In this document: positions 1-64,000 of the stretch, one piece after another
Numbering within the stretch: the stretch's first letter is position 1
How the letters are laid out: the number at the start of each line of letters is the position of its first letter
DNA from: an uncultured virus (IMG/VR IMGVR_UViG_3300042308_001600)
Lineage: Duplodnaviria > Heunggongvirae > Uroviricota > Caudoviricetes
Reading direction: 5' to 3' (one strand)
IMG/VR virus record: IMGVR_UViG_3300042308_001600
Location: 1 to 64,000 of that record
DNA length: 64,000 nt
Position numbers and translations under genes: made by a program
The notes under the pieces: generated by a model
The model's input: the letters and a program-made list of their open reading frames with translations, nothing else
Databases searched by the model: none
What the model was told of the DNA's origin: nothing

Positions 1-185
1 CTGACCGTGAAGGCTGTGGCGCTTTGCTCAGTGATGCTGGCCTGGATGATGTACTTGGGGGAGTCCGCCGAAGTGTTGCGCACCACGGCGATAATTGTGT
101 CCGGGTCCACCGCGAACGCGACCGGGAAGATCACCTCCAGTTCAGTGGCGCTATTGGGGATGGTTTCGACTCCGGATTGGAACAT
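1..185 (-). CDS. partial beta-rich structural/lectin-like protein (runs off window edge)
   Basis: ATG at 185, 3 nt after upstream stop; MFQSGVETIPNSATELEVIFPVAFAVDPDTIIAVV...SITEQSATAFTV resembles H-type-lectin/tail-fibre modules; not in the ORF track because truncated. Confidence 0.55.
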   Translation of the reverse strand, partial: MFQSGVETIPNSATELEVIFPVAFAVDPDTIIAVVRNTSADSPKYIIQASITEQSATAFTV

Positions 186-188
186 AGG

Positions 189-458
189 TCAGGACTTAAA
201 GGGTTGGGGTGGCGGGGCTTCGCCGCTTAACGCAGACAGGTCGGGCACCACCACCTGGCTGAACGGCACACCAAAGGTCTTCGAATAGTTCTGGGCCACC
301 GTCGGCTCTTCCGTGAGGGTCACGAGCTTCAGGGAGTGCTTGCCAAGATCCGGCAGGAGCAGCAACGCGACAGCGCCTTCCTGGTCCAGCACCTCGACTG
401 CACAAGAGGTTGGGACCAGTACCACTGTACCGTCAGTGAGAGAGCGAAGGCGAATCAT
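189..458 (-). CDS. hypothetical protein
   Basis: 89 aa ORF filling the gap in a co-directional run. Confidence 0.6.
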   Translation of the reverse strand: MIRLRSLTDGTVVLVPTSCAVEVLDQEGAVALLLLPDLGKHSLKLVTLTEEPTVAQNYSKTFGVPFSQVVVPDLSALSGEAPPPQPFKS

Positions 459-470
459 GTGGGCTGTGGT

Positions 471-1103
471 TTATTGCACGCCTGCCTGCGCCATCATGTG
501 CTGCGAGGCTGGGTCAGCTTGTTGGAGCATCGGTTGGAGCTGCTGCTCAAGTGCCTGCTGGGACAGCTGCTGCTGCATGAGGGCCTTCTGGTGGGCCTGC
601 TCCTGTTGGGCGAGCTGCTGCTGCATATCCTGCAGCATGTCGGGCATGACCTTCGACGAGTCGTCGATGGCCTTCTGCATCGCCTTGAGCTGCATTTCCT
701 GCTGCATTGATTTCTGCTCGAAGGCCTGCGTCTTCTGCGCCAGGGCCTCGAACATCTGCTGCTGTTGCTGCGCCGTCTGCGCCAGCTGCTCGATGCCCTG
801 CAGCATCTCACCAACCTGCTGCTGAAGCTGCTGCAGCAACTGCATGGGATCAACACCCTGCTGGGACGGATCACCCTGGGGAGGCGGGGCGCCCTGCTGG
901 GACGGATCACCTTGAGGTGGCGGCGGGGCGCCTTGGGGAGGTGGTGCGCCCTGGGGAGGCGGGGCACCCTGCTGAGACGGATCACCTGGAGGTGGTGCCC
1001 CTTGTGGTGGAGGCGCGGCACCTTGCTGAGGTGGTCCACCAATGAAGGCGAGCTTCTGGGAAAGCTGACGGAAGTCAGCAGCAAGTTGAGCGGGTGTTGT
1101 CAT
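471..1103 (-). CDS. Gln/Pro-rich repeat and coiled-coil protein, probably virion-associated
   Basis: QGAPPP and GDPSQQG repeats then a Gln-rich heptad region; ATGA overlap with upstream gene. Confidence 0.75.
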   Translation of the reverse strand: MTTPAQLAADFRQLSQKLAFIGGPPQQGAAPPPQGAPPPGDPSQQGAPPPQGAPPPQGAPPPPQGDPSQQGAPPPQGDPSQQGVDPMQLLQQLQQQVGEMLQGIEQLAQTAQQQQQMFEALAQKTQAFEQKSMQQEMQLKAMQKAIDDSSKVMPDMLQDMQQQLAQQEQAHQKALMQQQLSQQALEQQLQPMLQQADPASQHMMAQAGVQ

Positions 1104-3100
1104 GAGGCAGGAGTGAGAGGGGTTATGGAGGGCTTGGCGGGGGCGGCGTGCTCGAATGCGACCTGCGGACGCCCCGGGCCAATTGGCATCTTGATCTTCG
1201 GCTTTGCGAGCCCACCCTGAGGTTCAAGGCCGGTGGGGGTGTGCATGATCGCACTGGCGAACTTGGAACACTGGAGCGCGAAGTGGAGGGCACCAGATTT
1301 GACTGGCGGCAGGACTGCTCGATAAGCATCAATGAGCGCATTTGTTGTCCTGTACTGCTCAGGTTTCACTTCTGGGAATTGCTTCTTCAGGTGATCCCAA
1401 TCACTCCCTGGCCAGTTGTTGAGGAGACGGAATTCCGTGTTACCTTGGTTCCTCAATATGTTCGCCGCATCCTGCTGTCCTTGTGTGGGAGGCATAGGGC
1501 CAGACTCCCAACCGAGTGTACCGCTGTCACTTGGTTTTAGCTTGGGAGCTGAAGCATTTGGGGGCGGCGTAGCGGCTTCCCATCCGAGTGAATCATCTAC
1601 CTTCGGTGTTGCTGGAGCAGCAGGCTTTGGAGTGACAACGGCTGGGGGTGATGCAGGCTTGGCCGCAGCTACTGGTGATGCAGGCTTGGCCGGAAGCTCC
1701 CGAATCAGCGGTCCCGACGTGTCCAGGTTAAGCAAGGAATTCGGATCATCCAAAGGAGAAACAGTATTACTCTGTTTCTTCAGAAGCTTCGGCTCTACTG
1801 GATTCGCTGCCCAGTCCTTGGTGGCCGCCGCGTCTGATTCAAATCCTGTCAGCTTTCTCCCTGAATGCGAAGGCTGTCCATGGACGTTCGCACCAAACGG
1901 GTCGCCTTCCCGCATCGCCGCTAATGCTGGATCATAACTACCTGGCCTGTTTGATGAAATAAATGTATTCCGAGATGGATCAAAGGTACTAGGAACCTTG
2001 AACTGCGGATTCACAGGCATTGACGTATAGGGCTCTGCGGCGGGCTGGCCTCCAGGTTTGCCTCCAGGTTTGCCTCCAGCCAACAACTGCTGTGGAGCAG
2101 GCACACGCGCGGGTAGGTTCAAAGAACCAAGATCATTGATGTACTGTTGGCGTCCTTCCGAGATGCCGATCGCGGGGTTCACGCGATCTGGATCCGTGAG
2201 GGACTGATAAGGCGAATCTCCAATACGGGAACCCGCCATGGTTTGGTTACGCAGGTTTGGCACATCCGGATAGGCCGGTCCACGTGGGTCTGCCATTGCA
2301 GGTCCTTTGAACAAGTACCCAGGGTTGGCCTTGTCGACCTCCGCGACAGCTTGTGTCTTGGCCGCCTCCTGCTGCTTCGCCACGATCGGTTCCAGATGGT
2401 CACGGAAGGCATTGGGGCCTGTGTAGGTCTTACCATCAATGACGGTCTTGCGGTCTGGGGCCGTGGCCCAGTTTGAGGGATTGTTGAATGTCACACTCCC
2501 AGTTCCGTACTGGGAGTTCAGGACACGCTTGTTGGGATCCCCACCTTTACGAAGGGAACTCTCTGGATCAATAGTGGCGCTGACATGTGTCCCTCCAGGA
2601 TTCCCTGGTGTCGGGCTGTACAGATCCGCACTGCCCATTTGCTGAACTGGTGTGCCCACTGTTCCTGGCGCACGGTCCGTGTAGGCCCGCCCACCCCAGC
2701 CTTTGTAAAAATTCGCGAGATCTGGTCGCGACATGGCCTTGAAATCCGCAGGGTCGCCAACCGGAACTGCCAGACCTCCGTTGCCCGGCTCCCAAGTGGA
2801 GACGTTGGGACGTGTGCCAGCATTACCTGCAAAAGCGGCGTTGCCAACCGGAGCCGAAGTGGGAGCACCGTTGTTTGGTGCGGTGGTAGTTGGCGTGGTG
2901 GTTGGCGTGGTGGTTGCGGTGGTAGTTGGCGTGGTGGTTGTCGTTGTCGTCGGCGCAGGAGCGGGCAGTCTTGTGACGATCTCATTGGGATCATCCGTGC
3001 CTGGTGTCACCACAGGACTTGGCATTCCCTTAGCCGGATCATAGCTTGCCGTGTTGTCGACAGTGGCAAGCTTCAGTAATGTACGTGGTAAAAAGGTCAT
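1100..3100 (-). CDS. Pro/Thr-rich low-complexity protein with KxA motifs, putative virion internal protein
   Basis: 666 aa; N-terminal LLKLA, Thr tract, GGKP and LGWE repeats, C-terminal KFA. Confidence 0.75.
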   Translation of the reverse strand: MTFLPRTLLKLATVDNTASYDPAKGMPSPVVTPGTDDPNEIVTRLPAPAPTTTTTTTPTTTATTTPTTTPTTTAPNNGAPTSAPVGNAAFAGNAGTRPNVSTWEPGNGGLAVPVGDPADFKAMSRPDLANFYKGWGGRAYTDRAPGTVGTPVQQMGSADLYSPTPGNPGGTHVSATIDPESSLRKGGDPNKRVLNSQYGTGSVTFNNPSNWATAPDRKTVIDGKTYTGPNAFRDHLEPIVAKQQEAAKTQAVAEVDKANPGYLFKGPAMADPRGPAYPDVPNLRNQTMAGSRIGDSPYQSLTDPDRVNPAIGISEGRQQYINDLGSLNLPARVPAPQQLLAGGKPGGKPGGQPAAEPYTSMPVNPQFKVPSTFDPSRNTFISSNRPGSYDPALAAMREGDPFGANVHGQPSHSGRKLTGFESDAAATKDWAANPVEPKLLKKQSNTVSPLDDPNSLLNLDTSGPLIRELPAKPASPVAAAKPASPPAVVTPKPAAPATPKVDDSLGWEAATPPPNASAPKLKPSDSGTLGWESGPMPPTQGQQDAANILRNQGNTEFRLLNNWPGSDWDHLKKQFPEVKPEQYRTTNALIDAYRAVLPPVKSGALHFALQCSKFASAIMHTPTGLEPQGGLAKPKIKMPIGPGRPQVAFEHAAPAKPSITPLTPAS

Positions 3101-3109
3101 GGGGTCAGG

Positions 3110-6100
3110 CTAGTCCGGAATTTCAATGTCGTCCTCCAACTTTACAGCGCCGCTCTGCATACCCGCAAGCGCTTCCTGTCCTGAAGCGAAGCTGTGCAGC
3201 TTCGTAGGCGGACGTTTGTTGGCATTCCAGATGCCTAAAATTTGCTCATGCTTAGGCACCGGGACCACGTCGTCCTGGTTCTTGATGGAGAACAGCATCT
3301 TGCTGGCCATCAACTTCTCCTTGGTCTCCTTGATGGATTCTGGCAGGACCGGCAGGGAGACGTTGATCTGGTCCCCGTCGAAGTCGGCGTTCTGACCGGC
3401 CGTGATATAGGGGTTGATGGCAATGTGCGGACCGTCGTGGATCCGGGCATACTGCCCGACGGCGTTGAACTTGTGCCAGGCTGGAGCGCGGGAAAGGATG
3501 AAGGGTGTGTCCTTCAGCTCAAGCTCCAGGGTGCGGCTGGCAAAGGCGTCACGGTCCTTCACGGCTTTGATGGTCTGGGCGGGACTCATGCCCATCATGG
3601 CCAGCCGCCGCTGTACCTTGGAACCGGCGAGCGTCCAGGCCATCTCACGGGGGATCGAGACTTCATCGAGGCCCAGGTCTGGATCGACCGTGATGACACT
3701 GCGGCCCACGTTGTCGATGGGCTTGGAAAGGAGCCGGCGTTGAACGAAGGAGTTACCACTGACGACGGCGGCACCGTTGCGGCGCACCACAAGCAGCCCG
3801 TTAGGTACAGCGACACAATAAATGTGACCGTTGTACTGCACATCCTGAACTGTCCCGTTCGACTCGGTTTGAACGAACCAGCGCCCAATGAGCACACCAT
3901 TGTACTTCTCAGCATGGTGCTCTGGATACAGATGCGGGTGCTCTTTTCTACGGCGGATACAAATACCAAGTTTGAAGCCTACTTCCATCAGGTCATCGAA
4001 CAGCTTTGGACTTGTGGTAATGAAAGCATGATGTGAATCTGTAAGAGCATCACGGAACCGGTAGTTGTCGGACGCGTTTGCACGCTTCTGCCATGGAACG
4101 CGCTTAGCGCCATCCCCCTTCAGGTAGGTGTCGAACAGCAACCCCAACAGGGTCTGATTCCAATCACGTGCTAGAGCAGGTATGCGCTTGAAATTGGAAC
4201 CTTTGCCGCAATGCTGTTCCAACCATGCAACCAACGGTCTACATCCCTTGATGCTCCAACCGTAACCGCTGAAGCGAGGCTCCTCCCGGTGCATGTTCAC
4301 TTTGGACACCTCTTGTACATTGCTGATGTCTCGGAACAAAGCGTCTAGTTCCAAGCAGTAATCGGGGTTTGCTTCGGTCTGCCAGATTGTAGCGATCGTA
4401 CCACATTCGTGTGTGCTTCCTTCTGAAATGTACCAACCGATAAAACGTGCAAACAGTTCAGCGGGCCAGTGGCGTGCACACTCTGGCAGTTCGACCGAGC
4501 CCTCCCAACCACCTGCGCCCACCATAGCGAAGTGACGTACTTTGTGCGCGACCAACTCGTCGGCCCGCATCGCATACCAACCAGTGCGCAAATTGTCGTC
4601 CGTCATCTTATTCTTCTTGTCGCGCTTTTTGGTCCACATCCGGTGATTGGGTGTGACCAAAAGGTCCATGCGCTTGCCTGTACGCCCACCAACTACGAAC
4701 CGCTTCATGGTACCGCTGTATTCTGAATCGATGTACTCCGTAGGGGTCTGCCATTCGAATGCCAGGGTCTTGGGATTTATGGTGGCCACCTGCGCCCCAC
4801 GCTCCAGTTCAGAGAACTTCACCCACCCTTGACCCCGCGTCAGGATTTCTGTGTCTGCAGAGTAGCAGTGCTTTGGCCCTTCGTTGAGGATCTGGTCCAA
4901 GTAGCCCGAGGGTCCACGCTCCTTGAGCTTCGGGGACACGGGGTCTCCGTAACCGTACAGGGCCCTCGTGGCATTCAGGAGATTCATGCGCGTCAGGGCT
5001 GCGCCGCCTTCCCCCAGGGTCGAGAGCGTCTCGTCATGGATAGCCCGGTGCTTGAAGAGGTCCTGGTACAGTTCATTGGCGTCACCGGGAATGTAGGTGG
5101 TGCCCAGGAACGAGAAGGGCCTGAAGGCCGGTGGCAGTACTGGCACCCGCTTGATCATGAGCTCCTCGGGCTTGATGTCATTACGGCGCAGACCCTCAAG
5201 GGCATTGAGCATCTTGACCCCACGGTCACGCTTGGTGATCTTCCCGGAGGCAATGTCAGCACGGGCTTGCTTCTCGAGGTCATCGAGGTTCAGGGCCTTG
5301 AGGGCTTCCAGGATTCCATGCGGGCCAGTACGGCCTGCGATCTGTACTGAGGCGGACTTCTCTTGGGCTTGGTCCCAGGAAGCCTGCTTCTTACGTTCAG
5401 CATCGACATCGAAGCTGTGACCGCAGTCACGACACTCCGCGTTCGAGTGGGTCTTGAAGAACTCGAAGTCCTTGGGCTTGCCACCGCATTCGGGACATTG
5501 ACCCCGACGTACCCACAGGTTCCGGAGCTTGTCCCCGGCGGCCTGCTTCTCCTCTCCTCGCCCTGGAACGGAAACGTTCTCCGGCGAGGTGGAGGCCTTC
5601 TTGGCCCGCCGTGCAGCCAGGATAGCCCGCTTCTTCTCCCGCTGCTGGTACAGGATCTCCTTCATGGATTCCCCGCCGAAGCCCTGGTAGTTCTCAATTC
5701 TCTCGTCGGACATCTCCGGGTCATCCACGATCCCTTGGCAGTTGGGACACAGCTGGTCAGCGTCCATGGGCTCAATGCCTTCCCGCTCGGCCTGTTCGAA
5801 GTCAGGACGCGGGTAGCCCTTCTCGGTAAACTTGTGGTCACAGTGTGGGCAGTGGTCATCCTGAACTTCCACCATCCTGGTCTTCCGAACCATCTCGGCC
5901 GCGACCTTGGTCAGAAGCTCGCCCTTGTCTGGCACGACCCCGATGGCCCGGTCATCGTAGAAGCGGGTTATCGTTGGATCCTTGATGTTCGTGATCTTCA
6001 TCTTCTCTAACCCGTGATCATCGAGCCACTTCCGCACCGTGCTGTGCATCTTGGGATCCTTGGAACTGGCGCGGGCCGTGAAGCACAAGGTGCGCTTCCC

Positions 6101-6241
6101 ATCCCGGATGGCCTTCAGGGCCAGGTCCAAGATTGCCTCCACGGGTTCCCCTACCGAGTACGGATTGAAGGGCTCCTGGCGTAGGGCCAGTGTTCCATCA
6201 AGGTCAAAGGCGATTACATCTGGTCTAGTCTTGTCGGCCAT
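3110..6241 (-). CDS. rpoC: DNA-directed RNA polymerase beta-prime catalytic fragment with intein, fused to N-terminal HAD phosphatase and Zn-ribbons
   Basis: VPVLPPAFRP, RRLLSKPIDNVGRSVI, RAPAWHK and NADFDGD motifs; N-terminal FDLDGT...FTAR...K...DD HAD motifs; CxxC pairs. Confidence 0.92.
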   Translation of the reverse strand: MADKTRPDVIAFDLDGTLALRQEPFNPYSVGEPVEAILDLALKAIRDGKRTLCFTARASSKDPKMHSTVRKWLDDHGLEKMKITNIKDPTITRFYDDRAIGVVPDKGELLTKVAAEMVRKTRMVEVQDDHCPHCDHKFTEKGYPRPDFEQAEREGIEPMDADQLCPNCQGIVDDPEMSDERIENYQGFGGESMKEILYQQREKKRAILAARRAKKASTSPENVSVPGRGEEKQAAGDKLRNLWVRRGQCPECGGKPKDFEFFKTHSNAECRDCGHSFDVDAERKKQASWDQAQEKSASVQIAGRTGPHGILEALKALNLDDLEKQARADIASGKITKRDRGVKMLNALEGLRRNDIKPEELMIKRVPVLPPAFRPFSFLGTTYIPGDANELYQDLFKHRAIHDETLSTLGEGGAALTRMNLLNATRALYGYGDPVSPKLKERGPSGYLDQILNEGPKHCYSADTEILTRGQGWVKFSELERGAQVATINPKTLAFEWQTPTEYIDSEYSGTMKRFVVGGRTGKRMDLLVTPNHRMWTKKRDKKNKMTDDNLRTGWYAMRADELVAHKVRHFAMVGAGGWEGSVELPECARHWPAELFARFIGWYISEGSTHECGTIATIWQTEANPDYCLELDALFRDISNVQEVSKVNMHREEPRFSGYGWSIKGCRPLVAWLEQHCGKGSNFKRIPALARDWNQTLLGLLFDTYLKGDGAKRVPWQKRANASDNYRFRDALTDSHHAFITTSPKLFDDLMEVGFKLGICIRRRKEHPHLYPEHHAEKYNGVLIGRWFVQTESNGTVQDVQYNGHIYCVAVPNGLLVVRRNGAAVVSGNSFVQRRLLSKPIDNVGRSVITVDPDLGLDEVSIPREMAWTLAGSKVQRRLAMMGMSPAQTIKAVKDRDAFASRTLELELKDTPFILSRAPAWHKFNAVGQYARIHDGPHIAINPYITAGQNADFDGDQINVSLPVLPESIKETKEKLMASKMLFSIKNQDDVVPVPKHEQILGIWNANKRPPTKLHSFASGQEALAGMQSGAVKLEDDIEIPD
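3752..4867 (-). mobile_element. intein (372 aa) with LAGLIDADG-type homing endonuclease
   Basis: starts CYSADTEILT, block B VTPNHRMW, endonuclease-like motifs FIGWYISEG and YLKGDG, ends YCVAVPNG...VVSGN followed by Ser; removal restores GPKH-SFVQRRLLSK. Confidence 0.9.
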
Positions 6242-6246
6242 ACCCT

Positions 6247-6275
6247 AGTGTGGCATGGACGTGACCGGGGAGCAA
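6247..6275 (-). promoter_or_regulatory. sigma70-like promoter, probably leaderless, for the RNAP gene
   Basis: TTGCTC-17 bp-CACACT ending 5 nt before ATG. Confidence 0.5.
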
Positions 6276-6277
6276 GT

Positions 6278-7285
6278 TTACTTCATGGGAGCAGCAGCGC
6301 CATGGGGCGTACGGGCGGGTAACAACTGTTTCAATTTTTCCACCCCACCACGCAAGTACTCCTGAATTCTAAACCATTCACTACCTAATCTTGACTCAAA
6401 ACCCTGCCGCCCCATAAACTGCTCCATCCCCTGCGGGATACGTGAGGCCCACGATCCCTTGTACACAGGGGACGTGATATTACGCAGTATGTGCTGCCAT
6501 TGTTTATTTGCCGGTACGCGAAGCAGTTTACCGTCATGTACAAATGCCCAATTGCGGAAATTGTTGATACCCGATTGTAGTTTGGTCTCATACCAAGGTA
6601 CCCAGCTGTCAGCCGGCTCCAGTCCCTTGCCGGTCACCAACTCTCTTGGGTCAGCTAGCTTGAGTTGGTGGCGCGCCCATAAATTCTTGTTCGTGCGGGC
6701 TAAGCCGAATGCATCGCCACGCAAATTCGGTGGTTGACGCAGCGCGGAAACAACACTGTCCCAAGTACGCCCCATTTGCTTGGTGACGTCCATGTCCTGT
6801 AAAAAGTCAGCGCTGTAGCGATTAAGTGGGCTTGCCTGGTATTCAGCAACCAACGCGGGAGCTGAACGATTCGGTCCGTACTTGGCGGCCAGAGCAGGGG
6901 ACGGAGTTCCATGGACCCAGCTACCTGCTTCAATGTTGGGAGTTAAGGTTCTCATTCCACGAAACAGTGAACCCGGAGTTTGCTTATTCTGAAGCATGTT
7001 TGCGCCGAGTGTCTCTAGCGGTGTCACGTCGTCCAATTTGTTTACCTGCTTCAGCAGCCCTGACATCTCTTGCGCTGGTGCGTAAGGGTTCGAGCTCATA
7101 TGTGACTTGGCTATTTGCAGCTGAGTCAGGCGGGTCGGATCTCCCCACTTGGGTGGATGTATATTAGACGTTATTGCCGGTGTTGGTGGGCGGCGCATGA
7201 AAGCCGCCAACGCCTTTGCAGTACGCCACCTAGCCAATCCCTGCTTCACCATGTATGAACTGACTTGGATGTGCGTCGGTTTCAT
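6278..7285 (-). CDS. putative virion protein with possible ADP-ribosyltransferase-like domain
   Basis: N-terminal HIQVSSYMVKQG motif; LFRG...HGTPS..AAKYG...YE arrangement resembles the ART fold. Confidence 0.6.
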   Translation of the reverse strand: MKPTHIQVSSYMVKQGLARWRTAKALAAFMRRPPTPAITSNIHPPKWGDPTRLTQLQIAKSHMSSNPYAPAQEMSGLLKQVNKLDDVTPLETLGANMLQNKQTPGSLFRGMRTLTPNIEAGSWVHGTPSPALAAKYGPNRSAPALVAEYQASPLNRYSADFLQDMDVTKQMGRTWDSVVSALRQPPNLRGDAFGLARTNKNLWARHQLKLADPRELVTGKGLEPADSWVPWYETKLQSGINNFRNWAFVHDGKLLRVPANKQWQHILRNITSPVYKGSWASRIPQGMEQFMGRQGFESRLGSEWFRIQEYLRGGVEKLKQLLPARTPHGAAAPMK

Positions 7286-7288
7286 AAA

Positions 7289-7933
7289 TTAGCCTCGTGC
7301 TGCCGCGATCCCGGCAGGAGCTTTGATCTTGAAGTCAGGCGCTGTTGGCTGGGTCGGCTGCACAGCGGTCGGTGCAGCGGGTGGTTGGAACATCTTAGGC
7401 GCTTGCTTCAAATGCCCTCCGAGTCCCGGCTGCTGTCCAGCTACGGACTTTGCTGCTCCGAGGGTCGCGCGCTTGAGCAAGTACGAGCTGACGCGGATGT
7501 GGGAAGCTTGCTTGTGTCCGAAGACCTGATTGATCTGCGCTTGGTACGGGACCAACATTGTTGACAGATCGACCGCGCGCGACTGTAACCACTGCCCGAA
7601 TGATGGTAGACCCTGCCGCACCTCCGCAGGAACCGGCACGGGTGGGAGTTCCTGTTTGGGAGGTGCCCAACCTGCCGGAGCTGGTTGTCCTGAGCGTGTC
7701 AGGATGGGTGATGCAAGCGTAGGGGCTTGCGGGGTTGGCGGAACCGGCAACGCGTACTGCTTACCAGGCGGCAAGGCTGCTACGGTTTTGTCCGTCTTGG
7801 ATGTTGGAGGGATCGGAACGGGCAGGTCGTACTGTTTACCTTCCGGTGGGGGAGGGGTCGCGCCTGCGCGTTTGACGTGAGAGAGAAGTTGAAACGGCGT
7901 TGCCATCCTCAACTGTCGCAACAAGCGGGACAC
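7289..7933 (-). CDS. Pro-rich KxA-motif protein
   Basis: VKRA, KQASHIRVSSYLLKRA; two GKQYxLPVP repeats. Confidence 0.7.
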   Translation of the reverse strand: MSRLLRQLRMATPFQLLSHVKRAGATPPPPEGKQYDLPVPIPPTSKTDKTVAALPPGKQYALPVPPTPQAPTLASPILTRSGQPAPAGWAPPKQELPPVPVPAEVRQGLPSFGQWLQSRAVDLSTMLVPYQAQINQVFGHKQASHIRVSSYLLKRATLGAAKSVAGQQPGLGGHLKQAPKMFQPPAAPTAVQPTQPTAPDFKIKAPAGIAAARG

Positions 7934-7981
7934 TCTGCAAGTTTTGTCAGAAACCGTGCGGAAGTGTTTTTGCCTCTGGCT

Positions 7982-8599
7982 TCATCGTGTCTTAGGTTGG
8001 TTGAGCTGGTCCGTCAGGCTCTTGAGCTTTAGACCCAAACCACCTGCCGTTGCCAGTCCGCCGACAATAGGGGCTGCAGTCAGGAGTTGGTACGGCAGGG
8101 CCGCCGCGCGGGCACCCAACCGTTTGAAGTCTCGTGCATAGGACGGTGCGGTCTCCCACAACTTCAATGCTCCTCTGACAGGAGCCATCAGGCCTTTGGT
8201 CTCTCCAGTGCGGGCACCGAACTCAGCCAGGATGCTGCGTAGGCCTGACTTGAAGCTATTACCCGGCTGAGATATGCCGGCCTGCACAGTTCTGTCCAGC
8301 CAGGTGTGTGGTGCCTTGATTTGGGCCATGTGGGTAAGCTCGTGCCGCAGTGATTGTCGTGCTACAGTCGGCGAAAGCCCACCGCGCACTAGCAGTAGGT
8401 CATCCTTGGGACGGTACTGGCCCCAAGTGTCAGGACCTGGAAACGAGCTGGCGCGAGCATTGGGGATCACGATCGTCTTGCGGCGCGCAGCCATCAAGGC
8501 AGGGTAGCGTTCGAAGGACCCCAACCCCTTCGCGGCAGGCGCTGCACGCCCAAGCAACTTGCCAAGCAACTGTACTGGTCCTGCCTGTTTGTACATCAT
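7982..8599 (-). CDS. HExxH zincin-like metallopeptidase-domain protein
   Basis: MMYKQAG start; GQY...LRHELTH...AE motif; C-terminal hydrophobic Gly-rich helix. Confidence 0.7.
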   Translation of the reverse strand: MMYKQAGPVQLLGKLLGRAAPAAKGLGSFERYPALMAARRKTIVIPNARASSFPGPDTWGQYRPKDDLLLVRGGLSPTVARQSLRHELTHMAQIKAPHTWLDRTVQAGISQPGNSFKSGLRSILAEFGARTGETKGLMAPVRGALKLWETAPSYARDFKRLGARAAALPYQLLTAAPIVGGLATAGGLGLKLKSLTDQLNQPKTR

Positions 8600-8916
8600 G
8601 GGGGTGTAGTTGAACTTGCGCTTGGTGTGACGGTCACGTGCAGTCCATCGATCTTGCTGACCAGTTGTGTAATTCGCTCCTGCTGGATATCGAGTCGCTT
8701 CACGAGGTTCTCATCCGCGAGCCAGGCTGCATCCTTGTTGGTCTTCAGGGCAGCCTCAATAGCCGAGATCCTGACTTCGATCATGACCTTTGCTTCGACC
8801 CTACTCTCGATACGGTGCTCCAACCACGTGTACATGGTCAGGCTGCCGGTTAACAACCCCATGACCGTGCCACCGATCATGGCAATCCAGCTGGGAGGTT
8901 TGGAGGCGTCAGGCAT
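8596..8916 (-). CDS. single-TM coiled-coil protein (lysis accessory-like)
   Basis: N-terminal TM (WIAMIGG...YTWL) followed by heptad repeats. Confidence 0.65.
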   Translation of the reverse strand: MPDASKPPSWIAMIGGTVMGLLTGSLTMYTWLEHRIESRVEAKVMIEVRISAIEAALKTNKDAAWLADENLVKRLDIQQERITQLVSKIDGLHVTVTPSASSTTPP

Positions 8917-8921
8917 ACTGG

Positions 8922-8950
8922 AATGTCCCGGCCCTGCGAGTACTAGTCAA
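8922..8950 (-). promoter_or_regulatory. sigma70-like promoter, probably leaderless
   Basis: TTGACT-17 bp-GACATT ending 5 nt before ATG 8916. Confidence 0.5.
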
Positions 8951-10014
8951 TACCAAGCTGCTTTCTTGACCGCACCAGGAACCGGTTTGGGTTCAGGATC
9001 CTTGGCTGGCTTCGCCGGGGGTTTGGCTGGAGCCTGCTTGGGCAGAGCCCTCAGGAACTTCGGGTTCAGGATCACCGGCCCCACGGGAGGCTTGGTGGAG
9101 GACACGGCAGCCACGGAAGGTACTGCTGCCGCACGTTTGAGAATATGGGTGCTGACCTGGATGTGGGCCACCTTGTTGCGCGGGTCGTCCGGATGTGGGT
9201 TGGCTGCTGCAAACGTTGGGTTGTCTTTCCGGTACTTGTCATTGATGGCAGTAGCGCGCGCCATCACGTCCTCGGGTTTCATGGAAGTAGCACTGCCGTT
9301 GAAGCCAGTTCCGGCTGTCAAATTCCCAACAGCGTTGTCCATCTGTTGTTGGTCCATCTGCTGGGGAGCTGTTGGACCTGCGACGAGGCCGCGATCCTGC
9401 AGGACACCAGGCCGAGTTCGTTCCGCGATCCCTTCCGGGCTGTCTGCTGGAAATGCCGTTTTGGCGTCCGGTCCTGGGGCGCCCGGTATCGTGGAAAACT
9501 CGTGACCAGAAGGAACCTGGGAGGGTGGAGGTGTTCCACCCGGAGCCGGAGGAGATGCGGCAGGCGGGACAGATGAGGTGTCACCCCCCAAGGCGGGGGC
9601 TGGTGGCGGCATTGTGGTCTTGGTTGGGTCGCCCAAAGCAGCAGGATATGAAGGTGACGGTGTACCTCCAGAGTCTCCAGCTCCCAGGGTTGACGGCGGG
9701 AGTGAACCCACAGGTGCCGCCGGCGGTGGTGTGCTGGTTGGAGTTCCACCGCCCCACGGGTCAGGAAGTGGAGCACCAGCACCTAATGGGGGAGGGGGTA
9801 AAGGGGGCAACGCACCCAAAGGAGCCTGTGGTGCCGGAGGTGGAGCCGAACCCAAAGGAGTCGCTGCTGGGGGTTTACTTGCACCCGGTGTCGCCGCTGG
9901 TGTCGTCGGCGCCGTCGCTGGATTTGAAGCCGCTGGGGCTGCCGCCGCAGTGGGGGCCTTGAAGGCACTCTCACCAACGCCAGCTTGTTTGTGGAACCAG
10001 GGGGCTAGACTCAT
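8947..10014 (-). CDS. Pro/Ala/Gly-rich KxA-motif protein
   Basis: FHKQAG at N-terminus, KVAHIQVSTHILKRA, C-terminal KKAAWY. Confidence 0.72.
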   Translation of the reverse strand: MSLAPWFHKQAGVGESAFKAPTAAAAPAASNPATAPTTPAATPGASKPPAATPLGSAPPPAPQAPLGALPPLPPPPLGAGAPLPDPWGGGTPTSTPPPAAPVGSLPPSTLGAGDSGGTPSPSYPAALGDPTKTTMPPPAPALGGDTSSVPPAASPPAPGGTPPPSQVPSGHEFSTIPGAPGPDAKTAFPADSPEGIAERTRPGVLQDRGLVAGPTAPQQMDQQQMDNAVGNLTAGTGFNGSATSMKPEDVMARATAINDKYRKDNPTFAAANPHPDDPRNKVAHIQVSTHILKRAAAVPSVAAVSSTKPPVGPVILNPKFLRALPKQAPAKPPAKPAKDPEPKPVPGAVKKAAWY

Positions 10015-10020
10015 ATGCGA

Positions 10021-10293
10021 CTACGTTGCCATTACTGTGCTGGGTACGTCAACCGGAGTTCCCACATAACCCAGGACAGCAACCCAGGGTCTGGTTGGAT
10101 CATCGAGCCCCTGCCGTTCAAATGCCTCCCGACAATCCTGCGCGTTGTGGAGCATGTAGGTGGCCTGCGCTTCCTCACAGTAATGCTGTAGCGGAAAGCA
10201 CCAGCACCCACCATGGGCCCAGTGGAAAGGTTCAGCCCCACCGACTGGTATGCGGTGCATCGCAGGAGATGTGGGTGATTGGCTGGCTTCCAT
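10021..10293 (-). CDS. small His/Cys-rich hypothetical protein
   Basis: H...CWCxP...HNAxDxRE pattern; start refined to ATG 10293 to avoid overlap with the PAS gene. Confidence 0.55.
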   Translation of the reverse strand: MEASQSPTSPAMHRIPVGGAEPFHWAHGGCWCFPLQHYCEEAQATYMLHNAQDCREAFERQGLDDPTRPWVAVLGYVGTPVDVPSTVMAT

Positions 10294-10336
10294 GTTGGAT
10301 AGGGTCACCATGCCTCCCTGTGTGCGCAACCAGAAT

Positions 10337-10942
10337 TCAGGGCGCCGACCCAGCCAGTTCAGTCGCGTGCGCCATGTGGTTCTGCCACGCTTCAAAGCAG
10401 TGGCTGATATCCAGCTCACCGGGCTTGTCGGCGGCAGAGAACCGTATACACAATCCGGTCATGTATCTGCCGCCCCCGTAGACCGCTCCACCTGCTCTCA
10501 GGAAGTACACGATGCCGTCCGTGCCCACCACCCGGAACACCGCCTGGTAAGAGCTTCGCGTCATGATCGCCCGCTGTAACGCTGCCATAACCATCGGCAC
10601 ATCCTCCTTGTACAGAGTCGAGACAAACTTGGCGGCCGGCTCGTCTGTCGCAGATCCGCGCCATTCCCAAATGCCGTCCACGTTCTCCCAGCCTGCCTTG
10701 CTGCAATGGAACAACTCGAACATGCGGTCATCCCATCTGAGGATGTTTTTTTCAATGTCCCAATACCACTGTCCCGCGCCTGCCCCACGCACAGCAGTTC
10801 TGAACTGCGCCGCGAGATGTTCTGAACGCTGCTGTTCGTAGAAGAACAGAATGGCCGCGCCCAGTGCCACAAATATCAGAGTGGCGTGAAGCAGTGACGC
10901 AAGGGAGTGCCGGCGGTTTGACATGCGATCGAGAATGCTCAT
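10337..10942 (-). CDS. membrane-anchored PAS-domain protein with no output domain
   Basis: N-terminal TM helix, then GQWYWD...WDDRMFELF...EDV...YQAVFRVV..DG.V.FL..G PAS/PAC signature. Confidence 0.82.
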   Translation of the reverse strand: MSILDRMSNRRHSLASLLHATLIFVALGAAILFFYEQQRSEHLAAQFRTAVRGAGAGQWYWDIEKNILRWDDRMFELFHCSKAGWENVDGIWEWRGSATDEPAAKFVSTLYKEDVPMVMAALQRAIMTRSSYQAVFRVVGTDGIVYFLRAGGAVYGGGRYMTGLCIRFSAADKPGELDISHCFEAWQNHMAHATELAGSAP

Positions 10943-11274
10943 TGGCCTTTTTTGGAGAGGAATTTGTTAACGAAGCTGGAGACGGCCATGCTGATCATGG
11001 CCAGGAGATCGAAGGCCTTGTAGCCCGCGAAGATCCCGATCCCACACAGAAAATAATTGAAGCCGTATTGTTCCACAAGCACCAATACGACACCACCAGC
11101 AGCGAGGCCGCCTGAAAGTAGGTAGGCCATCACGACGCGCGGTGTCAGAGGGCTCTCAGATCCCAGGAGAGCCGCCATAGCCGAGAGCGCCCCGAACGTC
11201 ATTGCGACGGCCAGGTAACCAAGATGCTGCGCATCAATATCAGTAGCAGAAGGAACAGAAGGGGGTAGGTCCAT
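10939..11274 (-). CDS. putative holin (three TM helices)
   Basis: 111 aa, three hydrophobic helices, GIFAGY motif, basic C-terminal tail (KFLSKK). Confidence 0.7.
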   Translation of the reverse strand: MDLPPSVPSATDIDAQHLGYLAVAMTFGALSAMAALLGSESPLTPRVVMAYLLSGGLAAGGVVLVLVEQYGFNYFLCGIGIFAGYKAFDLLAMISMAVSSFVNKFLSKKGQ

Positions 11275-11281
11275 GATGAGT

Positions 11282-11311
11282 ACTGTTACGCAGAGATGGT
11301 GAGCGGGTCAA
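11282..11311 (-). promoter_or_regulatory. sigma70-like promoter for holin-PAS unit
   Basis: TTGACC-18 bp-AACAGT ending 7 nt before ATG. Confidence 0.4.
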
Positions 11312-11334
11312 TGTTTGGCGTGCAACATCGTACT

Positions 11335-12024
11335 CTACCATTCCCGTACAGCTTGCTGGGCAGAGCGGAACAGATCCCCGTAGGCGCTAGGTGGCGCGTG
11401 TGGGATATTAGGCAGTACACTTCGGACACCCTGGACAGCAGGTGCTACAGCAGGTGCATAGGCGTGCCGAAGCCAAGTCCCTGGGCCCGTTGCCGCTGGA
11501 GCGCGACCAAGATTGTTCCACCAGTCAGCCACCCCGTTCCGACCAGCAATGTAAGTAGCGTTGCCGAGCAGCGCACGCTGCCCAGCTGGAACTGTTTCGG
11601 GGAGACCCATGATGGCTGTCCTGAGTGTGGTCCAGATTGGGGACTCGGCCAGGTCCTGTGTGTACTGTTTCAACGGTTGAAGTTTCTCATGCGGTGGGAG
11701 CAATTGGTTGGCATTCAGGGCCAAGTCCTTGACAGCTTCACGACCCTGCACAACACTAGCACCCAGACCATAGACGCCCGCACCTTGTGCTATCCGCTTC
11801 GGTACGTTCCACCAACCCTTGACTTGCGGGTTAAAACCGAGCTTCAGTACACGACGCGCGGCAGTACCGATCGAAGGTGCGAAGGTTTCACCTGCCGGGA
11901 CTCCTGCCCCGAAGCGAGCGCCTTGCTGGAGCGTCTTACCTGTTTGGGTCAAGACCTTCGAGACTCCATTTAGTGCCTTACCTAGAAGAGCTGTTGAGAC
12001 CTTGATGTGTGAGACTTTGCTCAT
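11335..12024 (-). CDS. Gly/Ala-rich protein with HIKVST motif
   Basis: start refined to ATG 12024 (ATGA overlap); MSKVSHIKVSTALLGKA. Confidence 0.7.
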   Translation of the reverse strand: MSKVSHIKVSTALLGKALNGVSKVLTQTGKTLQQGARFGAGVPAGETFAPSIGTAARRVLKLGFNPQVKGWWNVPKRIAQGAGVYGLGASVVQGREAVKDLALNANQLLPPHEKLQPLKQYTQDLAESPIWTTLRTAIMGLPETVPAGQRALLGNATYIAGRNGVADWWNNLGRAPAATGPGTWLRHAYAPAVAPAVQGVRSVLPNIPHAPPSAYGDLFRSAQQAVREW

Positions 12025-14726
12025 GGCGCCAGTTTCGGTATCCATTTATTGATCGCAGCGGCGTTCAAAGCATCTTCGATGGCGGTGTCGGCACCGTTAC
12101 CGCTCAGCATCCGCCAGTAGGTCCTCAAACCATCTGATAGCGGCACGGTGCCAATGGCACGCCCCATTGGGGAAGCATTCCAGCCCTGGCGTGGTGCGTC
12201 GGCGGCAGCCAGGACACCAAGCAACCCACCTGCTACCCCACCCCAACCAACTCCAGCACCAACAGAAGGTCGACGTTTCTTATCGCGCACACCGTGCCCG
12301 CGCAGCATCTGGATCAATCCACCAGCGGCTCCACCAAGTGCGGCACCGCCAAGCGGCATCGCAACGGCACGTTCGACTGTGGGAACAGCCCATGCTGCAT
12401 GCACAGCCGCTCTAGGATCTGAGCTTTGCGAAAGTACAGCAAGTTCCTTGAGAGCCGCCACAGTATCTGGTGTGGCGGCTTCGGAGTTTACGCCGAACAG
12501 TTTCAGAGCGTCTGGTAATGAAGTCTCCAGATTGGCCTGCTTGGTCACCTTGTTGTACAGATCTGCTGCCGTACCTTTTGCTGTTTGCCAACCACCCTGG
12601 AGACGGCGAAGCGTATCCGGGAGAGTGTTCTGGTCGGCCGATCCGAGTCCTGCACCTGCAGCGCCGCCGAGCAGTGTGAGCAGGATACGATTGCGCTTCT
12701 GTCTTTTGGCCTCCTCGGCAGAGACCCGCTTCTCGTCCTCGAAGTACTGGCCTACCATATTGCCCAGGAATGCACCACCAATGCCCCCAACATACGGGCG
12801 GCCTCCAGCAATCAACTTAGAGCCTGAGTCCATCAGCTTGCCGCCCAGCTCCTTGGAAGAATTCTCCAACTTCTCGAACGGCTCCTTGAAGTTCTTGGCA
12901 ATACTGTTCTCAGCCTTGTCCATCTTGGAATCGAGCTTGGTCGCGGTGCTGGTGAGTTTGCCTGTACCGGCTCGCAGGTTGTCAAGAGTACCAAACAGTT
13001 TATCACCACCAAGCAGCAGGGATGTCTTGCCGATGAGGCCTGTACTGGCACCCATTAAGGCCTTCGGGTTGTACCCAATGTTCCGGAGACCAGTAGCAGG
13101 ATCCGTGAACACCTTTTTGAGCATACGTTGCCGCGCGATTGGGTTGCCTGCCAACAGACCTAAGGCCGTATTGGCAATCAGGTTGTTCTTCTGCATGTCC
13201 GGTCCCATGTCCGTGAAACTGTTTTCAGCGAGACCAAGCCCCGCACCAGCTCCACCACCGATCAGCGTCTGTGCTACCTGATTACCAACACCCCCCTGAA
13301 ACGCGCCAGGAATAGGACCAGTGCCGATCATCCGCCGAACGTCAGCCAGATTCACGGCATCACGGATGCGAGGGAACTCAGCCATGAGCTCCGGGTGCTG
13401 CAGGGCAACGCGCTCGTACTCCCCTGGTCGCAGGTTGCCTCCGCCAGCTAGGAAGCTTCGGAGCTTCTCCGCGGCCGGCGCTGCAGTAGCCCCCTCAGTC
13501 GCACCGACCGCACCTGGTGTGCGGCTGAACATGCCCTTGAGAGCAGGAAGGACCCCCTTGAGATTGATGGCTTGCTTGGTCCAGGGGGCGGGTGTGAGGC
13601 TAGTGTGCATGATGGAAATATCTGAGCTTGGTAGAATGTTGACCAGCGAATTTGTGGCCTGCTTGTGGAAATCCTGGAACTGCTGCCCGGCCAGTGGCTT
13701 GGTCATGTCCCCTTTCTTTAGCCATGACTTGAACTGGGGTAGCGTCATGGGTGTGATGTCCCGGAAGCCGGTCCAGCCTTCCGAGTAGTTCTTGATGTAC
13801 AGCTCCTTCGCTTCAGCAACAGTACGGCAGCCTACGACGCACTTGTGTTCATCGAAGGTCTTGGTCTTCTGCTTGTTCTGGTCCACCACAAACACGATCT
13901 CGCTCTCGGGATGTGGACCCATGAAGACATCCATCTGGTCACCGGGTTCTGCGCTGGTGGTGCCCTTGATGTACCCGTAGGCATTCTTGAGCTTCACGGA
14001 CCACTCCGTCCCATCCTTATCGACCCCACGCCGCACTGCACCAGGGGCAGACTCGATCGTGATACCGAGACCCTTCCAGGAGAAGTGACCCTTCTGGTAC
14101 TGACCGTGCTCGATGGCCTTCAGGTCAGGGATTGTGACCTGCTTGTACGCAGCTGCGATACGGCTCCGAAGATCCTGGTCGTTGCTGGCATCCTTGTGCA
14201 TCTCCCGAAACATGGTCGACAGTGCTTTACCACCCAGCGTGGCCACCGCGATGGGGGCAGTCCGGAGTGCACTGTTCCAGCGGTGAGGATCCTGGTCCCG
14301 GTGCCACTGCGAAGGTTTGAAATTGGGACCGAACCCACGGGTCAAGAGGCGTCCTAGTGCTTCAGCACCCAGACCTGTCCCGGTCCCGACTAGCCCACCG
14401 GCTGCCGAGAGCTGTGCCAGCCTACCAATGTCGGCATTATTCCGGTACATCTTGGGAGCCATGATGGCAGCCAGCACCCACGGCACACTCAAACCGAGCC
14501 CACCACCTAGCATGGCAGATGTACTGAAAGGTTGGTCCTGGTAGTGCCGCACCCTTGCTTCATCCACCAAAGCCTCCCGGTGCCTCTTGGATTCAGGACG
14601 GGCCGTCGCGGGGGCCTTCTCGAGCGGAGCAGGGTCCACGGCATCCTGGATCTTGCCTGCCGCCCGTTCGAGAACCGGGAGGGCACTCGAGGACTTGACG
14701 ATGGGTGGGGCGAGCAGGGACAACAT
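12021..14726 (-). CDS. KxA-punctuated polyprotein with inorganic-pyrophosphatase-like (InPase) domain and glycine-zipper segments
   Basis: KGH...ITIE..G..R.G...W...YGYI.GT....GD.MDVF...VVDQ...FDEHK...G...A...Y..NY..GW signature at ~13666-14187; several GGxxGxxxG helices. Confidence 0.8.
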   Translation of the reverse strand: MLSLLAPPIVKSSSALPVLERAAGKIQDAVDPAPLEKAPATARPESKRHREALVDEARVRHYQDQPFSTSAMLGGGLGLSVPWVLAAIMAPKMYRNNADIGRLAQLSAAGGLVGTGTGLGAEALGRLLTRGFGPNFKPSQWHRDQDPHRWNSALRTAPIAVATLGGKALSTMFREMHKDASNDQDLRSRIAAAYKQVTIPDLKAIEHGQYQKGHFSWKGLGITIESAPGAVRRGVDKDGTEWSVKLKNAYGYIKGTTSAEPGDQMDVFMGPHPESEIVFVVDQNKQKTKTFDEHKCVVGCRTVAEAKELYIKNYSEGWTGFRDITPMTLPQFKSWLKKGDMTKPLAGQQFQDFHKQATNSLVNILPSSDISIMHTSLTPAPWTKQAINLKGVLPALKGMFSRTPGAVGATEGATAAPAAEKLRSFLAGGGNLRPGEYERVALQHPELMAEFPRIRDAVNLADVRRMIGTGPIPGAFQGGVGNQVAQTLIGGGAGAGLGLAENSFTDMGPDMQKNNLIANTALGLLAGNPIARQRMLKKVFTDPATGLRNIGYNPKALMGASTGLIGKTSLLLGGDKLFGTLDNLRAGTGKLTSTATKLDSKMDKAENSIAKNFKEPFEKLENSSKELGGKLMDSGSKLIAGGRPYVGGIGGAFLGNMVGQYFEDEKRVSAEEAKRQKRNRILLTLLGGAAGAGLGSADQNTLPDTLRRLQGGWQTAKGTAADLYNKVTKQANLETSLPDALKLFGVNSEAATPDTVAALKELAVLSQSSDPRAAVHAAWAVPTVERAVAMPLGGAALGGAAGGLIQMLRGHGVRDKKRRPSVGAGVGWGGVAGGLLGVLAAADAPRQGWNASPMGRAIGTVPLSDGLRTYWRMLSGNGADTAIEDALNAAAINKWIPKLAP

Positions 14727-14734
14727 ATGCCCAA

Positions 14735-14763
14735 AACCTACCCACAGTCCCCCGCCCCTGCAA
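14735..14763 (-). promoter_or_regulatory. sigma70-like promoter
   Basis: TTGCAG-17 bp-TAGGTT ending 8 nt before ATG 14726. Confidence 0.5.
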
Positions 14764-14781
14764 CCTCGACGAGTGATAGCT

Positions 14782-14812
14782 AACGAAATCCAACCCCCGA
14801 AGGGGCTGGATC
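14782..14812 (-). terminator. intrinsic terminator closing the long small-gene array
   Basis: minus strand GATCCAGCCCC-TTCG-GGGGTTGGATT then TCGTT; cUUCGg tetraloop, G-U pairs only on the minus strand. Confidence 0.7.
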
Positions 14813-14826
14813 CGTTTCAGACTGAC

Positions 14827-15054
14827 TTACCGTAGGCGTGCCACGGCGCGTGCGTGATTCAGGCTCAACTGCCAGCACAACTTGTAATGTTCAGCGCGCA
14901 AATACTGCCAGTAGGCAAACAACAACAGGGTCAGGAACACCAGGGGGACTATGACGCAGAACAGGACCACGTTGATGGTCACGTAGTCCGTGCCGAATTG
15001 GGCGGCGAGCCAGTGGAGCCAGTCCACACAGGAATCGAAGATGCGTTGGATCAT
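14827..15054 (-). CDS. small membrane protein
   Basis: hydrophobic helix; ATGA overlap. Confidence 0.65.
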   Translation of the reverse strand: MIQRIFDSCVDWLHWLAAQFGTDYVTINVVLFCVIVPLVFLTLLLFAYWQYLRAEHYKLCWQLSLNHARAVARLR

Positions 15055-15422
15055 TTCGGGGGTAGTCCGGCAATCTGCCGAAGGGTAGCATCACACCTTT
15101 TGAGGATACCGAGGTTCGGACCCGCTCCACCATTGTCGAGCAAGCAGCGCACCTCCGCTGCAAGCTGGGACTGTGCATCAAGCAGACTTAGCAGCGCATC
15201 GTCAGATGTCTCTGGATGCGCCTTCAGGTAGTCCATGACCTGCGCGTACACGGAGGCTCGAGCTCCACCATTGATCCGCTGGGGTAACTCGACCAAGTCC
15301 ACATTCAAGAGCTCCCAGCGCCGCCGAGCATACAACCACCTGAACGTCTCCGTGTCAGGATACCCGGAGGCGCCGAAGCCCTCCAGGAGCTGCTCTTTCG
15401 TGAACTTGGATTCAGTAGCCAT
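15051..15422 (-). CDS. hypothetical protein
   Basis: part of the overlapping minus-strand array. Confidence 0.65.
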   Translation of the reverse strand: MATESKFTKEQLLEGFGASGYPDTETFRWLYARRRWELLNVDLVELPQRINGGARASVYAQVMDYLKAHPETSDDALLSLLDAQSQLAAEVRCLLDNGGAGPNLGILKRCDATLRQIAGLPPK

Positions 15423-15702
15423 AGTTGCGTCTCAGGAGTGACCTGATCTCGCGCTGCACTGACTCACGGTTACGCCCACCCAGATCCTTCTCGTCTGGAC
15501 CGCGTAGTTGTAACCGTACTGCCTCCTCGTCTTGGCTGTTCCGACACAGGGCCTGCATGATCGATGCCGCCAGGGTGTCTAAACTCTGTGCCTTTTGCTT
15601 CATCCGCTCCTTCGCGTTGATGATATCCTTCTGCTGTTGCGTCAGGACTCGCTTGGGTTTGGTCAGGTTAGGCATCTTTTTGAAGGTCTCTTCAGTGTCC
15701 AT
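15412..15702 (-). CDS. hypothetical protein
   Basis: part of the overlapping array. Confidence 0.6.
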   Translation of the reverse strand: MDTEETFKKMPNLTKPKRVLTQQQKDIINAKERMKQKAQSLDTLAASIMQALCRNSQDEEAVRLQLRGPDEKDLGGRNRESVQREIRSLLRRNYGY

Positions 15703-15949
15703 TTTGCGCTTTATCGAGTAGTGTCCGGATCTGCATATATGTTTCCTCTACCAACACCGTGTGGTTCCCGTAGCCTTGGTTGCCCCGGTACTCCACAGTC
15801 GTTCCCTCATGCCTGTGTCCAGACGCCGATACCGCACCAGCCTTGAAGGACATCAGATAGCGGGTGTTGACGACGAACTTCTTGCCAGGTTGGCGAAGAC
15901 CTTTGTCGTCATAACACAACCGGGTTAGTTCAATGAAGACAAGGTTCAT
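15692..15949 (-). CDS. hypothetical protein
   Basis: ATGA overlap with upstream gene. Confidence 0.65.
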   Translation of the reverse strand: MNLVFIELTRLCYDDKGLRQPGKKFVVNTRYLMSFKAGAVSASGHRHEGTTVEYRGNQGYGNHTVLVEETYMQIRTLLDKAQNGH

Positions 15950-16716
15950 GCCGAGAGCCCGATCTGGGCGTCAATGACACCATGCAGAGATCTCGTCCGT
16001 TTCGGCAGATCCTGCATGTTCGTGTCTTTCAGGACCTCAGTGTGGGCGTTGAAAAGACTCCAAGCAGTACGGGGCGCGAAAGCCTCGTGGCTGGGATGGC
16101 GCCACTCCTGCAAGACATGCTTCACATCCTGTCCACAAATCACCTTGGCATCCAGAGCCCGGATGATCGTGTCATGGGCGAGCGTGTCTGTGATCTCCCG
16201 GTCCTTGTACTGTTGGATACGATTGTCCATACCGATCCAGCTGGCATTCAGGTCGCCAGCAGCACGGGTAATCAGACGGGGCAGGTCCAGCGCAGCGTGC
16301 CGGGTGTGCTTGCGGGCAATCATGATCTCGCCCGAGAAGGCAAGGTTGTCGCAAGTGAAGACCCGAGACCCAAAGGCCAGGCCGGCCGAGAAGGCACGGT
16401 CATTGGCGTTCCGAAGAGCCACCATCCACTCGTAGTCCTGATGGACCTGCGCGCGCGGGTTCCGTACCGCCATGATCCCGAAGTACCGGTCCCCATCACG
16501 CGTGAGAGCGTGTACTTCATCCACGATCTCGATCCCGTCTGTGGTCAGACAGCGGCGGGTGTTCTCGACCAGTTCATGGTGCGGCAGCGGGTACCAGGTC
16601 TTGGTGTTCTCCGGCGTCTTGACGTTCCTAAGTTCCTGTACATCAACCTTGACGGCCCCGCAGTGGAGGATCAATGGGAGCGGCTTGCGCTCGGGTGCTT
16701 TAATGAGGGTGTCCAT
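15946..16716 (-). CDS. DUF932-like protein
   Basis: YPLPHHELV...RYFG...LRNANDR...G.RVFTCDNL...H...TAWSLFNAHTE pattern. Confidence 0.8.
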   Translation of the reverse strand: MDTLIKAPERKPLPLILHCGAVKVDVQELRNVKTPENTKTWYPLPHHELVENTRRCLTTDGIEIVDEVHALTRDGDRYFGIMAVRNPRAQVHQDYEWMVALRNANDRAFSAGLAFGSRVFTCDNLAFSGEIMIARKHTRHAALDLPRLITRAAGDLNASWIGMDNRIQQYKDREITDTLAHDTIIRALDAKVICGQDVKHVLQEWRHPSHEAFAPRTAWSLFNAHTEVLKDTNMQDLPKRTRSLHGVIDAQIGLSA

Positions 16717-16719
16717 ATT

Positions 16720-17028
16720 TCAACAGTTGCTGACTCTAAACCGTGATGTGTCTTTCTGGAGTGTGTCACACCAGAGCTGGCGCTGTGCGGCACGCACCCG
16801 CTGACGATCGACGTACTTTTCCAACACTTTGAAACCGTGGCGCATATCCACCGCATGCTCCCACCAACCTGCTGTGATGTACACGTGGTCGTCCGGCGTG
16901 CCTGGGCACGCCGCGCGTGCTACCACGACGGCGTGCCAGGTATTGCGCATATGCCGAACGTCGCTGCTGTCCGCTGAGGAGCAGACGCTGTCGCCGATTT
17001 CAAACTTGGGTTTCTTCGTCTTTGCCAT
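16720..17028 (-). CDS. hypothetical protein (SH3/KOW-like start)
   Basis: KPKFEIGDSV N-terminus. Confidence 0.55.
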   Translation of the reverse strand: MAKTKKPKFEIGDSVCSSADSSDVRHMRNTWHAVVVARAACPGTPDDHVYITAGWWEHAVDMRHGFKVLEKYVDRQRVRAAQRQLWCDTLQKDTSRFRVSNC

Positions 17029-17212
17029 TGTCGTCTTCAGTTGGTTCGCCCTCATCATAGCTGTAGTCACGGGCGATCCTGGCGCACAGCTCCAGCAGTT
17101 TGTCCCGGGCCTCGCTCTCTTCCTTGGTTTCCGTACGTTGATTCATATGCTCCTCACAGTCTCGCAGGTCCACGAGAGTGTTCTGGAATCGGCAGTATGA
17201 CATGTTAGCCAT
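17000..17212 (-). CDS. conserved phage-type hypothetical protein
   Basis: MANMSYCRFQNTLxDLxDC motif recalled from phage genomes. Confidence 0.7.
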   Translation of the reverse strand: MANMSYCRFQNTLVDLRDCEEHMNQRTETKEESEARDKLLELCARIARDYSYDEGEPTEDDNGKDEETQV

Positions 17213-17495
17213 TGTTGCGTTCCAGTTCTCTGACCTCCTGTGGGGTTGCACGGCGCAGGGGCTTGCTCTCATCCAGCACCTTGCAGAGCCCCTCGAAGGT
17301 CATGATTTTCGCGAACCGGCTCACTTGGAGAAGCTCATGTACTACATTGTGGCGGCGACACAAGAAGATCACGACATTGTCCCAAGCGTCCTCGATAGTA
17401 CGATCACGCGTCTCCCACTCCAAGGTGTTCATGGTGTTGGTGACCGTGTCCTGGAACAGAAATGTGAGCTGTTTTGGTGACCGCATGGTGTTCAT
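17205..17495 (-). CDS. hypothetical protein
   Basis: ATGA overlap. Confidence 0.6.
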   Translation of the reverse strand: MNTMRSPKQLTFLFQDTVTNTMNTLEWETRDRTIEDAWDNVVIFLCRRHNVVHELLQVSRFAKIMTFEGLCKVLDESKPLRRATPQEVRELERNNG

Positions 17496-17680
17496 GGTGC
17501 CTTCAACCAGGAAAGGAACTCCACGAGAATTGAAACGAGGAACACCATCTGGGCGATCTCATGCACCAGGTTAGACTGTACCTTGTTCCGCATGACCTGT
17601 ACTTGAAAGCTCATCCAGCCTGCATACGCCGCGACGTCCCTGAGAACGACGAGCCCTGTTGAAAATTCGGGATGTGTCAT
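17492..17680 (-). CDS. small hypothetical protein
   Basis: ATGA overlaps at both ends. Confidence 0.55.
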   Translation of the reverse strand: MTHPEFSTGLVVLRDVAAYAGWMSFQVQVMRNKVQSNLVHEIAQMVFLVSILVEFLSWLKAP

Positions 17681-18291
17681 AATTCATGCATGAGCACCGC
17701 TTGGGTGTTCACAAACTGCTTGAGAGTCTTGGGACGGAATCCCATGGCCCTTGACTTACAGGTCTTATCCGTCAGCTGGAAGCGCGCCGGGCAGAACGTC
17801 TTGTCGAAGATCGAGCCTGACTTGCTGGAAACCTGGACACGCTGGACATACCGTCCCGTGACTGCGTAGGTCCACTTGGCCAGGATGCTGTACTGGAGGC
17901 CCTGACTGTGCTGGATGAAACCACCCTTGATCTCCAGCAGACTCTTCCCTTTGTCATCCAGTACTGTGAAGGGTGCTGGCCTGAGCCCTTTCGCGGTTGT
18001 CGGGTGCAGACCCGGACGCTCGTAGAAGATCCCACAGGCGCGGGGATGCCAGGTGACCTCGAAGTCCGGTGTGTACTTGGCGTCCTGCATGAGGATCCTG
18101 GACACTGGTTTGTCTGGTCCCTTCTTCATCGGCTTCACGTACCAGACTGGTACATTCTCGGACAACGTGATCGTCTCGGCCCTGCTCCACTTGGTGATGT
18201 AGTCAGCTTCCATGAGTTCCTCCAGGTACCAGATAAAGTACTCTTCCTCCTTGGAGTCTGTGGTGTTGTCGGTCGTTTTGGCTTTGGTCAT
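17677..18291 (-). CDS. PD-(D/E)xK nuclease (DUF1064-like)
   Basis: DSKEE...YTPDF...LEIKG motifs. Confidence 0.75.
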   Translation of the reverse strand: MTKAKTTDNTTDSKEEEYFIWYLEELMEADYITKWSRAETITLSENVPVWYVKPMKKGPDKPVSRILMQDAKYTPDFEVTWHPRACGIFYERPGLHPTTAKGLRPAPFTVLDDKGKSLLEIKGGFIQHSQGLQYSILAKWTYAVTGRYVQRVQVSSKSGSIFDKTFCPARFQLTDKTCKSRAMGFRPKTLKQFVNTQAVLMHEL

Positions 18292-18527
18292 GGGGTCAAC
18301 TTTAAGCTCTGCAACCATTTGTCCAGCCGCAAGAACTCACCTGCAATAGGGAGTCCGTAGATGCGTCCGAACTCCTGCCGTTCCGTTTCATGTAGGACAA
18401 GTACATCCGGGCAATCAGGACCGACCCAGCCCTGATCGTTGCTCCAAAAGAGCTTGAGGGGTTTCCTCGTGACGGGATCTGGAACCCAATCACTGTGCTC
18501 AATAACGTACAGATCTGCGAAGGTCAT
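18288..18527 (-). CDS. hypothetical protein
   Basis: FWSNxxGW motif; ATGA overlap. Confidence 0.6.
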   Translation of the reverse strand: MTFADLYVIEHSDWVPDPVTRKPLKLFWSNDQGWVGPDCPDVLVLHETERQEFGRIYGLPIAGEFLRLDKWLQSLKLTP

Positions 18528-18865
18528 TCGCCGTCCTCCTCATCGCAGACCAGCTTGGGGTCACCCTCAAGAAGATCCAGCGTTTCCTGGAGCGTCTCCT
18601 TCAGATGCTCAATCGCATACCGGCATGCGACCGGGAGTGCGTCAGTGACGTCCAGGCGGAGGCTGTGCCCGTGAATGTTCATGTGCATGCAGGTCACGTA
18701 CCACCCTGGCGGCCGATGATACGGATTGGCATGCGGCGGCGCATACCGCAGCTTGATAAGCAGCGGTCCCGACTTGGTACACCAACCATTCACTCCGGAC
18801 TGTTGCCAGGTGAACCCAGCAGCATTGATGCTCGTGTTTACTGGCAGGTCACTCATCGGTTTCAT
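18524..18865 (-). CDS. hypothetical protein
   Basis: part of the overlapping array. Confidence 0.55.
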   Translation of the reverse strand: MKPMSDLPVNTSINAAGFTWQQSGVNGWCTKSGPLLIKLRYAPPHANPYHRPPGWYVTCMHMNIHGHSLRLDVTDALPVACRYAIEHLKETLQETLDLLEGDPKLVCDEEDGE

Positions 18866-19046
18866 CGAAGTCGCCGCAGCCTACCAACCTGCGTCTCGCG
18901 CGTGCTTCATTGGGGCAGCTGTTCTCGTGACAGGGAACACCCTGAATCACCATCGAGGCGCAGCGCGAACAACCCACCCGTACTGCACCATCCTCAGTCT
19001 TGTAAGACCGGTCAAACCCTAGGACTTCAAGTTGTTCGAGTGTCAT
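18849..19046 (-). CDS. small Zn-binding protein
   Basis: CSRC...GVPCHE..CPN. Confidence 0.7.
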   Translation of the reverse strand: MTLEQLEVLGFDRSYKTEDGAVRVGCSRCASMVIQGVPCHENSCPNEARARRRLVGCGDFDETDE

Positions 19047-19057
19047 GTTCCCAGGTT

Positions 19058-19396
19058 TTACTTCAGGGGCAGCTGCCCTTTGAGATGGGCCTGCACGGCT
19101 TTCAGGTCACCCTCCAGGCGGGTGACCGTCGCTGACAGTGCCTCGAATTCCTGGCGGGTGACCTTTCCGGTCTTGGCCTTGTCTTCCTTGACCGCCGCGT
19201 GCTTACGGATTCCCAGGGCGTTCCTGAGACCCATGACGTTGGAGGCGGTGACGACGAATCCCACACCTTCCGAGATCGCCGCAGCCGCAGCGGCGTCGGT
19301 CGTGTTTTGCAGGAACGTTTCTTTATCGGCGCGCGCGTCCACCCATGCCTTGACGGCTAGGGTTCGATTCAAAGGTAACATGTTTTTCGTAGCCAT
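19058..19396 (-). CDS. hypothetical protein with C-terminal coiled coil
   Basis: start refined to MATKN. Confidence 0.65.
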   Translation of the reverse strand: MATKNMLPLNRTLAVKAWVDARADKETFLQNTTDAAAAAAISEGVGFVVTASNVMGLRNALGIRKHAAVKEDKAKTGKVTRQEFEALSATVTRLEGDLKAVQAHLKGQLPLK

Positions 19397-19412
19397 ATTT
19401 TGTCTTGTACTT

Positions 19413-19589
19413 TCAAACAATCTTACAAAGCTGGAGCAGCCGCTCCACCAGCAAGTACCAGGCCCATGCCGGACACACGCAGGCGAACAGCACAGACCAG
19501 AACCCCTTGGCGATGACGATGCCAGCCAACCACCCGATTAAAAACAGGACCGCAATGAGATCACGCATAACGACAGAGAGTGCTCTCAT
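19413..19589 (-). CDS. small membrane protein (58 aa, below ORF-track cutoff)
   Basis: MRALSVV...WLAGIVIAKGFWSVLFACVCPAWAWYLLVE; ATGA overlap with upstream gene. Confidence 0.65.
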   Translation of the reverse strand: MRALSVVMRDLIAVLFLIGWLAGIVIAKGFWSVLFACVCPAWAWYLLVERLLQLCKIV

Positions 19590-19966
19590 GACAGCTCAAT
19601 CTTGTATCCAGCCTGCCGGAGGGTCTCTACGATCTCGTAAAACATCTGACAGGATGGACAGGCGTCCTCGCCCGCCCAGCAGCGCGCCTGCTTCCTGGGC
19701 GGACTCTCGCAGGGAAAGTACACGGAGTGGGCCTCCAGCATCTCCACCAGGTGCTTGGCCATGGTAGGAGCCTGCCGGACGAACCGGCCGTTTTCTTCGC
19801 CATGACCTGCAGGCCGGGAAAGAGGCACGAATAGAATCGTGTTATCCTCCTGATCCAGGATGTCATGTACACCCGCCTTGGCCTGGATAGGCGCAGGATA
19901 TTGATGCCAGCCTTCGCTGATATCAGGTGCTGTAATCTTGATGTCTAGCATGGTAGGGGCTGTCAC
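19586..19966 (-). CDS. hypothetical protein
   Basis: GTGA overlap; Cys cluster at C-terminus. Confidence 0.6.
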   Translation of the reverse strand: MTAPTMLDIKITAPDISEGWHQYPAPIQAKAGVHDILDQEDNTILFVPLSRPAGHGEENGRFVRQAPTMAKHLVEMLEAHSVYFPCESPPRKQARCWAGEDACPSCQMFYEIVETLRQAGYKIELS

Positions 19967-20202
19967 CAGACCTCGGCAAGCTGGCTTCGACGTTGTTCAT
20001 CATTACCCTCGGCAATGTTTTTGAACTCCCTGATGGCTTTCTCCACGGTGTTGAGACGGTACTTCAGCACCCAGGCAATGACTTCATCCTTTGACCAACA
20101 CTCGCAGATGACGTCCCAGCCTGATGTGTTGTAGTTGGCTTCCGCGTGGGCAATGACAGCCTTGGCAATCTCCTGGGGTGTGAGTTTCTTATCAATCTTC
20201 AT
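19963..20202 (-). CDS. hypothetical protein
   Basis: HA..NY..GWD...EC motif; start refined to MKIDK. Confidence 0.6.
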   Translation of the reverse strand: MKIDKKLTPQEIAKAVIAHAEANYNTSGWDVICECWSKDEVIAWVLKYRLNTVEKAIREFKNIAEGNDEQRRSQLAEVW

Positions 20203-20425
20203 CGTCCAAGGCTTCGTGGGATGTGAGACCCATACGCTTCCGGTACTCCTGATCCTCATCGTGTCCCCAGGTCCTGGCCCGCTCCGCCACATCATGGGGG
20301 GAGCGAGGATAGGAGGCCGTGGGGGTTCGATTCAAACCCTGGAGGGAACACCAACCACACTTGTTGCAGCCCCAGCACGAGCAGTCGTCCCAGGTGGATT
20401 TGGAACCGCAGTTAGGACAGGCCAT
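20192..20425 (-). CDS. small Zn-ribbon protein
   Basis: MACPNCG...CNKCGW. Confidence 0.55.
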   Translation of the reverse strand: MACPNCGSKSTWDDCSCWGCNKCGWCSLQGLNRTPTASYPRSPHDVAERARTWGHDEDQEYRKRMGLTSHEALDDED

Positions 20426-20615
20426 CGTGCACTCTGGTTGGTCTATAACCTTTCTTCTCCAGCTCTTTGACGAAGGTGTCCAGCTTTCTTGCAGTTCTGC
20501 ATATGTGGATGTCATAGAAGGGACTTCCATCCGGGTGTTGTTTAACCCCGTCGTGATACGTCACGACGTGCCTGGCACGTCCAATCTCGGAGTGCGTGTG
20601 GTAGTTCGGGCTCAT
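20412..20615 (-). CDS. conserved phage-type hypothetical protein
   Basis: IG.A..VV.YHDGVK.H.DGSPFYDI motif. Confidence 0.7.
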   Translation of the reverse strand: MSPNYHTHSEIGRARHVVTYHDGVKQHPDGSPFYDIHICRTARKLDTFVKELEKKGYRPTRVHDGLS

Positions 20616-21067
20616 GCTGCTTGTGTGGGTTGGGCGTCTCCGCGAACAGGCGGGAACTGAATCCAGCGCTTCACCCGCAGGATCGACAGACCCACAACAT
20701 CCCGGTTGTGTCTGAGGTTGGATTTGACCTGCATGACTTCCTTGTTGGTCGCAGTCGCGAGTGGTAACAACGTAAACCGCATACCCTGCGAGCTGGCCAG
20801 CTCCTCAACCCAGTACACGTCGCCCATCCGTTGGTTTTCGTAGAGATGGTAACACTCAACATAGCCACCCTTGTGGGGGCGCGGTACACGCGCGCATTGG
20901 CAGAAGAAGTCCTGCATGCGTCCCCAGTTGTCTGCACTAAGATCGCGCGGTACGTTCACAAGAGCACCCACACCATGTGAATACAGCAGGTACAGGAAGA
21001 CCGGCACAGCCGCGGGGGTTGTGTCTACTGTTGGGGCTTGAGGTGCCTCAGATGTCTCAGGATTCAT
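20612..21067 (-). CDS. hypothetical protein
   Basis: ATGA overlaps. Confidence 0.6.
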   Translation of the reverse strand: MNPETSEAPQAPTVDTTPAAVPVFLYLLYSHGVGALVNVPRDLSADNWGRMQDFFCQCARVPRPHKGGYVECYHLYENQRMGDVYWVEELASSQGMRFTLLPLATATNKEVMQVKSNLRHNRDVVGLSILRVKRWIQFPPVRGDAQPTQAA

Positions 21068-22281
21068 ACAGATCGGTCAATAGCATCACACCCAGCACAA
21101 CCACCGGGCAGTTCGTCCAGAGCATCCTCGGGTGAGAACTGTTCCAGGAAGTCGTGCCAGTTCAGGATGTCCTCCCCGTTCGCGAAGGCCTGGATGGTGT
21201 CCACGATCTCCTGAGGTGCGCGGCCCTGCAGCGTCTTGATCTCATCTGCAGGCAGGAGGTTGTGATCGCGGATGTAGTCCGTCATCATGGCCGGCCGAGT
21301 CTTGGTGGCACTACGCCACAGCCCGGCCGTCCCGGAACCTGCCAGGCGCCGCTTGGGTCTGGTCTTCAGAAACGCCTCAAAGGCGTCCATGTCCGCAAAC
21401 GCAGGCGGCAGAAACACCGAAGTACGAGCAAGGTCCAGGATGTCTCGTGCCAGCGCGTAATCCGCTTCCGCTTTCGCGAACCACTTGTCTTCACGCTCAC
21501 GCCATTCCTGGTCGAGCAACTCCTGGGTCTTGCACCCGTCGAGGCGGGGCTTGGCCCTGGCCTCCATGATGACAATGTTTCGCAGGTATTCCTTGCGGTG
21601 CTCGTGCAATTCCGCCGGCTGAGTCGCAGGACAGAAGTAGCAGGCACTCTTGGGTGGCACCGGGAGTCCCGCTGACCGGATCAATTCCTTGCAGCCTTCG
21701 CGGTCCAGACCCCAGTCGATCAGGGGATACCAGTAGTCGTACTTGGGATCCTCAACCCCCACGGCGTGGCTGTACCGCTTCCGGTCCTTGGCGCCGTTGT
21801 CGTACCCGATCATCTTCCGGACGCGACCACCGGCGGCCCAGCAGTCGATGGCGGGCTGCCATTCGTCCGTCCATGCATTCTGGGGTTGCACCTTCCACTT
21901 GAGCGAGCACGACTTGAACCCAAAGGCCAAGCTCGGCAGTGTCCCATTGGTCAGGCAGTTCTCGCCCAGCCCTCGATACGGGGGCCAGTGCTTGAAGTTC
22001 TTGACCCGGTATTCCACGACCGTCACAGGTGGGAAGTCCACCTTCTTCAACCACTCCTGGATGACGGGCAGGTACGCGTAAGTTTCGCGCTTCTCCGATT
22101 TCGTGTCGGCAAACAGGATCGCGTCGGGGCGGATGCCCTGTTGCTGTAGTCCGACTAGGACGGCCGTCGAATCCACGCCAAGCCCGTAGGCGAGCATTAA
22201 AGGCGACGGAGCTTCCGGCGCGGGTATGATGATCGTTTCACTCACGGTCTTCACTCTCTTGTTTGTGCTTACGCCACTCAA
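21064..22281 (-). CDS. PAPS-reductase-like adenine-nucleotide alpha-hydrolase protein
   Basis: PP-loop-like AYGLGVDS, FADT..E..ETY, CS.KWK, YPL.DWG..R..C, PPKSACYFCP. Confidence 0.82.
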   Translation of the reverse strand: MSGVSTNKRVKTVSETIIIPAPEAPSPLMLAYGLGVDSTAVLVGLQQQGIRPDAILFADTKSEKRETYAYLPVIQEWLKKVDFPPVTVVEYRVKNFKHWPPYRGLGENCLTNGTLPSLAFGFKSCSLKWKVQPQNAWTDEWQPAIDCWAAGGRVRKMIGYDNGAKDRKRYSHAVGVEDPKYDYWYPLIDWGLDREGCKELIRSAGLPVPPKSACYFCPATQPAELHEHRKEYLRNIVIMEARAKPRLDGCKTQELLDQEWREREDKWFAKAEADYALARDILDLARTSVFLPPAFADMDAFEAFLKTRPKRRLAGSGTAGLWRSATKTRPAMMTDYIRDHNLLPADEIKTLQGRAPQEIVDTIQAFANGEDILNWHDFLEQFSPEDALDELPGGCAGCDAIDRSV

Positions 22282-22639
22282 CCAGTCCTAGCACGGTGTC
22301 ACCATTGGCAACCTCGTACTGCCAGTCCCGTACCAGGGACTGGGTAGCATCTTCATCCGGTGTCACAGGCATGACTTCCTCAGGCCAGGGTTCGCAGTAC
22401 TCAGCCGGGATGTTCAGCCCGCAGTGGGTCAGGTCATGGGCCAGAATGGAGTTTGGGTATCCCGTCACCAGCTTTGCAAACTCATTAGTACCCTGCAGGA
22501 ACCGGTACGCGTCATTGTTCCCGCCGGCTGTCTTGTTCGCGACCGTGGAACCAACCGGAATGAGTAAATCCCACCCATTGTAGTTCACCCGGTACTCCCG
22601 GATGGTCTTTGCTATCTTGTACTTTGTACTGTTGATCAT
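22238..22639 (-). CDS. hypothetical protein
   Basis: C-terminal DWQYEVANGDT.LG..EW motif; ATGA overlap. Confidence 0.6.
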   Translation of the reverse strand: MINSTKYKIAKTIREYRVNYNGWDLLIPVGSTVANKTAGGNNDAYRFLQGTNEFAKLVTGYPNSILAHDLTHCGLNIPAEYCEPWPEEVMPVTPDEDATQSLVRDWQYEVANGDTVLGLVEWRKHKQESEDRE

Positions 22640-24402
22640 GCTGCTTTCTTTGTCACTGGTACTGGTTCTTGGATGTACGCTAGCTCAGCCAACACGACCG
22701 CTTCTGACTCGATGAATAACTGATCCTGTATCTGCTTGGGCAGTTTTCTAAGCCGTGAGTTCATGTACTTCCGATACAGCTGGTACCCCCAGCGCGCCCA
22801 GACAGGTACCCGCCGGGTAAGCTCATGGTAGTCCTCATAGAACTGTGGTGTGTGATTGTGCGTGTCAGTGTCCTGACCGTCGTGACACATCTCGTGGGCG
22901 AGCAGCAGAGTCAACGCATGCCAATCCCGCTCGTAGCCCAGGCGCAGACCCTTCAGCCAGGTCCTGGATATCGCCACATAGGTGGCGCCGTCCGTCCAAC
23001 CCTCAGCATTCGCCTTGTTTCCCAGACAGAGCTTGCGGTTCCTGACACCGAGCGTTCGTGCCATGTTACCCAGAATGTGTGCCGACGAACTGATGATATC
23101 CTGCTCCTGTGGTGTCAGCTTGTTCTGCTGGACCAGCTCATAGTCACCCGAGCTGTCCTCTACCAGGGTTTGATAAGCCACCCAGGTCAAGATCTTGGTT
23201 CCGCCACCCTGGATGATGTCCAGAGCCGCCGCGCCGCATTCTGCCGCGCTAAGCTGGTCGGACAACCCCAAGTACTGGAACAACACCGCATCCAGCACGA
23301 GCGCTTTACCATTCTGGATGACGCGGTCCCCGTCTCGACAATTCCTGGGCCCGAACCCCACTGGGATATGCCCCAGCGCATTCGCGTACACGGGACTCGT
23401 AGAGGACTTGGAACGCGACAACTTGTCCAGCTGATCCATCGACCACATGCGCCCCCGTACATCCGGCAGGCACTGAACATTCCTGAATGTCTGGTAATCG
23501 ATATCCTTGCTGACGAAGTTCTGGATGAAGCTGCGGGCCTTATGCACGTCCAGCTTGACCTTCTGGACGGCATCCTTGGTGCCTGTGTCACGAAGCAACG
23601 CGGCAATCTTCTTCCAGCGCTTGCAGCTGCGGATGACCTGGTTGCGGGCAAAGTTCACCTGCACGGCCTGCTTGATCACAATCGTCCCCTCCAGGCCATA
23701 CTCGGATGCCGGGATGGTCTCCACAAACACCCCCTGCTGGTACACATCCAGGCCGGAACCGTAACGCCAGCGGGATTCGCTGACCTTCTTGCTGATGTAG
23801 GCGTCGTCGGTGACGACGTCCCACTTCATGCCTGCCGGATCCCTGGCGATGTTGACACCGTTGACGGTCAGGGTGGGGATGACATAACGACACAGCTTCG
23901 TCACCTCGTCGGTGGTTTGCTGGACGTCCCGCATGGACAGCTTTTCGTAAAGCTGCACCGTGATCTCGCACCCGAGCCGCGGGGACTGTCCGACTGACAG
24001 GTCATACGCCAACCCCAGACCATTGATGTCCGTCGTCATTTTGAACGTGTTGGACTTCCACTCGTTCACCCCAAAGGCAAACAGCTGCCCACGCCCGATC
24101 CGGTACGTGCCGAACTTGGCATCGACCGAGATACCTTCCTCGTTCATCTCATGTGGGGAGCCGAACACCTCAAAGACATCCTTGATGTGATCCGCCGAAT
24201 CGAAGCCCTTGCCATTGTCAGTGATGATCAATCGGTCTGGCTTGAGCTGAATCTGGATGGTGGTCGCACCGGCATCGATGGCATTCATGACACCCTCCAT
24301 GACGGCCTTGGCCAACGTTCCAGCCTGTCGTTTGATTACCTGCAGGATCAAATCCGCGTGAGCCTTGAGGCTACGCCGTTCTGTGGTGTTTGTTTTACTC
24401 AT
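22636..24402 (-). CDS. GHKL (MORC/Hsp90-like) ATPase fused to C-terminal HExxH domain
   Basis: EGVMNAIDA, DNGKG, KFGTYRIGRG, G.E motifs; LLAHEMCH...HNH..FY near C-terminus. Confidence 0.82.
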   Translation of the reverse strand: MSKTNTTERRSLKAHADLILQVIKRQAGTLAKAVMEGVMNAIDAGATTIQIQLKPDRLIITDNGKGFDSADHIKDVFEVFGSPHEMNEEGISVDAKFGTYRIGRGQLFAFGVNEWKSNTFKMTTDINGLGLAYDLSVGQSPRLGCEITVQLYEKLSMRDVQQTTDEVTKLCRYVIPTLTVNGVNIARDPAGMKWDVVTDDAYISKKVSESRWRYGSGLDVYQQGVFVETIPASEYGLEGTIVIKQAVQVNFARNQVIRSCKRWKKIAALLRDTGTKDAVQKVKLDVHKARSFIQNFVSKDIDYQTFRNVQCLPDVRGRMWSMDQLDKLSRSKSSTSPVYANALGHIPVGFGPRNCRDGDRVIQNGKALVLDAVLFQYLGLSDQLSAAECGAAALDIIQGGGTKILTWVAYQTLVEDSSGDYELVQQNKLTPQEQDIISSSAHILGNMARTLGVRNRKLCLGNKANAEGWTDGATYVAISRTWLKGLRLGYERDWHALTLLLAHEMCHDGQDTDTHNHTPQFYEDYHELTRRVPVWARWGYQLYRKYMNSRLRKLPKQIQDQLFIESEAVVLAELAYIQEPVPVTKKAA

Positions 24403-24820
24403 GCACTGGCGGGTCAACCAAGATTTCTTTCAGGATGGCTTCATAGTCAGGAGGACAACCACGACGTTTACCTGTACTGCTCTCGCGATGCTCACGCAGG
24501 GGTAGTCCACAGTTGTAGCAACCTGGATGCCGTTGCCCATCTTCGACAGACCTGTACACAGGACCCTGATGTTCGTCACCAGCGTCCAATAGCCAGTAAC
24601 GCCCACGCGGTTCCACGTATGGTTTCAGCTCGATGTTCAACACCGACGGGTCAAAGACCCACTGGTTGTCCGCTGCGTCCTGTAGAACCGTACGCAGACA
24701 AGTAACATGGCTATTCTTACCTGGAACCACCTCGGAGCTGAGAATCTTGAACGGCAGAACTGGAACAACCTCACTCATCATCGCCTTCGGGATCCGCGTC
24801 ATCGAAGTCCAGGTCTTCAC
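24395..24820 (-). CDS. hypothetical protein
   Basis: part of the array; CxxC...H near C-terminus. Confidence 0.55.
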   Translation of the reverse strand: MKTWTSMTRIPKAMMSEVVPVLPFKILSSEVVPGKNSHVTCLRTVLQDAADNQWVFDPSVLNIELKPYVEPRGRYWLLDAGDEHQGPVYRSVEDGQRHPGCYNCGLPLREHRESSTGKRRGCPPDYEAILKEILVDPPVHE

Positions 24821-25250
24821 GCTCCGTGGGTAACAACCACACCCAGGCTGGCAGTCGCTCCGCTTGCGCCTCCGTCAGGCGCGTCTGCGCCATGACACAG
24901 GGAGCATCGGGCCCAATTTCCACCAGCATGTCGATCGTCATCTCTGTCAGGTTTTCGCGGGTCGCAAAATAGAACCAACGCTCATCCCACTGCATCAGCA
25001 GCAACCAGGCAGGTGCGGTGTCCTGCCCGCCGTTGATGACCCGAAGATCCAAGATGGCTGACTCAACGGCAGCGATATCAAGCAGCAGCCGCTGCTTGTC
25101 TCCCTTGAGCCTGCGCGCCTCATGGTTCGGAAGCCTCACCCGCAGCGCGCGGTTGATAGCCGACACCTGTGTCTCCAACTGCTGCTTGTAACGGCTCAAC
25201 TCTGCGTGGCTACGCTTGTTCAAAGGCATTTTTTCGTGCGCGTCGTTCAT
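24771..25250 (-). CDS. hypothetical coiled-coil protein
   Basis: ATGA overlap. Confidence 0.6.
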   Translation of the reverse strand: MNDAHEKMPLNKRSHAELSRYKQQLETQVSAINRALRVRLPNHEARRLKGDKQRLLLDIAAVESAILDLRVINGGQDTAPAWLLLMQWDERWFYFATRENLTEMTIDMLVEIGPDAPCVMAQTRLTEAQAERLPAWVWLLPTEREDLDFDDADPEGDDE

Positions 25251-25777
25251 AGGAGGTCAGACAACAGGTCGATCAAAGGTGGGATAAATTCGGCGACCGT
25301 GTTGGCTCTGCCGTCGGGACCAAATGGCTGTCTGAAGTCATTACATTGGATTATAAATCCACCCGCAGGGAATACATGACACGCGTAGCTATTGACGTAC
25401 TGCGGTCTGTGAAGTGCGAAGCTGATCGGTATGTGCAATTTATCAACCCCATGAATGGTGATCTTGTACGGGTACTCCTGCTTGAAGGCCGCCAGGATAT
25501 CCAGGATGGGTTCCCAGAGCTTCAGCCGTGTTGCCAATGCGGCCTCGTCCTGAGCCTGCTTGGTCACGCGTTCCTGTTCTTCCTTTTGCTTTCGCGCTTC
25601 TGCCCGATCCTTGATGATCTCAAGGGCCTTGGTGCTGGATAGTGTTGGTTCTGCCACGACTGGATTGAGCTGCGTTTCCCCATACTGCGTTGGCGCACTC
25701 CCAACTGGTTTGCTGGGCCGGCGCCAAGCCTCCATCATCCAAAACCACTTGGGGGTAGCTGATATGTGCATACTCAC
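25247..25777 (-). CDS. hypothetical protein
   Basis: GTGA/ATGA overlaps. Confidence 0.6.
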   Translation of the reverse strand: MSMHISATPKWFWMMEAWRRPSKPVGSAPTQYGETQLNPVVAEPTLSSTKALEIIKDRAEARKQKEEQERVTKQAQDEAALATRLKLWEPILDILAAFKQEYPYKITIHGVDKLHIPISFALHRPQYVNSYACHVFPAGGFIIQCNDFRQPFGPDGRANTVAEFIPPLIDLLSDLL

Positions 25778-25971
25778 TCCAGGTCCGAACCGCCGAGTGC
25801 CGTATTCAAAGCAGACCAGGTAAGCCTGCGCATCTCAGCGTCGCTGGGTGACTCGTCGGGCACGTTATTCTGCAGGTATCTGAGGAGCCAGTCTGCTGTG
25901 TCCTCGTCCATCGTCAGATGTACGGTCGTCTTGGTCGTTGTTGTTGCCTCGATCATGCTTTCTTTACACAA
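25774..25971 (-). CDS. small hypothetical protein
   Basis: part of the array. Confidence 0.55.
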   Translation of the reverse strand: MCKESMIEATTTTKTTVHLTMDEDTADWLLRYLQNNVPDESPSDAEMRRLTWSALNTALGGSDLE

Positions 25972-26252
25972 CGTGGTTCGATCTGGATCTCAAACCCGTA
26001 GTCCCGGAGGATCTCAATTTCTTCGGCGGCGTGGCGGCAAATGCGTTGGTGTCCCGGGCCGAATCGCTCGGTCTTGCCGGCTTCCCGCCATTCTAGCGCG
26101 GCCTTGGTCAGCTGGGACCACTCGTGGGTGTCACGGCGGCAGGGTGGCTGCCGGCCCAGAATCTTGTGACCATTGATGTGTGTCGCACCGTCGCGGCGTG
26201 CTTCCGCGGCTGGGTCTGGAACTGGAGGAGGTGGGGCGGGTCTAGGCGTCAT
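25953..26252 (-). CDS. hypothetical protein
   Basis: part of the array. Confidence 0.55.
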   Translation of the reverse strand: MTPRPAPPPPVPDPAAEARRDGATHINGHKILGRQPPCRRDTHEWSQLTKAALEWREAGKTERFGPGHQRICRHAAEEIEILRDYGFEIQIEPRCVKKA

Positions 26253-26601
26253 CTTCTTCCTGGGTTGATGTCAGGCGCTTCGCAATCTCATAGGCATCAT
26301 GTAGGCGAAGATGACTCGGACCTCCATGAAACTTTGCTTCACTGAATAAGGGGGACAACAGTTCCTTGCCAGGAAAGGCGTCAGCCAACCACTGCATGAA
26401 CGCGTCTTCAAAGTCCTGTGTCTGGATCGATTCCTTGAACTTTTCCCAGGCTGCGAACCAACGGCGCATATCCTCCACAGCGCTGCCGGTTTTGCCTTCA
26501 GGCTTCCACCAGCCTGCGCAGTTCTCCCAGGATTCGTCCGCGAGTCCAATTGCGTACTGGATCTTGCGCTGTCCAGCTTGGCACAGGTCCTGGAATTTCA
26601 T
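26242..26601 (-). CDS. hypothetical protein
   Basis: ATGA overlap. Confidence 0.6.
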   Translation of the reverse strand: MKFQDLCQAGQRKIQYAIGLADESWENCAGWWKPEGKTGSAVEDMRRWFAAWEKFKESIQTQDFEDAFMQWLADAFPGKELLSPLFSEAKFHGGPSHLRLHDAYEIAKRLTSTQEEDDA

Positions 26602-26954
26602 CGGTTCAGGGGCACCAGTTCACCATTCCCCACTTCAACGGAATCCTTCCATTCCTCGGACTCTTCCAGCATTTCGGCAAAGCGCTCAGCCCGGAAGCCC
26701 AGCTCCTGCTTCACAGAGGAGTGCGGATCGTCCGGGTTGCGTAGTTCCTGGAGGAGGACCAGGATGTCGAACTCGGCTCCTGCCATCTTGATCTCCGCAT
26801 CGTCATTGACGACGAAGTTGGGATTGGAGCGTCCAGATCTTACTGCCCTGATCGTGTACACGCTGTCCTTCTTGGGGAGTGCTTTGTACAGATCAAATAC
26901 CCACGCCGCGAACTGATCCGAAATACATACAACCTTCTGACCTACAGAGAACAT
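26598..26954 (-). CDS. SH3-like hypothetical protein
   Basis: MF.VGQKVVC...YTIR...EL.NP...GF.AERF pattern. Confidence 0.7.
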   Translation of the reverse strand: MFSVGQKVVCISDQFAAWVFDLYKALPKKDSVYTIRAVRSGRSNPNFVVNDDAEIKMAGAEFDILVLLQELRNPDDPHSSVKQELGFRAERFAEMLEESEEWKDSVEVGNGELVPLNR

Positions 26955-26957
26955 GGG

Positions 26958-27024
26958 ATGCTAAAGCTGTATAGACCACAAATCAAATACCCACTATTGA
27001 AAGTCAACAACCGCAGCGTAAGTT
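26958..27024. promoter_or_regulatory. back-to-back sigma70-like promoters
   Basis: minus: TTGATT-17-TAGCAT (26986-26958); plus: TTGAAA-16-TAAGTT (26997-27024). Confidence 0.45.
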
Positions 27025-27032
27025 TACGCCAT

Positions 27033-27812
27033 ATGAGCAAGCTTATAGATTTCACAAACATAGAGATTGGGCATTCCACTGTACTGAAACACATCGGCAA
27101 TCACGTATGGAATTGCCGATGTGTCTGCGGTAAAACATTCACACGTACAAACGTGCAGCTAATTCAGACTAGGCAGCTAGGCCTGCATGGCAGTTGTGGC
27201 TGTAGAAAAAGGTCCACAGGTGCGGATATGCTCGGCAAAGTATTCGGACGACTGACCGTTATCGCAGCAGCTGATAGCCAACCGGAAGGAAAGAACAAAC
27301 CCAAAGCGCGTCGTTGGGTTTGCTCCTGCAGTTGCGGAAAGACCGTTACGAAATTCGGAACCAAGCTACGTTCGACACTTCAGCCTGTACGCAGCTGCGG
27401 TTGTCTAATGATTGAGAGTACGAAACGAACGCAAGAAAAAACAGCAAAGCGAAGACGCAAAAATCGAGACGTACCGGTATTGGCCGGTAACATCCTGTTG
27501 CATCGCTATAAAGGCAACGCTGTACGTCGGGGATTACCATTCGATTTAGACAAGACGACATTCATGAAACTAGTACAAGCACCATGCGCGTACTGCGGCT
27601 GGTTGCCTGGTTGTGCCTCCGGCAAAATCATAGATGACCCCTCACTAGCCCATGGTTACTATAATGGCGTAGACCGACGCGACAATGCGAATGGCTACAA
27701 CGTAGAAAATGCGGTGACCTGCTGTCGCACGTGCAACGTGGCTAAAGCCAGCCTGTCTGTAGCAGACTTCCTGGATTGGTTACGCCGAGCCTATGCTCAT
27801 TCCTGCGCTTGA
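27033..27812 (+). CDS. free-standing HNH homing endonuclease
   Basis: two W.C.C.CG...SCGC Zn modules; CAYCG...NGVDRRDN..GY..EN.V.CC..CN..K; only credible plus-strand gene; visibly more A-rich. Confidence 0.88.
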   Translation: MSKLIDFTNIEIGHSTVLKHIGNHVWNCRCVCGKTFTRTNVQLIQTRQLGLHGSCGCRKRSTGADMLGKVFGRLTVIAAADSQPEGKNKPKARRWVCSCSCGKTVTKFGTKLRSTLQPVRSCGCLMIESTKRTQEKTAKRRRKNRDVPVLAGNILLHRYKGNAVRRGLPFDLDKTTFMKLVQAPCAYCGWLPGCASGKIIDDPSLAHGYYNGVDRRDNANGYNVENAVTCCRTCNVAKASLSVADFLDWLRRAYAHSCA

Positions 27813-28255
27813 GAGTCCTTCTTGGAACATGTTTTGTACTCTTTCCAGACTTTGACGGCACTCTCGATTGATTCCGTGTGGACACCCCAGCGCACCGGAT
27901 CTGCATACGGGTCCTCCTGGACCCACCCATCCTCAACACCGGCACGTTTCAGCAGAGCCAGGGCGTGGTCACGTGCCAAGTAGTCAATGTACATCCAGTA
28001 CGAGACCGTGATTGGCTTGAAGCAACTCCACGGAATACTGGTCCACTCAATACCTGCTGATTCCCCGTCAATCTTCAGGTGTGCTCGGTCGTGGCGACGG
28101 TCCGTGTAGTACGGTTCAGTCACAACCTCGCAACCCTCTACGGTTCCTTTGCAGATCCGCTCAGCCTGGGTGTCCTTCAGCTCTTTGACGAATGTCTTGT
28201 GCTTACGCATGAACTCAGGAGCACCACCGGGAAACAGTGAGTGGAGGATGCTCAT
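27797..28255 (-). CDS. hypothetical protein
   Basis: ATGA overlap. Confidence 0.6.
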   Translation of the reverse strand: MSILHSLFPGGAPEFMRKHKTFVKELKDTQAERICKGTVEGCEVVTEPYYTDRRHDRAHLKIDGESAGIEWTSIPWSCFKPITVSYWMYIDYLARDHALALLKRAGVEDGWVQEDPYADPVRWGVHTESIESAVKVWKEYKTCSKKDSQAQE

Positions 28256-28509
28256 GCAGTCCTGAGGGTGACCCAGTTCCGTGGGTTAGGCAGGTCAGGG
28301 AAGCACAGTGACGGCCACGTTCTTCTGACCGGCGGCGGTCCATGGTCCCGGCGCTGCAGGTAGCAGTCCACGCATTCCCCATCATGACAGAAGAGAAACA
28401 GAGCATGGGCTTTGGTCATCGGTTGACCATCGGGTCCAGTGCGCCGGCTGAGTGGCGGCACGAGTTCCTGCGGGTTCAGGCAGGACTTGCAGGTATAGAG
28501 GGCACTCAT
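28252..28509 (-). CDS. small Zn-finger-like protein
   Basis: CKSC...CVDC. Confidence 0.55.
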   Translation of the reverse strand: MSALYTCKSCLNPQELVPPLSRRTGPDGQPMTKAHALFLFCHDGECVDCYLQRRDHGPPPVRRTWPSLCFPDLPNPRNWVTLRTA

Positions 28510-28682
28510 GTTTCAAAGAAATAAAAACCTTCATCCTCAGGCAGGATTGCCTGATTGCTCCCAACCGCAAACGGGACGGTATCCCCGTAGGGCCCATCGG
28601 CAAAGTTGTGGTCATCCGAGATCTCAACCAGCTTGTCCGCGATCTTGTCTTCACCCTGATAGGTGCGCAGTACGGCCGTCAT
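28506..28682 (-). CDS. small acidic hypothetical protein
   Basis: ATGA overlaps at both ends. Confidence 0.55.
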   Translation of the reverse strand: MTAVLRTYQGEDKIADKLVEISDDHNFADGPYGDTVPFAVGSNQAILPEDEGFYFFET

Positions 28683-29353
28683 GTCAGTACAGGTCCGCGT
28701 TTCTTGCATGCTTCCAAGGTCTCCTTGGCCTCCTGTTCCGCGTAGTCTCGACCGTAGCAGCCCCCGCAGGACTCCACGGTTTCCCAGTCAGCATCGTCGA
28801 TGTCGCTTGGTGGTTGCCCGTCCTCGGTCTCGCAGGATTCCACGCACCACCAGTACACCTCCCCGGAGATGAACTGGTCGTAGGTCTCGACCTCCTGTTT
28901 GAGACACAGCTCAGCACGCTCCTCGAGTGTCATGGTCTTGCCATCGTATTCGACCATGGCCTTGAAACCTCGCTTGTCCCCGACTGTCCCGAACTCCTTC
29001 TGGGCCGTCTCCAAGGAGCAGTAGATGAACCCCACCTGGCCTGAATCCCAAGGACACGAGAAGCCTGTGGTGTTCATGGTAATGCCCGAGTGGTCATAGA
29101 GATAAAGGGGCAACCGGGCGTAGTGGCTGCTGAGGATCCCAGGGCTGCGAAGCCTGCGCAGATTTGCTGGGAACTTCGGGTCCACACATTTGTCAAACAA
29201 CCCCTCCACGTATTCCTCTGGAGTGCAGGAGGGCTGCTCGTCCCCCAGCTGGTAGCGGTGGTGCCAGCAGACCATGGTCCCCACATTGTCGAAAGCCTTG
29301 CGAGGACTCTCGGCGTCTCCATCGACTTCAATTCGGTACCGGTAGTGTATCAT
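28679..29353 (-). CDS. conserved phage-type hypothetical protein
   Basis: [13 protein letters not shown]...[10 protein letters not shown]...E...YDQ...GEVY...SCGG.YG motif set. Confidence 0.75.
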
Positions 29354-29847
29354 GCGTAGTCCTCCGGCGCGTTCACCCGTAACCACCTTGCGAAGTCCTG
29401 TGGGGTGCTTGTAATACTGAACTGGTAGGTGGGGATCTCGACACCGAATTCTTCCTCGAAGGCCATCTCCAGTTCAACGACGTCCAGCGAGTCAGCCCCC
29501 AGATCCTTGACTGGTGTGTCCCCCAGTACAACGTCGAGTGCCAGCTGCTCTGCAATGATCGCGTAGACTCTTTCCCGCAGGTTCGGTATCCGCGCGGACG
29601 CCATGCGATCAGCAAGGGCACCATTCAGAGCGTCACCGATTCGCCACGTTATTGCCCGCTCAAGACTGTGCGGAGAAAATGGGACATCCACGAAAGGGCC
29701 ATGTGCCACACGCGTGCAAGTCAGTCTCTTGCCTTCGATCTCGATATTGGTGATCAGGCTGGCGACCTGCTCAAACGTCAGCCCTGCGGCGTAGAACGGC
29801 CGCAGATGTAACCGTAATGTGTAGAGTGTCGTGGTCTCGAGCGTCAT
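29350..29847 (-). CDS. acyl carrier protein domain fused to an N-terminal unknown domain
   Basis: ERV..IIAEQL...[25 protein letters not shown]. Confidence 0.82.
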
Positions 29848-30140
29848 GATCTGGCAGTATCCTCCTGGTCAATTTCCTGCTCAAATTCCAGGCAGATGTC
29901 CATGTCGTCTTCACTGATGATCTGCCCCACAACCGCCGTAACGGCCTCCAGCGGAGTTGCATGTACACCGGAGCGTTCATACATCAGTTCCCAGTTGGTC
30001 ACCACTGCCTGGTACCCAACCTGCCGGCGGTTCCACCACCAGCCCTTGTAGACAACCTGTACAACCTGCAGTTCGAGCAGCCCGTGCCAGTTACCACGGC
30101 GTAGTAACTTGTTTGCAATTTTTTCCTCAATGCTTGTCAT
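29844..30140 (-). CDS. hypothetical protein
   Basis: part of the array. Confidence 0.55.
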
Positions 30141-30144
30141 GGTT

Positions 30145-30393
30145 CTAATCTTCAAGATCAACCAACTGGCGCTTGAGCACAGCCTGTGTCAGCCCCTTAG
30201 GCCAGTTCAGGATTTGGCCTGTCTTGACATCAATGTCGAACATCAAGTAATCCCCGTAGTGTTCCCCCGGGAAGAAGTCTGGCACGTAACCACTGTATTC
30301 CGTGATTACCTTCCCGTCCTGTGTCTTCGCCTGGATGCTACACATGTCTGAGGTCTTGCCGCAGATGGAGAGGATTTTGATGGGTTGGTGCAT
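30145..30393 (-). CDS. conserved phage-type hypothetical protein
   Basis: K.SD...GYVPDFFPGEHYGDY..DID..TGQILNW. Confidence 0.72.
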   Translation of the reverse strand: MHQPIKILSICGKTSDMCSIQAKTQDGKVITEYSGYVPDFFPGEHYGDYLMFDIDVKTGQILNWPKGLTQAVLKRQLVDLED

Positions 30394-30752
30394 TACTGAT
30401 ACTGCCCATTGTGGTTCTTTTCATACCATGCGGCGGCTTGGTCGTAGAACCCCAGTGCCTTCATGCGTCCCACTACCCATTTCGGCGGTGCCTTGCTGGC
30501 CCGCAACACCTCCAAGAGTTCCTGGTCGAGAGCGTCCCGTTGCAGCTGGTCCTCTACTTCTTCTGCGCTTTTCGGGCACGCGCGTGTGACCCGCATTGCG
30601 CTAAAGTTCGGTACCCATTCTTGTACGTAACCACACTTGAATATCTGCGCTTCAAACCACTGACCATTACAATGCTGGTTCTCCTGAGTCTCGCCAGTCA
30701 CCCGCGCCCCACAAGAGGGACACGCTGTATCTTTAAGATGCTGTAGCTTCAT
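30393..30752 (-). CDS. Zn-ribbon hypothetical protein
   Basis: CPSCG...HCNG.W.E...F.CG...CP. Confidence 0.62.
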   Translation of the reverse strand: MKLQHLKDTACPSCGARVTGETQENQHCNGQWFEAQIFKCGYVQEWVPNFSAMRVTRACPKSAEEVEDQLQRDALDQELLEVLRASKAPPKWVVGRMKALGFYDQAAAWYEKNHNGQYQ

Positions 30753-31032
30753 GTGAAGGTTTGCGGTAGTCCACGTACGCGACCGGATACTGGAACCGGC
30801 TCGGAACATCCCCAAGCCGTGCACCCTCCTTCAGGCAATCCGCGAGCGTGTAGGAGTTGCTGGGACCTACCACCAAGGCTGCGCGTTTGCCGAACTGACT
30901 GGAATCCATCTGTTGATTCTCAAAGCAGACAACCGCCTCACAATCAGGGTACCTGGAGGCGGAAGCCAGAATGGCGTTGTGGATCCCCGGGTCGAACAGA
31001 TCCAGGAACTCCGTTTCTTTTAGCTGTCTCAT
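30733..31032 (-). CDS. hypothetical protein
   Basis: ATGA overlap. Confidence 0.6.
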   Translation of the reverse strand: MRQLKETEFLDLFDPGIHNAILASASRYPDCEAVVCFENQQMDSSQFGKRAALVVGPSNSYTLADCLKEGARLGDVPSRFQYPVAYVDYRKPSHEATAS

Positions 31033-31448
31033 CGCTCTCCGGGAAGGTAGATGGTCATGCCGAATTCGTTGGGCTCGCACCACAGCTCAATTGTGGGCAA
31101 GGGGAAACTTGTGTACTCGATGACGTCATGGAAGACCTCATTGTGGTTACCGTCTTCACAGGAGATGCGCGCCGTGTGCATATCCAGGTCGACGACCAGC
31201 TTCCACACCTGGAACTCCTCAGCTTTGATCTTCGGGAATTCACTCGAACGACAGCGCAGGCCGATGTACTCCAGCAACCAGAAAGCTCCTGCCTCCTTGG
31301 CCAAGTACAGACCACCCTCGGTGGTGTAGATGTTCCGACAGATCAACGGATCGAATTCATGGAACTGATCACTGCCGTGGAAATTCTCCAGGGCCGCCTG
31401 CAAAGCTTCACGGCGTTGCTCGGGTGTAAGGGTTGGGGTCCCGCTCAT
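31029..31448 (-). CDS. DUF6876-like protein
   Basis: TEG..YLA..AGAFWL...FQVWKL...EDGN...IEYT.FP...I.LW...LP.E. Confidence 0.72.
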   Translation of the reverse strand: MSGTPTLTPEQRREALQAALENFHGSDQFHEFDPLICRNIYTTEGGLYLAKEAGAFWLLEYIGLRCRSSEFPKIKAEEFQVWKLVVDLDMHTARISCEDGNHNEVFHDVIEYTSFPLPTIELWCEPNEFGMTIYLPGER

Positions 31449-31705
31449 GCTTGTTTTGGTTCCTTGTTGATGCTCACAAGCACCCACTCGTCCACGACTT
31501 CAAACCGTACCTTGTGGTTCGGGAACGCAGCCTCGAGGATCTTGGATAACTTCAGTCCGGCCTGGATGTCTTCCTCTCCTGCTTCCTCATCTCCTACGCT
31601 CCCATTGTCCCGGGTATCGTAGAGGAAGTAATCTCCTTCATCCTGTAGGGTAAAATAAGTACGACCTACGGCTCCTCGGACTTGTGATTCAGTAATGGCA
31701 CTCAT
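31445..31705 (-). CDS. hypothetical protein
   Basis: ATGA overlaps. Confidence 0.6.
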   Translation of the reverse strand: MSAITESQVRGAVGRTYFTLQDEGDYFLYDTRDNGSVGDEEAGEEDIQAGLKLSKILEAAFPNHKVRFEVVDEWVLVSINKEPKQA

Positions 31706-32136
31706 GCGGGTACAGGTATTCCCAGCTTCTCCAATGCAGCAACGAGGTTCATGACCGGCTCAGATATGGTCGTCATGATGTTGCATACACCCTGACAGTA
31801 CAGGAGCTCTTCGAGGCTGGCTGGCGTGCGGGACTTTGCACCATTACTGAGCTCCACCGGGATGTTGGCCTGGATGATCTTGCCCTCCAGCAACTGCACC
31901 ATCATGTCGCGACTCTCATCAATGTACAGGACGCCGTCGTCGGTCTGCTCAGGTGTGTCACCTGATTGGTCCGAAATGACAATGCGATTACTATCCGGAG
32001 CACGCCAAAAGGTGTGCCCATTTCTGAACTGCTTCAGTTTGATATGCGGTGACTTCATGCCTTGTAGTAGTGCCAGGTTCCTCTGACCTGTCTCCGAAAC
32101 AGCAGGGGGTTTGAACACCCGCCGAGTCCATGCCAT
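31702..32136 (-). CDS. hypothetical protein
   Basis: I.D.SG.TP..TDDG.L motif. Confidence 0.6.
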   Translation of the reverse strand: MAWTRRVFKPPAVSETGQRNLALLQGMKSPHIKLKQFRNGHTFWRAPDSNRIVISDQSGDTPEQTDDGVLYIDESRDMMVQLLEGKIIQANIPVELSNGAKSRTPASLEELLYCQGVCNIMTTISEPVMNLVAALEKLGIPVPA

Positions 32137-32173
32137 TCAACGCCGGATATCCTGTGGGGATGGGACGGCAGTT

Positions 32174-33163
32174 TCATTGTACCGCGGCGGTCACACGAAT
32201 CTCGACAGGGTGGGCGTCATCCCAGGAGGTGTTGATTGCGGATTGAAGCGACATCAAAGCGGCCTCGATGCTGTCATGGTTGGCGCTGATCGTGATGTAG
32301 TCTTCCCAGCCTTCCACTCGGATGGTGTTGCCGGTATCCCAATGGGTGCCGCCTTTGTTGCTGATCCAGAGGCGAGAACCCGATTGGCGACCTTCTGCGG
32401 CATTGGCGATCTCTAAGATTTCGTCGGCGGTCATCTCACAGCCCCACCACCCGTCTTTGGCGATCTCTTCAGCGAGGTCGTTTTTGTCGGGTGTTTCGTC
32501 GTGATCTTCTGCCCACTCTTTCGCGGCGGCAATGGCTTCGTCGATGTCGGCGTAGAGTGTATTATCGCAATCATCGCTGCCACCAGCGTCGTCTGTGGTG
32601 CGGATAAAGTAGCGCCCATTCCATTCGCCCACTTGGACCTCGACAGTGACGAGGTCTTCACCGTCCCCAGTCGAGCAGAGCACTCCATAGGTGGCCTCGG
32701 TGGACCAGTTGCCAGCCTCAGACTTGTCAGGATTTTCAATCGCTTCGGTGATTTCGTCGATGTCGTCTTGATCGATGCCATAGCTAGCAGCATCCCCCTT
32801 GATCGCCTGCCACTCGGCAGGGTTGTCCAGAGCCTCTTCCACCGTCGGCAGCTCGATTTCCACCACACTCTCATCCGCCCACACCAAGTCGCCATCTTCG
32901 TCCAGCGTAGCCTCGCGACCATCGCTGCTATCGATGTAGCTTCCCGCCCCATAGCCATCATCCAGAGCACGGCGAGCAAAGTCGCTCACATCGTGCTGCT
33001 TGCTCCAGCCAGACCCAGGGCCGCTGGTGGAAAATGACGATCCAATCACGCCAGAGGCGATGTTGTCATGCTCAGCCGCGATGGCCTCGATAGCGGCGGC
33101 GATGGTGGTGACGTTGAGCTTAGCTAGAGTCTTGATGCTGATTTTCATGTTTGTGATTTTCAT
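32174..33163 (-). CDS. highly acidic protein
   Basis: 329 aa, dense Asp/Glu throughout the central part. Confidence 0.75.
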   Translation of the reverse strand: MKITNMKISIKTLAKLNVTTIAAAIEAIAAEHDNIASGVIGSSFSTSGPGSGWSKQHDVSDFARRALDDGYGAGSYIDSSDGREATLDEDGDLVWADESVVEIELPTVEEALDNPAEWQAIKGDAASYGIDQDDIDEITEAIENPDKSEAGNWSTEATYGVLCSTGDGEDLVTVEVQVGEWNGRYFIRTTDDAGGSDDCDNTLYADIDEAIAAAKEWAEDHDETPDKNDLAEEIAKDGWWGCEMTADEILEIANAAEGRQSGSRLWISNKGGTHWDTGNTIRVEGWEDYITISANHDSIEAALMSLQSAINTSWDDAHPVEIRVTAAVQ

Positions 33164-33193
33164 GTTTGTGAGTCCCAGATTAACGAGGCGGCA

Positions 33194-33517
33194 TCAAGCC
33201 CGCCCATTTTGTGCCTGATCCTTATCGTTCTCAGGCTCCTGAATGCGCTTCGCGATCTCATCCGGGATCTCAATCCGCAGCCTGATGACTGGCAGAACAT
33301 TCCCAGGGTGTGCTGAAGTGGTGTCGGACGACACCAAGGCTGCCTTCACGGTGATGGCTTGGAAGAACTCCGCGATCTCCTTCGCGAGAGCCGCGTGGTG
33401 TTTAGCCTTCATCTGATCTACGTACTTTTGTATGACTTTCTCAAGCACGAACGGCCCCACGGTATTCAGCTGCTGATCGACGTACCTCAGGGTATCTACG
33501 TCAATTTCGAAGATCAT
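33194..33517 (-). CDS. hypothetical protein
   Basis: start refined by ATGA overlap. Confidence 0.6.
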   Translation of the reverse strand: MIFEIDVDTLRYVDQQLNTVGPFVLEKVIQKYVDQMKAKHHAALAKEIAEFFQAITVKAALVSSDTTSAHPGNVLPVIRLRIEIPDEIAKRIQEPENDKDQAQNGRA

Positions 33518-34269
33518 GGTCCTTGTTCTCCTCGTTTGCAGCGAATCTGTCTCGCCAGCTCCAGTAACTGCTCGCTCAATTCCAGCATCTCGGACTCGGT
33601 CAGGTATCCGCAGGCAAAACGTCCATCCGATTGCCGGATCTGAATCAACCCCTGCCAAGAGCCATCATCTTCATCAACGGGGCTGGCACTCAACATCACT
33701 TCACCGCACTTCACACAGAAGTCTCCGGGACAGTCTGGATCGACAATCTCCCAACACCATTGCTGAGCGCCGATCGGGTACACCAGCAGGGTCCCCTCAT
33801 TCACCTGGATGAATTGTCCCACTTCGCGACACTCTGCTGATTCCGTCATCCCATCATCCAGGCTGTGATGGTAGAAGGCGTCCTCCGTGAGATTAAAGCC
33901 CCACGTGAATTTCATGGTACCACAGTCATGATCTGCAGCGCCCATCTTCTCCAGCACGGAACGTGCAGTCTTATAGTCAAAAACGGGGCAGGCCCACCCA
34001 TTCCAAACCTGCCCGCAGGTGTAGCCGCGGAATCTGCCGACACCAGCCAGCTCAAACATCGCCGGCTGCCATGTCGGTTTCATTTCCTCAGCCGTCACAA
34101 CGCGGAAGCGTTCCAGGAAGTCTGGACCGGCGCGATAGACTGGACCACCACCCATGGGGTAGAAGGTCTGGGTCTTGGCATTGAAGACGACTGCGCCTTC
34201 CGGATACTTTCCGCCAACCTTCGCGATGTAGGTGGCTATCCCGTCTGATTCGCTGTTCTTGCTGCTCAT
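33514..34269 (-). CDS. hypothetical multi-module protein
   Basis: WNGWACP.F and YPIG...WCW motifs; ATGA overlap. Confidence 0.65.
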   Translation of the reverse strand: MSSKNSESDGIATYIAKVGGKYPEGAVVFNAKTQTFYPMGGGPVYRAGPDFLERFRVVTAEEMKPTWQPAMFELAGVGRFRGYTCGQVWNGWACPVFDYKTARSVLEKMGAADHDCGTMKFTWGFNLTEDAFYHHSLDDGMTESAECREVGQFIQVNEGTLLVYPIGAQQWCWEIVDPDCPGDFCVKCGEVMLSASPVDEDDGSWQGLIQIRQSDGRFACGYLTESEMLELSEQLLELARQIRCKRGEQGP

Positions 34270-34484
34270 GGTCCAGGATTCAGTCCCGCTCGCGCTACGT
34301 TGTGGAGGCGTCTGTTCGCCACATCAAAGCTCGCACAGTTGTCCTCGTTGAAGTCACATTCCGATATCTGCACCAACGCTGCCTCCATCGCTACAGCCCG
34401 ACGAATGAGTTGTTCGATATGCCCTTCCACTACGCGGTGCTCCCCACGAAGTTTGACTGCGATTTCATTGATGCTTTCTGGCAT
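34266..34484 (-). CDS. small hypothetical protein
   Basis: part of the array. Confidence 0.55.
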   Translation of the reverse strand: MPESINEIAVKLRGEHRVVEGHIEQLIRRAVAMEAALVQISECDFNEDNCASFDVANRRLHNVARAGLNPGP

Positions 34485-34698
34485 AGTATTTCTTCAGTGC
34501 TTCGCGGGCACGCTCAGGTGTCATGCGGTTCTCCTCGACTTCCCGTTGTAGACCCTCCCGGAACACGAACTCGTCGTAGGTCATCTCCTGTTTGTGATGT
34601 CTCTCCCACCGGGCACGCCGGACCTCTTCCCGGAGTCTGGCTCTCTCCAGAGCAGCATGCCAACCAGGGCCTAGCTTAGGTAAGTCAGTGAGCTTCAT
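34465..34698 (-). CDS. small charged helical protein
   Basis: start refined to MKLTD. Confidence 0.55.
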   Translation of the reverse strand: MKLTDLPKLGPGWHAALERARLREEVRRARWERHHKQEMTYDEFVFREGLQREVEENRMTPERAREALKKYYARKHQ

Positions 34699-34993
34699 GC
34701 TCCAGGTGCAGATGTTCACCACACAAGTACACACCACGCTGCCGACCAGCCGCGACATCCGGTTTACCACAGACCCGACAGGGCCCGCGGCGGTACCGCT
34801 TCGGGCTCGAGGAACCACCCCCAAAGGGATCGCAGGGCCCGAAGCCTGGGTAGTACATGTGTGCCCCCATCATTGCCGCGATTCCCAGCATACTTGACAT
34901 CCCTGAGAGTCTGGGGCGTCTCGCGGGTTCTGGTGGTAACACCACCCCCGAATCAGTCTCCAGGGGTGCTTGTTCGGGTTCTACATACGCCAT
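34685..34993 (-). CDS. hypothetical Zn-finger protein
   Basis: CRVCG...LCGEH. Confidence 0.55.
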   Translation of the reverse strand: MAYVEPEQAPLETDSGVVLPPEPARRPRLSGMSSMLGIAAMMGAHMYYPGFGPCDPFGGGSSSPKRYRRGPCRVCGKPDVAAGRQRGVYLCGEHLHLEHEAH

Positions 34994-35790
34994 TTTTCTG
35001 TGTCCTCTTTGGGTTTCTCGCCGGCCAACATAGCCTCCTGGATCAACCGTATCGGTTTGTTGTGCTGGAAATCATGCCCGATCTCCCGCTCCAAGTCCAC
35101 GTACTCTTGCAACATGTCCGGTCGCAAGTACGCGGCAGTCAGGAGTGCATTGCGGGGTGCGAAGATGCAGTACGTACAGCTCAGCCGCTTCATACCCTGA
35201 TCGTACACTGTATGATAAGGGACGCCAGAAGTTTTTATATCCTGCCAGACCTGCTCCTCAGTCCAGTCATGGATGGGCAGGTAATCCCAGACCTGCCGGG
35301 TATTCGTCGAGTGGCGGGTGTTGAGAGAGAAGCGCTGCCGCTTGGCCCGCGCCGCAGACTCCTCGGCCCGGAACCCGAAGACACTCAGGATCTTGCACGG
35401 TCCTTGCACTTCACGTGCCAGCTTGGTCAGGACACGACCACCAGGGCCGCGCTTGAACTCGCTGGTGCAGAATCGCTGCTTGCTGGAGGGCCACTTGCCC
35501 CGCTTCCGAACGTAGTCCAGGAGCGTGGGGGCTGCACCGTCCTTGTCCCGGTAGGAAGCCACCTCGACCCGCAGTCCGTAGTGGGCTGCCTGGCGCCGCA
35601 CCAGATCCAGCGTCCCGGGCCACTCTTGGGCACCGAGACACTGGTGGTTCACGACGATCCTGGATCGGTCCACACTCTGCCGGTCCGCCGCCCGGACAAT
35701 GCCCTCCAGGGCCGTCTGGCTGTCCTTGCCCCCGCTGCTGTTTACCACGATCCAGTCATAGCAGGCCAGGTCAGGCATGTGGTCAATCAT
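34981..35790 (-). CDS. PAPS-reductase family protein
   Basis: SSGGKDS PP-loop, RFCT.EFK, GFRAEES..RA, PIHDW...VW, G..RLSC..CI. Confidence 0.88.
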   Translation of the reverse strand: MIDHMPDLACYDWIVVNSSGGKDSQTALEGIVRAADRQSVDRSRIVVNHQCLGAQEWPGTLDLVRRQAAHYGLRVEVASYRDKDGAAPTLLDYVRKRGKWPSSKQRFCTSEFKRGPGGRVLTKLAREVQGPCKILSVFGFRAEESAARAKRQRFSLNTRHSTNTRQVWDYLPIHDWTEEQVWQDIKTSGVPYHTVYDQGMKRLSCTYCIFAPRNALLTAAYLRPDMLQEYVDLEREIGHDFQHNKPIRLIQEAMLAGEKPKEDTEKWRM

Positions 35791-35980
35791 GACGTATCCG
35801 GTATCCCCTGGATTCCAGCAGGTTGATCATCCCCACTTCGCTTCTACGCACCTCAATAGGTGTGTGTTCATCTACTTCGCGGGGCGTGGGTTGGTGGACA
35901 ATCGGACGCGGGTCGATTGGTCGTTCCATGCGCCCCATGGGGATGCCCCTGTGCTGTGGACGTTTATTCTCCCGGCTCAT
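35783..35980 (-). CDS. small hypothetical protein
   Basis: AAGGAG upstream of ATG; overlaps the next gene. Confidence 0.55.
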   Translation of the reverse strand: MSRENKRPQHRGIPMGRMERPIDPRPIVHQPTPREVDEHTPIEVRRSEVGMINLLESRGYRIRHD

Positions 35981-36106
35981 CTGTCTCCTTGGTTACTTCC
36001 TGTAAGAGCTTGCACATGTAAAGACATGTAATCAGGCTCGGACATGTCGTACAGGGTTCATTGCTGTTTGGAACGTAAGTGCAGCCTGACTCAACTTTTA
36101 CCGTAC

Positions 36107-36706
36107 TCATGCCGCTTCAGGATGGAGGGTGTTACCATTCTCAGCATAGAGAGCAATGTGACCAGGCCCATTGTTTTCGGGGTCCCGCCAGATGATTGCA
36201 GATGTCCCGTCCGTGAACTCAAGCACAGGCAGTACAAACTCATCTGAAACGTCAAAATAGGTTCTGGCTACCGTCTTACCTTCAAACTGGGCAAGATGTT
36301 GGATCTCAAATGGTGTGGGGCGGCTCATGGTTATGATGCTCCTCGTGTACTTGATGGCGGCGGCCTGCAGTTGGTGTTGGTTCGCCGCCTTGTAGTCTTT
36401 GGCCGACGCAGCCTGCATGCCCGCCAGTACCTCAGAGGCGAAGCAGGCATCGATATGCTTCAACGTCACTGACGGTTCCGGGCGTGTAAGGGGTATTTCA
36501 TCCTCCGCATCAGGTTTCAAATCTGCATCGTCGATCCCTCGCATCTGCGCCTCCAACGCATTTATGCGGTTGATCATCCCAATGCGTTGACACTCCGTTT
36601 CTTTGTCACCGTTGTCCAGCATGTACTGATACGTCAAATCCCGTACTGCCTCGGTGTGGCTGTACATGATCTCATACAATTTGTCAGCTGTCATGATCTT
36701 GCTCAT
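36107..36706 (-). CDS. hypothetical protein
   Basis: C-terminal L.FTDG....RD.E.NGPG motif. Confidence 0.65.
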   Translation of the reverse strand: MSKIMTADKLYEIMYSHTEAVRDLTYQYMLDNGDKETECQRIGMINRINALEAQMRGIDDADLKPDAEDEIPLTRPEPSVTLKHIDACFASEVLAGMQAASAKDYKAANQHQLQAAAIKYTRSIITMSRPTPFEIQHLAQFEGKTVARTYFDVSDEFVLPVLEFTDGTSAIIWRDPENNGPGHIALYAENGNTLHPEAA

Positions 36707-36953
36707 ACTTGACCTCCAGTGAATACCTGACCTTTACACGCCGCAGTAGTCCCAACAGAGCCTTGAGGCTATCCGGTCCGTCTTCCCAGGTGATGATGTG
36801 TGGTGCTTCTCCTTTGCGCCACGGATCCAGCTGGTAGTAGAACCGGCAGATACAGGCATGTGTGGCTTTCTTGAGCGGTGTCTCGATCCACAATGTGATC
36901 GCAGTCACGTTGTTGAGTCCTTGAAGGACGCACTGCATATTCGCTCTGGTCAT
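36684..36953 (-). CDS. hypothetical protein
   Basis: ATGA overlap. Confidence 0.55.
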   Translation of the reverse strand: MTRANMQCVLQGLNNVTAITLWIETPLKKATHACICRFYYQLDPWRKGEAPHIITWEDGPDSLKALLGLLRRVKVRYSLEVKYEQDHDS

Positions 36954-37411
36954 ACCTTGAACCTCAGGGTCACGAGCGTCAGAGGTCCAGAACCCTTCAC
37001 GTTGTCCGCGTCCACAGGTTCCCCGTCGCTGTTGAAGTCACAGGTCGGGTTATCCCCTTCAATGACGTAGTCCTTCTGGTCCTCCTCGGTGATCAGGAGT
37101 GACTCGTCGTTGTCCAGATAGCTCTCATGAGCGTCTTCAAAGCTGGAACCGAACTGCACGTACAGGGGTGGGTCGAAGCAGTCAGCGCAGCAGAACACGA
37201 AGGCCTTGTCACACCAGCTCGATCCCGACGACTCCAAGAGCCCGGATATCCGGACATGATCCGGGAACTCGGTCAGGAACGCCAAGGTGTCCAGACCCGG
37301 TGCCCAAGTGTGCAGTCTGCCATTCAACATCCAAGTGATGCTTGTGATTTTCTCCAACCAGTGCTCGGCATATTCGCCCGGCACACCATTTGTGATGCTT
37401 TTCATGCTCAT
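36950..37411 (-). CDS. acidic hypothetical protein
   Basis: start refined by ATGA overlap. Confidence 0.6.
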   Translation of the reverse strand: MSMKSITNGVPGEYAEHWLEKITSITWMLNGRLHTWAPGLDTLAFLTEFPDHVRISGLLESSGSSWCDKAFVFCCADCFDPPLYVQFGSSFEDAHESYLDNDESLLITEEDQKDYVIEGDNPTCDFNSDGEPVDADNVKGSGPLTLVTLRFKV

Positions 37412-37713
37412 GGGACTTCGCGTAGTACAATGTAGTTCTGACAAAACCTGATCTTCACATGTTCCGGGTTCTCGGCAGTAGCGGGTTCCACGGTGGCGAA
37501 ACGGCTGCACACCGTGAACGGATGTTTGTCCGCTCTAGCGGCATTGAACATCAGACGCTGCAGCGCCGTCACTTGAAAGTACTCGTCTTCTATTTGGCGT
37601 ACAAAAGGTTCACCTATTCGGTCCTGCAGTGCCTCGGTCTGTGACGTGACACTTTGCAGCTCGTAGCGCTTACCACGCTGCACTTGATACCAGGGTATGG
37701 GTTTTTGTTTCAT
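37408..37713 (-). CDS. hypothetical protein
   Basis: ATGA overlaps. Confidence 0.6.
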   Translation of the reverse strand: MKQKPIPWYQVQRGKRYELQSVTSQTEALQDRIGEPFVRQIEDEYFQVTALQRLMFNAARADKHPFTVCSRFATVEPATAENPEHVKIRFCQNYIVLREVP

Positions 37714-38081
37714 GGTAGTCTCAATTTACGAGTCAAGTCTGTGGGGCGGTGCCGCCGCCATACAGTACGTCCTGATGGAGTGCGGTAGTAATTATCAAAA
37801 GCGCCAGGCGTGCCAACAGTACACCACAGCTCGGTTTCATGGTACCTGTGTGTGTCGCCGATCCGCAGGTACTCAAAGCCAATCTGCATCTCAAGGCTCG
37901 TTACTTCCCTGAGGTAGCGTCGGCACCACACGCTGCCGGGTGTCGCTTGCGGACACCGGATTTCCTCCACATCCCACGCAAGCGGTAGAGCATCCAAGTA
38001 CACAGTGTCAGTAACGCGTGTACTCAGCAGCCTAGGTAGATACTTGCGTAATCTATCACGTAACCATTTTGGTGTTCTCAT
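37710..38081 (-). CDS. hypothetical protein
   Basis: ATGA overlaps. Confidence 0.55.
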   Translation of the reverse strand: MRTPKWLRDRLRKYLPRLLSTRVTDTVYLDALPLAWDVEEIRCPQATPGSVWCRRYLREVTSLEMQIGFEYLRIGDTHRYHETELWCTVGTPGAFDNYYRTPSGRTVWRRHRPTDLTRKLRLP

Positions 38082-38494
38082 GTGAGATCAACGCCCTCCG
38101 CTGTTACTTCCAAGTTCAGCTCAGCTGGGTAGCACTTGGACAGACTTGTGAACATATCACCGTAAACCGGCCAGTCGCCATCCCAGAAACCGTCACCTTC
38201 CCCTTGGCTGGTGCACCAGAAGTGCCGCCCTGCGCGGTTGACCTGATGTTTGTCGACTGGCTTCTCGTGGTCAAGGTAGTACCACATCCTGGACCAGAAG
38301 CTCAACGCATGGGCACGCAGGATCAGATGTGCGCGCTCTGTCAGGTCCTTGAAGTCAAAACCACAGGCCTGCAGGGAGCGGTCCCTCGCCATACCAAGAC
38401 CGATATTGTAGTGCTCGTCTGTGCTGGTGTACAGCGCCGCTTCCACCATGGCCTCGTAGAAGGTTTCAAAATCATCAAAGGTTATTGGGTCCAT
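38078..38494 (-). CDS. conserved phage-type hypothetical protein
   Basis: AG..FW.T..G.G.GFWD.DW motif. Confidence 0.7.
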   Translation of the reverse strand: MDPITFDDFETFYEAMVEAALYTSTDEHYNIGLGMARDRSLQACGFDFKDLTERAHLILRAHALSFWSRMWYYLDHEKPVDKHQVNRAGRHFWCTSQGEGDGFWDGDWPVYGDMFTSLSKCYPAELNLEVTAEGVDLT

Positions 38495-38736
38495 TGTCTA
38501 ATTGCCGGGAATCCGGCTGCATCTAGCATGCGCCTCCATTGTTCACCTTGCTCACGCACGGCCACCCGGCCTGAACACTCAGGACCTTCCGGATTTGATC
38601 TTGGTTCAGCTGCATGGTGGAGGTCAAACGTGCGATGCTCATGTGACCACACACCATCTCGGTAAGAGATGGATCGACGACACGCACGACACACTCCGTC
38701 GAGCTCCGTACTGTTGTGTTTGCTTTTTGCACTCAT
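38482..38736 (-). CDS. small hypothetical protein
   Basis: CRAC...W.H...H; ATGA overlap. Confidence 0.5.
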   Translation of the reverse strand: MSAKSKHNSTELDGVCRACRRSISYRDGVWSHEHRTFDLHHAAEPRSNPEGPECSGRVAVREQGEQWRRMLDAAGFPAIRQWTQ

Positions 38737-40751
38737 CCTGCGTGTACCATCTCGGGAGCGTTGCTGCGCACAAGCGCCTCCGCGACCGGAGGGCACACAG
38801 CGTTACCACACATCCGGATCTGCTCTTCCTTGGTCAGCTCCCGGACGACCGTCATACCTGTTGTGGGTTCCCGGTAGATCGCCTGGTTGATAATGTACCC
38901 CTCGGGAAAACCAGATGCACGGAAGAGCTCGCGGGGTGTAAACATCCTGAGTCCGATATCCACGATGGCCAGACCTTGGACAGTCGCGAACTCACCCTCG
39001 AACTCAACCCCGTAGGACCGGAGGAACTTGGCTACCCGAAGCGCGTCCCGGCGGGTCGCTTCAGTCATGGTCGGCACCAACTCGCTGTTGACCAACCCCA
39101 TCCTGGATTTGGTCGTGACGGTGCGGGCGGGATCATTGACATGTTGCCCGTCGGCTTCGGTGCCGTAGTAGGCCATCACGGAGGCAGCCACGAGGGTTTG
39201 CTGGCTGCCGGTGGTGTTGATGGTAGATACCGGGCTGTCCAGCGGCTTCCCGTCCACGACATTGAAGCCACCGTTGTGCTGGGCCACGTAGGCGGCTACG
39301 AGAGCATGCTTGCCGCCGCCAGCTACCACGGTCCCCAGTGGCTTCTCGATGTCCAGAGCACGAGGCTCCTGCCCTTCCCGCTCACCGTAGCCAGTCTGGA
39401 CCAGGGAGGCCGCCACGAGTCCGTGATGGGTGCCCCCGGCGCTGGCGGTGTGCATGGGGGTGTCCACGGCGTCGCCGGTGTTGGTACCCCTCAGTTTGAC
39501 CATACTGGTTGCAACGAGGGCATGATGCCCGCCAGTGGCGATTGTGGGTAACGGTGCTTGGGCATCCGCACCGCTGTGCCCTGTCGTGTTTGTCATCACG
39601 CTGGCAGTTACCAGGGCGAAGTGTCCGCCCTTGACATGCGCACAGGCTGTCCGCATTGGCTCATCTACGGGCATGTTCCGCTTTGAGCTGGCATTGGCAC
39701 ACTCGGTCACGACTGCACTCACGAGAGCCTTCTCGCCCCGGTGCGCTGCCGTGATGGTGTTTGCCGGGAGGTCGATGCTCTCGACCCTGTCACCACCCTG
39801 GTGGGTCAGCGAGACAATGAATGGTCTGGTATTGTTCAGCACGTACTTGTCGATCCCGCGGGCAATGCGGGCCAGTGTCGCGTCCGCAAGAGGGCGCTTG
39901 CACCGTGCCTTCTTGGCCGCCTGTCCGCGCAGGAAGATGGAAGGACAGGGACGCTCCCAGTCGACGCATTCGGCCATGGTATGCCACGGCCTGCGGGTGT
40001 CCCCAGGCTGTAGGGTTGCAGGGTCCGCATGCGTGGGGTTGGGCCACACGATTGGGCGCCCGTCATTCCGGAACACAGCGTAAAGACGCTTACGGATCGT
40101 GGGGGTTCCGTAGTCACAAGCCCTCAACTCACGGGCCTCGAACTTGTACCCGAAGCCCTTGATCATCTCGTCGACATGCACCTGCCCAGCCAGCACCTCC
40201 GCGAAGAACGGTAAGTCAGGATGGTCGGGTGATATCCCGTCCCCCATGCAGTCCAGGAAAGCCTGCCAGGTGCGCCCGCGTGCCTGCGGGTCCGGATACC
40301 ATCCGGGAATCTTGTTCTTAACCATCTTGACCAAGGGTCCCCAGGTTCGGATCTCCTCGACGTTCTCCATGAACATCAACCGCGTACCCGCCTTGGCCCA
40401 GCGCAGCATCACGAGCGTCAGCCCACGAATGCGGGCATCCAGGGGCTGACCACCCTTGGCCTTGCTGAAGTGCGTACAGGATGGACTGAACCATGCCAAC
40501 CCCACAGGCCCGTCCTGTTGGATGATCGGCGCCGGATCCACATCAAAGACATCCTCGATGTGGTGTCGCGTGCCGGGATGGTTGGCCCGGTGCATCCCCA
40601 GCGCGGCGCTGTCGTGATTGACGGCATGGTTGGGGGAGCGCCCCAATGCATTCGCGATTCCAGTACAGGAACCCCCACCGCCGGCAAAGTGTACGACGAC
40701 CTGTTCACGACGCCGAGTCGTGACACCTGGGTGAATGTAATTAGTCTTCAT
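38733..40751 (-). CDS. DNA (cytosine-5) methyltransferase with repeat-expanded variable region
   Basis: FAGGGG (I), SPSC (IV), ENV (VI), G.PT.R.R (VIII), R.FTPRE...GFP (IX), GNAV (X). Confidence 0.92.
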   Translation of the reverse strand: MKTNYIHPGVTTRRREQVVVHFAGGGGSCTGIANALGRSPNHAVNHDSAALGMHRANHPGTRHHIEDVFDVDPAPIIQQDGPVGLAWFSPSCTHFSKAKGGQPLDARIRGLTLVMLRWAKAGTRLMFMENVEEIRTWGPLVKMVKNKIPGWYPDPQARGRTWQAFLDCMGDGISPDHPDLPFFAEVLAGQVHVDEMIKGFGYKFEARELRACDYGTPTIRKRLYAVFRNDGRPIVWPNPTHADPATLQPGDTRRPWHTMAECVDWERPCPSIFLRGQAAKKARCKRPLADATLARIARGIDKYVLNNTRPFIVSLTHQGGDRVESIDLPANTITAAHRGEKALVSAVVTECANASSKRNMPVDEPMRTACAHVKGGHFALVTASVMTNTTGHSGADAQAPLPTIATGGHHALVATSMVKLRGTNTGDAVDTPMHTASAGGTHHGLVAASLVQTGYGEREGQEPRALDIEKPLGTVVAGGGKHALVAAYVAQHNGGFNVVDGKPLDSPVSTINTTGSQQTLVAASVMAYYGTEADGQHVNDPARTVTTKSRMGLVNSELVPTMTEATRRDALRVAKFLRSYGVEFEGEFATVQGLAIVDIGLRMFTPRELFRASGFPEGYIINQAIYREPTTGMTVVRELTKEEQIRMCGNAVCPPVAEALVRSNAPEMVHAG

Positions 40752-40963
40752 GGTCTGTGGTGCAGTACACACGCGAACAGCGCATCCGGGGAATCAGCTA
40801 CCTTGGCGGGGTGCTGTGTCTCACGGCGGTGGTCGTGATCATCGTAGAGTTTCCAGACTCGCGTCTTGGCTTCTTCCTCCGATTCAGCCTCAACGGCAAA
40901 CCTGGCGACTCTTCTGGGGTGATCGTTCGCACCCCATATGTACCAGTGCAGATTTGTGCTCAT
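40748..40963 (-). CDS. small hypothetical protein
   Basis: ATGA overlaps. Confidence 0.55.
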   Translation of the reverse strand: MSTNLHWYIWGANDHPRRVARFAVEAESEEEAKTRVWKLYDDHDHRRETQHPAKVADSPDALFACVLHHRP

Positions 40964-41658
40964 GGCTTCGGAGGTTGGCTGTAGTGGTCCAAGAGATACT
41001 GGGTTTTGCCCAGATGCCGCTGCACCTCCGTGACATCTTCAGGCGCTACCCCGAATATCTTCGCGGCCTTGTCCAGGTAGGGATCACGCCCATCAATGAT
41101 CCGTTCCACGTCTGCCTCTCCACCGGGGTTGTCGTGGTAGTCTGACTCGACGATACAGTTATCAAGGAAGCTGTAGAGTCCAGGCTGCTCCCAGAACTTC
41201 AAAGCCGGGTGGCTACCTGTCCGGTAGTTCGCCGGGTTCTTGGCCCACTTCTTCCGGATGCGCCGGCGCTTACTCCTAGGGAACCTGAACTGGTGCCGCA
41301 TTGAGGCTGCGATGCTCTGTACGGTTGCTGAGAACTTTCGGGAGATCTCATCTTTAAGAGCATTCGTGACCTGCTGATGGAGTAGTGGAGCACCGGCAGC
41401 CCGCACGAGCGCATCGGCTTCCGCCAGCTCCGTGTTTGCGATCCACGATCTAGGCAGTCCCGTGGACTCCTGCGCGGTCTGCATAAACTGCTCCATGAGC
41501 AGCGTCGGCTGACTGCGCCGAGGCGGACACATCAGGATATTCATGTCCAGTTTGAGGATACCATCCCCACCAGGCACGCCGTGTTCCTTGCCTAATCTTT
41601 CCTGCAGGGCTTCATCAAGCCTGCGTGATAGATCATCCATCTTTTGTTCCGGGGTCAT
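40960..41658 (-). CDS. mosaic protein with a basic motif and a family A DNA polymerase finger-like C-terminal fragment
   Basis: QFRFPRSKRRRIRKKW; G.DPY...AAKIFGV..EDVT..QR..GK. Confidence 0.65.
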   Translation of the reverse strand: MTPEQKMDDLSRRLDEALQERLGKEHGVPGGDGILKLDMNILMCPPRRSQPTLLMEQFMQTAQESTGLPRSWIANTELAEADALVRAAGAPLLHQQVTNALKDEISRKFSATVQSIAASMRHQFRFPRSKRRRIRKKWAKNPANYRTGSHPALKFWEQPGLYSFLDNCIVESDYHDNPGGEADVERIIDGRDPYLDKAAKIFGVAPEDVTEVQRHLGKTQYLLDHYSQPPKP

Positions 41659-42347
41659 TGTAGTGCAACTGTGTTCTCCAATCCGCAGCTCTTCGGGAAG
41701 CACAAGGCTCCGCATTCAGGACATTCCTTGTCCGTGTAGATCCCGCCTGGGGTCAGCCGTTGCCAGAGGTCCTTTGCTTCTGGTAGATCGTCCGCGGCAG
41801 CCGTGTACCCGCAGTTGTCGCAGACATAGGGATTCACAGGTTCCTGCTTGTCCTCGGGTTCCTCTTCTTCCTTGAAGGACATCGAGGCATCCCCGCGGAC
41901 TTCGACAAGCAACTCATCCTCCCCGCCGCCTAGCCCCACAACCTTGTAGGTGATGTCCATCAGGAGCGAATCATCCACCAGTGCTTCGCTGAGCAGGTCC
42001 AGCCAACCCTCAAGGTCGTTGTCGACGGCATCACTGAGGTGGACGGAAACAATGCCTGAGACCCACCCATCCTCATCCATGTCTCGCCGGGTCAATGGCT
42101 TCGTGATGGGCGTGGGGCTCTTGCTGGTCAGCACCTCTAGCTTGGCTTCTGCAATCTCAGCACGACGGCACCACACCGATACCGCGCAAGGTATACTCTG
42201 TTTGAAATCGACTGGCATCCAGGCATGTGCGGCATTGAAGCTGCCACACTTCCAACCACGCCAACCACGAACCCAACCTGGGTCCAGCTCTGCCCCACAA
42301 CCAGGACAAGGCCCCAGGTACGGTGTGCCTTTGACGGGTACGTTCAT
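41655..42347 (-). CDS. multi-Zn-ribbon acidic protein
   Basis: CPGC, CDNC...CPECG. Confidence 0.65.
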   Translation of the reverse strand: MNVPVKGTPYLGPCPGCGAELDPGWVRGWRGWKCGSFNAAHAWMPVDFKQSIPCAVSVWCRRAEIAEAKLEVLTSKSPTPITKPLTRRDMDEDGWVSGIVSVHLSDAVDNDLEGWLDLLSEALVDDSLLMDITYKVVGLGGGEDELLVEVRGDASMSFKEEEEPEDKQEPVNPYVCDNCGYTAAADDLPEAKDLWQRLTPGGIYTDKECPECGALCFPKSCGLENTVALQ

Positions 42348-42739
42348 GCTCTTGCTGGTACCTCCAGCGTAGCCTCTGCCTCTGCTTTCGCAGCGGCAGC
42401 CCTGTCCATCTGAGCTACGAAATCCTTGATCATCTCGATGGCCTTAATGCAATCCTGGCGTTTGGGTTCTTGACCTTTGTTAACCTCAATGTGCTCATAG
42501 ATCATCTTGGCATCACAGGTGCTGGGCAGGTTGGTGTTCCAATCCGCTGCTTCCTTCTGGAACCCAATGCCAATCTGCATGAACTTCGGGAACCCGACGA
42601 TTGCCTGGTCCTCCGATACCGCCACGCGAAATAGCCAGAAGTCCTCATTGAGGGGTGGTGTGATCGAGAAGCCACGATCCGCTAGTGCCCGGCCAGTGTC
42701 ATTGATGGCCTTGTCGTTGATCTGTAGTACAAGTTTCAT
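42344..42739 (-). CDS. hypothetical protein
   Basis: TPP..ED.W.FRV...GFPKF..IGIGF..E.DWNTNLP. Confidence 0.68.
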   Translation of the reverse strand: MKLVLQINDKAINDTGRALADRGFSITPPLNEDFWLFRVAVSEDQAIVGFPKFMQIGIGFQKEAADWNTNLPSTCDAKMIYEHIEVNKGQEPKRQDCIKAIEMIKDFVAQMDRAAAAKAEAEATLEVPARA

Positions 42740-43161
42740 TTTCTGGTTTTCTTGGTGGTTGGTCCTAACAGACGTTCCAAGGCTGTGATCTCACTTTCGA
42801 GTCTCCACTTTCGCTCCTCAAATGCGACCTTCTCATCCTCCAGACGCAAACGTGCGCGCACTATGCAGGCACGTAGCAGATTCTTCCTGCCAGCTTGGGT
42901 CTTGGGTTGTACCCACTTAGCCGAGACATGTACGGCCTCATTATCCCCACGAATCTTCACTTTATAGAAATCGGCGCCGGGGCTGATGACGAAGCTGCGG
43001 TCACGGTGACGTGCCGGATGGTACCAGGCAATATGTCCGCATTCGAGCTGGAGTGTGTTCCAAACAAACCAAACCGCCCGTCCTTTGCGGATCGGGTACT
43101 TGTCTGCCGGCCATTCATTGTAGATGGACACAGGCTGACGCGGGTTAAACTTCTTTTTCAT
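42736..43161 (-). CDS. basic hypothetical protein
   Basis: start refined to MKKKF. Confidence 0.55.
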   Translation of the reverse strand: MKKKFNPRQPVSIYNEWPADKYPIRKGRAVWFVWNTLQLECGHIAWYHPARHRDRSFVISPGADFYKVKIRGDNEAVHVSAKWVQPKTQAGRKNLLRACIVRARLRLEDEKVAFEERKWRLESEITALERLLGPTTKKTRK

Positions 43162-43321
43162 TCCGGAAAGTTGTGATGTACACCAGATCAGCCCCGCGAT
43201 GGGCCAGTACGTCCACCCATTTGCCCGCCGCGGATTGTACAAGCGTCACACGCTCGGCCGCTTCATAGACCACACGCCGGAACGTCGGGGTGTTTGCTGG
43301 TAGAGGCTGAATGCCTGTCAT
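43145..43321 (-). CDS. small hypothetical protein
   Basis: ATGA overlap. Confidence 0.5.
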   Translation of the reverse strand: MTGIQPLPANTPTFRRVVYEAAERVTLVQSAAGKWVDVLAHRGADLVYITTFRNEKEV

Positions 43322-43485
43322 GCTGTTGTTTCGCTTTTGTCGACAATGTTCCACGTCGGGTAGAACCCACTCGTACATCCAGTACGCATCAGCCGTAACA
43401 CTTCGGCGACGATCGTTTCGTCGTCATGCTCCTCACCTTCATTGGTGTTGTTCTCCAGCTGGATTGTCAGGACGCGGTTACTCAT
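43318..43485 (-). CDS. small hypothetical protein
   Basis: G.TSG..P.W motif. Confidence 0.5.
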   Translation of the reverse strand: MSNRVLTIQLENNTNEGEEHDDETIVAEVLRLMRTGCTSGFYPTWNIVDKSETTA

Positions 43486-43972
43486 CAGCATCCCGGCAGG
43501 CTTCTTCCTCAATGATCTCTAGCTCGCTGGCTAGAACCTCACTGGTCCAACCGTCTTCCAGGGACAGCAGTACAAGGTGATCAGCAACCTGTACGGTCTT
43601 GATGATACCCTCCTTGTGACAGGCATTCTCGATACCATCCATGACGTCAGGGTCATACCACTTGACCCGAACTCCAGGTTTCAACCGTGCTATGACCCGC
43701 TCGTCCCGTTGGTCAGCTGCGGGTAATTCACTCTCCAGCGAATACCAGGTTATCCCATATGACGCGTCCTGGTTGTGATTAGCACGCTCCAGGATGTACC
43801 CGATCTCCTCGTCATCGAGGGTTGGCTGCAGGCGTTCACCACGATCAGCTTGCGTATCACGGTGCTGTCGCATCACCGTCACGACATCCGGGGGCGTCCA
43901 CAGGGCCCACGCACAGGCCATGTCATCAGGGTAGGAGCTGAGATGCTCCCGCAGTTCTTTAATGGATGGCAT
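43478..43972 (-). CDS. hypothetical protein
   Basis: start refined to MPSIK. Confidence 0.6.
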   Translation of the reverse strand: MPSIKELREHLSSYPDDMACAWALWTPPDVVTVMRQHRDTQADRGERLQPTLDDEEIGYILERANHNQDASYGITWYSLESELPAADQRDERVIARLKPGVRVKWYDPDVMDGIENACHKEGIIKTVQVADHLVLLSLEDGWTSEVLASELEIIEEEACRDADE

Positions 43973-44405
43973 CTTGCTTGGTGGTTTCGTCAACCTGACA
44001 GAATGTGGAAGCCGCATAGGCGCGTAGCATTTCACATTCTAGCTTACCGTGATCTGTAAAGCCCTCAGCGTTCCAATACGATTTCGTGTCGTGCAGACAC
44101 TGCAGCCGATCCCAGAACTCCGTCTTTCTGGCAAGATGCTCCACCTCAGGTCGCAGCCGCCCACTACCGTGCAGATTGTCTGAGGCTTGCCTGCCCTCCC
44201 TGAGTGCTTCCACCTCATCCTCTGCCACGAAGATCGCAAAGGCACAGCGTCTACCCTCTGGTCCACGGTAGAGACATCTTGTTTCATGCTCTTGGCCTGT
44301 GTAGTGCGGATTCAGGGATCTCCTGGAAGGGTCGCTCCCAAAGTATTCAACCACGAAATCGACCACGTCGACGGCGCTCATTTTCGGTTTAGGTAATGGT
44401 ATCAT
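43959..44405 (-). CDS. hypothetical protein
   Basis: CLYR...G.RCA...LQ.LHD...W. Confidence 0.62.
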   Translation of the reverse strand: MIPLPKPKMSAVDVVDFVVEYFGSDPSRRSLNPHYTGQEHETRCLYRGPEGRRCAFAIFVAEDEVEALREGRQASDNLHGSGRLRPEVEHLARKTEFWDRLQCLHDTKSYWNAEGFTDHGKLECEMLRAYAASTFCQVDETTKQDAIH

Positions 44406-44859
44406 TGTTGCTTGTGGTTGAGGCTTCCATCCAAGCCTTGGTGGCCTTCAGTTCCGCGAGCATCGGTGCAGTGTTACCTTTGTACATGGCTACATGCCAG
44501 GGAGATTTTAGCGAGTCAGGCGTGCCCTGCTTGTCTTCATAACAAGGAACATCATCACGGAACTGGTACAGGGGACAACCCACACAGTTGTGACCCTTGG
44601 TTGGCGGCCAAACCGCCAGACACAGCGCACAGTTGGCTCCGCTGATTTGCATGACCTCCTCCCCTTCCTTTGTCATGATGTCCGTCATCTGCAACTCCAA
44701 CCCATACTTGGCCAGTGCCTCTGGTTGGAGTCCTTCCCATTTCAAGATGGAGTGATCTATGTAGTGCATGTGATCACTGCTGCGCCGCAGCAATTCATCA
44801 GCCGTTTCCGGATAGTACTCAAGGCACCACCCTTCGAAGTCACTTTTTGTTTCGACCAT
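44389..44859 (-). CDS. Cys-rich hypothetical protein
   Basis: HS..KWEG...CALC...C..CPL...C. Confidence 0.62.
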   Translation of the reverse strand: MVETKSDFEGWCLEYYPETADELLRRSSDHMHYIDHSILKWEGLQPEALAKYGLELQMTDIMTKEGEEVMQISGANCALCLAVWPPTKGHNCVGCPLYQFRDDVPCYEDKQGTPDSLKSPWHVAMYKGNTAPMLAELKATKAWMEASTTSNNDTIT

Positions 44860-45031
44860 GCTTGTTGTCCTTTACGTCGCCTGCCAGCCCGCTCAACAGC
44901 TTCTCACGATGGCGGAAGAAACCACGCAGGAAGAAATGTAATGGCACCTCCTCGACCTCTGGAACATCAGCACTGGTCACAATCACGGTGGGGGTAATGA
45001 AAACCCGTTCAGGTTCGAAGTCAGCTGGCAT
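44840..45031 (-). CDS. small hypothetical protein
   Basis: part of the array. Confidence 0.5.
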   Translation of the reverse strand: MPADFEPERVFITPTVIVTSADVPEVEEVPLHFFLRGFFRHREKLLSGLAGDVKDNKHGRNKK

Positions 45032-45034
45032 GTA

Positions 45035-45295
45035 TCACCAACCCGCCTTGATTTCTGCTTCCACGGACCGGTACGCATTGAGCACAATTTCACGATGCGG
45101 TATATCCGGCGACCAACAGCGTCCATTGTAGCTAATCCGCGCTACCTTACGGTCGCCGTCCTGTACATAGACTTCTGGCATGTCGCGAGCTCCGAGACCG
45201 TTTGCGTCACGGTACCAACACCAAGCGGCAGACGCTTCTTCCAGGTTAGCCACGGTACGGCTCACCTCTGATCCTATGTGTAGTACAAGACTCAT
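45035..45295 (-). CDS. conserved phage-type hypothetical protein
   Basis: EAS.....RD..G.GA...ARISYNGR.W. Confidence 0.65.
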   Translation of the reverse strand: MSLVLHIGSEVSRTVANLEEASAAWCWYRDANGLGARDMPEVYVQDGDRKVARISYNGRCWSPDIPHREIVLNAYRSVEAEIKAGW

Positions 45296-45573
45296 GTAGT
45301 TTGTTCCACTGCCTCGGTCCAAAGGACACGCGCCAACACCTCCAGCCGCAACTGCAGCGGTACATCAAGTCCGCAACTGCAGTTGTGGACGTAATAGATA
45401 TCCTCCAGGACGTCTCCTCCCTGATGGATCTCAGCACGCAGGTGTCCTTGCTCGTTTTCGAGGCGCCAGCACTTGCGACCGTCTGACCTGTCCGACTTTG
45501 CCCACCTAACACGCCACTGCTCTGCGTTACCCTCATTCAAGGCCAGCAAGGCTGCGCTTAATTCAGCGGACAT
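45292..45573 (-). CDS. hypothetical protein
   Basis: part of the array. Confidence 0.55.
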   Translation of the reverse strand: MSAELSAALLALNEGNAEQWRVRWAKSDRSDGRKCWRLENEQGHLRAEIHQGGDVLEDIYYVHNCSCGLDVPLQLRLEVLARVLWTEAVEQTT

Positions 45574-45575
45574 GG

Positions 45576-46553
45576 TTAGGGTTTAATTTGGTGTGCATAC
45601 TCGGGATGTTGGGCCAGCCACTGAAGCATGTCATGCGCACCACGTTGCGCTTCTCCTACGCAGGTATCACACAACCCAGGCTTCTGGTCGTCAAACAGCT
45701 CTGCGCCGCAACGCACGCAGAACCGGTCCTCATGCTTGACTGCTCCTCGTGGTGCTTCGGGTCCATCCCGTTTCGAGTCCCAGGTGTGTAGATTATTGAG
45801 ACCATCGTGGAACCGCCAGATGATCAGGATTTCACCCAGGAAATCCATGACCAGATTACCATCCAGATGGGACACGACCCCCAACGTCTTGCCGGTCTCC
45901 TTGTTGCGAATCACCTCACCGTGTTTGGGTGCGTACCCGATCCAGTTGAGGTTGGGTGTTGGGTTTCCCTGTGTGATATGTCCTTGTCCCATGAACTCTC
46001 GTATGTCCTCAATGAAGATCTCCGTGTAGGCATTGGTACCTGTGGGGGATTCACGATTCGAGAGAATCTCACACAGGGGTGCCTGGAAGAGCGTGGTCAG
46101 GAAGGTCTTGCGCATGTGCCGCCACTCTCCAGCTCGCACAAACTGAATCCCCTTCCACCAGGTCCAGTGGTTCTTGTCCCACCCACGCGGCAGGATGACA
46201 GGCTCGATCCTGCTTGGTTCCATGTTCCAGAATCGCCGGGCAATCACATCCAAGAGTGCATGGGGGAGTGATTCTCCCTCGTGGTCCTCCCCGGTCAGGA
46301 ACAGCGTCGATGGATAGAAGGCACCACAGCCAAGGTCACTCCCGTGGGTAATGATGTGCTCCTGTTTCTTCGCATCGTACTTCTCCACCCCGAGACACCG
46401 GTACTCAGCGCCGTCACTGGTCTCCCTGGCGTACTCGCCCATGTGGTGTCCAACCTCATGGTGCTCCCGATCATGCAGATCGTATCGGGTCAGCAGGGCC
46501 GCGTGCGGGGCAAACTCGAATACCAACGTGGCTGTCTGAGGCTCACTGATCAT
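45576..46553 (-). CDS. hypothetical multi-module protein with C-terminal CxxC pair
   Basis: 325 aa; CVRC...CDTC. Confidence 0.68.
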   Translation of the reverse strand: MISEPQTATLVFEFAPHAALLTRYDLHDREHHEVGHHMGEYARETSDGAEYRCLGVEKYDAKKQEHIITHGSDLGCGAFYPSTLFLTGEDHEGESLPHALLDVIARRFWNMEPSRIEPVILPRGWDKNHWTWWKGIQFVRAGEWRHMRKTFLTTLFQAPLCEILSNRESPTGTNAYTEIFIEDIREFMGQGHITQGNPTPNLNWIGYAPKHGEVIRNKETGKTLGVVSHLDGNLVMDFLGEILIIWRFHDGLNNLHTWDSKRDGPEAPRGAVKHEDRFCVRCGAELFDDQKPGLCDTCVGEAQRGAHDMLQWLAQHPEYAHQIKP

Positions 46554-46944
46554 AGAACACCTCCGCGGGCATCAGACGCTTCAACCCCTCTTCCCCACAT
46601 GCGTGCAGGGCGTGGGCAAATTTTAGCGCATCCGCCTCATATTTGAACGCAGCGGTGGCTGAGAAACCAAGATCCATATTCTCATATTGGTCCAAGTCGT
46701 CATTGACCATTTCCAGCTCAACCCAAACCTTGAAGTACGTGCCGGGAGTTGGTCCGTCGGAGTCCGGTGGTCGGTACTCTTTGAGGATTTCACCGTCCGC
46801 CAACCAGGTGACTTGCTCGCCGGCCGCACGTCCGCCGCCCTCCTTGGACTGCGCTTCGTATTCCTTGAATGTGATAAGTGCCTGGTCTGCCGAGTCGCCC
46901 GTATAGGCGCGACCGATGTTACTGACTATGACTTCATGCGTCAT
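46543..46944 (-). CDS. hypothetical protein
   Basis: V.NIG..Y.G...A...F..Y...S..G.GRAAGE.V motif. Confidence 0.62.
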   Translation of the reverse strand: MTHEVIVSNIGRAYTGDSADQALITFKEYEAQSKEGGGRAAGEQVTWLADGEILKEYRPPDSDGPTPGTYFKVWVELEMVNDDLDQYENMDLGFSATAAFKYEADALKFAHALHACGEEGLKRLMPAEVFYDQ

Positions 46945-47119
46945 TTGGTTGCTCTGGGTGCAGTTTGAAAAAATCCGCACGGGTCACAGGTTGGACAATT
47001 TTGTCATCCCAGTAACTCATGGTTCGCGGCTCCTGCAGTGCAACAAGCGGGCGTGCGCCCGCCATGAAGCACAAGGCTACAGCCTGCCCTTTGCGATCAC
47101 GTACCAGGAAATAGTTCAT
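46934..47119 (-). CDS. small hypothetical protein
   Basis: ATGA overlap. Confidence 0.5.
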   Translation of the reverse strand: MNYFLVRDRKGQAVALCFMAGARPLVALQEPRTMSYWDDKIVQPVTRADFFKLHPEQPNDA

Positions 47120-47463
47120 GAGCTGCTCGTGCGGTCACCATTCAAGAAACCATCCCGCAGGTGATCCAGGGGCAGGTACCCGACACCGCAGAAGCGCAAG
47201 GTTTTGTCCTCGGCACCCCAATCATAGTCGAAGCGCAGTACGATCTCCCCTTCTTTGCCGGTCCTGAAGTTGTGAAACTCATGGAACCCCGTGATGTGCT
47301 GCTTTAGGATCTCGGCGATCCGGGCAAGCTGTGGTGCCTTGGCTTCGCGTACAGCGCATCCGATGTACTCGTAACCCCTGTTCTGTAGTCGTAACTCCGG
47401 ATTATCCTCGAAGAGCCGCTTGAGCTCGTCGTGTGTTTGCTGATCAATGCGTGTTATTTGCAT
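47116..47463 (-). CDS. hypothetical protein
   Basis: start refined to MQITR; F.NF...R..Y.W...F.GVGY. Confidence 0.62.
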   Translation of the reverse strand: MQITRIDQQTHDELKRLFEDNPELRLQNRGYEYIGCAVREAKAPQLARIAEILKQHITGFHEFHNFRTGKEGEIVLRFDYDWGAEDKTLRFCGVGYLPLDHLRDGFLNGDRTSSS

Positions 47464-47580
47464 ATGCAGTCCTGGGCCCACTTCACGAAGCGTGTGTGGT
47501 GTATTTTGAAAACATAGAACAAAGTATCCCACCACACCTCATCCTTCCCAGTGCTGGTCCGGCCGCGAAACGGCCCACAC

Positions 47581-47895
47581 TCAGGACCGCGTGGCGCGGA
47601 GTCTGCTTTGTAGTTTCCTCAACTGTCCTTCAACCTCAATCAACTTGGTCAACAGCCCTTGGGTGCGCTCCATCAGGCGTGCGTTTAATTCCACCTTGAT
47701 GGCTTCGGCTAACTCACGGGCATCGTCACGCTCACAGATCAACCGGTACTTGCACCCTGGTGCATGGTAGACAACCTCCGGTGTTTTTGTGCCGCAGTTA
47801 CAGGCACCCACGATTGTGTCCCGCCTGAGATCGTCCTGATCCCTTGTACACATCCAGGATGGTGGTACCCACTGAGGTTGAGGTATGTCACTCAT
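47581..47895 (-). CDS. hypothetical protein
   Basis: CNCGTKTP...H...C motif plus coiled coil. Confidence 0.55.
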   Translation of the reverse strand: MSDIPQPQWVPPSWMCTRDQDDLRRDTIVGACNCGTKTPEVVYHAPGCKYRLICERDDARELAEAIKVELNARLMERTQGLLTKLIEVEGQLRKLQSRLRATRS

Positions 47896-48358
47896 TGCGT
47901 TCCATGATTTGTAGCCGGGGCTGCTCATGTTCACCCAGGACTGGTGGATTTCCTGCCGCATAGTAGCGCTCTAGCGCCGCATCCGCACACTCGGCTGCGT
48001 CTGCCAGGTCCTCCCACTCAGGATCACCGACGGGGCGCACACAGCCGGATTCAAGTCTGATCAACCCACCAGTCGCACTAATGGTCGACACAAGTTTCTC
48101 GCAAGCCACGACCAGCGCACTGATCAGCGGACCTTGCTCGGTCTGGTCACACTCTTCATCGGTCTTCATGAACTTGGGGCACTCCTTGCAATAATTGTCC
48201 AGGTCAAACAAACCAGGCCAGCCGATTGAACAGCGGGACAGCATACCTGGAGCATAGTCAAGGTGCTGACAGGCGCGGCACAGATCATCGTCACTGATGG
48301 ACAGAGCCCCCAGATAGCCTGCAAAGGCTGCTGTTAATTTTGTGCGAGCTTCACTCAT
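47888..48358 (-). CDS. hypothetical protein
   Basis: start refined by ATGA overlap. Confidence 0.6.
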   Translation of the reverse strand: MSEARTKLTAAFAGYLGALSISDDDLCRACQHLDYAPGMLSRCSIGWPGLFDLDNYCKECPKFMKTDEECDQTEQGPLISALVVACEKLVSTISATGGLIRLESGCVRPVGDPEWEDLADAAECADAALERYYAAGNPPVLGEHEQPRLQIMERNE

Positions 48359-48516
48359 TTTTTCCGGGCCTTGTGTTTGTCCTGCTCGCGCTTCCATTGC
48401 GCTACCAGGTGCTTTTTGTCGTCACTGGTCAGCTGTGCCCACTCAGGCTTGCCGTCGCGGTGTGCCCACCAGGTTTTGACCTGGTGGAGCAGTTGATCAT
48501 TCCGCATAGGGCTCAT
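48355..48516 (-). CDS. small hypothetical protein (53 aa, below ORF-track cutoff)
   Basis: MSPMRNDQLL...KARKK; stop overlaps the next ATG. Confidence 0.5.
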   Translation of the reverse strand: MSPMRNDQLLHQVKTWWAHRDGKPEWAQLTSDDKKHLVAQWKREQDKHKARKK

Positions 48517-48519
48517 TGG

Positions 48520-49131
48520 TCACCTCTCCACGCTGGCCAGAATCCGCTCCACGTAGTCCCGCGCGGCCACCTCGGCGCTCTGGGTAACCCTGAATTTGAA
48601 TGACGCTTTTTCATTTGCGTAATTCTTCACCTCCACAGTGTCGTAGGCTGGGTAGCTTGCAAGGACATGCCGCCCGCATTCGAAATGACCTTCAACGTGA
48701 TATGACAAGAAACACATGACAGAGCCGGAAGCTTCGTGGTTTACATGGGTAAACTGTTCCTTGACGGCAAGCCCATGTGAACGCAGCTCCAGCAACTTGC
48801 GCACCACAGCATCACAGAACTGGTCCGCAGCTGCCTTGGCCTGGGCATACAGCATCTCGTTGCGCTTGGTATTGGTCTCGAGGATTGCCGCTCGCCGCTC
48901 CGCCGCCGCTGCCAGGGCTTTGACGCGCTGAACCATATCCTGAGGGACGGATGCGGAAGTGTCAGGCTGTACTTCAATGGTGTCCACCGTATCCTGCCTG
49001 TAGAACTCATCACTGTCGCACTGAATCGTGAAGCCCTGGTGGGCCTGCTCCTCCGCAGCCTGCTGGTTGTCTGCTTCCACACGGACTGCCTTGCGGACCG
49101 TGGCCTGAATCGTTACGTCGTAGACGGGCAT
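48520..49131 (-). CDS. hypothetical protein with DpnD/PcfM-like N-terminus
   Basis: YDVTI.......VEA.....AEE.A. Confidence 0.6.
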   Translation of the reverse strand: MPVYDVTIQATVRKAVRVEADNQQAAEEQAHQGFTIQCDSDEFYRQDTVDTIEVQPDTSASVPQDMVQRVKALAAAAERRAAILETNTKRNEMLYAQAKAAADQFCDAVVRKLLELRSHGLAVKEQFTHVNHEASGSVMCFLSYHVEGHFECGRHVLASYPAYDTVEVKNYANEKASFKFRVTQSAEVAARDYVERILASVER

Positions 49132-49355
49132 GCTGCTCTTTGTTTTAACATCTGGTTGTACTGAACGAAACTGCGGTGCGCATGGGGGTAGTGAAAGGCT
49201 ATCACGACCCTGCCTGCTCCTGGCTTTGTGCCCCAATACCTGCTTGGTCGATCACACCAAGCGAGCTGCACCCACTGTCCCCGCTGATAGCACTGCAGGT
49301 GCAGCACATCATGGATGACAGGGGTGCGGACGAAATGCTTATGCTGATGCATCAA
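49113..49355 (-). CDS. small hypothetical protein
   Basis: GQWV....SR..G motif. Confidence 0.5.
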   Translation of the reverse strand: MMHQHKHFVRTPVIHDVLHLQCYQRGQWVQLAWCDRPSRYWGTKPGAGRVVIAFHYPHAHRSFVQYNQMLKQRAACPSTT

Positions 49356-49617
49356 TGGTACGGATCATGAGACGGGGCGGAGGTTCCATGATGGAACCCC
49401 GCAGCCCGCGTTCGTAATTCTGGCGCCGGTACATGAATGATTCCTGCAACCCGAACCGGCAGAGGGCGGCGCTGAAGCGCTGACCTGCCGGGGTATTGTT
49501 CATAGTCCAATACCAGTTGAGCTGCTGTGGACCCAGCACCCGCCAGGCCCATCGGGTAAACACCTCCCAGTACTCCTGGTGTAGCCTGTCCCGTCGGTCG
49601 GTTGTTTGACTTGTCAT
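49339..49617 (-). CDS. hypothetical protein
   Basis: ATGA overlap. Confidence 0.52.
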   Translation of the reverse strand: MTSQTTDRRDRLHQEYWEVFTRWAWRVLGPQQLNWYWTMNNTPAGQRFSAALCRFGLQESFMYRRQNYERGLRGSIMEPPPRLMIRTIDASA

Positions 49618-49952
49618 GGCACCTTGAAAGTGACTCTCCACGTCGTCCCTAGCCGCTCCACAATGGGCTCCGCCTTCAAGGTCATGACAGCCCCCTTCGC
49701 GGTGCTGGGACCCTCAGGACCAAACGTGAGCGTCATCCAGGTGTTATCTGTGACAATCAACAACGGCGCTGTTCCTGGGAGTGACAACTCCTTGAGGGTA
49801 TCTAGGGTTGCTGTAAATGGAGCGTCTTGAACTGGCATTGCTGGTTTCTTAGGCTCAGGACTGTCTGCGGACTTAACCCACAGCAAAGCCGCGATGATCA
49901 AACCACCCGCCACCATGCAGGCAATGATGTCCTCGGATAGATCGGATTTCAT
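49614..49952 (-). CDS. single-TM membrane protein
   Basis: N-terminal hydrophobic helix; ATGA overlaps. Confidence 0.6.
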   Translation of the reverse strand: MKSDLSEDIIACMVAGGLIIAALLWVKSADSPEPKKPAMPVQDAPFTATLDTLKELSLPGTAPLLIVTDNTWMTLTFGPEGPSTAKGAVMTLKAEPIVERLGTTWRVTFKVP

Positions 49953-50686
49953 GACACTTTATCCAGGGCGGTATCGCGAAAGCTGACCCACTTCCAACCC
50001 TGCACATAGGCGCCGTTTTCTTCACCCTCAGACACCTTCGCGTCCGGGTCGAACTCGAGCTCACCATCTTTCTGATGGTATTGCCTGGCCAGCTCCCTGA
50101 TAGCCTCATGCCGCCCCCGCTCCATCTCAACATCGGCGACAACCTCTGCAGCGGTTTTGATCCAACGCTTGTCGTCCGGGGTCAACTCGGCTGCCTTGGG
50201 AACGTCCGGGAATCCCGGCAGGTCCAATGTTGGAATGATCTTGAGCACCTCATGCCTGACTTCCTGCATGATCCGCACAGTATTGTCGACCTGCACCCTC
50301 AGCCCCTTCAGGTACGAGTCCCAGGTTCTGTGAGCATTTTCAGAGGATTCACGATCCGCCTTGTCGCATGACTGTTCCAACCCAACAATGTAGTTGAGCT
50401 CGAACTGCAGCATCTCGACCCAGCTGAGCCACCACGTTCTAAACACTTTCTCAGTGCACGGATGTGCATTTGAGTCCCAGACGCGATTAAAATGTGACCG
50501 GAACTCCCGCGTGTTACCATTCAGACCTGCGTACAGCTGGTCTGTCACCACGTACACGTCAGACTCAGCATAGTGGGCCTGTACACCCTGTAGGATGCAG
50601 TTCATCTCCTGCACGCGGCGCATTAGAGAAGCACTGTCGTGCTCATCTTCTGCAGAACATACTTGGATCAGCGTGACGGCTTTCAT
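49949..50686 (-). CDS. hypothetical protein
   Basis: start refined by ATGA overlap; C-terminal DGELE.D..A.VS....GAYVQ.W.WV module. Confidence 0.62.
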   Translation of the reverse strand: MKAVTLIQVCSAEDEHDSASLMRRVQEMNCILQGVQAHYAESDVYVVTDQLYAGLNGNTREFRSHFNRVWDSNAHPCTEKVFRTWWLSWVEMLQFELNYIVGLEQSCDKADRESSENAHRTWDSYLKGLRVQVDNTVRIMQEVRHEVLKIIPTLDLPGFPDVPKAAELTPDDKRWIKTAAEVVADVEMERGRHEAIRELARQYHQKDGELEFDPDAKVSEGEENGAYVQGWKWVSFRDTALDKVS

Positions 50687-51339
50687 GCGTCGTAGTCGGG
50701 CAGGAACGTTTCCTTGATGCCACCTTTGTAGCCGCGCTGTACATGCACAGCCCCAAGACAGAACCCAGCCTGGGGCCAGGGAGTCTTGGGCGGTGGGGTC
50801 TTCACGTACGCGATCTCCTTGATACCGAAGCCAGCATTCCGGATGGCGTTGCGTTTGGCCTTCTGGAACACGTTGGGGACCAGACACAAGTACACAACAT
50901 TGTCGGCCAGCTCCATCCCACGAATCCACCAGTTCAGGAGTTTCTCCCAAGGCGGGTTGGTGATGATGAAACTGAACTTGTCTACATGGTCCAGCTTGGT
51001 GTCCTTGAGGGTGTCGCGTTTCATCACACAACCCCACCAGTTCTTGGTGTCGAAGAAATCGATCCCGGCGTCCACTTCAGCCCACTTCAAACTGGTTACA
51101 GCACATCGCGTCTTCAATGCCTCCAGGAATGCGCCCTGTCCGCGAGCCGGGTCAAGAATGTATCCGCCGGTCATCTGCGCAGCAAAATGATCCACGAGCT
51201 GCTGGGCCAATGGCGCGGGTGTCATGACCCGGTTCTCACCGTTGGACGGTACGAGCCCGCGCCGTTTAACCTTTTGTACTTCGTCCACCACCCCAGCTGG
51301 TTGTTGGGGTATTTCGGTTTTCTTTTTTTTAGCTGTCAT
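50683..51339 (-). CDS. DNA N6-adenine (amino) methyltransferase
   Basis: TP..LA, ILDPARGQGAF (motif I), DFF, IITNPPW (motif IV). Confidence 0.85.
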   Translation of the reverse strand: MTAKKKKTEIPQQPAGVVDEVQKVKRRGLVPSNGENRVMTPAPLAQQLVDHFAAQMTGGYILDPARGQGAFLEALKTRCAVTSLKWAEVDAGIDFFDTKNWWGCVMKRDTLKDTKLDHVDKFSFIITNPPWEKLLNWWIRGMELADNVVYLCLVPNVFQKAKRNAIRNAGFGIKEIAYVKTPPPKTPWPQAGFCLGAVHVQRGYKGGIKETFLPDYDA

Positions 51340-51393
51340 AGGTCATTTGATCCCTGTATTCCGAAGCTCATACCGGAGGTTCTTGATGAGTTC

Positions 51394-51906
51394 TCATTGG
51401 ATATTGTCATGTACGATATGGGGAATACCGCGCTGGTCATCTTCCTTGGAGAAGAACAGACCACAATTCAGACAGTCATACAACCCCTCGGAATCGGGAG
51501 GCTCTGCGCAGACGAAGCCGCAACCAACAAGGTCACCCTCAAACCGCGGCTCGTCCGGACACTGAACACAGGACACCAACCGGTACGCCCGGATGTTCCG
51601 CACAAAACCACTGGCTACCGGAGGAAAGTCCGGGGCTAGCTCAATGATACGCAGCTCAACCAGCGTCTCCACTATTCCCTCGTTCTCGCTCCAGTGCTTG
51701 GCATAGAAGACATCGGAAGGCAGGTGATCTGTCTCAGGCAGGCGTACACTGACATGACAATACGGCTCGTACTGCCCAGGTGCTTCCTCCATTTCGGTGG
51801 TGAGGGACACAGCCAGCCCACCCAGAGCGTAAGTGGTCACAGACAACCGCCCTGACAACGTCGTGTCGAAGTGCTTAAACTTGAATTTAACCGTTGGATT
51901 CGTCAT
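51394..51906 (-). CDS. DUF4313-like protein with C-terminal Zn-ribbon
   Basis: EPY...SV.L...K.WSENEG....L...SGF. Confidence 0.65.
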   Translation of the reverse strand: MTNPTVKFKFKHFDTTLSGRLSVTTYALGGLAVSLTTEMEEAPGQYEPYCHVSVRLPETDHLPSDVFYAKHWSENEGIVETLVELRIIELAPDFPPVASGFVRNIRAYRLVSCVQCPDEPRFEGDLVGCGFVCAEPPDSEGLYDCLNCGLFFSKEDDQRGIPHIVHDNIQ

Positions 51907-52159
51907 AGGGAACGAGCTTGCAAAACACCCCAGCCTGCTTGGCTTTGCGGCTGGAGAAACGCTGGTACAGGTTTTTGTGAAAGTCATCTTGACGCTGCTT
52001 GCCCATGTTGCTGGTCGTGAACTTTGGACACGCGGCAGACTGCTTTTCAGCCCACTCTATTCCCCACCCCCACAACTCCAAAAACTTACCATCGCCGACA
52101 CGCTGCAGCACTTTGGGCACTTTGGGCAGCGGGACTCTGCTTCCGTGTCTGGCGCTCAT
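51887..52159 (-). CDS. small basic hypothetical protein
   Basis: ATGA overlap. Confidence 0.45.
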   Translation of the reverse strand: MSARHGSRVPLPKVPKVLQRVGDGKFLELWGWGIEWAEKQSAACPKFTTSNMGKQRQDDFHKNLYQRFSSRKAKQAGVFCKLVPYDESNG

Positions 52160-53151
52160 ACCTTGTTCGGGTACTGCATGACCGGACACTCTAGCAGTCC
52201 CTCGATATTCTCCGGACCAAGCATGCGCAGCATAGACGTGCGCAAGACATCATAGCTGGGAGCTTCGCAGATGAACTCCCATTCACCTGAGCTCTCCAGC
52301 GAGCCATACAGGGCAAACAGGACGGGGTGATCGTTGTCAGCCGCGTGGCGCTCCTGCGCATCCTCGACGGTGTAGTGTTCCATCGCCCAGCCGTCCTCAC
52401 TGTGCCGCACTGTGCGCACCTGGTAACGCTGATAACGTCCCTGCTGCGCGGGCGCGGCAGCCCACTCCACGTTCATGCTGCAGTTGGGTGTGTTTTGGAT
52501 ACGCACTGGCAACCGCAGTTTGGTCGCCAGAGACAGGAGTTCATCTTCACCCCAACGCACCGGGATCTCACAGTTCTGCTCCCAGAACATGGATTCTACC
52601 GCAGGTCCTACGTGGTCTTCCAAATAGTACGGCCAAACATCCTGCATGGCGTTGAAGTCCACATGGTCACAACTCCATGCCTCGAACAGCCGGCCGAGGT
52701 GTGCGCACCTTCGCATGAATTCATCCGCGCCGTTGTAGATCTCGGAGATGTCGTAGCTCTGCTTGTTTGCAAAGTAGTCGTACAGACCTTTGGCAATTGC
52801 AAATTCCGCTGCAGCATCTGGCGCCTCAGCCGGTTGTTCTGGAGTTTTGAGCGCCTGCTCCAGCCTGTATTTGCTCATGTCGTACCGCTGCCGCACAGCC
52901 AGGTTCCAGGCGTCGTTCCATAATGCCGCATCCTGTGCGTTGTCCGGATCAAATATCTTCTGCAACATCACAGCATCCCATGCGGCAGCCATCAGCACAT
53001 TTGCATCACAATAATCATTCGCACCGAGCCCGTCTTTGCCGCTGATCAAAGCGCACAGCTGCGCATCATTTAACCCCAACCTCAGAGCAGTGCAGAACCC
53101 GCAGGCCAACCCGTACAAGATATTCTCACGATACGGATCAGTCTCGGACAT
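52156..53151 (-). CDS. hypothetical multi-module protein
   Basis: DYCDAN..M..A...WN.AW module. Confidence 0.68.
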   Translation of the reverse strand: MSETDPYRENILYGLACGFCTALRLGLNDAQLCALISGKDGLGANDYCDANVLMAAAWDAVMLQKIFDPDNAQDAALWNDAWNLAVRQRYDMSKYRLEQALKTPEQPAEAPDAAAEFAIAKGLYDYFANKQSYDISEIYNGADEFMRRCAHLGRLFEAWSCDHVDFNAMQDVWPYYLEDHVGPAVESMFWEQNCEIPVRWGEDELLSLATKLRLPVRIQNTPNCSMNVEWAAAPAQQGRYQRYQVRTVRHSEDGWAMEHYTVEDAQERHAADNDHPVLFALYGSLESSGEWEFICEAPSYDVLRTSMLRMLGPENIEGLLECPVMQYPNKV

Positions 53152-53497
53152 ACCGGTCCTCCAAGGGCATGCCTGGTTCTGATCTCACAAACTCGCGCTG
53201 ACGAATGACCCTGTAACAGGTGTTCTCTTGGAGCCAAAGCGGCGCGTGCTCCTGGTGTGTCAACTGCGTCGGCTTATTGACGATCAACAGACGGTTGATG
53301 GTGTTCTGCAACATCAGGCAATCATTCACAGATACGGTATGGGCGTGTCCAGTGGCTTCCCCGTGCGCGAGCACAAACCGACCGGCTTCGCTTCTGCTTC
53401 GTTTCATCTTCTTCTGAGCTGCCGCTTCGGGCATCTCGACTGGCACAAGCAGGACATCGCCCTGCCTGACAATTGCTGGGATTGCGGTGGTGTTCAT
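53138..53497 (-). CDS. conserved RQGDV/His-rich protein (usual partner of DUF6745)
   Basis: RQGDVLL...LAHGEATGHAH...L.H.EH...Y.V.RQRE. Confidence 0.78.
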   Translation of the reverse strand: MNTTAIPAIVRQGDVLLVPVEMPEAAAQKKMKRSRSEAGRFVLAHGEATGHAHTVSVNDCLMLQNTINRLLIVNKPTQLTHQEHAPLWLQENTCYRVIRQREFVRSEPGMPLEDRYVRD

Positions 53498-54987
53498 GAT
53501 TCAAAGGTGGGGTTGTAGTGATCTGCTCGCAGACCAAACGTCCAGGCCACGGCTTCTTTCGAAGAGCTTATATGCGGCGGCACCTGCAGGTAGTAGTCCT
53601 TGAAGGTACCGTCCGGTTCAGCCGTAGAGTTCACGACTTTGACGAACAACGTCAGACTGTGCTTGGTGGCGCCGAAGCGCCGCACGGTGTCGCAAGTACG
53701 CCGGTATTCAATTTCACCAAGCCGCGGCTGGCTCAGGTCATACGCATCGGCTGGCAGCCCGGCCACAAACAATGTTCCGAAGTCGTCACGATGGAGCACC
53801 TTCAGGATTCCACTGGCCTCCAGAATCTCCGGCGCCAGCAGCTCGATCATGATGCGCCGAACTTCCTGGTTATCCTCTTCCAGGATATCCTCGGGTGCGT
53901 ACTCGCGCCGCATCACGTTTTCAGGCACGCGCACACCCTTATAGCTGTACCCGAGGATACGCCAACAGGAGGGCAGCATTCGTGCATGATGCGGCATGTC
54001 CTTGAGGGGGCGCTTAGAGATCGGCACGGCTGTGATCTTGTCTGGTACATCGAACCCCCAGTTCTCATAGAAGCCTGGATACTCCTTGGAGGCTACGCAG
54101 AACAGACCACGTGGGTGTGCCACCCCCACAGCTGCCTTGCGCCAGTTGGCAGGCATCTTGAATGCGAAGCACTTACCACCACGCTGTACGGTTGTGAGGA
54201 CCACGCGTCCCCGGATAAGCTGCACCCCAGCAGCGCCGGGAGTGGAGCGCCAACGCCCTCGGTTGAATTGGGAGTGACCAGTAACACCCATGCCCACGCG
54301 GATCTGACTCTGGTTATGCAGGGCATAAACGGACTTGTCGAATCGGTGCGCTACATGGAGCAGGAACTTATTGAGGGGCTCGAGCCGTTTCCTGGCCGCT
54401 GCATCTCGCTTGGCGCGCGCGATCTCACGTTTCTGGTTCAACTGCGATCTTAGTGTCGCCAGGTAGAGTGAGCTTGGACGTGGGGTGGGGGCGACCCAGC
54501 CGCGACCTGGGCGGCGCTTCTGCGCGGCATACCTCAGTGCTTGAAGGCGCTTGGTCAGAGTCGCGTACACGACCCGATCAAACCCTGTAGGGTATTTGCC
54601 ATGACGTACAATGACGTCCCACTGCCGCGCCGTCATGCTCTTGCGCACGTCACCCATCGTGGCGTCTTTGATCCGCTTGCGGACAACTGCATCCAGGACC
54701 TCTACGGTCTGCATGGTACGATCACGCATGCGCAGCAGCTCTACTGCGAAAGCTTGGTCCTCCTTGAACCTGATACAGATGTTCCGCAACTCCTGCTCGG
54801 CCTCATTGACTTTGTGCCATGCCAGCCATTCCACCTCCGTGACAGGAACGCGCTCCTCCACGATTCTGTTTGAAAAGTCAGCATACGCGCGCAGATGCCA
54901 TCCGCCGCTCTGCTGATACAGGGTGTACTTGCGCCCCTCATCCACCATGACAGCAATGCTGCCTGTAGCGGTGTGGCCTATCAGCAT
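53494..54987 (-). CDS. DUF6745-like domain protein with basic N-terminal region
   Basis: I..E.N.EVRR...VKV.NST.EPDG..K.Y.L.VPP.....EAVAWTFG. Confidence 0.78.
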   Translation of the reverse strand: MLIGHTATGSIAVMVDEGRKYTLYQQSGGWHLRAYADFSNRIVEERVPVTEVEWLAWHKVNEAEQELRNICIRFKEDQAFAVELLRMRDRTMQTVEVLDAVVRKRIKDATMGDVRKSMTARQWDVIVRHGKYPTGFDRVVYATLTKRLQALRYAAQKRRPGRGWVAPTPRPSSLYLATLRSQLNQKREIARAKRDAAARKRLEPLNKFLLHVAHRFDKSVYALHNQSQIRVGMGVTGHSQFNRGRWRSTPGAAGVQLIRGRVVLTTVQRGGKCFAFKMPANWRKAAVGVAHPRGLFCVASKEYPGFYENWGFDVPDKITAVPISKRPLKDMPHHARMLPSCWRILGYSYKGVRVPENVMRREYAPEDILEEDNQEVRRIMIELLAPEILEASGILKVLHRDDFGTLFVAGLPADAYDLSQPRLGEIEYRRTCDTVRRFGATKHSLTLFVKVVNSTAEPDGTFKDYYLQVPPHISSSKEAVAWTFGLRADHYNPTFES

Positions 54988-55469
54988 AGCAGTTCTCCCT
55001 TGTAGACCAGGTTGCGGATCGCACCTTCACAGACCAGAAGCAAATATGGGTCCTCCGTTGCTTCAGGTACTAAGTGTTGGGCCACCGCCATTTGACTACG
55101 TGCCAACGCCACAGCCTGGATGGGATTGATGGCCTGCACGGTGGTCAAGAACGTGTCCTGCCCATACGTGTCCGCCAGGTAGTCGGGATACAGCAACAGC
55201 ACCGAGTAGGGACGACTCGCCTCCTCGACTTCCCATTCATCACCTTGCTCCATCTGGATATCGAACAACTGATCAGCGACGCGGGCCTGATCAAAGTCAA
55301 AGATCCGCGCATGTGTGTTCTCTGGGTGCCAGCTCGCTCCTACACCCTGCTTACCATCTGGATGGCACATGTACATCCCTTGAGGATTCCTGAGCCACAC
55401 CTTCTTACCTGCGAACAGCCTCTCCAGTTCGCGTCGGCGTCCGAGCGCCTTGATTTCATTCTGGTTCAT
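54981..55469 (-). CDS. hypothetical protein
   Basis: YSVLLLYPDY motif. Confidence 0.6.
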   Translation of the reverse strand: MNQNEIKALGRRRELERLFAGKKVWLRNPQGMYMCHPDGKQGVGASWHPENTHARIFDFDQARVADQLFDIQMEQGDEWEVEEASRPYSVLLLYPDYLADTYGQDTFLTTVQAINPIQAVALARSQMAVAQHLVPEATEDPYLLLVCEGAIRNLVYKGELLC

Positions 55470-55899
55470 GAATTCTCTGGATTAGATTAAAGACCGGAGG
55501 CGCCGCAGGTTCCTCATTTGCTTCCAGGTAGACCGTCAGTACATCAACGGCGCCCTTGTCCTTAATGTCGAACCCGAAGAACTTCGCCGCAATGTAAGCT
55601 ACCAGCCGGCTAGGTACTATTTTGGTACCGACCTCTTCGATGACACTCAGTGAAAGGTGTCGACATAATCCGCAGGGTTGGTACTCGTGGGTGAACACAC
55701 AGCGTATCACGCCTCCCATGATAATCTGCCTAGCCGGGTCCGCACCAGCGGGAGGATCGAAGCCTGTTTGAATACGCTTCATGTCCTGATGGGACAGCAC
55801 GTACGTTTCAGCATGTTCTACCAGCTTGGCAGCAGCCTTATAATCATCCTCTGTCAGGATTACTGGGACGAAACCGAGGTCTCCTAATCCCATTGGCAT
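55456..55899 (-). CDS. hypothetical protein
   Basis: F..E.QP.G.CRHLS.S motif. Confidence 0.62.
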   Translation of the reverse strand: MPMGLGDLGFVPVILTEDDYKAAAKLVEHAETYVLSHQDMKRIQTGFDPPAGADPARQIIMGGVIRCVFTHEYQPCGLCRHLSLSVIEEVGTKIVPSRLVAYIAAKFFGFDIKDKGAVDVLTVYLEANEEPAAPPVFNLIQRIHEPE

Positions 55900-56591
55900 A
55901 TGTCGTCTTCGAGGTTTGTCATGTCCTCTACATCCGGGATGGAATCAAGGTCCCCAACGCAGACGTACACCTTGCGGTTGGCATGACAGAACTGGAGCGG
56001 GAAGGATTGTTCCCAACCCCAATCCTCTTTGCCGGAATGCGTCAAGGACACGAGAGCCTCCGTGGGTTTCTCTTTCCTGCCTATGGTTGAAATCGGGAGC
56101 TCCTGGAACAACGGCAAGACTGCCTCCCAGGTGATTTCGTCTTCTTCCTCATTGAACTCCAATACAGCGGTGTGCAGGTGCAGCTGGGTGTCTGCTATTG
56201 CCGGCCTGTCCTGGTCACAACGATAGACCTGCACGGTCAGGAGACCCAACCGCAACCCGAACAAGCTCACCGGCATGGTGTTATACGCGGCGCTCTTGTG
56301 TGAGCTGTGCAGAGGGTCAAGCTTGGTGTTCTCGCTCAGGTATATGGACACTTTGCGCTTCCCACTGAGAACCTTGATCTGACTGATATCCACGTCCCAG
56401 ACTACACCGTCGTCTACTTCGACGGCAGCGTAGCATTCCGGACCACGCAAGATGTACGAGATCTCACCGCGAATCACGCCGAACCAGGCGTCGTCGGCAC
56501 GCGCTGCAGCTTCCACGAAATCCCCCACGGCCAGCCCGGTCGGTTGCCAGGGCGTCACAATCCAGTCAACAGCAGTTAGAGTTGTACTCAT
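55884..56591 (-). CDS. hypothetical protein
   Basis: ATGA overlap. Confidence 0.62.
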   Translation of the reverse strand: MSTTLTAVDWIVTPWQPTGLAVGDFVEAAARADDAWFGVIRGEISYILRGPECYAAVEVDDGVVWDVDISQIKVLSGKRKVSIYLSENTKLDPLHSSHKSAAYNTMPVSLFGLRLGLLTVQVYRCDQDRPAIADTQLHLHTAVLEFNEEEDEITWEAVLPLFQELPISTIGRKEKPTEALVSLTHSGKEDWGWEQSFPLQFCHANRKVYVCVGDLDSIPDVEDMTNLEDDICQWD

Positions 56592-57031
56592 GATTCGTCA
56601 ATGATCTCGTAATCCAGGAACTCTCCAAACTCAGGCGCAGGCACCGGGAAGTCGGGATTGTATTTGATGTGAGGATGCCCCAGAGGAACCTTGGCTTCAC
56701 ACTCCATTCGATAAACCACACGCACTTTGCGTACCATCTGCACAACCACCCGCGTCGATGACTCTTGCGGATATGCAGGGTCACTGTACAGCACGTTGAA
56801 TTGAAAGTGCACCCCGTGTATGTCGGGTAGCTCCAGATAGGGGATATGCTTGGCTACCTCCAGGAGCCTGGCCGTGGTCGTCATGGGATTGAAACCATTG
56901 AACCCCATGACGTAGTACTGAATGAGATCGTCCCAGGCTACATCAATAGCCTCACCTCGCTGATGTCGCAGAGATTCAAATATCTGCGTGATATCCTGAC
57001 GGAATTGCTTACGTGACTGGATCAGGTCCAT
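56588..57031 (-). CDS. hypothetical protein
   Basis: part of the array. Confidence 0.6.
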   Translation of the reverse strand: MDLIQSRKQFRQDITQIFESLRHQRGEAIDVAWDDLIQYYVMGFNGFNPMTTTARLLEVAKHIPYLELPDIHGVHFQFNVLYSDPAYPQESSTRVVVQMVRKVRVVYRMECEAKVPLGHPHIKYNPDFPVPAPEFGEFLDYEIIDES

Positions 57032-57776
57032 GGTCCGATGCTGGTTCGGTTTGCGTGTCTGAGATCAACGCCTTGGGTCCCTTTTCACGGGGACACACAT
57101 TCTCGTTCATGTTCGGCACATAGAACTTCAGGCAGGCCTCCTCGAGGTGCTTGATGTCCAGGAGCTTATGCTTTGCGTCCATGACCACGCAGTGGTTGTC
57201 CCGGGTGTCGATCCGGAGTTCCAGGTACTTGGCTGTCGCCGCCATGTTGGTGTTGCCCCAGTAGAAGTTCGGGTGGTTCAGGACTGCCAGCACGCGTGCT
57301 AGCGGCACCCACGTGACTTCCTCAGGTTGACGCGCAGCCGACAGTTCACCATCCTTCGCGATTACCGAGAGGTCCGCGTGAATATTCCGCAGCTCTGTTG
57401 CGATCCCCTGTGCTGTCAGCTCCAGGGCGGCGCGGCGGGCATGCACACCGAGCTTCAATGCTTGATCTATGGCATCTACCATGGTTGAACAAGTCGTGAC
57501 GGTGTGGTTGATCGCAAACAACAGCGCCGCAGTTTTTGCCGTCAGCGTGATTGATGCCGCTGCTTGCGTGGCCAGCTCCGCCAGCTCCTCAAGCATCGCA
57601 GCCCGCTGCTGGGATGTCTGCGCCTCAGCCAGGTAGGTGTTAAGGATAACGGAGAGTTCCTGCGCCGTGTACTCCTCTTTGGTGAGCTCAATGCGTTCAA
57701 CTGAATCGTCTGCCAGGATCGCATGCATGCGGTCCACAAATTTAGTGATCTGTTCAATGCGATAAGTCATGACCAT
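57009..57776 (-). CDS. hypothetical helical protein
   Basis: KYLELRIDTRD motif. Confidence 0.65.
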   Translation of the reverse strand: MVMTYRIEQITKFVDRMHAILADDSVERIELTKEEYTAQELSVILNTYLAEAQTSQQRAAMLEELAELATQAAASITLTAKTAALLFAINHTVTTCSTMVDAIDQALKLGVHARRAALELTAQGIATELRNIHADLSVIAKDGELSAARQPEEVTWVPLARVLAVLNHPNFYWGNTNMAATAKYLELRIDTRDNHCVVMDAKHKLLDIKHLEEACLKFYVPNMNENVCPREKGPKALISDTQTEPASDHGPDPVT

Positions 57777-57994
57777 TTTTCGTTGTTTGGACGTTCTTTC
57801 TTCGGTTCTGGTTCACGCCACGTGTGCGCTTTGTAGATGAGCCAAAAACCCACACAGGCCCCTGCGATCTGCCCCACGACGCACAACATGCCAAACACGG
57901 CGCCGGAAGAGTCGGCCAGCAGCACCGCCCAAGGAACCATACCAACCAACACGCACACCCAACCCAGCACAAAGTACCGGACGTCTCTGCTCAT
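57767..57994 (-). CDS. two-TM small membrane protein
   Basis: start refined to MSRDV; two hydrophobic helices. Confidence 0.58.
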   Translation of the reverse strand: MSRDVRYFVLGWVCVLVGMVPWAVLLADSSGAVFGMLCVVGQIAGACVGFWLIYKAHTWREPEPKKERPNNEKWS

Positions 57995-58011
57995 TCTAGT
58001 TCTGCCCATGT

Positions 58012-58058
58012 AAATATGAAAAATGGACTGGCAGGTGTGAGGGAGCACCTGCCAGTCC
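58012..58058 (-). terminator. intrinsic terminator (possibly bidirectional)
   Basis: perfect 13 bp stem GGACTGGCAGGTG/CACCTGCCAGTCC (58025-58058); followed by ATTTTTCATATTT on minus and TGTTT on plus. Confidence 0.75.
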
Positions 58059-58059
58059 T

Positions 58060-58235
58060 GTTTAATAAACGCCAGCTGTTCTGATCGGAAACCCTGCCGC
58101 GGTTTATTGCGCGTGCAGGGACAATACGTGAAACCCTGTAACCACTCAGGGAAAGGTTGCAGGAAAACGCTTCCGACACTGCACACCTGCTGGTGGTGCA
58201 TCTGCAGCTAGGGGAGCACTAGCCGCAGATAAAAT
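58060..58235. ncRNA. candidate structured RNA/DNA element (four further hairpins)
   Basis: stems CCCTGC/GCAGGG, CCTGTAACC/GGTTGCAGG, TGCAC/GTGCA, TCTGCAGCTAG/CTAGCCGCAGA in the largest intergenic gap. Confidence 0.4.
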
Positions 58236-58261
58236 GAGAATGACACGACGTGCGTATCCAA

Positions 58262-60316
58262 TCAAGCTCCAATGCGCGTCCGGAACTCTTCTTCGGTTAC
58301 CACCATGACACCCAGCTTCGCGGCCTTGTCGAGTTTCGAGCCTGCCTTGTCACCGGCGAGCAACCGGGTCGTGTTCTTGGTCACCCCCGATGCCACCTTG
58401 CCTCCGTGGGCCCTGATCATCGCCGCTGCGATCTCACGTGGGACCGTCAGGGTGCCGGTGATGACCCAGATTTCACCCTCCAAGGTGTTACCTTTGATCT
58501 CCCGCGTGGCTTCCGGGAACTCGAAGCCGACCAAACCCAGCAGATCAATGTCCCGCACCTTCTCGGTGTCTTGCCGCCAGGCCAGGAAGGCTGCGGCAGC
58601 CACAGGGAGCATATCCGGACAGGACAGGATATCCTGGTCGGCGGCGGCCAGGATTGCTGGGATACTGCCAAAGTGTGTCACGAGCGCCCTCGATGCCGTG
58701 TTGCCAACCTGCGGGATACAGAGTCCCCGGATAACCCGGTCTTGCTCCTGGGCTGCGCGTTGACGTGCCGTCGCGAGTGCCTTGACGGTATTGCTGGCCT
58801 GCTTCTCCCCTAGCCCGCACCGATCCAACTCGGGGATGCCAAGCAGGAACAGATCTGCGTACCGTTTCACGCGCGGCAGATGCGTCAAAATCGCCTCAAT
58901 AGTGGACGGTCCCATTCCCTCAACATCCAAAGCGGCCTTGGATACAAAGTAGCAGAGACGTTGCTTGAACCACTCCGGGCAATCATAGTTGGTGCAACGG
59001 ATTGCCACCGCCTCTTCCTCAGACTTGCCTGTGGGGGAGCCGCAGAACGGACACTCCGTTGGGGCGAAGATCTTGGAACAGTCGCCTGTGCGCTTGTCCA
59101 GAATCGGCCGTAAGACCTGCGGTATGATTTCTGCTGCTTTTGCAATGATCACATGGTCCCCGACCCGGATGTCCTTCGCGGCGACATCCACATAGTTGTG
59201 GAGGGTCGCGCGCCGAATCGTGGAACCAGCAAGCTTCACGGCACGGAGTTCCGCCACGGGCGTCAGGACACCGTTCTTGCCCATCTGGACCGTCACGGAA
59301 TTCAGGACGGTCTTGGCTTCCTCGGGTGGGTACTTGAAGGCCGCGGCCCAGAGCGGGGCTGTCTTGTTGGTGCCAAGCAGTCGGCGGAGATTCCGCTGAT
59401 CAAGCTTGATCACCGCGCCATCGATGTCGAAGGGCAACGTACCACGCTCACTCTGCAGCTGCGCCAGCGCATCCTTCAGAGACACCAAGGTCTGCTCGAC
59501 GGTGGGTTGGCGTGTGCGGTACAGGACATGCGGAGGAAAGGTCGGCAGGCCCATGCAGCGGAACTGATCATGGAGGGTTGTCTGACAGACCCAGCTGTCA
59601 CATTCCAGCAACTCGTAGATGACACAGTCCAGACGCCGCTTGGAGGTCTCACGCGGGTCCAGCTGCTTGAGGGCTCCCACGGCAGCATTGCGGGGGTTTG
59701 CCCATTCCTCTTCCCCGGCGGCGACACGCTGTGCATTGAGCAGCTGGAATGTATCCCGCGACATGTACACTTCCCCACGAAACACCATCTCATCCGGGTG
59801 CAGGAAGCCGGTAGTGCTCTTGAGTTGCAGCGGGACGCTACGAATCGTCCTGACCTGGGCCGTCACATCATCACCCGTGATACCGTCACCACGGGTCAGG
59901 GCGCGCGTCAAAATACCATGGTTGTAGTACAGCTCCACGGAGAGACCATCCACCTTCGGCTCCACCAAGTAGGCTGGCGTGTCCTGCGTCCCGATTGTTT
60001 TCACGCAACGCTCCAAGAATGTCTTGATATCCTTGTCCTCGTAGGCATTCGCGAGGCTGAGCATTGGGATCTGGCGCATGCAGGAAGCAAAGCCCTTCAG
60101 GGGTTGCTGCAGGATGCGCTGCGTTGGGGACGCCGGCGTCAGGAGTTCCGGATAGCTCGCTTCGTAGATCTGCAGTTCTCGGAACAGCTTGTCGTATTCC
60201 TGGTCTGATATCACGGGCCGCCCCACCTGGTAGTACCAGTTAGCGGCATCTTCAATCTGCTTCCTGAGAACCTCAATGCGGTCTCGTACTTGTGCGGGTG
60301 TAGTGGGTGTGCTCAT
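58262..60316 (-). CDS. ligA: NAD-dependent DNA ligase
   Basis: YY....ISD.EYD, MLSL.N, EPKVDG adenylation motif, TRGDG..G, NPRNAA, DG.V.K, ATLHN, C4 Zn finger, HhH, BRCT. Confidence 0.96.
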   Translation of the reverse strand: MSTPTTPAQVRDRIEVLRKQIEDAANWYYQVGRPVISDQEYDKLFRELQIYEASYPELLTPASPTQRILQQPLKGFASCMRQIPMLSLANAYEDKDIKTFLERCVKTIGTQDTPAYLVEPKVDGLSVELYYNHGILTRALTRGDGITGDDVTAQVRTIRSVPLQLKSTTGFLHPDEMVFRGEVYMSRDTFQLLNAQRVAAGEEEWANPRNAAVGALKQLDPRETSKRRLDCVIYELLECDSWVCQTTLHDQFRCMGLPTFPPHVLYRTRQPTVEQTLVSLKDALAQLQSERGTLPFDIDGAVIKLDQRNLRRLLGTNKTAPLWAAAFKYPPEEAKTVLNSVTVQMGKNGVLTPVAELRAVKLAGSTIRRATLHNYVDVAAKDIRVGDHVIIAKAAEIIPQVLRPILDKRTGDCSKIFAPTECPFCGSPTGKSEEEAVAIRCTNYDCPEWFKQRLCYFVSKAALDVEGMGPSTIEAILTHLPRVKRYADLFLLGIPELDRCGLGEKQASNTVKALATARQRAAQEQDRVIRGLCIPQVGNTASRALVTHFGSIPAILAAADQDILSCPDMLPVAAAAFLAWRQDTEKVRDIDLLGLVGFEFPEATREIKGNTLEGEIWVITGTLTVPREIAAAMIRAHGGKVASGVTKNTTRLLAGDKAGSKLDKAAKLGVMVVTEEEFRTRIGA

Positions 60317-60780
60317 GCGTCCTTGTCGTGCGTGGTGTGCAAGGCATTGGCCGGCATTCTCAGTTCCGTCAGTAGCGCGTATTCGTCAAGCGCCTGCGCC
60401 TTGTCTTCCTCCTCATAGAACTCCTCCAGCAGAGGAACCGCACCCAAGTCCAGTTTGAGGGTCAACACATGCCCTTGTTTGTCCGGATGCATACCCAGAG
60501 TAACCGTACCAGGTTTGAGGCTCAGCGCGTACAAGAACATACGAGCTCGCCGCATCGTCTGATTGATTTCCGAATTGCCCCCCGCGACCTGATGCAGAAA
60601 CTGTCTTATGGGCTGCGCCAGCTGCAGCATAACCAGGGCGTCCACTTGGCACTCTCTGTCTAACTCCGAAAGATTCACGAGGGCTTTGGCCCAGCACTCC
60701 GGCTGATCGAGTTGATCCGTCAGCACTCGTTTAATGGCTTCCTCGGGAGGAAGCCCTGCGGGAATAGGTGGGGAGGTCAT
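60313..60780 (-). CDS. hypothetical protein
   Basis: ATGA overlaps. Confidence 0.62.
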   Translation of the reverse strand: MTSPPIPAGLPPEEAIKRVLTDQLDQPECWAKALVNLSELDRECQVDALVMLQLAQPIRQFLHQVAGGNSEINQTMRRARMFLYALSLKPGTVTLGMHPDKQGHVLTLKLDLGAVPLLEEFYEEEDKAQALDEYALLTELRMPANALHTTHDKDA

Positions 60781-61298
60781 GACAACAGTGTCTTGAAAAA
60801 CTTCCGCTGGGCGCGCCGCCCGGCTAACAGGAGGTCGACGAGCTGCCCGACGGTAAAGTCATCTGGGATCGGGATGCTTTTACGATTACCCCCATTGATG
60901 GCGCCGAGGGAACCGGGGGCGAATTTGGCTTGTCTCGCTACGGACGGTAACACAAAGTGCAGTGACGCTTTGTTGTAGTTCGTGAATCTCAACTCCAAGG
61001 ACGGACTGCGCGTACGCATTAGATTCGCCACGACTGTAAGATCACAGTACAACCCCATTGGACCTAGCACGGCCGCCTCGGGACCAAGAAGTTTACGCAG
61101 GGCTGGAGCAAGCCCTTGCTGGATTATCACAAAGTTCCAATAGTACTTTTCAGGTCTAGGATGAATCGTCACTTCGCACCCAGCCTCCGCCGCAAAACGA
61201 CGGCGCATGGCTTCGAAGCGTGCCCTCCCCCTTGCCCAGGATTTTACGAAATCTTGTACGAACTTGTCCCGCGTTGCTTTGGTGCTACGCCTGCTCAT
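60777..61298 (-). CDS. hypothetical protein
   Basis: ATGA overlaps. Confidence 0.62.
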   Translation of the reverse strand: MSRRSTKATRDKFVQDFVKSWARGRARFEAMRRRFAAEAGCEVTIHPRPEKYYWNFVIIQQGLAPALRKLLGPEAAVLGPMGLYCDLTVVANLMRTRSPSLELRFTNYNKASLHFVLPSVARQAKFAPGSLGAINGGNRKSIPIPDDFTVGQLVDLLLAGRRAQRKFFKTLLS

Positions 61299-61972
61299 AG
61301 CTCTGTCAGGAACTTTTGTCCACGCATCGTCACTGAGTTTTCTTTCCAGATCTCGAAGTCCAGTTCTGCCGGTACGCGGCCCAGCTCATCACAATGATGC
61401 AAGAACGCCTTCTCCAACCGCAAATACTCATTACCGGAAGGAGTTGTTTTGGGAATCCCAGCACACAGGCGTTTGCGCTGCATGTACTGTAAGATGTGGG
61501 TATCCAGGCAGGCCAACTGCAATCCGGGGCGTGTGAATAGCATGAGCATAGAGGCGCTCTTGAGGCCGTAACCGGGAAGCGTTACGAGGTCCTCGCGTGT
61601 GCAGGTGCGGAGATTCAGCAACCCCTCATAGTGCCTGGCTGCCACATGGAACAGCAACCGCGACAAGCGCACGTACTGACCAACCTTGTGTTGCTGTAGC
61701 CAGATCACCAATGCCGGCTCCTCTTTCACCACACGCTGCGCTTCCGCTCCGCTGTCCGGAACACACTTTCGCGCGTCGGCCCATAACATGGACAAACAGT
61801 CGAAGGGACAGCGCAGTCCGTACAGCTCCCGCCAGTCACCCAGCAGGGCGTCCAACTTGCGTTGCTGAACGCCAGCATGTTTACCCGCCACAAAGGCCGT
61901 CAACATGAAGAATCGTTGCAGCTGAGCATCTGTGGCCTCGTACAGGAAGGGGTACTCGACAGTACCGCTCAC
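61295..61972 (-). CDS. HhH DNA glycosylase/AP lyase (Ogg2/8-oxoG-like)
   Basis: LVTLPGYGLKSAS (HhH with Lys), LDTHIL (catalytic Asp), Y..LE..F, ELD..IW. Confidence 0.78.
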   Translation of the reverse strand: MSGTVEYPFLYEATDAQLQRFFMLTAFVAGKHAGVQQRKLDALLGDWRELYGLRCPFDCLSMLWADARKCVPDSGAEAQRVVKEEPALVIWLQQHKVGQYVRLSRLLFHVAARHYEGLLNLRTCTREDLVTLPGYGLKSASMLMLFTRPGLQLACLDTHILQYMQRKRLCAGIPKTTPSGNEYLRLEKAFLHHCDELGRVPAELDFEIWKENSVTMRGQKFLTEL

Positions 61973-62349
61973 GAGGCGAGGCCCTCCAACCGCGACCGTT
62001 CAGCCAACACGGTGTCATAGTTCCACGCCGGACAGACGTCGTGGTCCGGTGACGAGACTGAGACATTCAAGATACCCCAGCTACGGAGATGCTCATGGAG
62101 CTGGGCGCATAATTCCAGACTCAGGTCTCCGACATTAAAGTCCTCCACAGAATCCTGCCAGGCACGCTTGCCCTCGTCCGTCTCAATAATCCAATCCGTC
62201 ACGGCAGACTGCACTCTGCTCAGCACTTCCTCCATGGTCATGGCGGTTATTGTACTGCACCTAAACTCCAGCTTCGTGCTCGGTTCACCCTCGCGTGATA
62301 TCAGAATCACGTGATCCGCTTGGGCGTTCAATGAGATCTTCTGTGACAT
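61969..62349 (-). CDS. hypothetical protein
   Basis: W...T.EG..AW.....DFN.GDL. Confidence 0.62.
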   Translation of the reverse strand: MSQKISLNAQADHVILISREGEPSTKLEFRCSTITAMTMEEVLSRVQSAVTDWIIETDEGKRAWQDSVEDFNVGDLSLELCAQLHEHLRSWGILNVSVSSPDHDVCPAWNYDTVLAERSRLEGLAS

Positions 62350-62993
62350 CCTGTCAGGAATTGGTACTTCTCATAACACCACTGCTGCGCACGAAACCGC
62401 ATACCCTGCCTGTACTGCTCATGACGTTTCATCGCCGTCAGGTTGCTGAGGTACAAGTCCTGCACGGCTTGCTGTAAGACACGCCATTCGAGTTGCTTCG
62501 GATCCCGTGCCTGTTGCTGCAAATTTATCACCGCAACCTCCATGCTCTTCAGCATGTTTTGCCGCGCCTCCAACGTCCCGTAGGCACGCGCGTACGTGTT
62601 GTCACTGGTCGCCAGCGAGATCTTTATGCTGCTCGCACAGCACAGCAGAAACACACAACCCAACAACGGATGGTCCGGAATCGTCACCAAGGCATTGAGA
62701 CAACCACACAGCATGACACCGACCCAAATGCTGGTCAGATCAGTCAGGACCGGTCGCCAGTCTGTCAAGGCCACGTACACATCGTAGGTACCTTCTGAGA
62801 GCCAGTACCACGCAGTGTGGCACTTGAGGATAAGATTTCGTAGTTTGTTCAAAACTGGTTTCCAAGCGTGTCGAATAAATCCGTGAACATGTCTGCGGTC
62901 GAGGAGTCGGGACGCTCCAGATCCAACAGCTGCGGGTTGTGCGTGAGCACGGTCAACAGTGTACTGAGGAGCTGATCTACTGCGATGTTCCAC
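62328..62993 (-). CDS. membrane protein (start uncertain)
   Basis: two hydrophobic helices mid-ORF; 5-prime end overlaps the upstream gene. Confidence 0.5.
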   Translation of the reverse strand: MEHRSRSAPQYTVDRAHAQPAAVGSGASRLLDRRHVHGFIRHAWKPVLNKLRNLILKCHTAWYWLSEGTYDVYVALTDWRPVLTDLTSIWVGVMLCGCLNALVTIPDHPLLGCVFLLCCASSIKISLATSDNTYARAYGTLEARQNMLKSMEVAVINLQQQARDPKQLEWRVLQQAVQDLYLSNLTAMKRHEQYRQGMRFRAQQWCYEKYQFLTGCHRRSH

Positions 62994-63199
62994 TCATCGC
63001 GCCGATCCCAGTACCAGTCATCGTCCTCCTTCTCAATTGTAAGATCCGACGAGATTGTCACCGGGGTGCGCTCCGTATGGGAGCCTACCACCTGCACTTC
63101 AATGTAGTTTGTACCTTGCGGGAACGCTTCTGTGACGCCGAAATCAAACCGGACAAACTGCTGTTGCCCCCTGTACTCGTGATAGGCCTTGGTGGACAC
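62849..63199 (-). CDS. acidic hypothetical protein
   Basis: GTG start preceded by TAAAAT; first gene of the array. Confidence 0.6.
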   Translation of the reverse strand: MSTKAYHEYRGQQQFVRFDFGVTEAFPQGTNYIEVQVVGSHTERTPVTISSDLTIEKEDDDWYWDRRDEWNIAVDQLLSTLLTVLTHNPQLLDLERPDSSTADMFTDLFDTLGNQF

Positions 63200-63219
63200 T
63201 AAGTGCTGATTTTACTGCG

Positions 63220-63849
63220 CTATGCGCCTCCTGCGTACGGCGGGAGAGACGGAGCTGGTATTGTTCCTGAAAGTAGCGAACTTGGAGACGGAGCCCCCAT
63301 CAGAATTTTTTTGAACATAGCTGACGATAACATTGCTTGCTCGTTCTCATTCGGTACTCCGCCAAACCTAGCGGGTGTACGGAGCAGATTCGTCTGTAAT
63401 GGATCTGCCTTGCTCTGTGCTCCCCAGTTAGTTGGGCGTGTCGGGTAACCCGCGCCCTCCTCCATTTCCCTGACGGAACCGGTGATGGGTTTAGTTGGGG
63501 TTAGCCCTGCTGCTCCTGCAAGCTGACTGGAGTGATCTGCAAACGCTGGTATCGATGATTCATCGGAACCACCCTGCCCACGCCAGTGTTCCAAGCCCGC
63601 ACCAACCCCAGCACCACCAAGACCCCCGAGCAGCATACCTTTCAGGATCGAGGGAGAACCGTTCTCCTCCTCATCCCGTTTGCTCTGCATGAGCTTACGG
63701 ACACCCTGAATGGCGCCACCCCCGAGCGCCCCGGCTCCACCACCAAGGATGGCGGCCAGGATGCGGGGGTTAATTGGCGCTTGGGCTGGTTCACCCGCAG
63801 CGCGCTTGATGATGAAAGTCGTGAGATTGATACGGAATGGCAGGTTCAT
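63220..63849 (-). CDS. KxA-motif glycine-zipper protein, putative virion protein
   Basis: RINLTTFIIKRAAG; two GGxGAxGG helices flanking a charged linker, as in the 12021-14726 polyprotein. Confidence 0.72.
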   Translation of the reverse strand: MNLPFRINLTTFIIKRAAGEPAQAPINPRILAAILGGGAGALGGGAIQGVRKLMQSKRDEEENGSPSILKGMLLGGLGGAGVGAGLEHWRGQGGSDESSIPAFADHSSQLAGAAGLTPTKPITGSVREMEEGAGYPTRPTNWGAQSKADPLQTNLLRTPARFGGVPNENEQAMLSSAMFKKILMGAPSPSSLLSGTIPAPSLPPYAGGA

Positions 63850-63860
63850 AGGAATGAGTA

Positions 63861-63889
63861 AATGTTTCACAGCGGCCGAGTACCGGCAA
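63861..63889 (-). promoter_or_regulatory. sigma70-like promoter
   Basis: TTGCCG-17 bp-AACATT ending 11 nt before ATG 63849. Confidence 0.4.
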
Positions 63890-64000
63890 GAACTTCCTCG
63901 AAGTCCTTGCGAGTGATCCCAAGCAGCTGGCGAATGGTGTCCTCTGCGGCTGGGTTCGGCATAGGCTCCGGGAGGTCAATGTAACCCCAGTTCTTGTTGG

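Follow-up and report, generated by a model that had tools for sequence, protein, structure and literature searches.

A single open reading frame in a lake-water phage with a genome of roughly 200 kb places a HAD phosphatase and two Zn-ribbon modules ahead of catalytic sequence from an RNA polymerase (RNAP) beta-prime subunit, raising the question of whether this fusion is genuine and what becomes of the additional domains. We analysed a window of 64,000 nucleotides from an IMG/VR record that is itself a 121-kb fragment (59% complete), together with a second IMG/VR record of 200,255 bp (98% complete) and 70 metagenomic homologues, from which an identical copy was left out and 65 of which carry the beta-prime core. 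Translation of the gene, whose product we call P0001, begins at an ATG (position 6241) preceded at a distance of a few bases by an AGGG-type ribosome-binding site. The features discussed below are as follows (aa positions are those of P0001):

3110..6241, minus strand: whole precursor gene P0001, 1043 codons plus stop (ORF list and translation)
5909..6241, minus strand: HAD phosphatase domain, PNKP type, capless, aa 1-111 (catalytic residues, structure matches)
5897..5908, minus strand: border motif 1, KVAA, aa 112-115; opens a low-confidence linker (pLDDT <50 at aa 113-126)
5603..5896, minus strand: Zn-ribbon module 1, aa 116-213 (CPHC at 131, CPNC at 165, long helix 192-217)
5591..5602, minus strand: border motif 2, KKAS, aa 214-217; same border kept in homologue P0005
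5537..5548, minus strand: border motif 3, KQAA, aa 232-235; in a low-confidence linker (pLDDT <50 at aa 222-235)
5390..5536, minus strand: Zn-ribbon module 2, aa 236-284 (CPEC at 249, CRDC at 270)
5378..5389, minus strand: border motif 4, KQAS, aa 285-288 (motif scan)
5348..5359, minus strand: junction motif 5, KSAS, aa 295-298; 10 aa before the core-opening TGP, predicted maturation site
4868..5350, minus strand: beta-prime N core, first part (N-extein), aa 298-458 (alignment to solved beta-prime chains)
3752..4867, minus strand: intein with LAGLIDADG homing endonuclease, aa 459-830, 372 aa (Hint_2, PHROG, tblastn)
3113..3751, minus strand: beta-prime N core, second part (C-extein) with the catalytic loop, aa 831-1043 (RNA_pol_Rpb1_2)
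3371..3391, minus strand: NADFDGD metal-binding motif, aa 951-957 (motif scan)
63867..64000, minus strand: end of the gene for the beta C piece (record 63867-65960, 697 aa), last 134 nt in the window

Every element listed in the original prediction, from the HAD domain through the Zn-ribbons to beta-prime, is present in the translation in the same order, and the motifs it placed at about 5352-5390 are KQAS (aa 285) and KSAS (aa 295) at nt 5348-5389; the intein at aa 459-830 had been overlooked. Given a metagenome assembly and an incomplete record for the window, HAD and RNAP might have been joined by a frameshift, a chimeric contig or an overlooked stop codon, and a missed stop or misassembly had been named beforehand as what would overturn the prediction. 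We consider the chance of such an assembly or gene-calling artefact negligible, since the identical ORF is present on the second, nearly complete record and contigs from two further lake-water runs (X2, X3) cover the region 3000-6400 with neither indel nor joint, two of them (5229-6087, 5132-6087) each bridging HAD, Zn ribbons and the start of beta-prime. Going by coordinates, 15 of the 18 contig differences listed across the region fall at third codon positions. In addition, HAD (detected by BLAST) and core occur in one protein in 27/65 core-bearing homologues from several sources.

P0001 is an intein-split piece of the phage's only multisubunit RNAP

P0001 is the N-terminal catalytic beta-prime piece, with the double-psi beta-barrel and NADFDGD, of the only multisubunit RNAP of this phage. 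Its true core amounts to ~374 aa, with homology starting at aa ~289-304. Solved beta-prime chains match P0001 at E 2.8e-29; aa 304-397 align to residues 192-286 of 8i23_D, and the C-extein matches E. coli-type beta-prime from residues 338-512 onward. Pfam RNA_pol_Rpb1_2 scores 62.3 bits on the C-extein (cut-off 25.3; E 8.7e-17), and the Rpb1_1 match on the N-extein is weak. The protein stops 86 aa after NADFDGD, very close to the 85 or so first estimated, and this end point is common to most homologues whose match is not interrupted by a second intein. For the bridge helix and trigger loop, noted as missing at the outset, the family PF04998 indeed has no match across the 121-kb record.

The two halves of the core are separated by the intein, which begins with Cys459, carries a TPNH block at 530 and ends with Asn830, followed by Ser831 as the +1 residue. 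It was recognised by Pfam Hint_2 (E 0.0034), by PHROG matches to intein-bearing families and by tblastn, in which aa 459-855 matched mycobacteriophage genes at their inteins. Of the 65 homologues, 9 have an intein at this position (36-49% identity), and P0005 lacks it exactly, its flanks being contiguous at 533|534, as do 55 other core homologues. Because the splice-junction residues are intact and intein-free alleles exist, we infer that the 372-aa intein would self-splice and join His458 to Ser831.

As had been anticipated, the remaining subunits lie beyond the window, save for the last 134 nt of the beta C piece (Pfam Rpb2_6, E 1.4e-58). A beta N piece is located at 89448-90098 of the record, and the beta-prime C piece was found only on the fuller 200-kb record. 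The N-terminal segment of beta-prime is carried by the tail of the beta C piece: a PDB search with its last 130 aa gave 28 matches, every one a beta-prime chain, and positions 43-85 of the query align to beta-prime residues ~9-51 (E 0.027-0.89). Alignment of the P0001 leader to a normal RNAP region, the other outcome named beforehand as counting against the prediction, was not found. The near-complete genome holds a single, bacterial-type RNAP set, which rules out a phiKZ-like identity for this phage.

The leader combines a PNKP-type phosphatase with two Zn-ribbon modules

The leader, that is the first ~297 aa of P0001, opens with the HAD domain, whose motifs are FDLDGT (aa 12-17), FTAR (54-57), K87 and DD (96-97). 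In 21 aligned sequences D13, D15, T55, K87 and D96 never vary, and D97 is conserved in at least 90%. The best PHROG family was phrog_415, polynucleotide kinase (E 4.2e-6), and Pfam HAD_PNKP reached only E 0.072 and 13.7 bits, below its 27.6-bit cut-off. The AF2 model of the domain has pLDDT >90 and best resembles the T4 Pnkp 3'-phosphatase (Z 10.9), Pnkp1 (Z 10.6) and T4 PNK (Z 10.4); the Foldseek comparison that had been suggested for this segment likewise returned a PNKP-type phosphatase with a probability of 1.00. T4 PNK and Pnkp1, the latter from the Pnkp1/Rnl/Hen1 RNA-repair complex, share with P0001 the DxDxT, T/S, K and DD motifs, whereas P0001 has neither kinase domain nor ligase partner and sequence identity is about 21%. 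The domain would most likely work as a 3'-phosphate (end-healing) or nucleotide phosphatase. Zn-ribbon module 1 recurs in 16/65 core-bearing and in 5/5 core-less homologues, while module 2, which has a weak Pfam DZR match (E 0.015), is present in 17/65 homologues at varying distance from the core.

Leader content varies widely. Fifteen of the 65 core-bearing homologues are leaderless and begin 1-28 aa (median 8) before TGP, and the other 50 carry leaders of up to ~1090 aa with very different content. When 57 homologues were searched for Pfam leader domains, we found InPase (5), 2H/Acb1-like (3), NUDIX (3), LysM (2), GNAT (1) and the beta domain Rpb2_6 (5), so that, HAD included, orthologues do carry different leader domains, a point the original prediction had wished to see checked. 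Exchange is also visible between close relatives: the flanks of P0005 are 92-96% identical to P0001, but the segment between motifs 1 and 2 differs, with a Gly/Ala/Pro-rich stretch in place of Zn-ribbon module 1. Five proteins combine HAD, Zn-ribbon module 1 and InPase without any RNAP part. The leader is thus an optional, variable and combinatorial add-on and, as the leaderless forms indicate, is unneeded for RNAP function or, if the enzymes are packaged, for packaging.

A conserved K-x-A-[S/A] motif marks the leader borders

All five K-x-A-[S/A] copies of P0001 lie in the leader and at module borders. The AF2 model has just two linkers of low pLDDT, and each has one of these copies within it or at its edge. 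The motif has only three constrained positions; 2 of 200,000 shuffles reached five copies in a 300-aa leader. At the junction, K295 and A297 are at least 90% conserved (alignment A1). Searching within 30 aa upstream of the conserved TGP, we found the motif in 40/50 leader-bearing homologues at a K-to-T distance of 5-18 (mode 10), with K in 37/37 and A in 37/37 logo sequences, followed by S (26) or A (11). The strict motif is absent from 10/50 junctions, most of which carry near variants (KVAG, KAAP, KQGS, KSGS). It is present at four (P0035, P0066, P0071, P0072) of the five junctions where beta is fused upstream. Per 100 aa it occurs 0.40 times in the remaining leader sequence (106 copies in 26,343 aa) and 0.038 times in cores and inteins (10 copies in 26,259 aa). 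Among the 258 ORFs of the 200-kb record we counted 102 copies against 41.6 expected; these concentrate in about eight ORFs, of which five form a block (163.5-172.7 kb) right after the beta-prime C gene.

Within this block lies P0077 (498 aa), which adopts the fold of the T4 prohead protease gp21 (VIA Z 12.5, 146 aa aligned, rmsd 2.9; Foldseek E 9.8e-4, probability 1.00), followed by the VZV (Z 7.4) and HCMV (Z 5.5) proteases. It shares fold and His/Ser pair with gp21 and herpesvirus assemblin, H108 and S159 being invariant in 53 sequences, and differs from them in its length and its large helical C-terminal half. K.A[SAG] sites 42 and 237 flank the protease domain and are kept in 47/53 and 49/53 sequences, as expected for self-trimming; SPN3US Gp245 is known to auto-cleave (PMC5694885). 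Other copies fall in folded regions and show poor conservation, such as sites 177 and 354 (kept in 18/53 sequences), so that not all of them would be cut sites. T4 and phiKZ-type enzymes cut after Glu, whereas the specificity of P0077 is a prediction from motif statistics only. Herpesvirus assemblin cuts between Ala and Ser, a pair present in K-x-A-[S/A], and for this reason we place the putative cut at that position. Some 18 kb separate the P0001 gene from that for beta-prime C, and some 28 kb from that for the protease. Another peptidase, a matrixin-like ORF, is encoded at 69590-70150 of the record.

The conserved junction motif and the presence of a gp21-fold protease in the genome suggest, at the level of sequence, that P0077 cleaves off the leader. 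Alternatively, the leader might stay attached and work in cis, with HAD, or InPase, NUDIX and 2H in relatives, as accessory activities that clear pyrophosphate or trim RNA or DNA ends, and K-x-A-[S/A] a mere linker. All leader enzymes have phosphate esters as substrates, either of nucleotides or of nucleic-acid ends, fusion would hold them at the transcript, and according to Iyer et al. clearance of PPi by InPase may aid early transcription (PMC5512222). We nevertheless consider this unlikely, because a passive linker would not keep an invariant K and A at a fixed distance from the core in 40/50 homologues. Moreover, the motif recurs in unrelated proteins beside the prohead protease and on either side of the protease domain itself, other proteins have these enzymes and the Zn module but no RNAP part, and 15 forms manage without a leader.

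Comparison with known phage systems and possible virion packaging

The cultured relatives closest to the core are Salmonella phage Arash, Vibrio phage D69 and Rhizobium phage RHph_Y65, with 32-34% identity over the C-extein. Arash gp206 and D69 VPHD69_0261 are fusions of beta to beta-prime N that end at the same point past the catalytic loop as P0001, the 'leader' of gp206 being the beta subunit itself (Pfam Rpb2_3 and Rpb2_6), whereas beta-prime of RHph_Y65 is unsplit (1127 aa). None of the three carries HAD, the Zn-ribbon modules or an intein at the P0001 site, and no strict K-x-A-[S/A] was seen near the gp206 junction. Gp206 is the nearest homologue from a cultured phage and topped the spectrum counts of virion proteomics, and the particle proteome also includes likely non-structural enzymes such as ribonucleotide reductases, ligases and primase (PMC10585845), which makes it weak evidence for packaging.

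Processing of an RNAP subunit has precedent in phiKZ, 201phi2-1 and SPN3US, whose virion RNAP is a split multisubunit enzyme, as is the RNAP to which P0001 belongs. In these giants a long N-terminal propeptide is cut from a subunit by a gp21-type prohead protease at a short motif, whereas processing of P0001 is predicted; 201phi2-1 loses a 275-aa propeptide from its vRNAP beta subunit (PMC5694885), and propeptides may hold several sites (PMC5694885, PMC10052503). The differences are that the processed piece would be beta-prime N in P0001 instead of beta, that the published cut motif is A/S/G-x-E and not K-x-A-[S/A], that the excerpts of these two papers mention no enzymes in the 201phi2-1 propeptide, and that phiKZ-like giants have two very divergent RNAP sets as opposed to one set close to bacterial beta-prime. 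The original proposal of a virion RNAP subunit with a removable leader of passenger enzymes holds as regards the optional, variable leader, and its removal and the packaging are predicted.

A second parallel is offered by the polyvalent proteins (Iyer, Burroughs, Anand, de Souza, Aravind 2017), in which a single chain strings together unrelated enzymatic domains. Packaging, injection, processing into separate units and activity during the first minutes of infection have been predicted for them, and a virion RNA polymerase belongs to one class (PMC5512222). InPase, 2H, GNAT and other domains are shared with P0001-type leaders. In the portions of that paper drawn on here, however, the polymerase is of the single-subunit N4 type, HAD is not named among the domains, and processing is assigned to a zincin metallopeptidase domain built into the polypeptide; P0001 has no such domain, and in its place we propose a separate prohead serine protease and a K-x-A-[S/A] code.

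Processing could instead take place in the cytoplasm, through the matrixin-like ORF or a host enzyme, with the RNAP not carried in the virion but serving middle or late genes and host RNAP reading the early ones. Besides that ORF, the presumed self-processing of polyvalent proteins via metallopeptidase domains (PMC5512222) would fit such a course, as would the setting of the P0001 gene, with unannotated neighbours and outside any recognised head module, and the sigma factor also encoded by cultured relatives with bacterial-type RNAP, e.g. Arash. We hold this to be quite improbable, however, given that the motif is enriched chiefly in the block surrounding the gp21-fold protease, with the best conserved copies flanking the protease's own domain as self-processing predicts, that InPase and 2H are partners characteristic of packaged proteins, and that the Arash homologue is abundant in particles.

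Proposed maturation and role

By analogy with the Arash proteome and with the domains typical of injected polyvalent proteins, packaging of the RNAP into the virion appears plausible, and we think it reasonably probable that P0001, made as a polyprotein, is an RNAP subunit packaged into the virion and has its cargo modules cleaved off inside the capsid. The precursor would mature in two ways, by intein splicing and by leader removal. It would enter the prohead, where P0077 would cut at K-x-A-[S/A], probably between Ala and Ser/Ala, freeing the ~374-aa core with an N-terminus about where leaderless homologues begin and releasing the HAD enzyme and Zn modules within the capsid. RNAP and freed cargo would then enter the cell with the DNA at infection; the injected RNAP would transcribe early genes, and HAD would support early infection or counter host RNA- or nucleotide-based defence. 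The polymerase may in this way also serve as a vehicle by which further enzymes reach the host.

Reading frame 3110-6241 carries an N-terminal piece of RNA polymerase beta-prime behind a multidomain leader

The ORF at 3110-6241 on the minus strand (P0001) is open over 1043 codons and starts with an ATG that has an AGGG-type site ahead of it. Its translation contains all of the elements named in the original prediction, and in the order given there.

Elements of P0001, in amino acid positions
HAD motifs: FDLDGT at aa 12-17, FTAR at 54-57, K87, DD at 96-97
KVAA at aa 112
Zn module 1: CPHC at aa 131, CPNC at aa 165
KKAS at aa 214, KQAA at aa 232
Zn module 2: CPEC at aa 249, CRDC at aa 270
KQAS at aa 285, KSAS at aa 295
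beta-prime homology, starting at about aa 289-304, equivalent to beta-prime residues ~166-192
NADFDGD metal-binding loop at aa 951-957, the stop codon lying 86 aa further on

The Pfam profile RNA_pol_Rpb1_2 (PF00623) matched P0001 with 62.3 bits (cut-off 25.3) and solved bacterial beta-prime chains were found with an E value of 2.8e-29, identifying the protein by homology as the N-terminal catalytic (DPBB) piece of a multisubunit RNAP beta-prime.

The fusion of HAD and RNAP parts might be ascribed to a missed stop codon or to misassembly, and the source record of 121,077 bp, of which the window is the first 64 kb, has a CheckV completeness of 59%. Against this explanation stands an identical gene on a second IMG/VR record, 200,255 bp long and with a completeness of 98%. 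Moreover, Logan contigs from two lake-water runs, both from samples other than the possible source sample, covered 3000-6400 in 30 of 30 bins without indel or joint, and the contigs 5229-6087 and 5132-6087 each span from the HAD interior into beta-prime. The three runs, all of them lake-water metagenomes from 2024, may share one campaign; X4 and X5 gave only partial coverage of the stretch. By hand arithmetic on contig coordinates, 15 out of 18 listed differences affect the third position of a codon in the P0001 frame. HAD and core also occur within one protein in 27/65 homologues, which come from several databases. We consider an artefact exceedingly improbable.

Two allele "bubbles" were seen in the lake-water runs at 5042-5263, with eight differences in X2 and X4 and six in X3. 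Every one of these is a third-codon-position difference in the ORF, and there is also a 3-nt change at 5261-5263; the pattern identifies the bubbles as strain variation under purifying selection.

The beta-prime core is interrupted by an intein

The original prediction overlooked aa 459-830, which we assign to a LAGLIDADG homing-endonuclease intein on the basis of several sequence features. Pfam Hint_2 matched P0001 weakly and below threshold (E 0.0034, 18.2 bits, cut-off 28.4), the region matches intein-bearing PHROG families, and in tblastn searches aa 459-855 matched inteins of mycobacteriophage genes. The splice landmarks comprise C459 as first residue, a TPNH block at 530-533, N830 as last residue and S831 as the +1 nucleophile, and two LAGLIDADG-like motifs lie in between. 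The penultimate residue, usually His in inteins, is Gly. In the metagenomic homologue P0005, whose flanks are 85-96% identical, the exteins are contiguous between residues 533 and 534, exactly where P0001 has aa 459-830. An intein at the same site (36-49% identity) is found in 9 of the 65 core-bearing homologues, and in about a dozen further homologues another intein follows immediately after the NADFDGD region. Since the intein occupies aa 459-830, the true core consists of aa ~298-458 and 831-1043, about 374 aa, and the appropriate annotation of the ORF is a precursor with an intein, not a beta-prime of 1043 aa.

Inteins were also observed in other genes of the 200-kb record (G001). The beta-prime C piece (996 aa; 159844-162834, plus strand, L016:844-3834) has a LAGLIDADG intein of its own, with Hint/Hom_end_hint starting at aa ~313 and LAGLIDADG_3 at 554-638, and a GIY-YIG homing-endonuclease ORF (L015:17019-18182) lies directly upstream of this gene. 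A third intein (Intein_splicing E 1.7e-12, LAGLIDADG_3) resides in a 1049-aa ORF at 16122-19271 on the minus strand (L019:16122-19271) that matches a terminase large subunit (phrog_675, E 1.2e-10).

The leader is joined at a gene boundary inside beta-prime

The partner subunits, beta and the beta-prime C piece with the bridge helix/trigger loop part, are encoded by the same genome.

RNA polymerase pieces other than P0001
beta N piece: record positions 89448-90098, Rpb2_3
beta C piece: record positions 63867-65960, minus strand, the last 134 nt being window positions 63867-64000; 697 aa, Rpb2_6 E 1e-58
beta-prime C piece: ~18 kb downstream of the P0001 gene on the 200-kb record; 996 aa, Rpb1_5

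Rpb2_6, Rpb1_2 and Rpb1_5 each matched the 200-kb record once, and a search of this record with the C-extein at E values up to 10 returned the P0001 gene itself as sole match. Going by these profiles, the phage appears to have only one set of RNAP genes, and any second set would have to be very divergent. With a single set of bacterial type the phage is not phiKZ-like. Cultured relatives are distant (32-34% identity over the C-extein) and differ in gene organization: fusion proteins of ~1525 aa join beta to beta-prime N in Salmonella phage Arash and Vibrio phage D69, and Rhizobium phage RHph_Y65 has an unsplit beta-prime of 1127 aa.

The P0001 polypeptide lacks the canonical beta-prime N-terminus before residue ~190, including the zinc-binding domain, and is therefore a split-gene piece and not a whole beta-prime. 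The beta C-piece gene, in turn, runs past the canonical end of beta, and its last ~90 aa are a beta-prime N-terminal segment: when the last 130 aa were searched against the PDB, 28 of 28 matches were beta-prime chains, query positions 43-85 aligning to beta-prime residues ~9-51, each match being weak (E 0.027-0.89). The alignment ends before the zinc-binding part and the tail contains no cysteines, so the zinc-binding part is apparently missing. In P0074, another homologue, the beta-prime N-terminal segment passes directly and contiguously into the core. Together, the tail segment and P0074 place the gene boundary inside beta-prime, a few residues before the conserved tripeptide TGP that opens the core, and it is exactly at this boundary that the P0001 leader is joined. 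The leader is thus no normal RNAP region, the beta-prime N segment sitting on the tail of the beta C piece.

We also considered whether the Zn ribbons of the leader could be the displaced zinc-binding domain of beta-prime. A weak hint in this direction comes from the homologue P0030, whose Zn module runs at its end into the Pfam Rpb1_1 envelope (669-891). Against it stand the location of the beta-prime N segment on the beta C tail, the contiguity of segment and core in P0074, and the Zn modules themselves, whose number, order and distance from the core differ between homologues and which most homologues lack; we rejected this explanation.

The leader contains a PNKP-like phosphatase fold and two zinc ribbons

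An AlphaFold model of aa 1-300, built from a 21-sequence alignment (mean pLDDT 82.6), has three folded units connected by low-confidence linkers at aa 113-126 and 222-235. Units 2 and 3 are each built on a four-Cys ribbon. The HAD unit is capless, with D13, D15, T55, K87 and D96 invariant in the 21 sequences and T17 and D97 kept in at least 90% of them. Fold searches of the 300-aa leader were informative for aa 1-111 only, and here the model most resembled the T4 Pnkp 3'-phosphatase domain (5uj0_B; VIA Z 10.9, 101 aa, rmsd 2.6), followed by Pnkp1 of the RNA-repair complex (4xrp_A; Z 10.6) and T4 PNK (1ltq_A; Z 10.4), with Foldseek in agreement. The sole significant match at sequence level was the PHROG "polynucleotide kinase" (E 4.2e-6). 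Because Pfam HAD_PNKP remained below its gathering score (13.7 bits for P0001 against 27.6; 20.4 for the best homologues), we file the domain as HAD with a PNKP-like fold, outside the Pfam family. The model thus points to a HAD superfamily phosphatase at aa 1-111, with a predicted 3'-phosphatase activity.

Leaders are optional and differ between homologues

A protein search with aa 1-458 as query and a length range of 573-1826 returned 71 proteins, one of which is identical to the query. The core is present in 65 of the other 70 and absent from five. Fifteen of these 65 proteins have no leader and begin 1-28 aa (median 8) ahead of TGP, and since such forms exist the leader is dispensable; the remaining 50 carry leaders of up to ~1090 aa. 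That orthologues carry different leader domains was borne out by BLAST and Pfam, leader content differing widely. Of the 65 core homologues, BLAST assigned HAD to 27, Zn module 1 to 16 and Zn module 2 to 17. Pfam added further domains in the 57 homologues scanned, the 13 left out being mostly leaderless.

Pfam domains in the leaders of 57 homologues
InPase: 5/57
2H/Acb1-like: 3/57
NUDIX: 3/57
LysM: 2/57
GNAT: 1/57
beta C piece (Rpb2_6): 5/57

The five core-lacking proteins combine HAD and Zn module 1 with InPase, so that the modules are evidently mobile between RNAP leaders and large proteins of other kinds. Six proteins shorter than 573 aa match the leader, three of which are stand-alone HAD-like proteins of 118-155 aa with 34-35% identity. 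The homologue P0063 (1237 aa) has a leaderless core followed by a C-terminal LigD 3'-phosphoesterase and a DNA-ligase OB domain, by homology a module for healing and sealing ends, carried at the opposite terminus of the subunit. A related-locus search in viral contigs found the identical copy only. Among the homologues from the protein search, one had been binned with a Fluviibacter MAG, a tentative lead.

A K-x-A-[S/A] motif marks the borders of the leader modules

Of the 50 leader-bearing homologues, 40 have K-x-A-[S/A] in the 30 aa that precede TGP, with a distance from K to T of 5-18 (mode 10). The 37 distinct junction sites have an invariant K and A, followed by S in 26 and A in 11. In P0001, the predicted new N-terminus would lie ~7 aa before TGP, which is where leaderless genes begin. 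Outside the junctions, motif density is about ten times higher in other leader parts (0.40 per 100 aa) than in cores and inteins (0.038 per 100 aa). All five copies in P0001 are in the leader, a number reached in 2 of 200,000 shuffles, and they follow each folded unit. In P0005, whose flanks are almost identical, precisely the stretch from motif 1 to motif 2 is replaced by another segment, and the motif is found at the same junction in 4/5 beta-to-beta-prime fusions. These data suggest that the motif is a candidate cut site. An uncut leader that works in cis would be the alternative; the other 10 of 50 junctions lack the strict motif (most have near variants such as KVAG and KQGS), the motif is short, and part of its copies fall in folded regions of low conservation. 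Set against the position and enrichment of the motif, we regard an uncut leader as unlikely.

Across the 200-kb record we counted 102 motifs against 41.6 expected. They are concentrated in about eight ORFs, and five of these sit in a block at 163.5-172.7 kb that directly follows the beta-prime C gene. Seven ORFs have 6-7 copies each (Poisson p 1e-8 to 2e-5), located on G001 within 163501-172714 (L016:4501-13714) and at 62340-63944 and 12659-13696; except for a protease (169892-171490) they belong to no known family and are candidates for portal, scaffold or ejection proteins that are cut into pieces.

The same phage encodes a candidate gp21-fold prohead protease

The protease in this block, P0077, has 498 aa and more than 130 homologues on large phage contigs, many of them intein-bearing forms of ~900 aa (Hint/LAGLIDADG families). 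Weak first hints came from the PHROG "head maturation protease" (E 0.0065) and from atlas neighbours with Peptidase_S78 and S77 at 0.85-0.86. In the structure model (pLDDT 84.6), aa 10-219 resemble T4 gp21 (5jbl_A; Z 12.5, 146 aa, rmsd 2.9; Foldseek E 9.8e-4), the next-best folds being herpesvirus proteases, from VZV (Z 7.4) and from HCMV (Z 5.5), and H108 and S159 are invariant in 53 sequences. Modelling thus indicates that a prohead protease with the gp21/assemblin fold is encoded in the genome. Two motif copies, at residues 42 and 237, lie on either side of the protease domain and are kept in 47/53 and 49/53 sequences, the second inside a disordered linker, and they look as expected for self-trimming sites. 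Another candidate, a 296-aa ORF after a putative portal-sized gene, was set aside; its atlas features matched only GNAT-like clusters at 0.81, which is chance level.

Genes near P0001 and elsewhere in the genome

The neighbours of P0001 at 1100-3100 and 6278-7285 gave no Pfam and no PHROG family. The downstream one (1100-3100, minus strand) encodes 666 aa rich in Pro, Thr and Ala, with three KPAS/KPAA in a low-complexity stretch and KFAS at aa 613. At 12021-14726 (minus strand) lies a 901-aa ORF with a polyvalent-type InPase (PF18823, E 3e-46, aa 205-337), long Gly/Ala-rich hydrophobic stretches and PHROG matches to minor head, virion and DarB-like proteins. It has neither a HAD nor a Zn module in common with the P0001 leader and contains a single KDAS just before the InPase domain; this protein, too, is probably packaged or ejected. 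A 1141-aa DNA polymerase A (record positions 101194-104619, minus strand; L006:3194-6619) forms one ORF with an N-terminal uracil-DNA-glycosylase-superfamily domain and a 3'-5' exonuclease domain.

Further genes of the window
22636-24417, minus strand: GHKL-ATPase protein, 593 aa
29350-29847, minus strand: protein with a phosphopantetheine-attachment (carrier protein) domain, 165 aa
38733-40772, minus strand: protein with a C-5 cytosine methylase motif region at its end, 679 aa
58262-60316, minus strand: full NAD-dependent DNA ligase

A proposed virion RNA polymerase subunit that would be made as a polyprotein

From the architecture of P0001, its optional and combinatorial leader, the position and enrichment of the motif, the gp21-fold protease and the single RNAP set, we favour, with moderate confidence, a virion-packaged RNAP subunit that is made as a polyprotein and has its cargo cut off in the capsid. 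The intein would first be spliced out and the precursor would enter the prohead together with the other RNAP pieces. P0077 would then cut at K-x-A↓S/A, yielding the HAD enzyme (aa 1-114), both Zn modules, a pair of short peptides and the ~374-aa core, all of which would be ejected with the DNA, and the HAD enzyme would strip 3'-phosphates off nucleic-acid ends or nucleotides. Herpesvirus assemblin cuts between Ala and Ser, and we place the presumed cut position by analogy with this enzyme.

Parts of this scheme have precedents. According to PMC5694885, the beta subunit of the 201phi2-1 virion RNAP has a 275-aa propeptide removed, while the SPN3US homologue is unprocessed; PMC10052503 states that propeptides may hold multiple cut sites and gives AXE as the SPN3US motif. 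According to PMC10585845, gp206 and gp216 of Arash are among the five proteins with most spectra in particles, in a list that also has many proteins unlikely to be structural. gp206 is a distant homologue, and its presence in particles bears on P0001 packaging by analogy. Two further observations count against the favoured scheme: the P0001 gene lies outside any recognisable head module, and a matrixin-like ORF is another possible peptidase. No capsid, portal or scaffold gene was recognised, most of the structural half of the 200-kb record having no recognised family. A non-virion enzyme that is processed in the cytoplasm would fit these two points; weighed against the gp21-fold protease and the particle data for Arash, we find it quite unlikely.

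Like the polyvalent proteins of Iyer et al. (2017), P0001 combines unrelated domains, namely HAD, two Zn ribbons and an RNAP piece, and its homologues add the polyvalent-type repertoire of InPase, 2H/Acb1-like, NUDIX and GNAT domains. An in-built zincin metallopeptidase for self-processing is frequent, not universal, in polyvalent proteins (Iyer et al. 2017). Unlike the zincin-bearing members, P0001 matched no peptidase family in Pfam at E values up to 0.1.

Discussion

Already known are split and virion RNAPs of phages, the removal of propeptides by prohead proteases, polyvalent proteins, and inteins in phages. What is new is their combination, with a piece of a bacterial-type multisubunit RNAP as C-terminal anchor of a variable, enzyme-bearing putative polyprotein, together with a family-wide K-x-A-[S/A] border code putatively tied to a new gp21-fold protease branch and a gene split within beta-prime that coincides with this code. 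In the literature consulted we saw neither a multisubunit-RNAP subunit with a HAD, InPase or NUDIX leader nor a K-x-A-S prohead-protease motif.

A wider reading, which we put forward as a tentative and, taken jointly, rather doubtful whole, is that a widespread uncultured clade of ~200-kb freshwater phages may use the injected beta-prime N piece as a chassis for swappable enzymes (PNKP-type phosphatase, 2H/Acb1-like phosphodiesterase, NUDIX, InPase and GNAT), that the prohead protease may free this payload at a K-x-A↓S code resembling the Ala-Ser pair of assemblin, that the payload may heal RNA ends or destroy nucleotide immune signals on entry, and that the split point of the polymerase gene may be a former protease site. 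Given that the motif in beta-to-beta-prime fusions lies exactly at the split, proteolytic splitting would, if this is true, have preceded gene fission. The displaced boundary, which leaves the N-terminus of beta-prime on the beta gene and coincides with the motif, is relevant to the origin of split RNAP genes. The predicted K-x-A↓S/A specificity of the new gp21/assemblin-fold branch would allow the mature virion proteome of an uncultured phage group to be predicted from sequence alone. If correct, the loading of early enzymes into the capsid via a multisubunit RNAP subunit and their release by the capsid protease would constitute a new delivery route, such delivery being known so far from N4-type enzymes of a single subunit and from propeptides that lack enzymes, and the cargo (3'-phosphatase, 2H/Acb1-like, NUDIX and InPase) would be candidate counter-defence or RNA-repair enzymes that act before phage gene expression.

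Follow-up and report, generated by a model that had tools for sequence, protein, structure and literature searches.

Lysis time sets burst size, and in the cases studied it is fixed by the holin sequence, by the antiholin ratio or, in T4, by superinfection. Phage P2 carries the holin gpY, the endolysin K and a separate membrane gene for the presumed regulator LysA, whose record annotation reads 'affects timing of lysis'. LysA was called an antiholin in an account that also describes mycobacteriophage LysF1a/b as separate membrane regulators of holins (PMC13056207), and T4 RI was described as a further regulator of this kind (PMC11413866). As described there, LysF1a (two TM helices) and LysF1b (one TM helix) are adjacent, lysis is well timed only with both of them, the partner acts as more than an antiholin, and a single-pass partner can be an activator (PMC13056207).

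Lysis inhibition in T4 involves the holin T, the periplasmic antiholin RI and the cytoplasmic antiholin RIII. T spans the membrane once and bears a soluble domain itself, and its periplasmic domain reportedly has a GAF-like fold. According to the published description of this system, the timing of the holin responds to a signal through a soluble domain attached to a membrane helix (PMC11413866). VqmA of vibriophage VP882, which combines PAS with a helix-turn-helix, was described as a phage protein whose PAS domain detects a host molecule and directs lysis (PMC8284805).

The pair of genes analysed here encodes a holin-like protein and, directly downstream, a protein with one membrane helix and one PAS domain (TM-PAS). 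As in P2, a separate membrane gene is the presumed regulator and the holin-like protein aligns to gpY; but the partner is unrelated to LysA, consists of one helix plus a PAS domain, and the endolysin is not adjacent in most loci. LysA was the one known antiholin compared for homology, and by hhalign none was found for the TM-PAS family (0.8%) or for the holin family (0.2%). By description, the pair resembles the T4 system in having a soluble domain on a membrane helix, whereas a three-helix holin with a separate PAS partner differs from T. The LysF1 proteins, also compared by description, belong to a Gram-positive-type host, differ in helix counts, and have no PAS domain in the description available. 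VqmA is described as a soluble transcription factor on the lysis-lysogeny switch, whereas TM-PAS lacks a DNA-binding domain, and its target would be the holin in the membrane. Among the papers listed, judged by title and start of abstract in a collection with few subscription papers, none dealt with a holin that has a PAS partner. The two-gene unit is real, conserved and apparently unpublished, and its theme is a holin plus a regulator.

The gene pair and its genome

The window, that is, the whole stretch of 64 kb that was analysed, is the first part of a 121-kb virus contig. The 111-aa holin-like protein and the 201-aa TM-PAS protein matched a record of 200,255 bases (G001, 98% complete) at 100%. 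The source genome is that of a large, ~200-kb phage with its own multi-subunit RNA polymerase (Table 1). The polymerase gene is beta-prime-like, and weak matches to N-terminal HAD-like, zinc-ribbon-like and intein-like Hint stretches were seen in it.

Table 1. Features of the window around the holin/TM-PAS pair
Feature	Position	Strand	Remarks
RNA polymerase gene	3110-6241	-	PF00623
Protein with one weak membrane helix and a coiled coil, 106 aa	8596..8916	-	no family
Small His/Cys-rich ORF, 103 aa	10021..10332	-	starts 4 nt after PAS gene
TM-PAS gene, 201 aa	10337..10942	-	short basic N-tail, membrane helix, PAS_3, short variable tail
PAS_3 domain, residues about 52-167	10442..10789	-	fold search, alignment, model
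TM-PAS membrane helix, residues 14-34	10841..10903	-	conserved polar pattern
ATGA overlap, holin stop / PAS-gene start	10939..10942	-	sequence
Holin-like gene, 111 aa, three membrane helices	10939..11274	-	remote relative of P2 gpY, holin superfamily III
Sigma-70-like promoter candidate	11283..11311	-	TTGACC 11311-11306, 17 nt, TAACAG 11288-11283

The pair lies on the main coding strand amid proline- and alanine-rich genes without known family. Near the starts of several unrelated neighbours within 6278-14726, K-x-A motifs and a short H-I-x-V-S motif recur. Directly upstream of the pair region, a gene on the minus strand (12021-14726) encodes a 901-aa protein with an inorganic pyrophosphatase domain (PF18823, E 3e-46); relatives of this protein flank the pair in the loci L007, L008 and L009.

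The presence of lipoprotein-type signals in the window phage and in related ones suggests that the host has an outer membrane. The annotated phage collection gave no match for the L004 PAS protein or for the window holin, so that neither a cultured phage nor a host was found. The genome collection gave one match, a contig from a binned metagenome genome that matched L010 and offered little information on the host.

Assignment of the holin-like protein

The initial annotation had described a holin-like gene with three TM helices, and the 111-aa open reading frame was found as described, with helices starting near residues 21, 47 and 76 in the hydropathy scan. The match of the protein to PF04550 (E 0.0017, 19.2 bits) was under the Pfam gathering threshold of 25 bits, and that to phrog_175 (E 0.01) was also below the cut-off. 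Because the match of TM-PAS to PAS_3 was likewise below its cut-off, further tests were needed for both proteins.

By hhalign, the holin family profile A5 aligned with P2 gpY at 88.9% (E 2.4e-6, 69 columns, 29% identity). On this profile gpY scored 19.2 bits, which was reached by 0/1000 global and 0/1000 local shuffles; in the control with profile A7, its score was reached by 0/1000 global and 2/1000 local shuffles. Taken over all three profiles, gpY stood above 1000/1000 global and 998-1000/1000 local shuffles. Eight of ten close holin members matched PF04550 at E<=1. Among 50 holin representatives, PF04550 was touched by 12 and the LydA family PF16083 by 4 at E<=0.05, none passed the cut-off (top PF04550 score 22.9 bits), and the remaining ones showed no match or matched scattered membrane families. 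The Atlas neighbours of the protein were superfamily III holin clusters with scores of 0.89-0.91, and the best 10 matches having a family all belonged to this same clan. An AlphaFold2 model was obtained with a pLDDT of 84.6; the fold search with it returned generic helical bundles (best Z 7.4) and nothing specific.

The protein has an acidic N-terminus, a basic first loop and a basic C-tail. In 40 holin sequences, the mean K+R counts were 1.9 in loop 1, 0.4 in loop 2 and 5.1 in the C-tail, and the predicted arrangement fits a class I-type holin with the N-terminus out and the C-terminus in. Remote homology to gpY supports, at the level of sequence comparison, the function assigned initially. 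Since all family matches stayed under the Pfam threshold, we take the protein, which presumably forms holes, as a member of a distant gpY-like holin subfamily rather than a formal member of PF04550.

Seven close relatives were found, and clustering at 50% gave 51 representatives of 84-185 aa, none of which was fused to another domain. Other holins were looked for in the same genome. The window and the fetched parts of G001, with ~1.3 kb outside this coverage, contained 33 short ORFs with a hydrophobic stretch. Sixteen of these, plus two added by hand, made up the 18 membrane-protein candidates scanned against PHROGs, the other 17 being mostly on the opposite strand or in doubtful frames. A holin match was obtained for the gene of the pair only, and no LydA-type holin was found elsewhere in the genome.

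Structure and conservation of the TM-PAS protein

The second gene had initially been read as encoding one TM helix and a single PAS domain with no output, which agreed with our results. The window protein matched PAS_3 with E 5e-4 and 20.7 bits against the Pfam cut-off of 25.6. Relatives were above the cut-off (e.g. E 1.2e-11), and five of six further scanned relatives passed it. In the AlphaFold2 model (pLDDT 83.7), residues 3-53 form one helix, in which the membrane segment continues into a signalling helix. Foldseek gave 131 PDB matches at E<=0.001, the best solved match being the PAS domain of a sensor kinase (3mr0_A, E 3e-8), and the predicted PAS fold was confirmed by the model and this search together.

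The similarity extended beyond the PAS domain. In MASE1-/DUF4118-type kinases, PAS_3 comes after the last membrane helix and before the kinase. TM-PAS residues 1-173 superposed on the last helix, the signalling helix and the first PAS_3 domain of these sensor histidine kinases, with TM by query of 0.62-0.70. Among the 10 matches listed in the Atlas structure search, 9 aligned from residue 1-5 to about residue 173, and they were mostly membrane sensor kinases. Judged from the model, TM-PAS looks like a detached piece of such a kinase that comprises its last membrane helix, the signalling helix and the first PAS domain. In contrast to the kinases, it has no other membrane helices and no kinase; no output domain (kinase, cyclase or DNA-binding) was found, the chain ends ~35 residues past the PAS core, and no HisKA domain was found in the 200-kb record. 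The D-I/V-T motif links a PAS domain to its output coil in sensor proteins, and it was absent from the end of the domain in all 23 TM-PAS sequences.

Searches for relatives, which covered proteins of 94-359 residues, gave 12 other proteins that share 51-78% identity with TM-PAS, and the fetched loci added more distant ones at 24-46%. The residues whose conservation is specific to the family lie in and beside the membrane helix: Arg11 was found in 23/23 sequences, His, Asn, Lys or Arg at position 19 in 23/23, and Glu36 in 21/23. This polar pattern is a candidate holin-binding face. In six of six pairwise comparisons dN was well below dS for the holin and TM-PAS genes, and both genes are under purifying selection.

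The invariant residues of the PAS domain itself look like general PAS_3 consensus positions on our reading of the alignment, and therefore no ligand could be named. PAS sensors of the LOV (flavin) type carry an N-C-R motif with the adduct-forming cysteine, and this motif was present in 0/23 sequences. In heme PAS sensors of the FixL type, the proximal histidine in the F helix is conserved; no histidine was invariant in the PAS domain across the 23 aligned sequences. The window clade has an extra Trp-rich hairpin in its PAS domain at residues 85-94.

Linkage of the two genes

The holin subfamily was found in 13 loci other than the window, two of them viral, ten metagenomic and one from the genome collection. 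Conservation of the holin-PAS adjacency had been set as a test in the initial annotation, and TM-PAS was directly downstream of the holin in 13 of the 13 loci. Three locus pairs are near-duplicates (L004/L011, L010/L026 and L015/L016), which leaves about 10 distinct cases. The flanks of the 13 loci fell into five groups without common genes, with a GC content of 44-59%; L010 was placed in the flank group of the window by a single 32-residue match only. A reverse search with the PAS alignment led to the same two viral records and to no PAS without a holin, and the locus scan with the L016 PAS protein gave no match. Five database matches of the holin and of the PAS protein also agreed in the length of their longest contig, which is circumstantial. 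These linkage scans cover the closer holin subfamily only, at an identity of at least 39%, and stop short of the 20 most distant representatives. A match to L028 in the single-protein scan was spurious, being N-terminal, and was left out of all counts.

The ATGA-type overlap reported for the window was also found, with four bases common to both genes, and we infer translational coupling from it. The spacing at the junction in the 13 loci was -4 nt in six, -1 in two, -8 in two, -11 in one and +6 in two. The identity matrices of the holin and PAS proteins were correlated (Spearman 0.72, 0/5000 permutations), which shows shared descent only and was not used as a sign of co-evolution. Complex prediction for the holin with TM-PAS residues 1-172 gave 0.08 and 0.05 against a mark of 0.32; with controls not folded, these values count neither way.

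Eight relatives of the window phage were found via the RNA polymerase (24-51% identity), of which three are complete. The window holin family was absent from all eight, and a PAS match was obtained in one (G006). The pair is therefore optional in the wider clade.

Lysis genes and promoter candidate

In L003, L004 and L011, which represent one lineage, a tail fibre gene, an amidase endolysin gene (PF01510, E 8e-9 in L003 and 5e-8 in L004), the holin gene and the TM-PAS gene follow each other in this order, and the holin is thus in the position expected for a holin. These were the three of 13 loci with an endolysin adjoining the pair; none was seen in the other 10, several of which are short and in which selected ORFs were scanned. 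The endolysin candidate of the window phage, with peptidoglycan-binding and CHAP domains, is located ~22 kb from the pair (G001 156074-156934, equal to L021 16074-16934). It has small non-structural genes around it, and no holin-like gene adjoins it. Near the tail-fibre genes of G001, a lipoprotein-type signal followed by a helical region was noticed at L021 10211-10615; it has no family and is a possible spanin component.

The PAS match in G006 (complete, 185.7 kb; without the window holin family) proved to be a divergent, stand-alone PAS_3 gene, the first in a full lysis cassette (L043 9971-13160). It aligned by hhalign at 94%, with a Pfam E of 0.0014, and showed no clear membrane helix. It is followed by genes for a single-pass coiled-coil protein (with a 14-nt overlap), a lipoprotein, two membrane proteins, an amidase endolysin and a single-pass protein. 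Thus, a PAS gene beside lysis genes recurs with other partners.

A TM-coiled-coil gene close to the pair had been pointed out in the initial annotation. This gene exists (8596-8916), but its link to the pair found no support. The protein had no relative in the flanks of the 13 loci or in four other phage records, and no similarity to the single-TM coiled-coil protein of the G006 cassette; with no relatives beside the other pairs, its membership in the module is unsupported.

The small His/Cys-rich ORF behind the TM-PAS gene is possibly co-transcribed and is outside the conserved pair, as its relative was found behind the PAS gene in only one of the 13 loci (L008 1657-1971, 58% over 76 residues). 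Its product is possibly metal-binding and matched no Pfam family. In L016, the PAS gene is followed (6922-7113) by a gene for a 63-aa protein that has a signal-like start, contains a metallothionein-like cysteine run and is also without a Pfam family. In L010 and L026, a secreted-type metallopeptidase and a lipoprotein are encoded behind the pair; the signal-bearing astacin/M10-like peptidase of L010 (2062-3141) overlaps the end of the PAS gene, and the lipoprotein-type ORF (2873-3115) overlaps the peptidase frame.

The pair had also been credited with its own promoter candidate. A consensus scan gave 0 sites there, but the TTGAC/TA spacing was kept in three of the four clade loci: TTGAC-18-TA had almost the same position in the window, in L007 and in L008, with unrelated spacer sequences, and was absent in L009. 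In shuffles of each 60-nt leader the frequency of this arrangement was 0.0008-0.002, and both strands of the 121-kb contig contained only 12 such sites with spacers of 16-18. Because the candidate ends 8 nt before the holin start codon, the transcript, if the promoter is real, would have a very short leader or be leaderless. In L012, the pair is on the strand opposite to all its neighbours and is preceded by an A+T-rich leader. The unit looks self-contained from this orientation and the promoter candidate, which would explain its spread. Early expression would be another possible consequence of a host-type promoter; a lysis holin would then need a tight inhibitor, or the role would be other than lysis.

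A proposed role in lysis timing, and alternative readings

As the pair travels together through unrelated phages, the second protein probably helps to set the time of the burst. Our reading, which we hold with evenly balanced confidence, is that of a holin with a co-translated lysis-timing partner whose PAS domain is cytoplasmic. Together, the two genes would make up a lysis-control unit that is portable between phages. The gpY-related class I holin would gather in the inner membrane and finally form holes that release the endolysin, and TM-PAS, coupled through the overlap, would be made alongside it at a fixed ratio. TM-PAS itself would be a single-pass membrane partner cut from a bacterial sensor kinase with the kinase gone, as its modelled fold suggests. 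The most likely arrangement is that the polar, conserved membrane helix of TM-PAS contacts the holin and either blocks triggering, as an antiholin, or helps triggering, as a co-holin. The PAS domain, joined by one continuous helix, may set the strength of this grip via dimerisation or via a small molecule that reports the state of the host.

The initial annotation had proposed a signal-responsive lysis-timing module. Lysis timing is a reasonable inference from the holin homology and the kept adjacency, whereas the signal-responsive part goes beyond what was seen: the LOV motif was absent from every sequence, no pocket residue specific to the family could be named, and the charge rules disagree on the side of the membrane. 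That TM-PAS is a ligand-gated antiholin, in which a small-molecule or redox cue from the host cytoplasm acts via the rigid helix on the holin with no transcriptional step, is put forward as a tentative and somewhat doubtful extension. If it were true, a lytic phage would advance or delay bursting according to the physiological state of its host, and the unrelated PAS gene of the G006 cassette would add a second case, independent of the first. Through a PAS domain coupled to a holin, a phage would have a post-translational means of sensing the host interior and of choosing when to lyse the cell. At 312 residues the pair is small, and it is self-contained and present in several phage lineages; a tunable holin would be a useful tool. 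Even if the PAS domain senses nothing, the pair would still combine a holin subfamily and a type of partner that are both undescribed.

The host-type promoter candidate and the L012 orientation speak against lysis, since they resemble an added accessory cassette and not a late lysis operon. The pair might accordingly be an accessory membrane module not tied to terminal lysis, in which a holin-fold protein is re-used and TM-PAS is its on/off partner, for example in superinfection block, cell killing on entry of a rival phage, lowering of the membrane potential or export of phage proteins. The very short leader behind the promoter candidate, the insertion in L012 against the direction of the neighbours, the 10 of 13 loci with no endolysin seen beside the pair (several short, selected ORFs scanned), its absence from all three complete relatives, and the metallopeptidase and lipoprotein after it in L010 and L026 are consistent with such a use. 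However, the pair lies directly behind endolysin and tail genes in one lineage, no other holin match was obtained among the 18 membrane candidates of the genome, and PAS recurs in the G006 lysis cassette. We regard an accessory role as rather unlikely.

The initial annotation had named a decoy as its alternative. TM-PAS would then dimerise with the helix-PAS segment of host sensor kinases or diguanylate cyclases and jam their signalling, with the holin-like gene as companion or escort. The superposition of residues 1-173 on the kinase segment agrees with this, and any kinase partner would be the host's because the phage genome has no HisKA; PAS domains have been described as able to drive dimerisation (PMC8284805). 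But a decoy leaves unexplained both the constant coupling to the holin (13/13) and why the family-specific conserved residues are those of the membrane helix, and TM-PAS no longer has the terminal coupling motif. It was considered quite improbable.

The side of the membrane on which the PAS domain lies separates our reading from that of a lysis regulator whose periplasmic PAS domain senses conditions outside the inner membrane, such as material of a superinfecting phage, like T/RI of T4. The charge rules disagree. By K+R counts, the PAS side would be inside in 13 of the 23 sequences, with 5 against and 5 ties, whereas by net charge the N side was more positive in 19 of 23, which together with the invariant Arg before the helix is the pattern of an N-in signal anchor and favours PAS outside. 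The T4 system offers a precedent for the periplasmic arrangement in its published description (PMC11413866). Against it, the structural relatives hold PAS_3 between the last membrane helix and the kinase, and therefore in the cytoplasm, and TM-PAS has no conserved cysteine pair. Charge alone does not settle the topology, and homology to the donor kinases favours a PAS domain facing the cytoplasm; a periplasmic sensor was held to be decidedly improbable.

The tight overlap, and the sum of three helices and one, would also suit a single four-helix membrane sensor, produced where ribosomes shift frame in a programmed way or read through at the junction, or else a gene that was split recently, but this is very improbable, as the junctions occupy all three relative frames across loci, which led us to reject a programmed frameshift, and none of the 51 holin-family representatives, searched with no length limit, is longer than 185 aa.

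By a viral fold search, small PAS-fold proteins (155-245 aa) were also found in other phages, including the Cellulophaga phages phi18:3 and phi19:1.
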